This document shows, piece by piece, positions 1-64,000 of a stretch of DNA of 64,000 bases. Below the pieces are notes generated by a model, which searched no databases, was not told the origin of the DNA, and saw only the letters and a list, made by a program, of their open reading frames with translations. Source of the stretch: Ramazzottius varieornatus (taxonomy: Eukaryota > Animalia > Tardigrada); the NCBI GenBank assembly GCA_001949185.1, contig BDGG01000004.1, positions 4,249,777-4,313,776 on the forward strand. The letters run 5' to 3'. Position numbers and translations under genes: made by a program. Each line of letters starts with the position of its first letter. Within the stretch, counting starts at the first letter, position 1.

Positions 1-3000
1 TCTTTTCACTGACACTTTGGCGGCGGAAGTATTGCACAAGGAATGTTGCTGCATCTGTAGAGCGGCTAACCGCAGTGCCACGTCACAGCGAAGCTCCGTG
101 GCGAAACGTTCATCTATCACGTCGTTACAGCACTACAAACACAAGAGGATCATCGACGGACATTTCACAAAACAGTTTTCAGCTTCACAAATAAAAATAC
201 AGCCGTTCAGTACCGTAGGAATTTATGACTTGACTTACCTGCATGTAAAAATAGTCCAAGGCGATAGGATCCTTCCGTAACAACTCAAAGGCATCGCGAG
301 GAATGAACGTAACTCGAAAAAGGCATCGAAGGTGCTGGGCGCCAGGACGAGCAGCAATCTGTAAGACCGGACAAAACTTGTGAACAACTTGTCCGGCTTA
401 TAAGCGAGTACAGTTTCCAGCAAAGCGATGTCGTACCTTGGCTATAGTGTCATCGGGGCTCAATAATTTCACTTGGTTCTTCTTGATAGCCTTGACACTC
501 TCAACAACCAAGGCAAAATGTTCTATGGCCACAATGGACAGCTTTTCCCGCAGCGACCCTATTACATCCTGCAAAAGAAGGTTCGCCAATTGAAACAGCA
601 GAACTGGAAACCCCCAGAGGGCTGCACTGTCACCAGCGCTATATCGTTTCGGCACGTACCCTGACGGTCGTTTTGTTATCATATTTGAAAGACTTGGTTT
701 GTCCGTTCTCCAAGAATACTTTGAGGACATTCGGAATGAAAGCGGAAGGTGGCATCTCTTGACTGGCGTCAGAGAAGACGTTACTGGGTCCGTTGATCAT
801 GACGCCATCGGCGAACCGTACCCGCGAAGGCTTGCTTTTTAACTTGGCCTTCTTGGCGGCGCTCAGAAAAGCCGACTTCCGGCTCGCCTAAACAAGTCCA
901 AATTGGTAGATATTGATATTCTTAGTTCGATGAAAAAGGCAAAGGTAGCGAACTGCACTTACATTATCACTTTGGGGCTGGCAGACCAACAGCGTCACCG
1001 TCTCTTTACATGCTCGGACGAGCTCTATCACATGGTCACGAGGTGCGCGTTCCACGTCCTCCCCATTGATCTTTAATATCTGATCGGAGGGTAGGAGTTT
1101 ACCGGCACTCGGTCCGTCTGGAAAGAAGGTGTCTACCGTCAACAGCAATCAAGTAAAAAGTCCCGACAAGCATCGATTTGACTTCCCCTTTCCAGTGAAA
1201 CTATGGATCGCTCAACGGGAAACCTACCTTCATTGACGAACCGTACTATCACCGGCTTCTCGCTGCCGGCCACAAAGCCGAACCCGATAGTCGAGTCCCG
1301 CTGTAGAGTGACTTCACGAGGAGTGGGAATGTCCTGTTCGGATTCATCATCGTTGTCACCTTGTAGGCGAGGATCGTCATAGGTGGTAAACTTATCGAGA
1401 TGACTGCAATAAAGTAGTGATATTTTGTAAGATAGGAAGATGATTTTGTAACATGTTCCTCGGAAGACTCCATGCTCATCTAGGCGGAAAATATGTATGA
1501 ACTGCCTTTCACCTCATTTGTGACTAGCACACTCGATTGAACCCATGTCTTACAAACTCGACCGCCATCTTGAATACGGTACGATCCGCGTTTTTCCCAA
1601 AATAACTTTTGATCGTGGTTCGTTACTTTCAAAAGAATCCGAGCGAGCATTCATCTGACTCAGCGAGGAACTAATCGCCTGGTATTGTCCCTGCATGAAG
1701 GCTTACTTGATGTAGTAAATTCTCCCCTGCTGGTCAACGGCACATTCCCATCCATACGGTAGCCTCCATTCACCGGCGTCCCAATTTTCCGTTGGAGGAA
1801 TCCATTGCGTAGTCTGCGTCGCATGACTGTAAACACAAACCACTACATTAGCTGCTCGATCAATAAGAAGTCACAGAAAGAAACCATGTAATCGTAAACC
1901 CAACTTAGAACACCCAAACCGAATTTAAGATACCTCACAAATTTACGAGGCCGAACTGGAGCCCGTCTAATTATCTTCGGCATGACTACCCATAAAGGAA
2001 TTACACTCTCAAGTCTTGCTATTCCAAACTATGCTGCCATCGAGCCTCGCCAGGTCCATGAAGCATGATATAAAACATTAGGTATCTCGAGCCTATTGTT
2101 CCCGCATCTCAAAGTACTTACCAATGTTTTTGCAATAGTTTCACACAATATACGATGAAATAAGCAGTTCGTCAATCTGTACGAAGCAGTCTTTTCGGGA
2201 TTGTTATTGTCTGATGTAGACTGTATTGTCATTCTCAAGAAACCATATGGTTTGTCAGCATATTCTGCGGTTATATTCACACTTATTTCACTTGGCGAAC
2301 TGCCCAGTTCAGCTCGTGGTTATCCCGACACACACTTGCGGGTCTCGTGTCCTTTCTTTTCAAAACACCAAAAGCCGAATCGTATGCTTTCGAACGAGTT
2401 CGGAACGCGTGTGGCTGCTGAGCGGGCCATCCAATAAGGGCTGGGTGCAAATGTTTCATCTTCCCACTGCACGCTAACAGAGCTCGAGCTGATTAAAGTA
2501 ACGTTGTCAGCGTCGATGCCGAAGGCATTAATCGATGCGCCGGTAGCTGAGGAAGGCATGCAAACCGCCAAGTAAAGTAAAAGAGGCCGTAATGGCATCC
2601 GGCCCTCTTGTTATTGTACCTCCTCATTTTAAACGGACAGGGCGAGGGCAAGGCTGAGGGGTCCTCTCCTCGTTTATTGACAGTTTCCAGCAATAAATCC
2701 CGATTAGCCTGGATGGCCACAGCACACTTGTTCCAGGTCGCCACTTAGCACACATCTTCGTCCAGCGCCTCGAGTGGCACCAGCACCCACCACTTCGCCT
2801 GATTACAATGGCTGGATGGCTCTCTGTGCATGCAGCGATCCTGATCACTTTAACCATTCTGCCATGGCTCACACTTCACAAATTAGCACTGGTCAATTTA
2901 GAACTGGGCCTTGTGGACATTCGGTTATTATTGCACACGTACCAAAACCGCACACCCTGTATATCATACAAGACTTTTTAAAATACTGCAAAATTTAGTT

Positions 3001-6000
3001 GAAATTCTTCCGTCTCTGCGTTCGAGCCAAAGTGTGATCAAAAGAAAAGAAATTTGCCCAACACGAATATTTCTGTGTCGTTGTACGTCACGAGCCATGG
3101 GGGATCCTGAACCGTAAGCCCACGAGGCTAAACACTTTGGACAAAAATCCTCTCCCAACAAAACTATAATGTCAATCAGTCATCATTCATATTGTAAGTT
3201 TATAAAGGCTCCCAACCTTTTCCTATATGAAGGATAATCGCGGGGCAGACTTGTGATCGTTGCGTGTCACAGCTTGTGCACCCATCAGGGTCTGGAACAA
3301 TAAATAGTGTACAGTATATTTTTAGCCATAAGTTCTCTTTCTTCGGGATTATTATAGGTGCAAGAATGATCCAAAGGGGGGGGGATACGCAAGATGGTGC
3401 CTGTCGGCTGTCGAACTAGCGCTAAGATTAATGCACTGACCCTGTAAACTTTTGATCTCTTCCCATCTGCCGCATCGCATTCGAAACTACTCAACAGCGA
3501 GACAAACACGCCTTACAGCAAAACACTACCCAGTAACACTCGAAAGGATTTCTCTTTGCAGTACTTTGAACTGGACCAATTAAACACGCTACCAGAGATT
3601 CGACATTCGTCGGTACGGTAAAATGTTTTACCTATATCTCGACTTTTGGTCGAAAATTGGAGAATATGAGGAAAAAATTGAAACGATTGTAACATGAGCT
3701 GTTCGGATGTGTAACCTCGTATACAGCGAAAAACAACGTCATACATATGGAATTCATGTAAAACACACAAGGGTCGCCGGAAATCCATCACACCGCCCGA
3801 AAACTACCATGCTAATGGATTTTACAGTACTGGCGGTATTGTTATGGGTCTCGGCCTAAACCAACAGAGCCTCTCGCCATTTTCAGCAGAAAAAACTTCA
3901 CACGCTCCATAAATACATACGGCACCAGTCGATATCTGCTCCTTTTAGTCAGTGCCACTGTTTATCGATACCAGCTGGCGATATAGGCAAAGCAACCTCG
4001 ATCGTAACTCACGATCTAGCGCAAACACAGCCCCGCTTTCACAGCATCCCACCGGAATAGCGGGTAATTAATTTTTTCCACGCAGCTCCATATTCGAACA
4101 TACCAAGTGGAAAAACGATCCACGCGCCGTTTCCTAAAATACCGGAACATATCCAGTAAAATGAGATCGAGAAAAAAAGTGTTCTAGAACAATTACCAGA
4201 TTTTCATCAACCAGGAAGAAAGATTCTCGAGCATCTGTTGGCTCCTGCTGGAAGACTGAGCTATGTTTATGGGGGGAGGACTGAACAGAGGGTTTTCTGG
4301 GAGTATTCACACGATGATCGTCTGTCACAATGATATCTGACAAGAGGCTAACGAGATTGCAACGACCTGTCGTACTGATCACCCATCATTACAGTTCGAT
4401 GCTATGGAGGATTTTTACTGGGAACCGAGGCGCCGCTAGGGTTTTCTCTCACGACAAACTACTTCCGCTAATAAGCTAATCCAAGTTCATCCACGATACA
4501 AAGGTACCCCAAATCACCATTATTCAAACGTGGACATCCATGTCAATGTAGGAGTGTGATATTCATACCTGACACATGAAACCGGAGGAGCAGTGCGAGC
4601 AAGAGCAGAAGATTTGCGCGGGGCATCGTTGTGCGGCTTATGGCGTTGGCCAATATGGCTACTTTTATTCCCCATATCCCATCAAGAAGAAGACTGCAGT
4701 GCAACATTACACTCCTTGCGTCAAGCTCCTCAAGACGTCGAAGCAAGCTTTACACAATGGGCCCACTGCTGGGAAGTCCTTAAAAGTCCGCCCAAGCTGC
4801 CATGCATGAGCTGAATGAGAACTGATGCAATTTCCGTCGGCGTATTTCTTATATCCGCCATTCTTCCTCCAGCCGCGTGCTACAGCCGTACTGTATTTTC
4901 ACGCATTGCTTGAGGTTAATAGCGAAGAAGCAAAAGAAGGGACGATTAATTCCTTAAAAGTACAACGGCCGGGCTGCAGTAGCAATCTTCCACTTAACAA
5001 AGAACCCAAATAATCGACGAGCCAATGGAGGTTGCGACCCTTACAGATGGTCGATTATGGGGAACGATAAGACGGGCCAGTAATAAAAGCGGGGGCTGCT
5101 CTCTAGATGGGTCGTTCTTTCTTCCAGGATCTCAACGTTATCTCCTGGATAGCATATTGGATGTGTCGTCAGCGCGAGCAACAGCAGAAGCGATATGTCT
5201 CGGTCAGATAGAGCAGTTAAGCTCTGCCACTAGGCGCGTCCATCTCACCATAAGAAATTAATGAGGATGCAAATGACAGGATTGCCTCATGCACACCAGC
5301 TGCATTGACGAAGCTCCAGACAAATTACCGTGTAAAATTTATACAATCGTTTTCTCCAGACCGCCGTTTTCTTTCTTTAAACGACCAACATTGGTTCTTT
5401 CCACCCCTTTTCCACGTTAAACATGTCGAGTCTTTCGCCCAGTAATGTGATTATGCTCTGTGAGCTTCCCCAATAATTCCCAAACAGCAAACATTAACAA
5501 TTTAGAGTTCCCCCAACGCGCCACCGATTGATTATCTACGCCGCAGAAAGACTCTCTCGGGACAGACTGCTGCTTCGAATCAAATACGATTCCACATCCA
5601 ATTCAAACTTGAAAGGTGGAAATCTGATCTGGTAGTATAAATTATTCCATGGTCAGGAAAAAGAAGGACATATTAATAGTTCGCTCGGATTTGTAACAAA
5701 ACGAAATCATTCAATCGAATTATAACGTAGTTCGGATCATGGAGACAAAGTCACGATTATCAAAGCGATATGACAGAAAATTGGTCCTTTACACTTCGAG
5801 ATGGACAACTGGAAAAGATCATCGGGACACCGCCATGAAGAAAGGAAGAAAGTAGGGAGCGACTGACTTTGTCAGAAAGGAAGCAAAGTATTGAGCGATG
5901 GTGTTTCCGGTGTTTTACGTGGCACGACAAGCGGGAGAGTAACTCATGAAAGGCAACCTCAACAGTGGCAGTTTGGCGTAAGGAACTGTGTACAATTATG

Positions 6001-8516
6001 CTCCCATGAATACTCGATTGCCATCAGTGTATAAACGCCCAATGATCCCTTCCCTTTCGTTCCTCTACACTACCTCATGTTAATCCGCCTTACAGCTCGT
6101 GGTACGCCCGATGCACTCCGTCCAGTATACAGTACTCGAAACCTCCATTCACCATATCAGCATTTTACAGCCCCACACCCAAGTATTACGTGGTAACTGG
6201 AGGATCATGGGGATGCGTTAGTGCTTTTTTACTGTTGAAGAGCCGGAGGGCCACAACATGTCGCGACTCCGGTATTGAGTAACAAGCCAGCCCAACAAAT
6301 GGACTGCCACTTCCTGTATATGCAGCAGCCCCTCTAACTCGATTTCGCTTTTCTTACCACCCCTCGTCAGTTGTAAAACTCACAACATAAAGAAGCTCTT
6401 CGGCCATCCTTGAAACGACTGAATGCACCCGTGCTTTCAGCTAGTCTTTTCCAGTTCCCATGGGAGGACATGATCGATCCATCAAGAACCAGCGGACCCA
6501 GAAACGACCACAGGTGGCGCCACTCATGCTACGATGCCTGAAGCCAGCGTTTCCTGCGCCACACACTTTGAGCCGTATCACAACAACGCTACTGAGTAAC
6601 AGCCAAGTTGGACAAAATCAGACAACTAACTGTAGTCAAGGCAAAGTTTCCGGTTAACATACAGAAAGCACAGAAAATAAACTGAATTCCGCATCTGGGT
6701 GAGTCACATTTTTCTCTCAGTACTTTAAAGTTCTAATGCCTGCTCGGTAGGTAGCTGTCCGCAGCTCATAAATTTTGATGTTCAGAGCGTAAAATAATCT
6801 ATCCAATTGGTCGGAAGGACGCTGCGAAAGAATGATGTTCGAGTTCTTCGCGCGCCATCTATCGGAAGGTTTGGACTTGCTGTTCGAGGATCGAGACCAT
6901 GCGGATAATCGACCGTTCCAGGTCTCTGCGCCCGGGCTTTCTTTTGGTGGCTATTAGAGCACTTACTGATGCTGTATTACTTAGAGTTCAGTGGTCAAAA
7001 CTTCACACTTGTTTTAAGCGCGTTAATGTGGTCCACGTCTAGTTGAGCGGCGTCGGGTCTTTGACGCACTTTGCTGCCAAAGCTGTCTGCTCAGTCGACA
7101 ACAGCGTGGATGATTGCCTGCGTACGCACAAGCAAGCAGGCAGCATCTGCCAGCGGGAGCCACTCAACCATATCCCACATCTCATGGTCAAACATTTTTC
7201 AAAAATAGGCCAGCAGTTGGCTTGCCCCTATCCTTCAACTTCAGCCAAACACCTTCCACAACAAAGACAGCATTCATTCTTCAATAGTCTTTTCACAGTA
7301 CGAGTACTGTTCGTTTCTGGAACGGAAGTGAGTTGCGCTCTGAGTGGGAAACCTCTGGAAGTTTCTTTTACTGTAGACGAACCGCGCGAGTCGGAGTTCG
7401 CGGTTCCCGGAGATTGAAAGTCACGCACGGTTCTCCATTCAGACAGACGAACAAGAGATGGAGAGTGAGACTGACCCCCTTTGAGAAATATAATAAGTCA
7501 AATGGGCTTTGGCACTTCGTCAAAGCCATGCAGCCACTTGAGAGCTCCCTCACCACTCCACAAAAGAGAACTCAACGACTTGTTAAACAGCGAGCGACCA
7601 ACCAATGCGGCCCGCGTAATCCGCTTTCCACGGCTTTTAAGCACGTGTCGGACTGAACAAGCCTCTAATACTTTCCGGCTAAAATAATGGCCTGATGAAA
7701 AGGGCAAATCTGGATGGTGACGGAATGACCTATCATTCATCATTAACAGCCTGTTCTCTCAAGGGGGTAGAAATCTTTTGGTCCGACCTTGCGGACGTTA
7801 CATCGCCGGATGGTGAAACAAGAGACATGCATTAGCAGCATTAACACCCACGTTAGCGTTGACCAAATTACAACGATGCCATCAAAGTATCTGTTTTCGA
7901 TACTGTACTCTTCGATCCTCTTGATCATTACAATGCGCTCTCCATTAAAAGTTATGTGTGCCTGCGTGTTAGAGTGTCAAACTGGTTCCTGGTTTTCTTT
8001 GAGATTTTCAAGCGGCTGAAATCCAACCTGAAAGGATCCATTATCGGCTGCATGAAATGAAAAGTCGAAGATCAAATTAACATCTGATGGAGAGAGCATA
8101 ATACCCAACGTCACCATCACTAGACACACTTGTCTCATCAATATCATAAATCACTATGACGGTCGTCCGGCACATCGACAGAAGCCCATCACCGCAAGAA
8201 TGCCGATGCTGTCAGGAGGGTGAAAGTTATTAAATAATGCACAGCCGGTAATATAGCTGATTACTGTTGTATTGCGGCCCGTCACTCACTAGTCTACGTG
8301 CCGCAACCAGCCCCGATGTGAAGAACAATATTTTCCTTCGCGCCATAATCAAAGGACATCTTTGATGCAGTGTGTGGTTATTAGGCAACACGTTCATTCA
8401 ATTATACTCTCCGCATCCGCTCAACATAACCATCGGCAAACCTTGTTATTGTAAAGAGAAACTGTCGCTCTTTTCCTGTACTAAACTTTCTCCGAAAGCC
8501 GGGACCTGCCTCAACA

Positions 8517-8564
<48 letters not shown>

Positions 8565-8913
8565 AAGCAAACCCACAATCGGAAAGACACACCCTAAAAC
8601 ATTCTACATAGTGTAACGGCATTCAGACCGACAACGTCATCGCGGACATATGTCACACTGATTAAGCCGAACAATTATTTTGATCATACTAATTTTCTAT
8701 TTTATTTACGGATGATTTTGAATACATATTTCTCATTCAGACATTGGCTTACCATGTATAGTAAACTCTGCCGCAGCGGTCCACATTAGCGGTCCATCCT
8801 TTCTCGAGGATTCGGTTGAGGGTCTCCAAGTATTCCAAGTTTAGTTGCGAAAGTTCCGAGTTCTTTCGCGGCGGGGAGTGGCTGGGTGAACCGTTAGTGT
8901 TGGGTACGGCCAT
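1..8913 (-). CDS. FRMPD4: WW-WW-PDZ-FERM protein, FRMPD4/Preso-like (3' end lies beyond the window edge)
   Basis: Phase-consistent exons 8913-8753, 1826-1707, 1403-1228, 1117-963, 887-660, 568-437, 358-239, 132-1 with GT-AG ends. Two WW domains ([27 protein letters not shown]; [30 protein letters not shown]), PDZ ([25 protein letters not shown]), linker [19 protein letters not shown] ([19 protein letters not shown]; [25 protein letters not shown]). Confidence 0.93.
2122..2598 (-). pseudogene. Nested, stop-interrupted exon of a putative secreted protein inside FRMPD4 intron 1
   Basis: ORFs 2320..2598 and 2029..2280 are in one frame separated by a single TAA (2320-2322). Signal-peptide-like N-terminus [20 protein letters not shown]; GTAAGT donor after 2122. 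Confidence 0.4.
8518..8562. repeat. (CA)n microsatellite, about 22 units
   Basis: Pure AC dinucleotide run. Confidence 0.97.
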
Positions 8914-11900
8914 CTTGTCCCGGCATTTGTTCTAGTAGTAGAACGTGGTCCAAGATGACTTGCGTCTTGGTCATCCTCCCGTCATGCCTCCGCGCTGGAG
9001 CGCGTCAAAGGTAACGTTGTTTCGGCGGTCCATTCGAAGAAGGTCTCGTGTCTTTCATTCAGCAGACTAATCCAGCTGCACGTCAGCTGTGATTGATTTC
9101 GGTGAGAAGCACAATTAGTCTACAAAGCAAATAAACGTGAGATACAGACGACTCAAAAGCCGGCGCGTCACGTAGGAAACCTATCGCGTGTATAGGCAAA
9201 TTAATCGCGGCTAAGCACTCGCATTTAAAGACGTAAATAGCCTAAATGGACAGATAGAAGAAGCAGCCGCTTTTTCTGTTCCCCGTCAGGCAATTAGAGC
9301 AAATGCAGACCGCGCAAAACCTTAGTGGCCATGCTTCGTCACACCCGGCATGTTCGAGCTCGTACAGTACTGCGCCACTCGAACACTGCACTGTGGCTGT
9401 ATGCGCCAAGTGAGCGGGGGAGGCGACATTGTACAACGCAGGAGAGTATTCACCAGCCCCACTTCACATTGAACCTTTCACTGATGCCAAGTTTGCAGCT
9501 TAACTCCAGACAAGTCTAGCTCAACGTTAATTTTAGTCATGAGGGGGAAAACCGCCGCTCACCAAACCCGCTGTGCATGATAGTCCAAGCTTTTCGAGAA
9601 TTAATAACCTTTGAGAGAAGTTACTAGGGCGGGATCCGAAATCCTCTTTTACCTCATCTGCCGACCTTGCGGAAAAAAAGAGATCTAGAGCTCTACAAAA
9701 CAGCAGACGGATATTTGAGGCAAAAAACGTTGGCGAGCTTAGTTAGGGAGCGGAAGACTGTGCGGAGGGAAAGACGTCAAAGCGCATTATCTTTCTTATG
9801 GTGAGCTTGTTAAGATAGCTCGACGAGTTTTTCCCCGCTAGGTCTCGAGTCTCGACGGCGAGTACCCGTCGGCATTTGAGAACAACGATCAATCGGTCCA
9901 GATTAACTAGCGTTTTTCCGCAAATCAATCGGATTACACAGGCTCGATGTGGTACTACAAACTTTAAGAGGGCCCAATTGGCATCGCGTAGTGAAATGCC
10001 CTGGCAGATTTGCACCAAAGCAGATTGTCTGAACGCGCGCGACCATCTCTCTCGTTGATGGCGGATTGTCAGTGCGAGATTGTTCACAAACACTGGTTAG
10101 CATGCTTGAATAGCTCGCTTGTCTAACACACCCTCGAACAACGACAACCGGTGCGAGGTACCATCCAAGGTACCTTTAATGAGCCAACATGCGCCGGCCA
10201 AGATATCGACACACGAGTCTTGCTTGCCTGTACTTTCGTTCGTCGTTCGTCCGTGGTAATGCCCTCAAATTTTTGCAGGATTATTCATTATGCCATCCGA
10301 ATGTATCCTTGAACGCTCCAATTAAGGTCCACATAACTCAAATATGTGCCAATGGTGCAAAGAGCGAAGTCCACCTTCCGGGATGTACTGTAACAGAATC
10401 ACTGGGTACGTTTCCCTGGGTATGGCTCGCCGCGCGTTCGGCACGCGTCTTACCGCCATCCTTCTCTGAGTGTTGGTATTAATTCTAATGATTCACTTGA
10501 GCGTCCTCATGACGGATCCTGTTTCCCCGAATCAAATGGTGTGCTGTAGTTTCCCCGCAGACACGTCAAAAGTGAACTGGTGGAAAGGAACTAACCGAGC
10601 AGTCAACAGATGGCGCCGTTGTTGCTCGAATCTCAAACAAGGATTCTGGTGGGGTTTTTCTCGAACTTCGTCCATCGAAAAGTTTATGAAAAAGAAAATA
10701 GCGATCACGACCCACTAAGATCCACGATAGTGCCAGACTTCTGAGTGCTGACGGCTTATACACACCCGGTACATGCCAGAGGCCCATTTGTCTGCTGTTC
10801 TGGAATTTTTGGCCTTGGCCGCTTGGCTACCGTCCTCTAAACTGTCTTCCAAAACTGTCTGATCCTTGTTATGAACCAAGAAGACAGTTTAAGATTGATG
10901 GTTTGATGCGGCAGACAGGCATTTATATAGGACAAAATCATAATAAATATACTGGGAGGGGATTATTAAGGGCATTTAGCTCAAAGAGGCGTACTAACCA
11001 CTAGGAGTGATTTGACGAGCAAGAACAAATGTTCGCCGCCAGCCATCTTCCACATGCGAAATATGATCACTGTAAACTACCATCAAACTATAGACCACAT
11101 TTGCTCTTTTCCCTTGACAGTGATCTTCCTGATAGAAATTCCTCGACGATACATACAGCATCAAGATGGATCAGAAAAGAAAGCAGCAAATTGAAACACG
11201 ATAGCGCAAAGTAATTTCATTCTTTCTCATACGGAATGCATGTACGTTGCCTGTTTCAGGCCTCTTACTCTGATGTTCCACTACGTAGTTACAGTATCGA
11301 TGTGGTAAATTTGAGAGAACCTGATGCAAGGGTAGAACCGGCTAGGGAGAATCCCGAATCCTTAACGCGACTGCTGATCAGGCCAAGGCTCCCGCCAGGA
11401 AACACTGTAATACTGTGCAAACGTCTAAAAGAAAATCATGGATAATTTGATCAAATGTTGTTGGACTGATGTTCCTTGATGCGTAAGCCTGACAAGATTT
11501 TTCTCAACGCGTGTCTGAGGAACCCGACAACCAGATCGTTAGGCCGAGTTCGAGGCATGTATATCCTCCGAGGCTAAGGATCCTTCAAATTATGGTTCAC
11601 GGCTATGTGGCGCACGCAAACAAACAAAAAAATCCCTCTTTTGAGATCCATTTCTGCAATCCATAACGGATTGCAATATATCGTGCCGAGCTACCGTACT
11701 CCTGGTCGGACTTTAACGCTCATCCGATCGTTCACCCAGCATGCGAACGTTCCTTATACGGGACGGTCCTTTTGGTTCTTTTTTAGCTTTATCGAAAAAC
11801 GGTTTTCGGAAAAGAAAGCGTGTCCGAGGTCTACTTGAACCCCAAGAGTTCAACTTCATCTACTTGGGCTTTCGTACCAAAGTGGCGCGGATGGCGCGGA

Positions 11901-11952
11901 TGGCGCGGAAGAGAAAACATCAACGAAGTAGAAAATGGGAACTGAAGGCAAA

Positions 11953-12092
11953 CAGGGGTGCCAAAAATTAATTTTACTCTAAATAAAAGCCTTAGATAAA
12001 CAGGTCTAAGGTGGTCTCCAAGCTGAACCCCGCCTTAGCTCTGCTTATCTAAGATCTTTTATCTAGAGTAAAGTTGATTTCGGCCACCACTG
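11953..12092. mobile_element. hAT-type MITE (140 bp)
   Basis: About 60-bp imperfect TIRs (CAGGGGTGCCAAAAATTAATTTTACTCTAAATAAAAG.. vs rc CAGTGGTGGCCGAAATCAACTTTACTCTAGATAAAAG..); perfect 8-bp TSD AAGGCAAA at 11945-11952 and 12093-12100. Confidence 0.88.
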
Positions 12093-15000
12093 AAGGCAAA
12101 TGTGATGGGCACTAAAGTTTCCGATCAGCGTTCCACGCAGCTCGCAAGCCACGGCGTTGTGGCGCCCGGAGGCCGAGAGAATTAGATAAAATCGATTTGT
12201 TTGCTGGCTGGCTGCAGCTGCTCTTCCTTGTCCAAATTATAATGACTTGTCACTATAATACGCCCTGTCATAATAGTATGATGCAGCTCTGATTCGGCAA
12301 AGTAAATCCCCGAGATGTCCCTGAGAGACCGCTCGGAAAACACGCGAACATCAGTTTGGCCTTGTTCGAGCTCACCCCTTCTAGGCTTTAAAAACAACAG
12401 AAGCTCTCCACCACAACCACAGGCCCGGGCTGCAGGCTGCCCAGGCGATCTCGACATAACCTCTGCTCGTCCCAGCAACCAGCAAAATGGATTTCGAAAA
12501 AACCTCTGCAGAAGTTGACCAGAAAATTCTGTGTACTCTATGCGGTGTAGAAAAGGACTTTCTCGCAAAAACCGAACCAAAGACGTCTTCGCGAACATTG
12601 TTCATTTGTCCAGGGAAGATGTTCTTTCGGAAGCTTTGAGTTCTCGGATTAGATATTCAATTTTAAGATTTTTACAAACTCTGGTTTGCTGAATGCTTCG
12701 GCCTTGAATTTGTAGTCGCCTGGACGTCTGTGGAGCGGAGAACCCTTTCCAGACTAAATTGTCAAAACCCGAGTCAGCCTACGACATCAGGATAATGTTA
12801 TTGGGAAGGATAAAGTGTTATAGTGGATCGTATTTTGACGGGCTTGTAGTAATTTGGCCATGTTTTACGACTCGTTCCACCACTTGATCACCCATTGCAT
12901 AGCTTGATCAGGCGGAAAACGTCCCGCATTAAACGCGACTGCAGCCTCATCCGCAGGGAGGACATGGAAACTCTTGGCAGCGTATAAGCTTTTCAAGGAG
13001 GAAATTAGCCGCGCGACCCACGTTCGTTAACTCTTCCTACAGCAGTGAACTTTATCTTCCAAAGTTCGCCTCTATCGTAACGACCCTGTCTTGTCCAAAT
13101 GACAAGCTCTATAACGATGGATATACTGTCCAAAACGAATTATATGTCATCCGAACAAGACGTTTACGACAGTCAAAGCTGAGTCGTGAGAACTCAGCAC
13201 GAAGTATCGCCTGCTGCGAAGCCTCTTTTGCCCACGCTAAGAAATAGGTCGCCATGCTAAAAGACGCTTCCTCTTCCACACACCTCGATAACAGTGTACA
13301 CGATCGATGGCAGGAAAGGAGTGAAGGAGTCCCTAATCCATGGCACTTTGATAGTCCGCACACCTGTCATAGACCGATCTGCCTTTCAACATCCCTGCCT
13401 GCATGGTGGAAATCCCACACTGGCAGCCATAAAGGCTAAATTGCGCCGGTTCAAGAGCTAACCTATTGATTATCGCACGAACCAACACTCCAATCAGCGC
13501 GCTGCTTCTCTGCTAACCAGAACGACAAAAGAGCCATCAAGGTAACTCATTTAGTCCTCCATGGATTTGTTACCATAACTAGCACAGAATACTCGCCGTC
13601 GATCGCTAAAAAAGACCCCGCTTATATTTGGTCAAACAATCGATAACAATCCCTGCTAGCGCCACTCAAATTTCTCAACGATGGATACTCAAGCATGAAA
13701 GCCAATCCAAAAATTCTAGGTCATCCCTTTGGAATATAAGATCATAAATCTACCCAGAAGGACCGTTTAAAGTGAGCAAATATTCGTCCTTTAGAAAAGG
13801 CCACGGTTTATTTCTTCTGCATACTTCCAAATTAACGTTGTCGTCCATTGTTAACAGCGAACTGTGAATGTCTAAACAATGACGTATTTTTCTGTTGTTT
13901 ACTCGTTCGCGGACATCTAACTTAGAAATATTGTCGGATACAAAATTTCCCCTAACTCCGTGCCTTCAGCCGTGTTCCAGGAACTTACCCACCAAAGCCG
14001 TTAAATTGTAAATAAAAGGTCGCTCTAAACGCATCGAAGACAAAAGAAATCCGCAACCTTTAGGGAACCTACGCTATTTTCATCGAAAGGACTCAAAGGA
14101 AAACCTGATATTTCCGCCAGGGACTAGCTCTTCCTAGGCAGACGGGATAGCTCCTGACACATGATGCAATCCACGCATAAATATCGGCCACACGGATTGA
14201 TGTGATCTTGGCGTAGAATCTAAACCGAGAAATGGAGCGGACTGAAAAATATTCTTGAGACTAATACTTCATATCGATCGACATATCTCATCGTTGCTCT
14301 GCATCTAACGTGAGCTCCTGAGGCCGTGTCAATTAGAGGCCCGAACAGTTCCTCCTTTTCATCCGGACCTACGCTCTCGCTGCAACGGGGAAACCCGCAT
14401 CAACCACTGCAGTGGATTGTTTAATTATTGTCATTCCAGTTGGAAGACTCGAGAGAATTCTGAGGCTCAACCGGCTCACGGAGAGAAAGACGAAAGCTAG
14501 CAGTTCAACCTGGTTTAATTTTCTGTGTACAGGCAAAAATGAAACAACCGGAAGAATACACAGATATTACTACAGGACACTTGGGATACGGGTCGCAAGG
14601 GCTTTTGTTGCAGACGATAGGCCGGAAGTCACAACGGGATCCTGCAAGACGCCGTTCTATTTTGACAAATATTATAGGCACTTGCTTTGGCCGAAGAAAA
14701 GACACGACAAGCTTCGCTCGATCTTGCTCTTCCTATTTTCATATCGTTGCTTCTTCGTTCGGGTACTTCCTTGTCCACATGTTCGTGCTCTCACATCACG
14801 CACATCTCGCGGCATTGATTTCTTCCACACACATATGGCTGCCATAATAGGCTTTCATTACGGCCTCAAGTCAGCTCCACACAAGCATCCTTCGAAAACC
14901 AATTATCTCAACTCCGGTGCTCGATCTAAGGCTTCAGCCAACAGCTTTCGATGAACGCATCGTCAGCCGATCGAGCCAGCGCCAACGCTGGAGAGAGTTA

Positions 15001-16904
15001 TGGTCTGCGTGTAACACCCAAACACTCCTCTTGACTAACGGCCCATACATTAATGAAATCCAAGGACCTCTTCTCAGCCATGGTCTGTATTATTCGCATC
15101 GCACGCACCCTCATTTCAAGACTTTCCTTCGCTTTAAACGGAAGTTCGCGAAAGTGCAGGCTCTATGGAAAAAGACAGCTATGTTTTCTAAGGGTCTTCC
15201 GTCCGTCTCTTCGCCCATGTCCTTGATCAAGACGTCAAAAAGTCAGATGAGAAATGGGCTTTCGGAGATACTGAGGACTGCTTATAAACCAGCATCTACA
15301 CAGACAAACTTCCAGCTCTTTCACATCAATCAATCTCCATGCCGCGCAGTACCTTCTCCTCGTTACTGTCAATCCTCCCGTTCAAGGGATGCAAAATTAA
15401 AGGACCTTAACACGACTGCGGAATCAAGACTTTCCAATAATATATTAGAGTAAAGTCTGAGTGAAAAAGTCATGAGGAAAAACCCCAAGTTCACGATGAG
15501 CCAGCTTTCGGTCTACCGCGCAGGTTCGCAAAATAACCACGAACACGGCGTGGTACACTAGAGTGTCAAATTAACACAAAACAAACCCCCATTTGGGAAG
15601 CGCGGCATAATTTCCGACCACAAACTTTCTCACGAAGACCGTGCAAAAGTGAAAGACACATCCATTTTTCCGCCGCATTAAACGCGGATATGAATTTCCC
15701 ATCACGTATCGCTTTGATCAAAATGTTTCCGTTAGTATATAGCATTCGGGCTTCGTAATAAGAGTGCTGGATAGCCGGATCAGTTTGCTCTACAGAGAAA
15801 AATCGTCTTCGCGACAAGCGACCGAAGCGCGGAGCACTTGATGAACTTCTCAGCAGGATGCTCCACAATATTATTTTCACGACATATCAAGTGTTTGCGG
15901 ACAGTTGGCTAACTGAATTCTGCTCCCATAAAATCACATGGTGCCGCTCTATTTACGGACGGATCTCGTACCGGCTGTTTTTAAATTGGCCCAGTAAAGC
16001 TACCCAAACAAGCGAGGCATTCTTACCATGAAAGATTTGAGGATTTCGACAACTGATGTAATCCCAAATGAACGACAGCAAAATGCACGTCAAAATCGGC
16101 TGTTAACAAGGCCAGTAAAAGCCTAACCCCATCCAGAGCTTCGACGCTCGAGAGTTGAGTGATAAGGAAGAACTCGTGAAATGCGTCACCAAATGGATTA
16201 GGCAGATTTAATTCCAAGTCTCACAGTATACCACAATCGGCACTGAAAATGGCCAACCAGGAACATGATCAGATTATTCGCGAAAACTACACAGAGAAAT
16301 TTAGCTTTGTATCGGACATCATCATGTAGGACCCAGGTTGCACGAGCGCTCATTTATACTATCTACCCTTCCTTTTTTCTCACTGAACGCTCAAAAGATG
16401 CGCCATAGCCGCCATTCACCAGAGACCTTCCCGCGAGCAATTGCCGGTATACAGCATCCCACGAACCAATCATGGTACGTCCTGTACGGAAATGGGCGTG
16501 CAGGACCCTTTGGCTGCTAGAGCGTGCTGTAGTAGCTATTTTGCCGTCCATGGATTGACAGCTTGTCGGCAAAAGCAAAGCCAGCAAAGTCAGAAATCGG
16601 GAACACCACCATACACATCATCATGTACACTCCATGTTATACTCCCACGCTACACAAGAGATTTACAACAAGCCACATCCAACTAACCATAACCCTCTTT
16701 ACACGTTCAAACACACATACAAGAAGCCACATGCAAATGCATCGCTGCGCACTCTTCGACCAGGAAGCCGCGCGATGTTTCTCGGCGCAAATTTGCCAGA
16801 TGAAGTTACCCAGCGCTGAATCCATGTGTCCATCTCAAAAGATCTGGACGTACTGTAAACATTCGCCATCTGTCACGGTACACTACTAACTAGCACTTTG
16901 CGTG

Positions 16905-18270
16905 AGCTCACCCAAAGCTGCACTTTATTATGCTCTGGTGACTACTTCCTCGAAACTGACAATAAACCGGACAAGGAAGTTTACAGCGAACTGTATCAAG
17001 AATCATACATAAAAAACAGTTCTGCCGAGTTTCTCATACTGTAGTCATCGACCAAGAGTCCGCGAACCACTGCAAGAAAATAAAGAGGACAATAGTGCAT
17101 AGTATATAGCCTCACATCCAGTAGATTGTACAAGGAAGCGCAAGCTGAAAATGCATGGGCGAGAGCTTAGATGTCCTCCATGTCTTTCTCGAACCAGCCT
17201 GATCCTGAGAGAAGTGCCAGAGTTTAGTCCAACCTAAATATGGAGCAAGTCGGCGGAAGATACTCACGAGGGACTTTGAGCAATCACAGGTTGTCCCTGT
17301 GGAATGACTTCAAACGTGTCGAGAGGAAACGCTGATAGCACTGAGCTGGATTACGGAAAGACTATGAATAGTCAATGCGACAAGAAGCCTTGATGAACCA
17401 TACGCGGTTAGCGACGCTGCGATCAAGTTCAATCTTAAACGCCCCTAAAATGTTTCCTCCAGGGATGTGAAGCGTGTCACATCCGGTCATCTGAAATCTG
17501 GAACTGTCACTTCGTCTCACTCTCCCAAGCACTGCAGTGAATTTCTATCAGCGTACCAAACCCGCATTCCCCAATGATAGTCAGACACATGAGACATATT
17601 ATACCGCTTCTTCTGCCCAACTCAACGTGCAAGACCCTGCTTTAACAAAGAGTTTCGGAAGGAGCTCAAAAATCCCTTCATTACGATAGCCAACTCAGAA
17701 ACACTCCTTCTACATACTCAACTATCTTCCAACACAGCGCAATTCCCACTTCTCAATGAGCGGTCAAAATCAACAGTAAACATACAGTACCTGATATCCG
17801 CCATTCCTTTTCCGCGCGTGTCGAGTTTCCTTTGGAGGGAGTTTCTTCCGGCCTGTCTATCGCTTTTCCATGGTCCCGACGTCATGGGAGTTGGAAGTCC
17901 GAAATCCGTCCAGGTTCGCGTGCTCCATGACTTGACGACAGACGATTCGTTTTCGTCCTTTCAGCCAGCAAACCTCTGTCATCCCAAGCCTAGAACAACC
18001 GAAAGTCCAGCCTGAACTAGTTCAGCCTTACCCCAACAGTCGTAATGATATCCACATCCTAGGTCTTGATCCTGGTTTTGCCCACCAACCCAATGACCAG
18101 CAGGGATAGCCTGTGAAAGTTGAAATTCCACGTGCGAAACAGCGGAAAAAAACCAACTGAAGCCAAGATTTGGAAATTTGGCACAGCAATGTTTCGAGTT
18201 GTTGAATTGTTGTGGACGAAGGCGGCATCTGTTGTTCTTTCTTATCGCAAACTCGCAGCTGTCCCTACTC
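16905..18270 (-). ncRNA. Putative spliced transcript with no long ORF (lncRNA / small-RNA host / sORF RNA)
   Basis: Series of canonical junctions: GTAAGG..TTCTAG (~18031-17990), GTACTG donor (~17790), GTATGG..CAG (~17403-17346), GTGAGT..CTCTCAG (~17267-17205); AATAAA near 16924. All joined frames contain stops. Boundaries approximate. Confidence 0.4.
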
Positions 18271-18561
18271 GCACTCAACCTTAAATCAATGAATCCAGGT
18301 ACAATCGACTGTCATAATTATTGGCCCACACAAAAGTTTTGGCCACCGGCCGAAAGCGGCAACGCTTCGAATGATTGTTACTTTAGCGGGGAGATGCCGC
18401 TTTCGGCTTGTGGCAAAACTTTTGTCTCAGCCAATAATTATAACAGTCGAGAGTTCCTGGATTAATTGATTCATTGACATCAAAGTTTAATGTAACATCC
18501 ACATAATCAATATTCTGGTGAATCAATGAACGATTTTTAAAAAGCTGTTGAACCACCTCAG

Positions 18562-18859
18562 CAGTGGGCAGAGTAGATCAGTAAGGCGGCGGCCACAGTG
18601 GGATACGAGTCGCTCCTACGGGTCACTCCTACAACCCGAAGGGGCGCAGACCCGCAGTAGTAGACACTATGGTAAGGCGGGGCTGGTTTGAGAACTATGG
18701 AGCGGCAACGAAATGAAAATTGCCCTTAATCGGCCAACCAATATTGTCCAAGCTGGAGATTCTATGCCTTCATTGGTCGTCTAAGGATATTCTTTAATTT
18801 CATGCCCCACTCCATATGATGTCATCTGGTCGCGCCTTACTGATCTACTCTGCCCACTG
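18562..18859. mobile_element. MITE (~298 bp) between the putative lncRNA and SCOC
   Basis: TIR CAGTGGGCAGAGTAGATCAGTAAGGCG perfect over 27 bp; flanks CTCAG / CTCAT. Confidence 0.85.
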
Positions 18860-19140
18860 CTCATTTCCGAGTTCTTATGCGACCGAATTTCAGCTAAGAT
18901 CTTAGGACGGTAAGCTTAGATCATTCTGTACTGTCGAGTAACGTGGAGGCCTCGGAGACAGAGACAGAACTGTAGCGTCTCAGGGAATATCGGGGTGAGC
19001 TACGTCGTGCAGGGAGTTGCTCATTTGACCCGACCAACCACTGCCTTATTGATCGACAGAATCTGCAGCTTTGCACTTTGCCACTTTTGTATTTCCCGAT
19101 TTCCCGGAGTCAAACATCTTTGTCCACGCAGTCTCCCAAC

Positions 19141-19985
19141 ATGGACAATATTAAAAGCCCTATATTCGAGCAACTACCTGGTATCCCGCTAGCAGATGAA
19201 GATGCCTCAGGTGGGGGTTCCACTTCCGCTAGTCATGTTATGTAGAGGTGTGCACTTCCGTTTGTCAACTTGGTTGTTCCAGACGATGATGAGCGTGATA
19301 GCGACGATAATGAAGAAGATCAGAGAACGCCAGACCGTGAAGCCTCTCCGGACGGCAGTCGGAGCGTTGCTGACGATGGAAGCAAAAGCGTGGACTCGTT
19401 CAGCTTCCAGAACGATGGTACGTAAGTCCAAGTATTCATATAATTACAGTTCATTACCGTAAGGATTTATGTAACATTCACGTCGGTGGCTCTTGGTGAA
19501 GAGAAGGCTTTTGTACCCAAGAAGTAGTGTACATGGACCGTTTTTGTAGATTGTGCTCTTGACGAAGCGGAGGAGAAAGCCCGTCTGATTGCGCAGGTTT
19601 TGGAACTGCAGAACACGTTAGATGGTGGGTAACTCTTCTGCTCCATCTGCAGTATTGGTGTTTGCTGTTCCCTTATACAGGGAACGGAATCTTGTATAAG
19701 GGATTCTCCTTTGCAGATCTCTCCCAGAAGGTTGACAGTGTGAAAGAAGAAAACCTCAAGCTGAAGTCGGAGAATCAAGTTCTCGGCCAGTACATTGAGA
19801 ACCTGATGGCTGCCAGCAATGTGTTTCAGTCGACCACGCAGAACCCGAAGAAAAAGTACGTCGGCAAGCCTCGAGAACTTTCGAAAGAAGGTCTTGTGAA
19901 TCAGTATAACATTACGCCAAATGAACGCTTTTCTGCTTGCTCTGATTTTAGGCCAAACAAGAAGCCATCGAAGCCCAGCTCTTGA
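19141..19985 (+). CDS. SCOC: Short coiled-coil protein (SCOC/UNC-69)
   Basis: Exons 19141-19210, 19283-19417, 19550-19624, 19717-19855, 19952-19985; hallmark [58 protein letters not shown]. Confidence 0.96.
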
Positions 19986-20721
19986 GAAACTCGGTCCCAA
20001 AGACTTGTAGTCGTTTGGTGGTTTCCGCTTCGAGATATTCCTACTTATGGCTCTTTTTCAGTTCTCGGTCAGAAGCCTGTGGATTTGGCTGCTCGCTCTT
20101 GGATAATTTTCCAGATTTAGCTCGCTCTGAAACGCCGCTTTTGTATTATAACACGTAATGATACCGTTTGTTCCTATCGAGTCGTTTCCGGTGTGATATT
20201 ATTTCTGTGTTGCTTTAGTTTCTTATGCTCGTACTGTTTTACCGATAGGTGAAGGTTTTTAGCGAACATGGAGCCGTTCTGTATCAGACTTTGTGTTCTC
20301 GGGTTCGTGCTCAGGTGCGCGGACGCTCTTTTTATTTTAGGCTGTTCATATTTCGGCTGGTCTTTTTTCTGTTCTGTTTTACGTTTCCTTTCGCTCAGTC
20401 TGGCTTCGGTACTCGTGCAACAGTTATTTCTGAGGTACTTTTTGGTTTCCACGTATGCAGACATATAATAGCCGAACATGAGTTATGAATTACAACTTTG
20501 GTGGTCTGGAACTTCAAGTCTTCAACCAGTTCTCAGTGGTTCAACCTGCTTTCCCCCTCTACGCCGCAGTGACGTCATGTCTCACCTGTGACAGCAGCAT
20601 TCGATAATACAGTTCAGTCAGGTCAGATTATTGATCGTTGGGATCCACAGTCACCCAGATATCGCGCTGACTTCTTCCATTCTGTTTGCTCGAAATTTAA
20701 ACATCCCCAGTTAGTTTAGCC

Positions 20722-22139
20722 ATGGAGAAGTTAACCTTTACTTTGCCGAAGATCGCGCCTCCCAAAGTTCCAGTTGCCGTACAGTTCGATCTGCTGGTCA
20801 GTCAGAACCCTCCTTGCTACGCCTTGCGATTTTCTTCAGATACTGTGCTGGAAGGTGCCTGGATAAGCTGCACTATCCCTATCCTCTTTCTATCGAGCAG
20901 CACACCTACCTACGAGATGACAAGGACGGACTCCGAGGGAGAGCTGAAGTTGGGAAATAAGTTTAGCGCAACGCTGCGGCTAAAACCAAATTGTCGTACT
21001 TCAGAGTTCTACTTCCGCCCTGTCGAAGGGTACTCCGGCACGCTGGAAATATTCGTGTCAGCAGTCAATAGCAGTGGCCGCTTGACGCAGCGTGAAAGCG
21101 TCAACCTCACGCCGCTATCTTCTTACTACAGGATCGCGGAAGTGGATGATAGCCGGTACACATTTGCAAATGCCAGGTTGTCCGAATCACCATTCTGCAT
21201 TCGAAATCATCTGTTCATTTCAGGGCCTATAATACGCTGCGGATAACAGGCCAGTTCAGTTTCTTGAAGGTGCAGTCATGGTTGCAGATGATCCTCCAAG
21301 GTGCGGAGTGCGACACATCCGGGTTTCGATTCGACGAGCATGGCGGGACGTTCGCGTTCGAATCCATGCTTCTTCACTGTCACCTACAATGTCAAGTCAT
21401 GTAAGTTCCCGTTGAAAGGACCTCGACACTTCCTTCGAGGGAGGTCACAGTTTCTCAACTTTTCAGGGACAAGGAAATTGTTTTTCGCTGCGAAAACCCA
21501 TCAACTATCGCAATACTGATACAGTTCATTACTCGGCAAGCGACCGCGGAGAAGATCAAGCTCGACATTAGACCAAGTCAGTCTTTTAGCAGCAGTACAG
21601 TAGCCGAAAGAAAACCTTCCGGTTCCAGGGTCCTCTTTGTAGAAACGATGGAAGGAACCTACTCAACGACGTTGGAGAGACTTGTCAGAGTCATAACGCC
21701 TATCCGAAGTCGTAACGATCTTCAGAACTTGACAGACGCGCTCGCGGTAAGAACCTTCTTTTGGAACAAATGCCAGTACTAACGTGCACCTTCTGTTCCA
21801 GGAAGTGATGGCTGCGGAGGGTGAGAATGCGAATCTCCATCCGGAATTCCGGTCGGAAAACTGGAAACAGATGCGTAACGGCGACCAACTGCAGAAAGCG
21901 GAAAACAAAGCCAACTTGGATTTCGTTACCGGTACTCGTACAAACCAGGATTTCCAATATACGTACATGGAACCTCTTAGCAGAGACAGTTTTTTGCAGC
22001 TCTCATAATAGATTTAATGAAAGACTGTGCCAAGCTCCAAGGCACGAGCATCACGTCAAAACTACCCCATCTACTTGCCACACTGCAAACAAATCACTAC
22101 ACCCTCAAGGACCTGCAGAACTTCGTATCGGCAATCTAA
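20722..22139 (+). CDS. BBS7: BBS7-like protein, C-terminal half only (GAE, platform, hairpin/helical), 364 aa
   Basis: Exons 20722-21155, 21224-21400, 21467-21576, 21643-21746, 21802-21931, 22000-22139 total 1095 nt, open to TAA. Motifs colinear with BBS7: FRPVEGYSGTLEIFV, LTPLSSYYRI..DSRAYNTLRITGQFSFLKVQSW, FRCENPSTIAILIQFITRQATAEKIKLDI, LIIDLMKDCAKLQGTSITSKLPHLL. Confidence 0.88.
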
Positions 22140-22395
22140 AGAACATCAAAATTCTGAAACAGTAACCAAATTTGCAGAACCTTAACCCACGGTTAAGCAA
22201 AACGTTAGATAAAACACGGGGAGGATAAGATCAAGCGTAACACCGTACATGTTCGCTCGTCGCTGGCTTACAAGAGGTCCTTTGCCCAGACGGGGTATTC
22301 CAGCTGCTGCTGATGAGAGAAAGAGAGAGAGACAAGTGATAATCCATGAATGGAGAGCGACGGGTACGAACTTCTTGGAGCGCGTAGCTCCATTC

Positions 22396-22888
22396 CTAAA
22401 GCTGAGTCTTCGGTCCTCGAAACCTTGATCTCATGTCAATCTGCCGGATAAAAACCCGTATTTAGAGAACACGACATTGAGGACGTTGCACGAATTATAC
22501 AGTAAAGTCCTCAATACATCCGATTTCACTTGTAGTAGCAAAACCCAAGCTTAGTTGATATTCAGACTACCCTTTCAGTAAAACACGGACGAAACCATCT
22601 ACCTACAAGTGATCTTTTGCATTCGAAGAACGCTGTCTGTAGGCTGTAGCACTCTTGAGGAACAGAAGGATGATGCGTCCGTAGGCATTCTTTCGGTGTT
22701 TTCCTTTCCTGTAGAGGCTTGCGACAATTAATTAAGGAACTAGGGAAACCTGTTTGGCTTAACACAGCAAAATGAACAACTCATACCTGACTACAACATT
22801 CTGTCTCTAGCAAGCAGTTTTTCAGATCGGCCCGGAGTCCGGCACAAGTGGACGTATCTTTGAGATGAACTTCTTCGTAATACTTCAT
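22396..22888 (-). CDS. COA5: Cytochrome c oxidase assembly factor 5 (Pet191), 82 aa
   Basis: Exons 22888-22787, 22708-22607, 22440-22396: MKYYEEVHLKDTSTCAGLRADLKNCLLETECCSQ-ERKTPKECL..CYSLQTAFFECKRSL-IDMRSRFRGPKTQL. Confidence 0.95.
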
Positions 22889-23265
22889 CCCGTAAGCGAA
22901 GATATGGTACTCACGGTTATAGACGAAGCTGTGGCATGTGCCGTCTGATCAGCTTCGATGCGGCGCCAGCCAAGGTATAAAAATTTCGCTTGATAGTGAC
23001 GGTCGTGCCCAACTCTCAAGAAGCACGTATCACGAAACGAGGATCCGGGACTGCGGGAGGAGGAAATGCTCCTGCCAAAATTTTGATTCATTAGGGTCAC
23101 GCTTCATGCCCCAATTTCCCAAATTCTTCTTAGGGCTCGGGTTGGCAGGCCGGGCGACATGGCTTGCCCAGCTGGACTGTTAAAAACGATCAAGCGGTTT
23201 CGGGCCAGAGTGGACCGCTTCCGCTTCTGCTAGCCGGTATTGGATTTACAATCTTTCGAGTTTGA

Positions 23266-23290
23266 AGTTTCCGCCTTGCCGGCGGAAACT
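23266..23290. promoter_or_regulatory. 10-bp inverted repeat in the probable bidirectional promoter between COA5 and the 23.4-kb locus
   Basis: AGTTTCCGCC-TTGCC-GGCGGAAACT; each arm resembles an ETS/E2F-type GGCGGAAA site; CTTCCG motifs nearby. Confidence 0.45.
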
Positions 23291-23402
23291 CGGTCATTTC
23301 TCTTTGTTGACGCTTCGGAAGCTCGGCTACATCTAATCGTAATTATCTGGATCTACTAGAATACGATCGAAAGCGGGCGCCGTGGATGATATAGGGGCAA
23401 GA

Positions 23403-24348
23403 ATGGCAGAATCGAAGGACGAAGCGGCCGAAGTGGAAGAACTGCTGACCAACGAGTTCACTGTTGCGCAGTTGTGGCAGCAGCTTCCTGTGCTCTGCCA
23501 GGAAGAAGTTCCCATATATTTGGATCTTCAGAGAGGCAGCCGGCTGTGCAGATAAAGAAGTGGACTGAAACTGTTCCATTGTTAGCCGTACTCTGCAGTC
23601 TACATTGTTGAATTCCATTTATTTCGCGGAGTTTCTACTTCGTGGAAATCTTCGCTCTCTCGACTTTTCAATGGTGGTGTGGTGTTTTCCAGATGGACAA
23701 AAGAACTACTTACAAAGTTCTATACAACAGCGACAAAATCCAGCCGCTTCTGTGGACGGAGCTGATGTTCAAAGACTATCAGAAACCGGCACCATCAGAA
23801 ATATTGTCATCCTCAAAATTCCCGAAGTTCTCTTCTGAGGGACGGCATTGCGCGCCAGATAGACGCGCTTGATGATCAGCATCCAACAAACACGACCTTC
23901 TGTAATATGAACGTACAAAATGGGGACCGGCATGTCAGGGATCTTTGGTAGGGGGTATCTCACTCCAACGACGAGAAAACATATTGTAGGCATATGTATT
24001 ATACAAAGTCTTTCTCTGGCTCATCCCACCAGGATACTTAGCAGACAAACGGACGCAGACATCGAGGCAGAACTTGATGCTCTCTTCGCTGAGCCCGGTA
24101 TGGACTCCAAAGATTATTCCTCAGCAGATGTTCGTAACGGCCTAGTCAGTGAGTATATGTGTGGGCGCCTCAACGGGTGGATGCTCGGAGAAGCACCTAG
24201 CGATTCCGATGCGATCTGGTCATACCCGGACGAACAGCTTCAGTGGCTAAAGAGTTTGTTAGGAAGTCTGCAAAGAAAGGTCGCGCCAGATATCATAGAA
24301 GTTGTCGATGCAATTTCGGAACTGCGAAAAACCAGAGCAAGACAGTAG
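23403..24348 (+). pseudogene. Uncharacterised gene with an interrupted reading frame (pseudogene or assembly indels)
   Basis: ATG 23403 (MAESKDEAAEVEELL..). Probable introns ~23589-23692 and 23948-24032; last exon open to TAG 24348. A continuous protein needs frame changes near 23530 and 23830. Confidence 0.45.
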
Positions 24349-24838
24349 GTTTACGCATAATCCTCAACGTTACCATAATTTTCTCGAATTATTATTACTA
24401 TTATGGGGACCATGTTTAGCAGGACTACTTGCAAATTCGGCCTTCTGGTTGGATTTCAAAGATGGGATTTTCCTAGAAAGGTAGCGAACTGGTTGCTTTA
24501 GACTGCGCGTTCCTCGCAAATACTGTAACTCCTGGCCCGACCGAGCCGCCTCAGGCTTCCACATGATTTCCAGAGCTTCTGGTGACAGCGTACTTATCTT
24601 TACTTTTAGTATTTAGTTACAGAGAACTCGGAGTCTAATCGAAGCAAATTTCAAATTTCAGCACTTTCAAACATAGCGCGTACTTCGATGAGTTGTTAAA
24701 TGTATTCTAAAAACCCTAGGAATATCAATAACGACCACAGTAAAAACATCCATTGTTTCACATGACTGTCAACCAGGCACAACAAGCGAAAACTTAGCAC
24801 GGGTCTTGGCACCACAGTCTGTCATCGATTCCAACCAA

Positions 24839-26450
24839 TCAACCTCGTGGAGGTAATGTGCATGCTGGACATTGCTGAAGTCCGTTTGTGTCGCAGTTGG
24901 AACATCGAAGAGCGTAAAACTGATCTGTGAAGGCGTTCCGGTGAGAGGACTTCTTACTTCCATAACACTGTTGACAGGGAACTACCGTGAAGCCACCGCA
25001 TGTACTGCAGGGCGGGGTTACTCCATAACGCTGGAAGAAGAAGAATATCTCGGTCAGGTAATGCTTCCTTGTGGGTCTAACGGAACGTGCTTACTCTGTA
25101 GGGCTTCAACATAGTACGAAGCTGTCCATCCTCATTCAAGTTGACGATGCGTTCAAAGTCCTGAAATGACATAAGCATTTCCGGTCAGTGGTCAGTACTG
25201 TAAACAAGCGCGGGATCCGGAGAACGAGTGTCCAAACAGATTATCCAAGCTAGAATCAATTTGCGCTGAAGGTCTGGGGCAACTAGTATTGGCCGAGGAA
25301 CCTTTCCAGGATCATCGGTCGCTGTCAGCCTACCGTGACAGACATAAATCTTCTTGATTGGATTGCTAGCTGCATGATAATCCGTCAGTCGGTCTGCCGA
25401 GCGCTAAGCTTGCTCGAGGTGCGCCAGAATAATCACACTGGTCGGATGACAAGAAAATTGTGAGTTTGTCAAGATTCAAGGTTGGGACCTCAGCGCCAGC
25501 ATTAGCCGGCATGTACTGTAGCAACTTCAGAGAGATTTTTCGGGTATTTATCATAGCACCATTTAAGAGTTAAGACAATGCTGTCATAATTGAAGGTTAG
25601 CTTTAAGTACTCACTCCAACATAATGGCCCTCGACGAAAAGATGAGGAACTTTTTCGGCCTTGTCACTGCCAATACGCTCTTTCAATTCGTAGTGGTAAT
25701 CCCGATTGATAAATAAATCATAATCCGAAAACTGAACCATCAAATTTTGCAGGATTTTCCGGATCTCCATACAGTTGTAATAATTATCGCGGTAAACGTT
25801 GAGCGAAGTTGAATACAGAACCACTTTTCCTTTTTCCAACACAGTAAAATTCTGCAGAAAAAAAACCAGATTCAGTATCAACAATAACAAAATTACATCC
25901 GTATACTAACACCGCAGAAAAATTCTCTACCTTTTCACTTGTGGATTTTGGCTCTTTGTCTTTGAAGGTAGCAACCGCGGCCCGGACTCTTCCGCGAACT
26001 CCTCTGGTCGACCCTTTCCGGCTTACGATGGGGGCGCTGACGTGAGGGTTTGATCTGGGAGAAAATTTTCACGAAGAAAATCAGCATGGAGTAAAAGCGC
26101 TAAAAATGTTCGGGAATGTTCAGTTGTGATCGACCATACCTTTCCGATATACTTAGAGGCCCATTGAAGGTATCTTCAGGTTCATCGTCAGGCTGCAGCT
26201 CTTTACAATGGAATTTCATGTATTGGTCGTATTCGAAGGGGTTCCCCAAGCCGTTGGTGTTCAGGTCCTCTCCAATTTCCGAACGGACTTCCGAACTCAG
26301 ACAGTCGCTGTATGTCTCATCGCCGTCGCAGGAGCCGCCAGTAAATCCACTCAAGCCCGAATCTGTTTCGCGATCCGAATCGGCATTGTCTGAGAACGAT
26401 TGAGTCTTACGCAGTGCCAGGTAAGGATCATGAGATCGACGGTTCCACAT
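24839..26450 (-). CDS. Glutaredoxin domain-containing cysteine-rich protein (GRXCR1/2, CG31559-like)
   Basis: Exons 26450-26140, 26054-25931, 25851-25615, 25160-25095, 25030-24839; GSTRGVRGRVRAAVATF, Grx fold KVVLYSTSLNVYRDNYYNC..VPHLFVEGHYVG, C-terminal CSTCGG..PCQQCYGSKKS..RCSNCDTNGLQQCPAC. Confidence 0.93.
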
Positions 26451-28381
26451 GGTCACGCAATGTCTCGATCGACGTTTGATTTAGTAACCGGATGCGGCAA
26501 AACGCTGCTGACCAGATCAAGTCTCGATGCAGACTGTGCTGAAGACGCAGTGCGGCTTTCCTCCGACGGACCTTCCGTATTTCAGATTACTCTGGCGGCG
26601 TACTTGTATCCTTGTCCGTAAATTAATTCTAGGGCTTATCATAGATTAGGTTAATCCACTACTGAGCAAAGCTATAAATTTAAAATATCGACGCGATAAA
26701 TCGTCCAAATGTAGACAGCCGGATAGAAATATTCATCGGAAATAGATGGGAAATTTCGGACGATATTCACAATCGCAGATGCGCAAGTAAACACGGTCGT
26801 GTAAACCAAAATCCAACTTCCGCGTTAAATCACCGTTTCGCCATACTTTTGCGCAAGCACGTACAGTAGCCTTTTCTGTCAGGTGATGAGGAAGCTCGCT
26901 TGTGGACCTCAGGCACGCGCCATCCCTTTGGTAACTTCCGTTCGGTTGGGCGTTCGACGATGCTAGCCTGCACAAAATGATGTGAGATGAGACAATCGAC
27001 GTCTACAGGTCTCTAAAGACACACGGTCTGTGATCGAGCTCTTTGCAGAGAGAAAAGAGCCAACAATGCAATGGAGATCGCTCATGAAGAGCAGTGACTG
27101 CAAAGACAAATGATTCACATGGCCGATTTTCGTACACTCAAATATAGAGCAAGCAGCCATGAAGTCAAAAGAGACCGAGCTCTGTGCTTCCTTCAAGGCA
27201 AACATCTAACAAATTAAGCCCTCTTTCTTTCAAGTAATTGACGTTGAGGAGCTCGTGTTTGCCTAGTGAAAATGATGGACATTTGAGACGCAAAGCTGAT
27301 ATGCGACAACGCCGGTGATGTGTTCAAAGTCGTACCAAGATCATCGTCGTACCCGCTCAGTCAAATCATACTTTCAAGTTTCAAGCTTTGAAATATCAAT
27401 CTCACTAAGACGATTTCCGTTGGTTGCTCTGTGGACATACCAAGGGTACCATCCTTCATTCCGGGTACCATACGCCTATCAAGAGCCAAACAAACCCTCA
27501 GTGTGCCACTCTATCATTTTCGTCAAGGTTTACCACATCTGGCTTTTGAGTTTCGAGGCATTCAACTCACTAAAGGTAAAACATTTACAAAGGAGTACAA
27601 GAACTGAAATTCGGACATCATTCTGCGGGAAAACCCTTGAGCCAGTGGGAGCGACTGTGGCACCATCAATCATTCCAGTTAGAAACTTGTTCGAATACGT
27701 GTCAGTAGTTCTGAGCGACAGATTTTTTGCTTGAAATTAGAAAGTAACAAAGTAGATTTAATTATAGTGCGCTAAATATATGAAACGTGAAGCTTTCACG
27801 CCTCGGTAACTTAGCTTCCTGCCGAAAGGCCGGCAAGATACCAAAATGTCTCCCTGTAGAACCAAAGGTAGAGTACCCTTATCAGGAAACTCGGATATAA
27901 CTGCGCAAGCCGCGGACTCTACAGTGCAACAGGTGGCTCGTACAGTCGTACTCCTGTCAGCGTTTAGTGCACTGCAGTGAGACTGAATGCTTCAATTACG
28001 ATCACGCCCTGATAGTCTTATGATTTAGTGTACGAAACAAAGGTCACGATAGGTTTTTCCCCGTTGACATTGCGTTTGTTGGAAAACACAGAGTGGTCTG
28101 CTCGTAAGTTGATACTGCAGTTCATACGAATTCGAAAGTTTTAAAAGGTAAAACAGAATAAGACTTCGGGGTTAAAATGGTGTGAGACACAAGAAAGCAC
28201 CGGCGGCCCAAGAAAAATTTCGGATAGTCAAAACTAGAAAACTACATGTTGCGCTGTCATTTGTCGCTGCATTCACTGGCGTCAAGATACTGCACCAGTA
28301 AAACCTCATCAAAAAAAGAATGTCGAAAGAAACTGCAAAATACGGGTAAAAAGGTAACAATATCGGCCTAATAGTGTCTTG

Positions 28382-31300
28382 TCAGTGGTTTCCAATGGAC
28401 CGATATTCGATCGTCTTCTGCAGTGCCTGTGTTCTATGTGGATCTATGCGCCTGTAATCAATTGCTGGGTTTTCCAGACTTCGGGGACTTAGCTGTGGTA
28501 CAGGCTTGACCGCTGTCCTTGCAGAGTCGTATCGTAGATCCACAGGCTTCAGACTAGCTTTCTGTCCCGACCCAGTGGACGAAACAGCGACATCGGTGTA
28601 CTCCACATCTATGCTATTGGAAGTGCCATAGGCCGGGGGTCTTCGTTGGCGTGGAAGGGTCCGAGTTCCTGTATGCCTCTGCAACCACAAACGCGCTGAA
28701 TGCAGAACAGAATCACAAGGATATGTTATAGTAGTTTGATCGTACGCGGAAGCCAAAGTCGACACTATCATTGCTGTCGTCTTTCAGCGTGAGATCTTCT
28801 TCGGATGTGCTTTTGGTGCTTTTCAGTCCGGGAGAGCGTAAGGACGTGCTGCTTTGAAGTATATGAGACACTGAACGGTCCGGTCGAGTGAGCTTTGTCG
28901 GATTCGATGGGCTGCTATATAATCCGGGAGAGTTAGGTGGAGATCCGATCCGTCGTAAATGCCCAGCTCGTGGCACAGCTGCGTAAACACGTCTTAGCTT
29001 CCCGATAATATCATTTTTCACAACAAGAAAAGAAGAGCGCGAAAACGTATGGTGGTTACGAGATAAGACTTGTATTTCGTCAAGACGGTGCATTAAGAGC
29101 ACGGCCCTGATCGAGTACGTGCAGTCAAGGCCGTGCCGGGTCTTTGAGAACATTTTTCAGCTTAGCTTTGCTTCTGAGTAGACAGAGTAGTTACACAGTG
29201 ACACTGCACTTACTTGCAGAATGGCCCGTGAAGTCTTCGCTTGAAATCATCGGTTTGGAGTTACGATCGACAGTAGGCGGCGTCGCCTCGCTCTTCACAT
29301 TCTCTTTGCTTACCGCCACCAGACCGGAAGTGGACGACAAAGAAGGACGTGGGCTTATGCGAGGAGCGGACAGACTACCCGAGCTAGATATACCTTTCAC
29401 AGGAGGCCGATCGTACACAGACTCGCTGACTTCTGACACGGAAACCGACGGCACCAGCCTGCCACTTGGTTTCATCATCGTCGTAGCTTTTGGCTTCGGT
29501 ATCTGGTCATACTGCTGCGACTCTGATTCATTCATCACCGATAGCTTCCGCGGAAACGTGTTTATGATCGAAGTCTGCCGGCTGGCTGAACGACTGGAAG
29601 AGGGCACCACATCGTACGTCTGACCAATCTGCGGTGTCTCCACCTGAAAGCAATGCATAAGATTCATGACGAACGATATAAAGCACCAATTAGTCGCCGG
29701 AATTCATCTTGCTTGCACTTATCGAGCGCTACAGTCATTTCTGCCCTTTTTCTACGAAACGCCTGTAGGCCGTGCTTAAAAATTTTCGTAAAAAACGGGC
29801 AACTGGCACGGAATACTTCCTACAACTACTACCAGTTTGTAGATAGAATACCTGAGAAGATCGAGCATCTTCAAAATCTTTTCGTGTGGGTGCCCAGACG
29901 GAAGGTGTGCGAGAAGGCGGTGTATCGTAAGTACCAGTCGGCACCGTGCTGTCCGATTCACCTGACCATCGTTTGGCCAGTTCCGTCGCGTCTTTCGAAT
30001 CGTACACTACGCACTGCGGCGGACTCTTGTAGAAGCCCTCGTCGTTCATCGCGTGTTGTGTTGGAGGAGGTGGCGCGAAGTCATCTGGAATGCTTAGTTC
30101 TTTCTCCACGTTCCTCTTCTTCAGGGTATCTGTCGTGCGATCTAGCGGCTTCGAGGCTTTTGATATACAATTTCGTAAGTGGACATACGGATTCTCGTCA
30201 TTCATGTTTCTCTTCTGTGCGAGGGCGGAATTCTTGGGACTTTGGAGGACTGGCGTCGCGTTGGACAAAGAACGCTCTTTGGATAGTGTGGTGCGGGGTT
30301 GTGAACTAACGGACGGACTTGTTGCCAACTCTTGCGGAGATGTTACCGTTCGCGCGGACTGTGCTGTGCTTTGGCTAAGAGCGAAGCTCCTCGCATCAGC
30401 TGCCTCTGGAAACGAGAAGAAACCATATATAAAGGCGCTACTTAAACCGTTTCGAGGCCCAGACACCGTGTTTTAGGATACGCGAGAAGGAGCCGGAAGT
30501 GGAAATTAAGTTACCGTCATCGCTTGTATCACTTTTGATCCCGCAAACTTGGCTCAGGCATGATACCCATTTGGTCATGTCCAGCTGCGAGGTTGCAGCG
30601 AAGAAATACTCTTGCTTCGGTGTCTTCAGCTTGAAAGCGTATCGGTAAGTTCCACGGATGTCAATACAGTTTTGTATTGGCTCAACCTGGAAACAAGAAG
30701 TTAATCATGTACTGGCTATCGTAGAACTCAGGTTAAGGTTCCGTCGAGGCACCGAGCTGTTCTTTACCTCATCGCTTTGGCTGAGTTGAATCTGTCCAGA
30801 TAACTTCTTCTTGCTTTCGTCAGCGTAGTAATCCAGCGTGTGACGTCCATCAAGAGCCGGATGATGCTGGACAATGTACCACTTCTTGGTCCATCCCTGA
30901 ATGCAAGAACAACGCTATGACAAACCTGTTGGTTAGATGGTAGTAGCTACCTTCGGCATGTATATGGGTGAAAGATAAAGATACAGTCATCAGGTCGAAC
31001 CTTCCAATCCGGGCGAAGGTCGACCATTTGACGCGTACATGGTCAACAGTCACAACATATAGTACAGTATTATACATTCTAAAATACCGCAGTATACTGG
31101 CATGAAGCTAAAGTTGTGATCAGCGACGAAACGTCCCATGCAAACGGCGAAACGAATCGCGTCCGCCCAACAATAGAAGGTTAGTGGCAGAAACGCGGAT
31201 GAGCATTAAAACAACCCTAAACTTGGTTGGTCTGACGTAGCTCGAAAGAACGTTCAACCGGAAGTTGAATAGCATAGTATCGTCAGTGGTGCTCGGAGAG

Positions 31301-32832
31301 GTCAAAGTTCACTATAAAAATGGGTCAGCGACAACTTGACCTTTTTGACTAGAAGTGTAGTAATTAGGCTACAATACCGCACAAACTTCAGGAAAAGATG
31401 GGAAACGGAGAAAAAGGAAGTAAAAATTCCGCATGCGTGAACTGATCTCCCTTTCTCCTGCTTACGTTGTAACGAATGCAGCTGAGTCACCAGGTGTAAC
31501 GTTATGACCGGTCAGTGTGTGCTGAAAGTCATTCCGGCAAGCCAGAAATTCTTCCAGTATATGCTAAACCACCACCACACCGCTCGGTAAAATATGATCC
31601 CCCTGGGGGAGAATTTCGATAGAACTCGACGGGATCTATCGAACTGCATCAGCCGTTTTTGCAACGGGGACCTTTAGTCCAGGGGTAATAAAGCGTAAGA
31701 ACGGAGCTGGAGCGCGCTTTGCTAGCCTCCAGCTCTGTTCTTACGCGTGCTAGACCTGCCCGCACGCTACCCCCACCTAGCCGCTCGTTGACCCCCAACC
31801 CCCACCATAACCACTGCGAAAGACCGCTACCCTCAACCCCCTACCAATCCCAAACAACCACCAATCAACCGCAAGATTACACCGCGAAGATTACTCCCCC
31901 AACCCCCCAAAACCCCGAAAGCCAATTTTTCTTAATTAGAACACTTAATTAACGTTGCGGTCAACAGCTTTTACCAGGGGATGTCATTGTTGCAAAGACG
32001 GCTGATGCAGTTCGATAGATCTCGTAGAGATCTATCGAACTCTACGAGATCTATCGAATGGTCATATCAGGGGGGCGACATTCATCCACAGGTAGATAAG
32101 TACTATACCCACCGCTCACCATGTGGTTGAACTTGATGAATTTGTGGTAAACATAAAATCATTTCATCTGCACCACTCCCGGAAACTACTTGCATGTTTA
32201 ATCTTGAAGAAAGCCTACACTCCAAACAACTGCAGACCTTCCAGAATAGCCTTACGTGCTTGCATCCGTTTTCGGTCGTTTTCTTGGTGTTGGATTACAG
32301 TTCAGAAAAAAGCAAAACAGAAAGTGGGAGGTGTGGCCAAAAGCTAAATAGGTGTGTGACCTTTAATTAAGCACTTGAGCCTCACCGCACGTATGTTTAC
32401 TGACCTTTGACCTCTCCGAGCACCACTGAGTATATGGTAATGAGCCCTGAACAGATAGAACTGCAATAACAACACCAACAATGACAATCTACCTTGCCTA
32501 CGACGTACGTCTGACGGCAGAACAACACCTTGATCTTCACCACTCCGAATGGTATCGGGGCTTATTCATAACGTATGGTGCAAATGGCCAGAACTTGCAG
32601 TTAACAACCATTAAAGCGCAAATGCGGCAAGTTGACCGATCAACAACTACGATTCCCCTAATCAGAAGAACGCAAACACACGCTGTTGAACCTGCACGAC
32701 GAAAAAACTCAAGTTCATCCAAAATTCCATCTGTCCGAAGACCAAAAAGGTGGAGGATTACTTAATAGCACTTACCGATGGTTTGAACTTCTTGTTCTTG
32801 TACAGGTATCCTTCGATTAGGGTGGACGCCAT
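28382..32832 (-). CDS. Gab/Daughter-of-sevenless docking protein
   Basis: N-terminal PH domain over three exons (MASTLIEGYLYKNKKFKPS / GWTKKWYIV..LDYYADE / YFFAATSQLDMTKWVSCLSQVCG), Ser/Pro-rich middle with YxxP sites (YDTPP, YDVVP, YDRPP), C-terminal tandem SHP2-type tyrosines VEYTDV and IDYRRIDPHRTQALQKT. Confidence 0.9.
31599..32075. mobile_element. Non-autonomous TIR element in Gab intron 1
   Basis: Inverted ends starting CCCCC(C)TG and sharing GATCTATCGAACTGCATCAGCCGTYTTTGCAAC; C-rich interior. Confidence 0.75.
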
Positions 32833-33878
32833 AATGCAGGCCTGTCTCTCCGGAATAAAATAAAGGTATTACCGTATCGCTGTGCGCTTAGCCAGAACAG
32901 AAACTCAGTTAGTTGATCTTCATTGTCCCGGAAGAGTGGATATTCCGATGAATCATGTTGCCGTCCAGAGGATAATCCATCTGCTGCATATCAGAAGCTC
33001 AAAACATCAGACGGTAGCCATTGCAGATCGCAGCTTACCTTTGTGGCTCGTCCGTTTCCTCTCCTCAGCGTTACAGTGACTTCTTGTATCCCGTCGGGCG
33101 CTCCAACAATCGGGCTGATCCCGATTCTGGAGGCAGAGGTGTTGAAACCTGGATCTAAAAACCAACAACACTAACACCGATAAAACTTCGCTCCCGTTTT
33201 GAGTTTTGACTTCGAAACCTTTTTGGAAAAGGCCAAAAGGGTTACAAAAAAAGTTCAGTCCAAGCTCCTAGCCCTTGAGTCTACCAGTTGATTCTTGATA
33301 AGATTGGCCATATACGAGTTCCACGGCTAGAATCCAGTCTAAATTTTTGAATCATACACGACTCACGAGGATGTGACTGAGTGAGTCATTTCCCTGCAGG
33401 CAAGATGCGAGGTCAACTCGCGCACCTTATAACGCGACATTGTGCATCGAATGCGCGGGTTGAACTAGTAATTGATCCGAATGCTGAAAACCACAACAAT
33501 GCAAAGTCACTATCAAAACTATCTTTCTTACGGTTTTGTCTTCATTTCCTCGGTGGGCTAGCTTCATTTATACTTCATAATCGCTCAATCCTTTCGACGT
33601 GTCCCGGATGACTGGTACTGCTCCGCCATGAAGGACTGCGTCTGTCGTCTGCTTTAGCGCATCTGCTCGGAATCCTGCTCCCTGTTCGGCTGTTCCACGT
33701 CTTCTCGTCGTCAGTTAGACCATCGGGTAGGCTCTCTTCTCCTTCCATAGTTTCTGATCCTTCCTATACCACGGAGTAACCACCAGTTGGTTCCTTCTGC
33801 TTGCACAATAGTGACAGTGGGGAACTACGGGTATAGCGCCACCATCTGGATCCCCCTTTTGTCCCCGCTTCGTCCAGC

Positions 33879-36800
33879 ATGTCGAACGCTAACTCGAAGA
33901 AATCCTCGTCATCGACCAGTGGCTTAAAGTCATCGCTCCAGAACCTTAAGCATCTTGCTGCAGACAAGGTATCCGCCGCCCGAGCAGCTATCGAGAAGAC
34001 GGTGGATGCAGCCGCGGCGATGTTTCCCATAATCGACCTGACGGAAGATCCGGCGAGTGTTGCCACCTCATGGCCAGCGCCTCCTGTACCAGTGTATGAA
34101 ATAAGAGACTGTAATGGCGACGACGTCCAGATTATCAGTTCCGATTTCACCAGTCAGGTCTGTCCCAGCTGTACATACAAAGGCATTCCTACTCCTTCCG
34201 GAACCTGCGCCATGTGCCATGCAAAGATTCCCAAACAGACTACGACACCGTCTGCTCCTGCGATGAATACTAATGGACATGGTCATGGTCGGAACGGAAG
34301 TGCGTCTTTATATCCTTCGCTTGCTGCTGTGAATGGATCATCAGACTCAGCGCAAGGGAAAGTCTCTACTCCAGAATCACTCACTTGGTCATGTTCAAAA
34401 TGCACGCTGCAAAACAACAACAGTGAAATGAACTGCGCTGCTTGTGGCGGAAAGAAGGAAGAAGGACTCAAGACTCCATCAAAAGCTTCGCGGGCGTCGC
34501 TAAGCAGATCTATGTCTGCCGAACAGTGCTGGCCATGCCCCAGGTATGGCCTCCTTGTTTCTCGACAGTCGAAAATATTGTAGTGCTCCTAAATTAACGC
34601 GCACTCAACCACGTGATGAGTCACCGTTGCCCAGTGTGATCAGATTCTATCAGCGTAGCCTGTCCGACTCTCACCCGGGCATCATTTACTGCTCACGAGG
34701 TTGAGTGCGCGTTAATTTAGGAGCACCACAGTAATATCCGTGAAGTCTGAAAAGTGAGGAGATTTCAATATGTTGCAGTTGCACGTTCCTCAACCCGCAG
34801 TCCGGGAATGTTTGCTTGATGTGTTCTACTCCGAAGAAGACAACAGGAAAGGGTTCGTCGGAGAAATTTGAGGCTAATGACGTGGCTGAACTGCGGAAAT
34901 TTCACGAAGAAGAAGCCATTCAGCAGTGGGAAGGCATCGTCGACTTTTGTCGCAGGGTATGTTGGACAAGTCACGTTCGCCACTTTTGGCACTCAGATAT
35001 CAACACCGCATTCTTTCCAGGACAGAAACCCGTTTGTCGATGACCGTTTTCCGCCCACTATGGCCTCGATTGCTATTGGGAAAATACCACCAGAAGCCAG
35101 GAAAGTGCAGGCGTGGTTACGTCCGTCACAGTTAAGAGGCTCAGGCGGTTTCGGCGGACCTAGTCAGCAGTGGACGGTGTCGAGAACGCCAATGGCTTCC
35201 GACATTCGACAAGGTTGGTTAGAAGGGCTCTGTATGCAAAATCTCATGGGCTATCCACTGGACTCTGTAGGTTTGCTGGGGGATTGCTGGTTTCTGTGCT
35301 CACTGTCCGTTGTCGCCGAGCGTCCGGCCTTGATCAACAATGTGATTATGACGAGAAACTATAACCGCGAGGGCGCGTACCTGATTCGCCTTTGCATAGA
35401 CGGCTTATGGAAAGTCATTCTAGTGGACGACCTCTTTCCCGCCGATGCCCACGGCAACTTAGCCTTCTCACAGGCTGCTCGGCGGCAACTCTGGGTGCCT
35501 CTTATAGAGAAGGCTTTGGCGAAAGCCCACGGAAGCTACTACGCCATTGAAGGAGGCTTCGTCAACGAAGGTATTCGAAAACGAAGTGCAGAAAAAGTCT
35601 TGAATACAAACCACACGATATTTCCCACGGTGTAAAGGAAAGATACGAGTCTGATTTTCAGGTATGATGTTTTTGACTGGTGCGCCCTGTCAGCGGATCA
35701 AGTTCAAGGCCGCGACGGACGAAGAAATTGACTCAGTCTGGGCCGAGCTCATCAGCTGCCACAGTGCTGGGTTCCTAATGGGAGCCAGCTGTGGCAAACC
35801 GAACGAGTCGATGAACGAGGAAGAGTGCAAGAATATGGGCCTTAGACCACGCCACAGCTACAGCGTGCTGGACGTGGTTGACATCGACGGGCTTCGGCTA
35901 GTTCGTCTGCGGGATCCGTGGGGTCGCCAGGCATGGAAGGGAGACTGGAGCGACAGGTCGAGGCTTTGGACAGCCGCACTAGCCGCTAGGCTGACTCCAC
36001 AAGGTGGCTCGGAAGGTCTGTTCTGGATCTCGTTGCCCGACCTCCTGAAGTATTTCGATACGGTGGATGTGTCGAAATATCGGGAACACTGGAAGGAACT
36101 TCGCGTGCAAGGAAGTTTCCCGAATAACGCCAATCACCGCAACTGGAAAGTGTGGAACCTGAGCTTGGGGGAGACCACGGAAGTCGATCTGACGCTGTAC
36201 CAACAAGGCTACAGGTAATACTGAATTACCAATTTCGCGAGAAGTATTGCGAGTTAAAGCTCGTTATCTTTACAGAGGAGCTTCTACCGACGCGAATGCT
36301 CATCATGTCGACCTGTTGGTAGTAGTCCTGTCAGTTGGACGTGATAGACAGATTGATAAGCTGGTCAGCGTGTCGAAGCGATCGACTTTCTCATTTACCG
36401 GGACTTCTTGCTTGCTGGACAAGGGGAACTACATCATTTGGACAATCGCCATGAACCACTGGAACGGTAGGTGGTGGATTAGGATCTGTTGAAGTCTTCA
36501 GTATACTTTACGCATTTTTATGATTACAGATCTGGCTATACCGGAGGAAGCCTTTCCGAAATACGTGATCGCGGTCCACAGCGCGAAGCCAGTTGTGGTG
36601 GAAAGAATTTCCGCACCTCCGTTTGGTCTCGCGGACGCGGTGATTCTCTGGGCAAGAAAGAAGGGGACAGTGAGCCGGGTAGGTGCCTCACTGTGCGGGC
36701 GCAAAAAAATTTAGTCACATCCGTCTAACCGACTTGAGTATTGTTGTGGGAAATTTCCATATGTGTTTTATTACGTTCATTATGCGTTTCTTGCAGGATC

Positions 36801-37221
36801 AAGATGGTGTAGCGAGCTATGCGGTAATGTCTGGAGGGCTTGTTCTGGTGATGGAGAATCTGCATCCTTCCTACGGGTACGAAAATTTAATACCGAAATC
36901 TGTTATCCTGTGTATTTGTCGTGGCCAGTGGGAATATCTTATAGGCTGCAGCTGGTTTGTGATTGCACGAAAAGTAATGATGTGGTCAGTGTTCGCGGGA
37001 CCTTGTACACAGTTGACTTTGTGCCTCCTCTCCATCGAATGGTGGTCACGGTTCTCTCCCCATCACGAGGCAGTGGCTTCTACATCCATTACTCGACGAG
37101 GTACCGCCTGGCGCATCCTACAAGTGGTCTCGGAGACTGGGGACCTCCGAATACGTTGAACTTCCCTGCTGTGGATACCGAACTACTGCGGGATCTCCAC
37201 AGCCCTCGGCGGATTCTTTGA
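33879..37221 (+). CDS. CAPN15: Calpain-15 / small optic lobes (RanBP2 zinc fingers + CysPc + SOL homology domain)
   Basis: Three RanBP2-type fingers (CPSCTY..CAMC; WSCSKCTLQN..CAAC; WPCPSCTFLN..CLMC); catalytic QGLLGDCWFL, QLWVPLIEKALAKAHGSY, GFLMGASCG, RHSYS, RLRDPWG; SOL C-terminus CDCTKSNDVVSVRGTLYTVDFVPPLHR..LHSPR. Confidence 0.95.
34578..34731. mobile_element. MITE in calpain intron 1 (Tc1/mariner-like, TA flanks)
   Basis: Perfect 28-bp inverted repeat GTGCTCCTAAATTAACGCGCACTCAACC; TA dinucleotide on both sides. Confidence 0.85.
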
Positions 37222-37943
37222 TTCTGCCCGGTTCCTTCCCCTTTTGGCAGCCACTTTCACTATAGTCATAGTATGTTGTATTTGAGCATTCCCTCTTGAG
37301 GCTTCCATCCCTTTCGACTTTCTCAGTTTTTTGCGTCCTATATCTGTATTTTCACGTTTTACTTTTCTCAGTTTTCTCGCCCAGTGGCCAAAAAATTTTT
37401 GTCGGTGGCGGTGCGGAGCTTTTAGAATCCTTTTGTTATTAGCGAGTATTCGGATTCGGAGTTGTTCTTACTTCCTAGTTCATTTTCGAGCTTTTCCTTT
37501 TTCTTTTCCGAGTTCCCACAACCTAACATGTTCCACTTGCGTTGTAAAAATTAATGAGTGTTGTAAAGATGTTACGTGTGGAGCAGGTCCGAGATAGCGG
37601 GCGAGGACCTGTAACGGTGTAACCGATGACGGAAATCGTTGCCTGTGGCCAGAGTGAATCCAAACACTTCCGGCGGCACCGGCAATCAAGTAATCAAACC
37701 ACAACAGTGTGACACTGTCACAACGGCACATGTCACATGTGTGATGAGTGGTCGAATATCATAATGCAGTCGACCACGATGGATTCTGCGATTTGTTTCC
37801 CATCCGATCTTGAATCTTCTTCGTTGAGTGCCATCCAGGGAGGTCGCTGTTAACACCGTTGATGACGTGCTCTTGTCAAACGTAGGGGTGCGGTGATCCT
37901 CGTCTTAATCCGGATTGAGTCGGACTAACGGAGAGTTCATATT

Positions 37944-39348
<1,405 letters not shown>

Positions 39349-39812
39349 CCTTAAGATTCTTTCCGTTCGAATTTATGCCGCTGTCTTTTCGGTGTTTGCC
39401 TGGGTCCGGTGCGGAAACTGTGATACGTCCGAGCAGCTCCAATGGCCGAACTCATCGGTACAAGAGGAATCAAATACAGCCCTGATACGCTCGACACTCG
39501 TGGTTCTGTTTCGTAAGGTTACTGGGACGAAGAAATCTTGACTATGAGGTTTCTTCGATCTTGATCGATCCTTGCTCACTGAAGGTCAATCGCGAAAACC
39601 TGAGCCTGATTCCTGTTTCCAAGTTATCCTTAATTGAAATATGTCGCGCGCCCGTTTTTTCGCTCTGTTAGTACGTTGAAGTACTCCTGACTCTCAACTG
39701 GGGTGATATTAATACTGAGAATTAGACTGTGCGTCTCAAGATACGATATCCTAAATTCATGGAAGTCAAGACTTCAGAGGTTACTCAGATCAGATAACCG
39801 CTGTTGGCTTAG

Positions 39813-40536
39813 ATGGCGAAGGTTCCGTTGGATTACAGCTTCAAAGACCTCATCTCGGTATCTGGTAAGTTCATACGTGCGGCGACCTAACTTGGTAAAC
39901 TATGGAATCCTCCGCAGAAATTTCATCAAAACTCGAGACGTTTATTCACAGAGATCGCAGTTCAACATCCACGAAAGTCTGTCCTTGGTTCAGAAGGCAA
40001 ATACGATGCGACGGCTATCAAGCTCAACAACAATAATCTACCAACGGTGCACGGTCTCACTGATATTCTTCCCCGAATAATACTGCAGCCGGAAGCGCTC
40101 AGTTGGGTCGACCTTTCCTTTAATAATCTCACCCGCATAGAACCGGTAACTCATTATCACCACTCTTCGTTGAAGTGAGGTAGTGATTAGTTTCCGGGTC
40201 GTTTCAGGTACTAACACAACTGTACAATCTGCAAATTCTATACCTACATGGGAACTGCATTAGCGATTTCCCCCATCTGGAAATACTGAATCGTATGCTG
40301 ATCTTGAAAACGCTGACACTTCATGGCAACCCCGTAAGACAAACCTCGTGCTTTCTTTATTCCGCAGTGATATGTACGGTGTATTTCAGGTTGATCGGAC
40401 GGTTGGATACCGGTATATTGTCGTTTCATGGCTAAGGCGTCTGAAGAATTTAGATTTTAGCGTGGTCACTGACTTTGACAGAATGCAGGCAGAACTTTGG
40501 GGTAGAAGATGGTTCGTAATGAAAACAAAACTCTAG
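39813..40536 (+). CDS. LRRC51: Leucine-rich repeat-containing protein 51
   Basis: Four exons: MAKVPLDYSFKD, AIKLNNNNL, LSWVDLSFNNLTRIEP, LQILYLHGNCI..LTLHGNP, GYRYIVV..LKNLDFSVVT. Confidence 0.9.
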
Positions 40537-40708
40537 TCAATAAAAAATAAAGGAAGTCTCCAGTGCAAACTCGAAATTCACATGGATGTCTACTTCCGGG
40601 TTTCATCAAACAAATCAATGGACCAATAAAGAGGAACCCAACAGCTCAGTAAAAAAGAAAGCACATTTAGGCTTGTGGGACTTTAATTTCCCTTATGGAA
40701 GGTCTGGA

Positions 40709-41531
40709 TCAGGTGGTTGCGAAGTCGACAATGAGGTCCTGAGTATGTAGGACCGCGAAACGTTTGTAGGCTTCCTCCGCGTTGGCCGATAGTGCTATCA
40801 TCTGCAGCACGAAACCCGAAGTAAAATTCAAAAGTAAAGCAAAACAGACGAGCGTTCCTTACCATGTCTATATCGGAAGAAGGAAGGGGCGAAATTGCAA
40901 TAAGGCGTTCAATACTAATGGTGCAATCCGGAAGAAGTTCTCGTTTCTTCGAGCGATTTTTGAGCTGCACGTTTCCGGCTGTAGCTAACTTTTGGCTGCA
41001 ATGAGCAGAACGCACGAAAAGTTCAGCGGAGAAGCCTTAAAAACCCCAAGAAGTTGGCAAGAACTAACGCACCTGTAAGCTTTGGCTTTCTCCGTAAACT
41101 CGTGATTCTCCATTCCGTGAGTATCCAGAGCGGCAACATCAATCACATTGCTAGAAGTATAGCAAAACCTCGGAATTTATAAATATGTGCTAACTTGCTA
41201 CAGAAATAAACGTATCCATCATGATGCTTCGCTCGATGAGCGGCGCCTTGTACTGTACCTGGCAGCCTTGTGTAGTATTCTGTTGAGCGCTGACTGTTCA
41301 TCATTCTTCCGCAACACTTGACTTCCCGTGCGAGAATGTTCACCAGAAGGAGGCTCGATTCCTTGAGGGCGGCTGCTGATTCCATTGATAAGAGGATCCC
41401 TTTCGTTTCTGCCGTCGTTCTAACATGAAGAAAAACACTTGTCAGTCAATCGCTTCACGCCGCAAGAACCCCTCACTTACGTCGTTCTGGCTGTCGTCCG
41501 ATCCGCAACAACTTTTACAGATATTCCCCAT
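40709..41531 (-). CDS. LAMTOR1: Ragulator subunit LAMTOR1 (p18)
   Basis: Five exons: MGNICKSCCG lipidation N-terminus, ERDPLI dileucine-like motif, DEQSALNRILHKAASNVIDVAALDTHGMENHEFTEKAKAY, C-terminal QDLIVDF. Confidence 0.93.
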
Positions 41532-42629
41532 CCTGGCAGTGGCCAATGTTATCGGGGTGGCTGTCTAAACAGCTGATTTCCCGTTCTACCTACCCTTCGA
41601 CAACGATATTCCAGCGGCCGATCCAGAGGCACGCTACTGTGACGGAAAAGAACAAACCAAATACAGCCAGAAGCTCTCAAGGATAAATCTCCAATTTTTT
41701 CGTGCTCACAGGAGTCCTCAGGAAGTCAGGGGTTCGAGGAAGATCGGGAAGAAAAATGAAGATTTACTTCCATACTGGCTGAAATCAGTGGGACTGTGAA
41801 TAACGCGACACAGCATTCGCCCAACCAAACTCAGTTTTAATAGAACAATCAAAGTATGAAATGTGAACGAAAGTAAATTGATAACTTTCTTGCCGATGAA
41901 GCCGCCCGCACGGCTTGCAATCTCAAATATTCTGCACGAATGCCTACAAAAAATATGCAAGCCATGATGTAAAGCAGGCACATCGCACACCGAAGTCGCC
42001 GGAAGTGTACCCTATCTGCGGTTCCCGTCTCCCGTAAAAGAAAACGCTGAAAACAGTTTTCTCCATGCGCTGTCCGGTTCTCTCTGTATTGTTTCAGACC
42101 GTTAAAAAACTGAAAACTCTGGCAAAAGAAGAAATTTGGGTACTGAGTTGCGGATGTATGGTGCCGCAGTCCACATATCACTGCAAATGGCCACTGACAA
42201 CTCAGTAGTTCTGGAGGGTTTTTGAAATGCAACCCAGCTGGCATCCTAGTCCAACTAATATCAGTCAGTATGTTTCCTTCTCGATAAATAAGTTTCGATG
42301 TCCATCAAATGCTTACATCCGGCATCCCGGATCGGCTTTCAAACCTGAACTGACGAGCCGGTTTGTCCACTGGGATTTTACCAGACCTGCACTAGCGTTC
42401 GGCCCTAGGTACCGCGTCTAATATCGTATATCGAATGGAAAAATTGACTTCATCAACTTTTTTCCTAGTATTAATTCCGTTTTATTGTTTCCTAACCTGC
42501 AGGTGAAACTTCCAACCGAGTATGTCATATTGTATCATATTCCCGATCCACCATCCGGAAAGATCTGCCCGGCTCCGCCTGGATAGCTAGGCCCTGCCTG
42601 ACCCAGCCTGGGAAACCCGTATTGCGTGG

Positions 42630-43230
42630 TAGCTAGGGTTGTTAACGGATGGATCAGACAGTCATCCGGATGGATCAGATGCCGATCCGGAAAGCGGTCG
42701 GATGGACAGAACTCCCATCCGAATCGGTTGCCGATGGATGGGTCTTCTATCCGGATGATTCGGATTTTATTCGGATAAAAACTCGAAGCTTGGCTTAGAG
42801 ACTTACAGATGACACAAGGAATCTTAATTCGTAGGTTTTGACATGCTGTGTTGCCGGACAGTAAAGACGATATATTTTAATAATCCTCCGTCAACATAGT
42901 CTGCATATACTCAAAAATTAAATCCCACGACCTTAAATGACAAGACAGAGATTGGGTAAATAAAACTACGCTCAAAAGACAAGCTCGTAGGAAGAGTGCG
43001 AATTTCTGTCGGATTACCCGCTGGTGTATTGGACTGTTTGATTACGCGTTAGTAGTTTTGGTTCTGTCCGGATAGAAAGCCGGATGGATGAAGAGCTCAT
43101 CCGGATCCCATCCGGATGGATAGGATCTCTATCCGGTTAACAGCTGGATGGATAGAATGCCTATCCAATCCAACTTCTATCCAAATTCATCCGGATCCAT
43201 CCGATGTCGGATTGGATATTAACAGCCCTA
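42630..43230. mobile_element. hAT-like MITE with GGAT/ATCC subterminal repeats
   Basis: TIR TAGGGTTGTTAA / TTAACAGCCCTA; many GGATGGAT/ATCCGGAT motifs near both ends; near-TSD TTGCGTGG / ATGCGTGG (left copy offset by 4 nt). Confidence 0.8.
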
Positions 43231-43899
43231 ATGCGTGGTTTTAATGCGGGAGCACTCAACACTGTGCCGTCATTACACCTGAAAATATGGCGAAGTCGAG
43301 GTTTGGACAGGGATGCCAGCTACGGTTAAAATTCTACCACTTTATTTTTTTACCAAGTTCCTGAGCCGCAGGCAGTTCCGTAATCGTACATGACTCATGC
43401 ACAGAATCAGTCAGTTTATCGTTGTGCGTGCCGATGAAACGTGTTCGACTACTGAACTGCCCGCCGCTCCCTAACTGGCTTGAAAAATAAGCTGCCAGAA
43501 GTTCAACCTTAACGGCATTTTTAACCATAGAGACCTTTTGCAGTACAGCTGATCCAAGTTACTTAGACGAGTGGGTGAAACAGAAGAGTCGAGGACTTCC
43601 CTTTTCTCAAGGCTGATGTCGGTAGACGTTGGAGCCGGTAACGGTGTGATTTGAGTTCTTGGTGGTGAAATCGATCCGTGGACCGTCGTTCGATTCAATC
43701 ACGACTTTTCATCGCGACAGCCTCCCCTGTTCTTGACTGGAAGACTTTCCAGACAGCGAGACATCGATACTAGATTACACGACGCCGGTTATTCCCAAAG
43801 CCAATGCGATATTGTTTTTCTCCGGTGCGACAATGGAAAAGTCAAAACCGTCCAGTGATACAGTTTAAAGCGTCTTCTACGTGTTTATCAGCAAAGCTG

Positions 43900-45480
43900 A
43901 CTTAACAGCTTTCATAGTTTTCGAGATATAAAATTACGAAAATCGTTGGGACAGCTCCGAAGTAGCTTTTCCTGTCGTTTTTTGTAGCGCACAACCGGTG
44001 ACAGAAGGCGTGCGAGCTCCGATTTACTCACCGTTACTTTTTGGGCCGTAAAAACTAAAGATATACAGCCTTTGCATGGTACCGGCACTGCCAACATGGA
44101 GCTTTGTCTACCTTTTCAGCGCACATGTCTGATGTAGCAGATGTAATGATCGTAAATAGATTGCAATGTTTGGCGGTCAAGGGAAACAAGAATTAGACTA
44201 CCATTGCCGAAGTATTGTTGTAAAAGTGGCAAATCAATCAATTGACAATCCGGGCGGGGTCGTAAGGCGGTACAATCAAAGGCCTTGATTGGTACTTCCG
44301 GTGCAACCAGCTGTTTACCTCGTACACTTGCAACAAGTGTTTCTACGCCATCTCGCTTTCTCCAGTGATATTTTATGTGATATTTCGGCAATGGTAAGTC
44401 TTGAGCAGATGAAAGCATGTAAGAGACGGCATCGCGCACTGAACAATACTTTTACTGCAAGGAGCAGTCCCGTGTTCAGTCCATTCACGAGTTGGACAAA
44501 AAGTTTTAGTGGCTCGTGAACCAAGAAGAATTGCAGAGGCGGTAACCAAGACAAAATTTGGTTTTCCCTTGACAGTTTTGTTTTCTGTAAGCATGCATTC
44601 GACAAAATTCCCACTGCCTAAGCTGCCTCAAAATGTTGTCTGACCATATCCTTGAAGACCTGCTGGGAAATCAGTGGTTCTGACTTTATCCAAAGGCGCA
44701 TCTTTCGTAGCGAGTCAATCCACACTTAGACCAAGTGGTCACCTGATATTTCTAGAGGGGAGGAAAGACTACGAGCAACTTTGTTCGCGACATTTTGTTA
44801 GCAGAGACTGCCACGTTGAACATTGAAATTCCTGAAAATCTGGATTGTTGGTCCGTTGTAAAAGTGACTGCGATTAGCATGGTGAGATATACAATTTTGC
44901 GCGGTTCCGGTGCGCATGTTGTACAGAGGCAATAAACCTGAGTGAGGCAAGCGCGACGCCTCGCCAGGCGCATGACATACCTAAACTTGCACATCGGCTG
45001 CTTTGTTTCCAGAATGTCGCTAACTTACCAGGCAAAGCCCTGTATATCCACCCAGCTCAATATATCTTGGCGTACGAGCGCCAATTTTTACTGCAAAACA
45101 CGGTCTCCAAAGTGAGTTACTCTGCCATTTTCTTTTTCTTCTGCTCGAGCAGCATTGCAAGGCGCCGGTTGAGAAAACTATCACTTCGTGGACAAGGTTG
45201 TTCTCTACAGTAATAGGCGTTGGCTCTTGACCGACCGTACGAGTCGAAATACAGTAGTACGCGGCGAAACCATGATTGGCTTTGTGGGTCCACTGTTCTG
45301 CGTTCTTTCGCTTTGCAAGCCAGTAAATTTCAGTGTGACTATCGCTCCAACATACAGAAACTTTACACGGAAACGTTCCCTCTCTCCCGCATCTGATTGT
45401 TTCTCAGAAGAGCCACAATTCTCGATGACTTCCTCTGAAACATAAGAACGCCCAGGTACTCGTAAAGAAGGGACGCAGAA
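43900..45480 (-). pseudogene. Decayed coding sequence of unknown family
   Basis: After acceptor CCTCTAG (~44752) a protein-like frame runs about 280 codons with several stops and one frameshift (..SLRKMRLWIKSEPLISQQVF..LPPLQFFLVHEPLKLF..LPLPKYHIKYHWRKR..). Confidence 0.4.
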
Positions 45481-45693
45481 AAAGCTGAGCAGTTTTTGGA
45501 CTGTGAGTGGGTCGGGCCCCAGCGGCCCACTGCTCAACGCGTCACTGCCGGTGATCAAATATACCTGCGTCGCGGCCAGATTCACGCCCGCAGCCAGTCA
45601 AAACTGCAAAACCACAGCAGCACAGTGGCCTGCTCGTACACGAGCTTGCCTCACATTCGAGTCGGATTCGTGCTAGACGTTTGCGTTCCGAGT

Positions 45694-45806
45694 AGCTGCT
45701 GAACATCGTGCTGCACAAACTGATAGTAGTGCCCATCAACTAATCAACCTTATGTTCTGGCAGCAATCACGCAAATCAACTTTGTGCAGCACGATGTTCA
45801 GCTGCT
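45694..45806. repeat. Small inverted-repeat element (MITE-like)
   Basis: Perfect 22-bp arms GCTGAACATCGTGCTGCACAAA. Confidence 0.75.
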
Positions 45807-46386
45807 CGTCAGTGAATCTGATCAGCTTATCAAAGGCACCCCGCATCATTTAAGGCACTTTTTCGACCTTGTGTAAGGAACCTTCGTTGTCTAAGGTGGA
45901 AAACCGCGTATCGGAAAGGCTCTAAGATGGAAAAAGGCACCGCTATTGCAGGTGTGTACATGACATGACATATGACGTGACCAGAAAAAATTCCGAAAAA
46001 ATTTGGAGAAGGTGCATAGCCCTTCCAATGCGTACCGCAATGCCTGATGAGGTACGACTCAGAATCCTCGGAGGATTTATAGTCTTGTTCCGATTCCAGT
46101 GTACCGAGCATAAAATTTGTATAAAAATGATAGCACACGCAGGATGAAAATTATGGAACAGTAAAAACTATGGTACAGGTCTTTCCACTACGGCGGTCCG
46201 GGAGCGCGCACGTACGCGACCGATTCACAGTAATACATTTTTCGACAGTTTTCTACAGTCGAATTTCCATTTCGCCGTCCTTTCCGATTGTCCCATAATT
46301 TTTACTGCGCAATAATTTCTCGTCTGCGTGGACAGGAGATGAAAACTGTTAACACTCGGCTCATACTGCAGCTGTTACAGAAGCAT

Positions 46387-49231
46387 TCAAACATCTGATC
46401 CAACACCAACCACAGACGACACAGCCTTACGTTCAAAATCATCCACATCTGCAGGCGATTGATGCGCTTTCACTGCCAGCACCGTCTCGTTTTTAGAAGC
46501 CCGGCTTTTCACGGAACTAAGTTCAACAGTAGCTGTACTTGTACTTAGAGACCGAGAAACCGTAGAATGACCACTTTTATTCTCCTGCGTGGAACTTGGC
46601 AAGGAAGAGCTCGTCGAGGTCGATACCACATGTGCCACCATAGAAGATGCCGGTCTTAGTGTCGTTGATGTGATTGCCGAAGTGAGACCTATCAACGGCA
46701 GCGCCGAGCTGTTCGGGGGTTCAACATAGGCCTCTGAATGCGGCAGATCCGTCATGTTGGCGACGACGGGGGTCGCGAAGCCTTGAATTGTTGATGTCCC
46801 ATTGGTTCCCGGGATGATACAGTCTTCACTCGGTGGTGGATAGTGGAAGAAGTAGGCAACGAACCCAAAACCCAGACAGAGATGGAGGAGGAACACGACG
46901 ATGGCGGTCAGGACGGCCATAGCGCTGTGGTTGAAGTGCAGGTGGTTCCAAAAGACGTACGCCAGTATGATACCGGAGAGGGTGGCGGCTGTTAGAGCGA
47001 AGAGCCACTGAAGCCACACTATGTGAATCAACCACAGAAACTAAGATAAAAAACTATGCATTAATAAATTTAGTTTCCACGATGGAACCCAATAAAAATG
47101 CTTACTGAAACCGGGATGTACAGGAACATGGAATATCCGTAGAGGCATAAGGCGCCTGACAATTTCAGACTCCCGTGGCTGTTTCTCCACCAGAGGAATG
47201 TCCATATGCATATTGGGAGAATCCATACGTACAGAAAAATGGATATAGCTGCTGCCGTCACTGTGAACCAAAAGTAAAGTGAAGTTAGCCGAAGTTAATC
47301 CGAAATGGCAGTTCCGAAAAACAAGACAGAACTCTGTGAACACCTTTATGGAAGTCGTAGTGCCATTTGAAGCATTCACCGTAGTTCTGGAAATAACTGG
47401 CCAAGTTTCCCAAGACAGCGATGACAAAGACGAGCGTTGAGCTTATCCAGAACGGACCTGCAAGAGAACAGACAGTTTTTATTGCTGTTTGACTTATTTA
47501 ACGGTCCGACTGACTGAGAAAGTAACGGAAACTTTAGAACCGGAAGTGGATTGTACGCTGATGTACGTACCATATAAGTCCGGCTTAGCACCGATGAAGA
47601 CATCCACCGACTCGCTCTTCAGGTATCTTGGCCATGGAGCGAACGACAAGAATATTCTCCGCAGTACCTACGATCAACAGTGACAGTACATGAACCTGTG
47701 CTTCCAGAAGGGCTCAAGTCGATTCTGATTGATTATTCATACCTCGGTCGTGTCGACGTCAAAGAAGCTCTGCCAGAATTTCCAGGTCCACACGGGATGA
47801 TTCAAAACTGCAGAAGCCTGTAGCAACAATATCCATGTTACGGAACGCTGGTCAGGCCTCAAGCTACCTTGCTCTCATAATATAAGGTCTTTCAGTATGA
47901 AATTGCCGTTTTCCGAACGCTTATTTCAAACACTTTTATCTCTGGTCAGAACTCAGAAGCAATATTTCGATTCCCTCTTCTTTAATGAGCGTAGCATATG
48001 GTGTCTTATTTTGTCTAAGCGTGAGGAAGCTCCACTCCAGCCTCACGATAAATTGCTGGAGCTGTTTGCGTCTGTGGCGTAATTCTGAAAATTTTGACGT
48101 CTTTGTTACAAAATTCTTTTGTCGCCACCAGCGCTTCTAAAATCATAAACGTGACGTGGAAACGCACAGCGACAAGAAGGCTATTGATTACCCCTTACAG
48201 GTTTGACAAAACATGTCTTCGGAAAACTGCCAGGTGGAAAAACGAAGCTCAAAACCCTTAGCTTTATCTACAGAAATGTTCTTCTTCCCCCGGTCCGGGC
48301 AGAGCAGATTTTCCGAAAACTCACATAGTCATTGAAGATAACTTGGAACCCTCACCGCTAGTGTCGTTGTTTGAATTCATTACAATACGATCGAAGAAAT
48401 GGGCAACAGTCATCACCCCACTAAACTGGCGCACCTTCTCGGCAATTCACCACCTTCTTTTCAAACTTTTCTTCTTTTGTAAAATCCCGAAGAATTATTC
48501 TCTTGCTTTGTTTTCCGTTACTGATAGCCCAACGGTCGTACTACAAATGACCCTTTTCCTGGTGCGATGATGCAGCTGACTGTGCGGCAAAAAATCGTAA
48601 AATGGTTCTGGCTAGACAATCATGACTGCTATTCGAAAATTCTTCCTACGTCCGTTTTTAACGTTTCGAGTGGATATCATTAGCGAAAAGATATCGTCAC
48701 TGGAGTCCGACATCAGTTGAACTCGAAAAAAGATGTTACGACTTCGAAACGAGATTTGAAGTCCGACCCTAAAGAACGGCAATTTTGTACTGAAAGACCT
48801 TGTAGATAGGGGACTAATAATGGGTCGTAGGTTTGCGGACGCAAACATTAGCTCAGTCAAGCTTACTGCTGACGCCTGATTGTTGATTAGTTACCTCAGG
48901 AGGGACGACTGCATCCAGTGGGTTCCCAGGAAGCGCACTGGAATCGAATCCGAACCCGCTTTGTTGAGCAGGAGGATTAGATGCCCCAAATGAACCTCCA
49001 GCGTTGGCATTCGCGGAAGAAGCATACGACGTTGACGACGGATAAAAGTCGAAGTTCTGTGGCACTACAACCATAACAGTTCAAACTTTCAGTCTTTCAG
49101 ACTCCACCTCCATACTCCAGCCATCTCCCGTCTCTTCTCTATTGCGCGACGGTGTATGAAGATACGCGCTTACCATTTATCGTAGTTGATTTCGATTCGA
49201 ACGCAGAGGGCTTGAAGGGATTATTTTCCAT
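46387..49231 (-). CDS. YIPF1: Yip1-domain protein YIPF1/YIPF2
   Basis: WTWKFWQSFFDVDTTEVLRRI, KPDLYGPFWISSTLVF..GNL, WHYDFHKV, LCLYGYSMFLYIPVS, WLQW, HLCLGFGFVAYFF, then a long Ser/Thr-rich tail; GT-AG junctions phase-consistent. Confidence 0.92.
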
Positions 49232-49810
49232 CTTGACAGAGTGTACAGAAGCACGGATTCAATCTCAGACTGGTCGACGTCAATGAAACGTCCGTCACAG
49301 TTTCTCCCGTCGACTGGATCTGTCTAGAAGAACCCCTAAACTCCTTTCCTTCGACTACCGATATCGAATGAAAGTTGGAATATCTGCAGCGACAAGAACA
49401 TCGAGGGGGAATGTCACCCAGGAAAAAAACCAGGAGAAGTACATAATTTGAACCTGTTTTTCTTCAGTGATGGACGGTTGATTTACCCAGGGAGGCACAC
49501 TGCAGTGCTGCTAAACCCGCCTCCATATGAGACCAGCTGGTCATAAAATCTGGTAGGTCATGACGCAAGCTGTCCCACACGATAAGGCAGAGAAGGCACT
49601 GAGTTCGATTCGCCTTGTGTACATTTTCTTTATCATATTTAAGATCGTTAGATTCATTAGTACTCGAAAGTGCCTCAACGTAAGCCTAACTTTCAAGATT
49701 CGAGAAACTTGCCTGAATTAATACGAAGGAATGGAATAGACTATGTGAACAGCTGGAAAAACAAAACACAGAGAAATCCAACGGGGTAGAACAGTGCTTC
49801 GTTTGAAGAC

Positions 49811-50486
49811 GCTTGTTTCATCTGCTCATGGGTGGTACTTTTGGCCTCCTGGCCGCTCCATCGTCCATTTTTTATCGAATCTTCATTGGCCATAAGTCTT
49901 AGATCATTTTTGAAAGTAGCTTGCCGTTTCAGAAGGTTGAGATGAGCTTTCGATCATCCCGCTACCGGGCAAGATCAGCTGATAGGATCTCTGATCCCCG
50001 GTATGTGCGATCCACCACATAATCGTACGCGTGAACCAGTCCCGGATTGCCAGAACGCGGCATACCGGCTAATCGAAGATCCGCCGTCAATCAGTGAGAC
50101 GTNNNNNNNNNNNNNNNNNNNNNNNNNNNNNNNNNNNNNNNNNNNNNNNNNNTCAAGCTACGTTGCCGTTGATTACCTGATTGTGCATCCTTGGGGTGAG
50201 CACGTCTCACTGATTGACAGCTGATCGTTGATTGCCGCGTTCTCGCAACCCGGGACTGATTCACGCGTACGATTGTGTGGTGGATCGTACATACCGGGGA
50301 TCAGAGATCCTATCAGCTGATCTTCCCCGGTAGCGGGATGATCAAGAGCTCATCTCAACCTTCTAAAACGGCAGGTTACTTTCAAAAACTGATCTAAGAC
50401 TTATGGCCATTGAAGATTCCATAAAAGTTGGACGATGAAGCGGCCAGGAGGCCAATAGTACCACCCATGGGCAGATGAAACAAAGC
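49811..50486. mobile_element. Long-TIR (foldback-like) element spanning an assembly gap
   Basis: About 290-bp inverted arms (49811-50102 vs ~50203-50486) around 50 N at 50103-50152. Confidence 0.85.
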
Positions 50487-51051
50487 TTAACCAGTAATTG
50501 GCAGTAAAGGCAGGATTTCGGCACCTACAGTGTACGACAAAAATGCCCGTTAAAAATGGGTGTTGGATCGAACCAGATGGAAACAACCAATGTAATTTGC
50601 GCATACAGCAAACTTTAATTCTCATTGGCTGAACGACGAATAAAATCCAGCTGTAATACCATTCCGTTAATTCGCCAACACTGTGCGAGCTGGCGAATTG
50701 AGATCCTTCGAGCAGAGTGTTTCGAAGGATTTCAATTGTAGATGCGATTATCGAAATTCTTCCAGATTGCATAATTTTAACACCTGGCTTTTTCTGATGA
50801 AGCGCCAACACACAAAAGTGCCCTACTGTCCGCAACACTCGAATTGTCCGAACTCCGCTTTATGAAGCATTCCCAACTGAAAGCGCTTTGCTTGGAATTC
50901 CGCGTTGGGCAAGATAGGAAATACTCAGTGATGCAACGCCGGCTGCGGGCGGTGAAGGGTGCCCTCGGAGGCCCTGCTGCCCTCCCAATTGACGGCAATT
51001 GATGCAGAACCATCAGGCCCACCCGCAAACCAAATGTCCAAGAGGCAGTAG

Positions 51052-51336
51052 TCGGCGCTTGCGCCAACGCTAGACCGAAGTGGCAATAACAGAGGAAGGT
51101 ACTGGCGAACTAAACCCTGCCGGTACCACGCACGCGGCTACTGTAACAAAGGGGATGCCTGTAGCTTCTTGCACGTCCGTCCACAGAATACTCTAGGTGG
51201 GTCAGAGGCACTCGAGCGCCCGTCCCTAACGAGGCAGAATTCCGCAAATCGACGGAAATCTGCTGGAAATACCACATCGACTACTGCGGATGGCAAACCG
51301 AGTGTCAATACGCGCACGCCGTGTATCTCACCTTGA
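51052..51336 (+). pseudogene. CCCH zinc-finger gene fragment
   Basis: YWRTKPCRYHARGYCNKGDACSFLH = C-x7-C-x5-C-x3-H at 51118-51174; in-frame TAG at 51049-51051 upstream and no ATG after it. Confidence 0.65.
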
Positions 51337-54042
51337 CTCAAGTTTTCATAAACAGCTCGAAGCATAAAATACTTTCCAATCGCACCGCAGAAACGTTGGA
51401 TGTCCGACAGTTCAAACACTGGCAAATGCAGTGCTTGCCAGTGCTTGCCGAACCACAGTTTTCGGATGAATTTGTCGCAGTGGAAGTAGCCGGCAGGATG
51501 AGGCTATCCTATATACAGTTGTAATGGTGTACAAGCTGTTCGCTTCGCCTTCGGCTCGCTCGCAGCTTGTCTTAAAATAGATCTGCGGGTAAATTCAGTT
51601 TCGGGGTTTGTCGAAGGGAATGAGCTACAGTAGGATACTTGGATATTAGTTGAATACTGCAGATTTCGCTTAGTGCAGATCTCTGTGTTCGTGTGAGCCA
51701 TGATACATTAAAAACTCGCAAGGGACCAGCTTCATATTGCTTGGGAAGCATACGGTGATACTATATTACTTCCCACAATTTGTGTACGTCACTTGAGCAG
51801 AATCAACACTGACGGCGCATGACTGCCCTCCGCGTCAGAGTTAATTACGCTCTAGTGATGTACACAATTTTTGGGAGGTAATACAGTATGACTTTCCATG
51901 TAAAAACTCAGATTGGATGGCCACCGAGAACCCGTCTGCTGAAAGCTGAGGTCTCCTCTGGTTCTGCGTCGGAGCTTTGGCTAGTTTATTGGCAATAGCA
52001 CTTTGCGAAATAAAAGCGTTTTTAGAATTATCTAGATATACTGGGAAAAACACGACCTCTGCGCTCCTTTCATCGTTGTGCCTTCTGGGGATTCGCACAG
52101 GGTTTATTGAATCCTCTCAGACCTGGGATATCTCATACTTTCCCGGTAAGAAAACACTTCTTCTTTCAAGTAAAAATACGGATAGGTCTCGGTTTCAAAT
52201 GGGAGAGACGAAAGAGTTTCTAAGTTGTGTTATTCCAAGTTTGTTTGAGCGGACTGTAGCTTTCCGCTTTGATGTCAGACTCATGGAACTCAACTGAACT
52301 AGCAGTTATTACCATTAATCGAAATTCAGCTCGCGACAGCCATTAAAATTACATTGTTGTGGTCCATTCCTGAGACTCGGATGTTCATACAGTTATGTTT
52401 TCATGCAGCTAAAGTCTCTTGCTCCATGCGCGTACAACGCCCGTCAGATGTTTAGCACGAAGCACGCTAAACTCAACTCAGTGAATAGGGAAGCACCGAT
52501 TGATTAGGTACCGTAATGCCCCTCAAAAGATCGCGCGCACGATCATATTCGCGAAACTGCCCTTAGGGGATTGGTAGGAAAAATGACCGGCGTTCAACAC
52601 CGCGCGTATGGTGATGCACCGCGCGTGGCTCACGAAGCGATTCAGTAAGCCTCGGGCTTTCCTCCGTCGTGTGAATGCACAAGCGCACACTTATCCGCCC
52701 AATCAAGCTCCAGAAACAAGCAGACACCTCGAAACTTAACGCTCCCGAATGCTTTTCCGAATTCTACCGTGATAAGTTTGCCTAAAATCGATGTGCCCGA
52801 ATTATGTCGTTTACCTCGTACGTAAGATAGCGTTGGCAGTTCAACTTTGCCCTTGGGGTCCTAAAACTTAAAACTGGTTTCCTGAACAATCTGGTCAGAG
52901 ATCGGTTGTACTGGGAATGGGCCGCAGCTACCCAGATATTTTGTCGACATGACCAGATTTTAGAAACATTCCCTCAGAAGGCCATCATGGAAGCTGGGAC
53001 GCAGGGTTAGCTCACTAGTTAAAGGTGAAATACTGTAGGTTCCCAGTTCGGAAAGGTCCGCCGCATGGAACTGACAAACTCCTCCGGCAGACCTTCAACC
53101 AAGTCATCCACTGGCAAGTGGCAACATGTGCATGAGACTCATAAGTTAAAATTCCACAACACGGACTGCCGGTCCCTCCTGAAGGGCCGAATAAATGTAA
53201 GTTTGTCTTTCGCGGCCCAGAGACCTACTTTTCGCGGTTGCGGACTTTAATCGTTATTCGATGAATCTACGCAATGTGATCGGTGCAAAGCCACTTCTGG
53301 GTTTCGGTTTTCCGCAAATTTATTGTACGTGTTCCGTTTATCTGGTCTGAAATTTGGTATTTCGGTATTCATATTAAGCCCATAAATAATCCCAGGGACT
53401 TGTGAACCTCGATTACCAAGGCCTGTTTTATGAGCCTTCCATGCGACTGCACAGAACTTCGGAGGGAATACAGTGGCAGCCTTCGGTCCACTCACTCTTA
53501 CGATCTCGTGTTGTTTAACACTTACAGAGCGAAACTTTTCGTGTTTGCAAAATACTACCGTTCGCTTTGAGAGTACAGGATTCTGACTGACTAGGGCCGT
53601 CTGGAAGAAGCTGGCCGACCAATGAGCAAGCTTCGAAATTCCGAACCTTCGAAAATTGGCTGACCGTTGGTAGTAGATCTAGAGTGAAAAAGCCCTGCAC
53701 ATTTTGATTTATTCCGAGCGCCCTGATGATAACCTAACCGAACAAAGGTTCGAAAGAGGAATCTGTTCTCACTCCTCCAGTTTTTTTCCGGAGCAATGCC
53801 GTGTATGTGTCCACGCTAGAGAGACGAAATCCAAAACATCAGCAAAATCACCCGTCATCGTATAACTTTTTTTACCTTCGTTGGCCGCTGGTCATTAATC
53901 TCACTTTGGAGGAAGTCCGAGTCACGAGCGAACAAAAAAATCCCAAACCGAAAGACGAAACGCGAAATCTCGAATTCGAATGAAGCAATGTATTCACAAA
54001 TAATACTCCGTGCTATAGGTGTCACCCAGTAGAACCCATACA

Positions 54043-54919
54043 CTGAGTCCCATATTTATCTGTCCTCCCCCATCTTCGTTTCAAAACTTCACACCTTATT
54101 TCGCACTAACCCGATTTGATCTTCTGAACGTCTTTATAGAGATCAGTGTAGGAATCTTTACGACCACGTGACTTCCGTATGGATTAATCAGCAAATCAAC
54201 TGGCAGTATCATCCCTACGAACACCTAAAACTGCCTTGTTTCCGGCTCCGAATTGCGAGTGCTAGCGAGCAGATAGCACATCATGCTTGTCACTATTATG
54301 TAGCCCCAACATTAAGCTTTCAAGTAAGCCCATGTGAGAAATTTTGAAACTGCAGAAACAGTTTCGTTGACATACCTACATGCACATTTTGCCGCATGAA
54401 ACGCGCCACTTCATGGTTACCTTTCGACATCTTCCGTTTCGACTGACCGAATGACTCAAACCACAAAGTCTGATTATCTTTATGAAAGATGTCAGCATTT
54501 AAACGTAACTTGGCAGCGAGGATGTCGAAGACAAGGCGTCGTAAATATGCACCACCGAAAACAACCGAGAATACTTCCTGGTTGACACGACAACACAGCT
54601 TTTTCTGCATATCTGCAAAAATTTCTCACATGGGCTTACTTGAAAGCTTAATGTTGTGGCTACATAACAGTAACAAGCATGATGTGCTATCTGCTCGCTT
54701 GCACCCGCAGCTCGGTGCCGGAAACAAGGCAGTTTCAGGTGTTCGTAGGGATGATACTACCAGTTGATTTGCTTATTGATTCATACGGAAGTCACGTGGT
54801 CGTAAAGATCCCTACACTGATCTCTATAAAGACGTTCAGAAGATCAAATCGGGTTAGTGCGACATAGGTTATGAATTTTTGAACAAAAATGGGGGTGGAC
54901 AGATAATTATGGGGCTCAG
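54043..54919. mobile_element. Non-autonomous element with ~315-bp TIRs
   Basis: 54043-~54360 is the reverse complement of ~54600-54919 (e.g. GCACTAACCCGATTTGATCTTCTGAACGTCTTTATAGAGATCAGTGTAGG); TA on the right flank. Confidence 0.88.
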
Positions 54920-55643
54920 TAGGCTTCCTACGTAACCGTTCCTTTATCATGCGCATCGGCAACCTTCTTTCTGCTCTAACCTAGATTAGACACCTTGCCT
55001 TTTGTGCAGATGGTTTGAACAAATAACTGTTTGGCCAAACAATTGCATTTAGAGATGTCTAAAAATTTACAACTAATAATTCGCTTTGCGATTCACGAAA
55101 CGAAGGGGGAGGGCTTCATTCCTGAATCCTGAAGGAACCTCTCATCCGGTTACAAACGTCTCCGATTTGCCTTAAGTAATATTCTGGCGTGCAGAACGCA
55201 TTGGGAAGCGTAGCTGATGGCCGGATAGCGCAGAGTGATCGCTCCGAACAATAGGTCAGGCAGGATTGCATTTGAGGTGGCTCTTTCTTAATAATTACTG
55301 ACAGGCAAAATATCACGACCGGCTTTCACACTTTATTCCATAGTTTATCTCAAACTACCACGAGCTTTGCAACTCCTCAAAGATGTCAGCAAATGCTTTT
55401 ATAGACCATAAGTTTTGAAATCAACAGGTTGTTGTTTGTTGATTCATCTGCGCAATTCCAAGGACCTTACTCTCGTCTTATTTGACCTGCAGAACGTGAC
55501 CATCCCTTCTTACCGGCTAAAACAACCAACCATTTTTATTTAAAAAAAATTCAGGACCCACAGTATTTTGTAAGGAGGGCACCAAGCTTGGGAGACGAGA
55601 TTTTGACACCCCGGCCCGCGCTTGAACGGTCCTATGGGACCTG

Positions 55644-57050
55644 ATGTTAAGTCTGGAGATAAGGCTAAACGCGCGCGGACTACAGGGTGAACGGTCAGGC
55701 CTAACGCCCTCCGACCAGCCCAAAGTTCGCACTGACTGGACTGGCTTAGCGCAGCACATAGTGGGTCCTCTGACGTCACACTTCACTTCTGCACAGTATG
55801 ATGGGACGTCAATGCTCCTCGACTTGACACCTGGCATGGTCGCGCAGCTAAGAAGAGCTCGCACGTTCCAACCACAGGCGGCAAGGTGCGACCCATAATC
55901 TAATTCACTTCGAGAGAACTTAGAGGAGAACAAAGCGGTATGCAGTAGAACCGATGACAAGAAAGCTAGAAAAACCTTGGCTGCAAGAATGCGTCGGACG
56001 GTCAGGCTGCTATACGTCAACAAGCTCCCCACCTCCCTTCAGTCGCTCCTAAGGTCGAAACGTCGAAACATGGGGGTTTCTGGAAAATATTCGAAGATTA
56101 AGACTGAAAACCCTTCACCGTTTCTCGCGAGCGAAATCACAGAGTTTTTTTCCCGTGTTATGGGAGGACCCGTCGGACCTTTTCCGGTCGATGAAGCGAT
56201 ACAGCAACTCTTCCGATCGACAGTTCTCAAAACCTGCCATGAACCACTGACACGTGAGGAGCTGTTGGTAGCTGTTGCGAACATCCAAGCAAAGAGCTCC
56301 AGCGGACCAGATAAATTACCAACTGATCTTTACAAGCTACTACTTTATCACCACGACTTTCCGTCGCTGGTGCTGTCATATTTCAACGACATGCTGTACG
56401 ATAGTACCGTACCCCTCGAATGGCTCTTATCAAAACTCGTAACCATCCCTAAGAAAGGAAAAAGTGTCTCATTGGAGAACCTACACCCAATTTCCATCAT
56501 AGCGCCACCCATGCGGATCTTCATGAAGTTCGTTTGTGGAAGGATAATCTCATATCTTCCCCACGCCGCCCATCACTTTGGTTTCACAAGTCCTGCTCTG
56601 AAGGACTCTTCACATATGCGGCCGCAGTCAAGACCTGCCTGTCCACAAATAAATAATGTATAGCGGTCTTCCTCGACCACAAAGATGCCTTCGACACAGT
56701 TAATCGTGGTGCGCTGCTCACACTGCTTGACCTCTCTATGATGCCCCCTTCCCTTTGCAGAATTATCAAACACATTTAAAGTAACTCATCGTGCAGTGCT
56801 TTTGCGAACGGTGAATACGGGGAACCCTCCAGAATTTCAAGACGTGCAAAGCAAGGGGACCCAGCAAGGTCGCCTTGCTGCACGAACGATGTGGGGAGCC
56901 TCTCCATGCTCCACTTGCACGTCAGCGCAGACAAGCAAGGAGAAATTACTTCGGGCGATCGCCCAGTTTTCCTGCTGCTGCACGCTGACGATATTGTACT
57001 ACAATACTACTCTCGCTCTCTGCTGAGCACGCGCAGTTGACCATCAACCG
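55644..57050 (+). mobile_element. Degenerate non-LTR retrotransposon reverse transcriptase
   Basis: KSSSGPDKLP, VPLEWLLSKLVTIPKKG, NLHPISII, HHFGF, then frameshifted AVFLDHKDAFDTVNR, QGDP and LLHADDIVL motifs with stops. Confidence 0.9.
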
Positions 57051-57423
57051 CGTCAGTGTTGTTTTACTATGACTTTCCGAGTTTAACTTCTACTTACTGT
57101 TGATTAAAACTCCCCAAAACTGCCAACTTCTAATTACTCCCGGCGCCAAACTTAAGAAGTGAAACTTTTGCTTAATTGAAAGTCCGCGGTTTCCCGATTT
57201 AAATTTAGATTTAATTCACGGACCATCTGCGAAAATTTTAGTTCATGCAAACGGCTGGTCTTTGGCCGACATCGTTCCACCTAGTCTGCATACCGCAAAC
57301 CATGCAAAGCTCTGGGACGAACCTTTAAACAGAAGACAAAAATATCAGCATAGAAATTCCAAGCAACAAATCGATAAAATTTTGTACGACACATTGCAGA
57401 GTTTGCGTACTGTAGCTATATTG

Positions 57424-57475
57424 TGCTGTACTACACTGTACTGTACTGTACTGTACTGTACTGTAGCTGTAGCTG
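57424..57475. repeat. (TACTG)n pentanucleotide microsatellite
   Basis: About 6 perfect CTGTA units with degenerate flanks. Confidence 0.9.
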
Positions 57476-59718
57476 CAGTGCCAGTGGGGGCAAGCGAAAC
57501 GGTAATCAAATCTAGGGCATACCATGGACAAACATGCAGACAGTGGGTCTGTTTAAACGACGCACTGCACGTCATGTACAAATTTGCGGTAAAGTCACGG
57601 TTTTGTTTCGCTTAGTAAAATTGCTTTACTAAGTAAAAATACAGTGCTTCGTTCTTTTACTTCTTTATTTTACTACAGCCTGCTGGTTCGACTACAAATT
57701 ACTTTAAATTAGTTAGTAAAAGCCAGAATGGGGAACCGCAAATTTAAATTAGCATAGTAGAAGTCGGAAAAGCCAGTTTCGAGGTAGTTCTACTTCTAGT
57801 TCTACTAATTAAAACAACGCTGAACCGCGTCTGTGAATGTACATACTGGCGGCGGACACTACCGAGGACGCTATGGCGGTGGACACAGAGGGCGCGGGAA
57901 CGGACACTGGGGAAATGGTGGTGGCGGTCACGGTAAGCACGGATGACACAAGCGCGAGTATGGACAGATCGGGAACCCCCGCTCTGAACATCAAAGAAAA
58001 AACGACAGCGAAGTGAATCTCCTACATGATGACGCTGAAAAACGCAACCAGGAACCTGACCTAGCTCGATGCCCTCATTGCGATGGAAGGAAATAACGTC
58101 AGTTTCATTAGGACACGGATGAAGAATACGATTCCTCGGAAGAGCATGAAAAGACACTCCCAAGCCTTATTGACCAATAATCCAATGCCACTCTACAGAG
58201 GACAGGCCGCGAAACTCTTTGGCCTCGGTTAGCTAACTGGGGAAAGTGGGAAAGAGAACGGATAGCCCTGCTCAATGAAACACTGGATTCATGTGCACGT
58301 GGCTCCCGTACTGGAATCAGTGTCAGTCTGGAGAAATGTAATCGACAGGAACCTTTGCAGAAGAAACATCCAGCTACTCGAAGGTAGAATAATGGAAAAA
58401 GTAGGATAGTCCAGTAATAAGTTATGAGAAGAAAACCAAGTGCGGTTTGAAAATCGATTCTTTCTGCTCCCTCTTCCTGCTCCTGCCGCAGAAATGGTAT
58501 GAGGACATCGACGAGACAATGCGAACTTCTTCTGGTCTCGTTTTTAACATCAAAACATAGCTCGTTCTTCTGGCTAACCATCTGTCTTCGGCAAAATTCA
58601 TGTAGAATTCGAAACAGAAGTTTAGTTTGAAGAAATACGACGCGGAATGGTCATTGTCGCTAGACGAATGTCTACGAGTGAATAGAAAGTAAGGCTCCCC
58701 ACTTTGTCTCCCACTGCTGTTCTCTCTGTCCCCCTATCTTTTTCTACGCAGCGCGGCTTGTGTAGGGAGCGTACACTGCCACAGTTATTTGCGATACAAG
58801 CAAGTTTTATGACTAGTTTCACGGCCTGTCCCCTGTAGAGTGGCATTCACGGCCTGTAGAGTGGCATTGAATAATCATTCTCTTTGAATAGCGCACTATA
58901 TTAGCATCTCGCGGTATTATAAGCTCACCGTCCAGAACGATCATTAACCGATCTTGCAAACTGAATATCCTACCTAGAATTCAAGCTGAACCCTTCACGA
59001 TCGATGCTGACTTGTTATCGAGGAGGCCGTTGACTGGATTGTCGGGGCTGAAAATAAATCCCTCTCTCTATACACTAGGCACACCGGCGATGGGATGTAT
59101 GATCTGGGAAGACCGAATCGCATTCTGATTCACCAACCATACTACAAAGGCCACGCTTTGTGCGCGGTACATTACTTGGACGTTTCTTTGATCACTTAAC
59201 GGTTACATTTTGTACACGGTTAATCTATGACGTAGTGCGAAACACCACCAACTCTCGTATGACTCCACAAAGTGAAAGTTCTTATTTGAAAAATCTACCC
59301 CACGTAAAAAGTACCGACTGTGCCCTGTACCGGGTCGTACCGTATACAGGATCGTGCCGTGAACAAGGCCGTGCCACAACGAAAAGTAAAACACCAGAGA
59401 GCGCAAGCAGTCTCTCAGTCCGTTATCTGACATTAATGACCTCTCACAAGCATTCCACTTGTTAAATAAAGAAAGATGGAAACCCTGAAAATTCCTCGCT
59501 CGTTTTCGCATGAAAAACTGAGTGCGGCTGCAGAAAGCCAAGCTATACTCACGGAACACAGCTTGGTCGTTCCGTTCGTTCGGAAACGTTCAAACTCCTT
59601 TGAACGGCTAATCTTTAACGAACTGGGAAGCGACAGGGCTAAAACAGGCCCCAAAAGGCACCGCTAGTGCAGGTGCGGATTTTACTAATCACAATGCGTG
59701 AGAACCTCCGGAGTAAGA

Positions 59719-60146
59719 CTGTACCATTGACGACAAAAACATCAAAACATGCCCAGTCAAACGATCAAGAGAAGACCACATGACCACAGGGTGGTACAAT
59801 CAGAAGCCTTGATTTGACTTCCGGTGAAGCTAGCTGTTCAGCTTACAGCAGGTTTTTCTCTTTAAATCTCGACCTGTACCTCTTTGAATGCTTGTGAGCG
59901 CCGTAAGGAGAATGAGAGATGAGAACGTAAGCTGGGCAAAGATCGGGCAATATTTCGGAAGATCTCGGAGCTGGACACTGAATCTCCTCAAGGATCAGGC
60001 TGCTCCCGAGGATCAGGCTTGTGATTCTGACTGTGATTTCAGTAAAATCAAATCAAAGCTTCTGACTGTACCGCCCTGTGGTCATGTGCTCTTCTCTTGA
60101 TCGTTTGATTGGGCATGTTTTGATGTTCTTGTCGTCAATGGCACGG
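59719..60146 (+). mobile_element. Internally deleted DNA transposon (Tc1/pogo-like) retaining an HTH fragment
   Basis: About 100-bp TIRs (CATTGACGACAARAACATCAAAACATGCCCARTCAAACGATCAAGAGAAG..); internal ORF 59888 RMRDENVSWAKIGQYFGRSRSWTLNLLK is helix-turn-helix-like. Confidence 0.8.
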
Positions 60147-60489
60147 ACCTCTTACTACAGTTGCTCATCAGTGGCTACCTTTTGCGAGGCTGGCCTTCCA
60201 GCGGAGCCTTAAGATGAATCTTAAACCGCTTGAGTCATCATAGAAAGCTGTTCAGGCATTCTAAAGCCCTTGCATTGGGATAAACTATGGCAAGCTCGGG
60301 TCTATAGCATCGAGATCAAAGGATGGAAACCAAGGTTCATTAACAACTGGCGTAAAAAAGAGCCTATTTCAGTCAAATAATCAACTCAAGTAAACTGCGA
60401 ACTCCGCTCAGACCGGTGACCACGCTCATCGACCAATGGACAGAAAGGACGGGCTAATAAACCAGCTGCGACTGAACGGTCAACCTGTC

Positions 60490-60625
60490 AATGCCAATTT
60501 CTAGTAGCGGTAGTCAAACATAGCAAAACCAATGGCCAACCCCTAGTGCTCAACCTAGAAAGACCGATGGTCCAACACTAGTGGTCAAGACAGCGAGACC
60601 AACGGTCATCCACTAGTGGTCACCA
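60490..60625. repeat. Degenerate ~36-bp tandem repeat
   Basis: Recurring ACCAAYGGYCAAC..CTAGTGGTCAA units, 3-4 copies. Confidence 0.55.
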
Positions 60626-60974
60626 ACCTACCCACCCATCCACCCACCCTGACGATTGTACCATTGTACGATCATCTAGCTTCCTACCTAGTTACCCAGC
60701 CGCGTCGCTGCCGATTGTACAGCTGGCAGCACCAGTTACGCCATATCCCCATTGTCCAACCGGCAGCGTCATGAGAGCAATCAATTCTTTGTCAATCAAC
60801 TAGCTGCTTTCGCCAGTTGATTCGTCCGAATTTGATTGATCAGACACAATGTCATGATTCTGCAAAAACTAGAAAATTGGAAAAATCTGAAAAAATCGAG
60901 GAATCATCCTGAAAAGGATCAGGCTGTCTGGAGCTCGAGCTTCCTCTGATGAGTTTGCGATTCGAAGTCACTTT

Positions 60975-61369
60975 TAGACCTTGTTCTGCGCTGCACTGCA
61001 TTTTACTGCAGTGCAGTGCAGTTGCAGTCGCCAAAATGATGAGAAAATGCAGTTGCAGTGCAGTTTTGAAAAAGTGAGCACCGTTCATGGCAGTATGCTG
61101 TTGTGGGCTAGTAGTAAAATCGGTTGTTTTTGCATTTTCTGGCCAGATTCTACCGTTTTTCGGTTGAATCTCCGTAAAACAACGACGTTTACGTTGTGTT
61201 TGACATGCATTTCCGTTGGTGGGCAGAAACTCTTGATTTTTAAATGCAGTGCAGTGCAGTTGCAGCTTGGAAAACAGCACAGAATTGCAGATGCAGTGCA
61301 GCTGCAGTTTCTGGAAACCGGATGCAGTGCAGCAGCAGCACTGGTTTCAGCTACCGCTGCAGGGCTCTA
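60975..61369. mobile_element. hAT-type MITE with TGCAG subterminal repeats
   Basis: Ends TAGACCTTG / CAGGGCTCTA; 8-bp TSD GTCACTTT / GTCTCTTT (7/8); dense TGCAG arrays near both ends. Confidence 0.8.
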
Positions 61370-62512
61370 GTCTCTTTGGGTATACCCTGTTAATCGTGCA
61401 GTGCCTCCAAGTGGTGTTTCGAGAAGTGGACATCGTTGTTCCATTTTTATTCTCTACCAGTCTCTACCAGAGTTGAGAGTTGAGACCCGCTACGCGATCC
61501 AGCCGATTAGCTTAACTTCTCCGGGAGGTTTTGCAAAACCCCCATCAATGTTCCTAATTAATGACTTTTCGGTACGATGCGATGTCAAATCACACGAAGT
61601 TTCCAGTTCTGATACAGCAACGGAAAACCTGATATCGTGTTCCGACTGCTTCAAGTGAGACTTGATACGAAAAGCAGCAGTTAAAGGCAAAGTAAAATCC
61701 GAAAAGTGGCACAGTTGGAGACACAGTTCTTATTGTGGCAAAAGCCACAGTTGAAGTTGTAGTCTTCGTCGAACTTTCGAAGCCACAATTACCCCCACAG
61801 TCAAACTAAGATTTTCGTTGTTTTCTAGGCTGAAAAAGTCACAGTCAAGCGTGCAGTCGTTGCTACAGTTTGACGAATAACCAATAACCGACGTTATACC
61901 CTGAGAAATGCAGTTAGAGGGGCAGTTGGCACCTCGGTGGGACGTCTTGAAAGCAAATCTGAGGTGTTGAAAAACTTTTGGGAAGAAATACCCACAGAAA
62001 AGCTTAGTTGGAACGTTACTCGGATTTCTTACGCACTCAAGTAACGGCCCATATGCCTCACTCGGGAATTAAGCACCGAGCACATTAGTGGGTTCAGTCG
62101 GTTCGGCTCCGCCCACGTGCTCCCTTTGGATTGGCTCATTCCTACGCTAATCCGATTTTCTGCTCTGCTCGAGCGCCGTATCAACCTCTGGACTACGGTC
62201 GATCTGAATTGCGCATTAGTGCAGCTCACCGCAAAATTGCAAGCTCAAGTGCGCCGGTTGAACAGCTGTCAGCGTCAAGCCCGCATCGCCAATTTGCCCC
62301 CGGACTACAGCGCATTCAGAGGCTGGCACATCGGGCTTATTTTCGCAGTCTGCCTCTTACGATTGCGTATCATTGATCGTTGATTTCATGAGCAGTTGAA
62401 TTCGTAAAGCATCGCCGGAATTGAAGCCGAAGAGTTTTGAGTGACTTGGTGACACGTTCAGAATCCACCGCTAATCAGTGTTGTTCCACATTTTCATACT
62501 GACATCTCAATC

Positions 62513-64000
62513 ATGGTCAAGAATCAGAACAAGGGAAAGCGTAAGGCCGACACGCAGAAGATGGGTAAGAAGCCTTTCACGAGCACGTCTCCGATACAAT
62601 CCATCGTGGACTTGACCACATCCTCCGCGAATTGCGTTCCTCCACCGTCACCATCCGCTACCAGTTAGCTAAGCATTTCTGTTGAAGGTTGAAACATTTT
62701 TTCCAGAAGTTCGCAGGGGGAAGGAAGAAGAACTCGGAATTTCTTCAAATATAACGAAGAAGGCGATCATTCACCAAACGGAGCTGTAGGCTGCTCGAAA
62801 CAACTAACCGGCTGCTCTGCAGGAAATAACAGAGTTCATCTGCAGAATCATTCAGCAGCCTACAAGGGATACCTCGAACTGTTGGCAAAACAGAAAGTTG
62901 AAAAAAAGAATTCCGTTTCGGGAGTTTCCTCCAGACAAGTAAAACCATCCAAGGTAAATTGATTGATCGACTAATTTGGCCACTCCGATCTGCAAAGTCT
63001 GATCATTATTTGCAGGCATGACAGTACACCACAAATTTGATCTTTATGTTCTGCGGTCTATTCATGACGCTGAATGGGGTCGAAAGCGGAAGTTTCCACT
63101 ACTTCCACGATTCATCATCTGGACTACTGAGCGCCATTACCGACACGCAAGACTGTACGCGGCTTCACACACTCAACTGAGGAGCGACTCTGAAGAACCA
63201 TTAAAGATCTGCTGAACAATGCCGGCCAAATCTGTCTCACTACTGGTAAGCTTAATGGTTTTTTTGGGGAATTCCAAATGTTGGATCTCCAATCTGTTTA
63301 CTCCTCGTAGATATCTGGACCAAAAAAGGTATGACAGAAACATTCTTAGGGATCACCGCATGCTTCCCCAACAGTAAGAGTCATGTCAGACATCACATCC
63401 CACTCAGCTGTGTGTCATTTCCGTCTAGCCACACGGCAGAAAACATCTGCGTGTTGTTCAAACAAGAACTGACCAACTGGGGCATCAACCTCGAGAACGT
63501 GTCGATCGTCCAGACCGACAGTGCTGCGAATATGGTGGTCGCGTTCAAGATGCATGACACGAACCTTGACCAGTATGTCACCGACGCGGATGAGCTCAAA
63601 GCAATCGACGAGGCTGTGTTGCAGTGCATGATGGACCAGGACAACCCACGGGAGGATTACGAGGAAGCGGCGAAAACAGTAGAGGCGTTCGAGAAGTTCG
63701 AGGTGGAAGCCGAGAGCTTGTTTGAAGAATAAAAGGGATATCCATGTTTCATACATACGTTGCAGCTTGTCGTAGAGCCGTTTAGGGATAGCGAGCCAAT
63801 CAAAGCAGTAGTGACGAAAGTACGCAGTTTTGTCACGAATTTCAATTTGTCGAGTATCGCATCACCCGAGCTGGTATCGCGCACGAACGTGAAGCTAATA
63901 ACGGAGAATAAGACTCGTTGGTCGAGCACTTTGATGATGAATGAGGGATTGGTCAGAGTGCAGACTGCAGTCGAGTCGATGATTGTGGTGGAGAAGATCG
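62513..64000 (+). mobile_element. Disrupted, intron-containing hAT transposase (BED-finger type), truncated by the window edge
   Basis: Degenerate BED finger (FFKYNEE..GCSKQL..RVHLQNH), CLTT|DIWT across a GT-AG intron, FLGITA, HTAENI, TDSAANMV, CFIHTLQL, KTRWSST; in-frame TAA at 63730-63732 and earlier stops. Confidence 0.92.

Follow-up and report, generated by a model that had tools for sequence, protein, structure and literature searches.

A BBS7 gene that begins at the GAE domain in Ramazzottius varieornatus and related eutardigrades

BBS7 is a human ciliopathy gene. In the tardigrade Ramazzottius varieornatus we find a BBS7 gene whose reading frame begins at the GAE domain, that is, at the middle of the canonical protein. 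This raises the question of whether the gene is complete as it stands, and if so what such a protein may do. We studied it in a stretch of 64,000 nucleotides of contig BDGG01000004.1, here called the window, to which all coordinates refer.

The gene lies on the plus strand at 20722-22139. Six exons, 1095 nt in total, splice to a frame of 364 aa followed by TAA, and the five introns are all GT..AG and 55-68 nt each. The earlier note had described six exons that give an uninterrupted frame of 364 aa from the GAE domain onwards, and this is exact. Exon 1 (20722-21155) holds the ATG and the GAE domain in 145 codons, and its start methionine is that of the public protein GAU98573.1. Exon 2 (21224-21400) carries the first part of the platform domain (PF23361, E 3.6e-7) and exon 3 (21467-21576) the rest of it (PF23361, E 1.1e-5). 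Exon 4 (21643-21746) is the putative helical hairpin region and aligns with the orthologues, exon 5 (21802-21931) is helical, and exon 6 (22000-22139) holds the C-terminal helices and the TAA and aligns with XP_055333164.1 to the last residue.

Splicing was studied in contigs from sequencing runs whose RNA status is guessed, none of them being recorded as RNA. The contigs are spliced across introns, which indicates processed transcripts. In the four runs aligned to 16000-24000, the BBS7 joints are found 5/5 in X1, 3/5 in X5, 2/5 in X12 and 0/5 in X14; within 20200-21500 in four further runs, X2, X6 and X7 contain both joints and X17 none. By exon, the donor of exon 1 is joined in X1, X2, X6 and X7, exon 2 has joints in contigs, exons 3 and 4 are joined in X1, X5 and X12, exon 5 in X1 and X5, and exon 6 in X1. 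Parts without contig cover were not used for expression ranking. Coding differences in other runs are synonymous in five of six cases, one of the six being read from the letter between the two sides of a joint.

At its 3' end the gene meets a convergent neighbour, COA5/PET191 (22000-23076, minus strand; PF10203, E 4.6e-10), which shows joints of the form CT..AC and, at 22000, a loose end rich in T. The 3' UTR of this neighbour and the last BBS7 exon overlap, and some contigs extend further into BBS7, so the contig depth over the 3' part is uninformative for BBS7. The X1 contig probably merges the two transcripts at its far end.

Residues 1-204 are identical (204/204) to GAU98573.1, the product of the R. 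varieornatus locus RvY_09702. This public model of 204 aa has the same start methionine, retains intron 2 and stops inside it (window 20722-21404), with the final 160 residues missing. Intron 2 is spliced in contigs of six runs, which gives the 364-aa form. The public model is therefore wrong at its 3' end, and the case is hidden from automatic surveys.

Upstream there is little space. An in-frame TAA at 20698-20700 lies 7 codons 5' of the ATG, where the earlier note had placed it. Further, SCOC/UNC-69 (19141-20485, plus strand; coding part 19141-19985, PF10224 E 2.9e-17, four joints) ends its stop codon at 19985, 736 nt from the BBS7 ATG. The earlier note had argued from this distance that a propeller could not be accommodated; this is correct, and the true limit is even tighter. 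In most runs the SCOC contigs stop at 20474-20503, and the poly(A) is found at 20485 in X1 and X2, which leaves 236 nt. The SCOC homologue in a published table is RvY_09701, on the same scaffold, in agreement with the gene order of the window.

The gap that separates the poly(A) site of SCOC from the most upstream 5' end of BBS7 (20486-20642, strandless) is the likely promoter; no cover is seen at 20508-20639 in any of four runs. Read from the sequence, it contains a TGACGTCA palindrome at ~20569-20576, about 70 nt before the furthest 5' end, which we take to be CRE-like. The likely 5' UTR, including the in-frame TAA, is 20643-20721 on the plus strand, as given by one contig of one run (X7, 20643-20928); it is unspliced, has no loose end and a depth of 4.1, and crosses the TAA into the ATG. 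Two other contigs start near the ATG, at 20719 in X6 and at 20750 in X2, both without loose ends.

The wider neighbourhood has some further features. Two MITE-like elements lie just 5' of SCOC (18284-18471 and 18560-18861). They show 58-nt arms at 86%, accompanied by inner arms, and terminal inverted repeats of 29 nt that match perfectly and are separated by 244 nt. Run X5 has loose ends near 18863, which point to a difference between strains at this site. A GRXCR1/2-like gene with a glutaredoxin domain is found at 24842-25905 (minus strand; PF23733, E 5.6e-11), and a leucine-rich-repeat gene with a weak LRR match, presumably LRRC51-like, at 39891-40175 (plus strand). A calpain with a zinc-finger-like N-terminus (33837-36500, plus strand) we take to be calpain-15-like, a PH-domain gene (28382-30704, minus strand) to be GAB-like, and a PDZ gene (185-1513, minus strand) to resemble FRMPD4. 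By eye, 55517-57040 looks like a non-LTR reverse transcriptase fragment, with no Pfam match at E 0.01, and 63256-63732 like a fragment of a hAT-type transposase.

Is the protein really BBS7? Domain searches on single exons give partial answers. The GAE family (BBS7_GAE, PF23360) matches exon 1 with E 0.0076, below the curated cut-off, and matches the corresponding exon of a relative (P0003, 74% identical) above it. The platform family PF23361 (BBS7_pf) reaches 30.7 bits on exon 2, with a cut-off of 28.2, and 70-73 bits in the orthologues OQV20537.1 and XP_055333164.1. Exons 5 and 6, scanned singly, have no Pfam match, and the hairpin/helical family PF23349 is found in XP_055333164.1 with E 1.9e-5, below cut-off.

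A profile of the tardigrade proteins gives a clearer result. Searched against solved chains it matches residues 370-701 of the 715 of bovine BBS7 (E 3.9e-27, 98 bits), and among BBSome subunits the sequence match is to BBS7 only. Exon 1 aligns to the bovine GAE domain, and the window protein aligns with XP_055333164.1 to its end. In the Atlas, the model of the Paramacrobiotus protein superposes on the C-terminal part of BBS7 models of 712-751 aa with a TM score of 0.80-0.81 by query, and the top three structure rows are BBS7. The Atlas also holds short BBS7 clusters of 165-304 aa, which may be fragments or natural truncations. An AlphaFold model from a four-row alignment was poor (pLDDT 51, pTM 0.37) and was used for ranking only; with this low-confidence model Foldseek places BBS7 (E 9.9e-17) ahead of BBS9 (5e-6) and BBS2 (7e-5). 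The window protein is very divergent, with ~25% identity to bovine BBS7. By descent the tardigrade gene is a BBS7 orthologue, closer to BBS7 than to BBS2, BBS9 or BBS1.

Canonical BBS7 (bovine 6VBU chain 7, 715 aa; C. elegans OSM-12) has the same order of GAE and platform, followed by the hairpin that the tardigrade protein probably has too, and is the best match among solved structures in both sequence and fold. Compared with it, the tardigrade protein is without about the first 360 residues, i.e. the propeller, the ARL6-binding loop (320-335) and the coiled coil. The propeller family PF23743 is absent from the polypeptide, as the frame begins at the GAE boundary with the stop 7 codons upstream, and the heterodimerisation helix or coiled coil (about 339-363) is absent as well, there being no residues before the GAE strand. 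Since these two defining features are missing, we regard the protein as half a BBS7, outside the canonical group.

The short form is not limited to one genome, which the earlier note had not noticed. The Hypsibius exemplaris orthologue OQV20537.1 has 338 aa (57% identity over 302 aa) and the Paramacrobiotus metropolitanus orthologue XP_055333164.1 has 371 aa (51% over 364 aa). Both start 10 residues before the methionine of the window protein. OQV20537.1 diverges after about residue 310, likely because its last exon was missed.

Exon-1 reading frames were also found in four further relatives (P0003, P0004, P0005 and P0012), all ending at the exon 1 boundary. The frames of P0003, P0004 and P0012 start no more than about 20 residues from the common start point, and their leaders, of at most about 20 aa, cannot be aligned; P0005 begins inside the GAE domain. 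As all four were called as genes on raw contigs, they may have upstream exons. Pairwise identity of exon 1 is 49-72% among the six compared. An exhaustive search with exon 1 matched eight proteins, four of them tardigrade-like; the other four (P0006-P0009) are long and repetitive and were discarded as noise. Among 192 pattern matches in metagenomes, none was confirmed as a further tardigrade BBS7 locus.

The surroundings of the gene differ between genera. In Hypsibius BBS7 is flanked by a ZBED-like gene and MGST2, in Ramazzottius by SCOC and COA5, and MGST2 is the next locus number after BBS7 in Paramacrobiotus too. Hypsibius BBS7 has PGK1, the ZBED-like gene and SLC30A9 as neighbours (BV898_05579-05583); in R. 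varieornatus these correspond to RvY_17552-17556 on BDGG01000015, while BBS7 adjoins SCOC on BDGG01000004. The gene has likely moved in the Ramazzottius line. As the neighbours differ, the truncation is likely older than the move to SCOC, and would date to the common ancestor of Ramazzottius, Hypsibius and Paramacrobiotus.

The architecture is old and conserved in these eutardigrades: three named genera have it, and three further relatives have the same exon-1 start. The claim of breadth concerns these eutardigrades, the set containing no heterotardigrade or Milnesium sequence. An assembly collapse upstream, which the earlier note had allowed for, is answered by short orthologues in other genomes with different neighbours; assembly error is ruled out by these and by the position of the only N run of the window (50103-50152). 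A pseudogene is likewise ruled out, as the gene is spliced, conserved and intact.

To see what has been kept and what lost, the mammalian complex is the best guide. In the structural papers, the head of the BBSome is formed by BBS2 and BBS7 through dimerisation of helix and GAE, and the C-terminal coiled coil of BBS7 touches the neck (PMC7018513). The ARL6 site is described as a composite of BBS1 and BBS7 that includes BBS7 320-335 (PMC7018513). The BBS1 propeller is held inactive by the BBS2 propeller, edge-to-edge (PMC7018513; PMC7311171), and the clash that blocks ARL6 is attributed to the BBS2 propeller and the BBS7 coiled coil (PMC7311171). The coiled coil is placed at 339-363, followed by an unstructured 364-376, and is described as the main clamp on BBS2 (10.1101/699223). 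The earlier note had the BBS7 propeller contact both BBS1 and ARL6. The contact to ARL6 stands, by way of the propeller and of the loop that links it to the coiled coil, but the edge contact to BBS1 belongs to the BBS2 propeller (PMC7018513, PMC7311171).

The propeller and adjoining loop of BBS7 are proposed to bind ARL6 and receptor cargo (PMC7018513, PMC7311171), and in vitro the propeller is reported as both necessary and sufficient for the capture of Smoothened helix 8 (PMC7311171). However, a core BBSome without BBS2 and BBS7 is described as stable and able to bind cargo (PMC7018512), and the place of BBS7 as main cargo-binding subunit is disputed (PMC7311171, PMC7018512).

Probably, in our judgement, the gene is a spliced and conserved eutardigrade BBS7 cut down to GAE, platform and hairpin, which likely pairs with BBS2 as a scaffold in a head likely without a BBS7 propeller. 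From the mammalian structures, the retained GAE would dimerise with the GAE of BBS2, and the hairpin would lean on the neck of BBS2 and BBS9. The lost part, residues 1 to about 365, would comprise the Smoothened-binding propeller, the loop at 320-335 to which ARL6 is bound by its back, and the coiled coil with its two roles, a share in the BBS2 clamp and a share in the ARL6-blocking clash. In general, then, the retained half would hold the scaffold surfaces and the lost half those for ARL6, cargo and clamp. The prediction for the tardigrade complex is a weaker clamp between BBS2 and BBS7, no contact of BBS7 with ARL6, and cargo recognition by other BBSome subunits: a trimmed head, in which BBS7 may serve to stabilise BBS2 only.

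Some known systems resemble this. The engineered 'GAE-end' fragment of BBS7, aa 375-672 (Yang et al. 2020, PMC7311171), begins and ends at nearly the same places as the tardigrade protein; however, it is a laboratory truncation made for capture assays, while the tardigrade BBS7 is a natural, conserved gene. Drosophila is reported to have lost whole subunits, BBS2 and BBS7 (insect survey PMC12491567; review PMC10356136), and its BBSome and the recombinant six-subunit human core, which is without the same two, have a likewise reduced head lobe (PMC12491567, PMC7018512, PMC10356136). In contrast, the tardigrades retain BBS2 and half of BBS7, so that the head is trimmed and not removed. BBS1 is also a naturally shorter BBSome paralogue, but with the opposite truncation: it keeps propeller, helix and GAE and is without the last two domains (PMC7018513).

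A different explanation is that the gene has been split in the linker after the coiled coil. Propeller and coiled coil would then come from another locus and reassemble on BBS2 through the coiled coil and the GAE, and the BBSome would be nearly normal. The position of the cut speaks for this: the protein starts at bovine ~355-370, right after the coiled coil (339-363; 10.1101/699223), and such a break leaves each half with a BBS2-binding surface of its own. The loss of the coiled coil alongside the propeller would also be easier to explain if it were supplied in trans.

The searches for a separate front half count mildly against a split. With Pfam, no BBS family, propeller included, was found in 87 plus-strand frames from position 12.3 kb of the window to the gene (exon 1 itself aside), in 105 plus-strand frames at 1-12.3 kb of the window, or in 105 minus-strand frames at 12.2-26 kb, 297 nearby frames overall. 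It should be noted that Pfam missed two of five of BBS7's own exon pieces, so these scans have low sensitivity; the Pfam set is assumed to include PF23743, as neighbouring and later accessions are present. The annotated neighbours in Hypsibius and Ramazzottius are unrelated genes, which also tells slightly against it.

Further, we used five expression tables of tardigrades that have columns for BLAST results (supplements of PMC11233135). These name homologues of BBS2, BBS4, BBS5, BBS7, BBS8, BBS9, IFT88 and IFT140 for H. exemplaris, P. metropolitanus and R. varieornatus, and give canonical BBS7/OSM-12 as BLAST homologue of the Hypsibius orthologue. In the five tables one gene only matches human BBS7 among the matches listed; that no second one appears is a further mild point against a split. 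There is no row for BBS1, true ARL6, IFT27, LZTFL1 or IFT172 among the matches listed in the five tables, and BBIP1 is not seen among those listed in two of the five. IFT172, we assume, is very likely present in tardigrades. As it too is missing among the matches listed, the absences of BBS1, ARL6 and the others are weak. For tardigrade BBS2 (RvY_08295, BV898_02693) the Pfam column names the domains N, Mid and C. Entries of this kind are usually taken over from orthologues, so they are no proof of the length of BBS2. Taken together, we regard a split gene as possible but unlikely.

It is quite improbable that the short protein works outside the BBSome, as a free adaptin-ear-like GAE-platform module with another role. 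The GAE-platform unit does resemble clathrin-adaptor appendages, in our fold matches as in PMC7018513, and the protein is without the coiled coil, which is held to be the chief clamp on BBS2 (10.1101/699223). No exact X-box was found near the BBS7 5' end with four consensus patterns, and the two one-mismatch matches near the start equal the chance rate. However, the alignment with BBS7 stays in register through GAE, platform and the putative hairpin, the part in contact with the neck, as far as the C-terminus, and BBS2 is retained.

The short form could also be an annotation shortfall: cis- or trans-splicing of remote 5' exons to the AG ahead of the ATG would make a full-length isoform. This AG ends at 20719, and two bases separate it from the ATG. 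BBS7 has little coverage at its 5' end, and the 5' end of an X1 contig carries 21 loose letters; however, these would fit a 23-nt adapter-like end seen on three X1 SCOC contigs, with the last two bases matching 20724-20725. No joint into the AG was found in any of eight runs, at least five of which have contigs near the start. The same strand upstream is taken up by SCOC, whose transcript has a poly(A) of its own, and three independent annotations start at the same place. We give this isoform very little credence.

Hardly credible at all is a decaying remnant on the way to the state of Drosophila, which lacks both BBS2 and BBS7 (PMC12491567). A core without these two is described as stable and cargo-binding (PMC7018512), and identity to bovine BBS7 is indeed as low as ~25%, but the frame is intact, identity between genera is 51-57%, five of six coding differences are synonymous and BBS2 is kept.

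Of the three readings in the earlier note, then, a remodelled BBSome is the best, a split gene is possible, and an intermediate of BBS2/7 loss is not supported, with BBS2 listed in three species and the identity above. The tables name BBS2, 4, 5, 8 and 9 for each of the three species, which argues against a Drosophila-like loss in progress.

Returning to the half-length BBS7 as a BBS2-bound scaffold, a more far-reaching version of it is doubtful, though conceivable. In such a eutardigrade BBSome the ARL6 activation module would be dismantled: propeller, loop and coiled coil of BBS7 would be gone, ARL6 and BBS1, as the rest of this binding site, lost or remodelled, and ciliary membranes reached without the GTPase switch. 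This lead comes from the tables, where no row for BBS1 or ARL6 is found among the matches listed while BBS2, 4, 5, 7, 8 and 9 appeared.

In a full-text search covering journals outside subscription, we found no paper describing a tardigrade BBS7; one paper that names tardigrades and the BBSome concerns the loss of RABL2, and among the papers listed for tardigrades and Bardet no title bears on the subject. The supplements of PMC11413396 and PMC11191345 contain no BBS terms, and the insect survey PMC12491567 makes no mention of truncation. The truncated tardigrade BBS7 is real, transcribed, conserved and apparently undescribed.

A natural, conserved BBS7 without propeller separates the scaffold role of the protein from its ARL6 and cargo roles, and provides a construct that could serve as it is to rescue osm-12 worms or BBS7-null cells. 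Were the gene split, eutardigrades would have a BBSome subunit assembled from two chains in a complex that is nearly normal. If instead the protein works without a propeller, and no other locus of the genome supplies the front half, their BBSome would likely be without the BBS7 surface for ARL6 and receptor cargo that is known in mammals.
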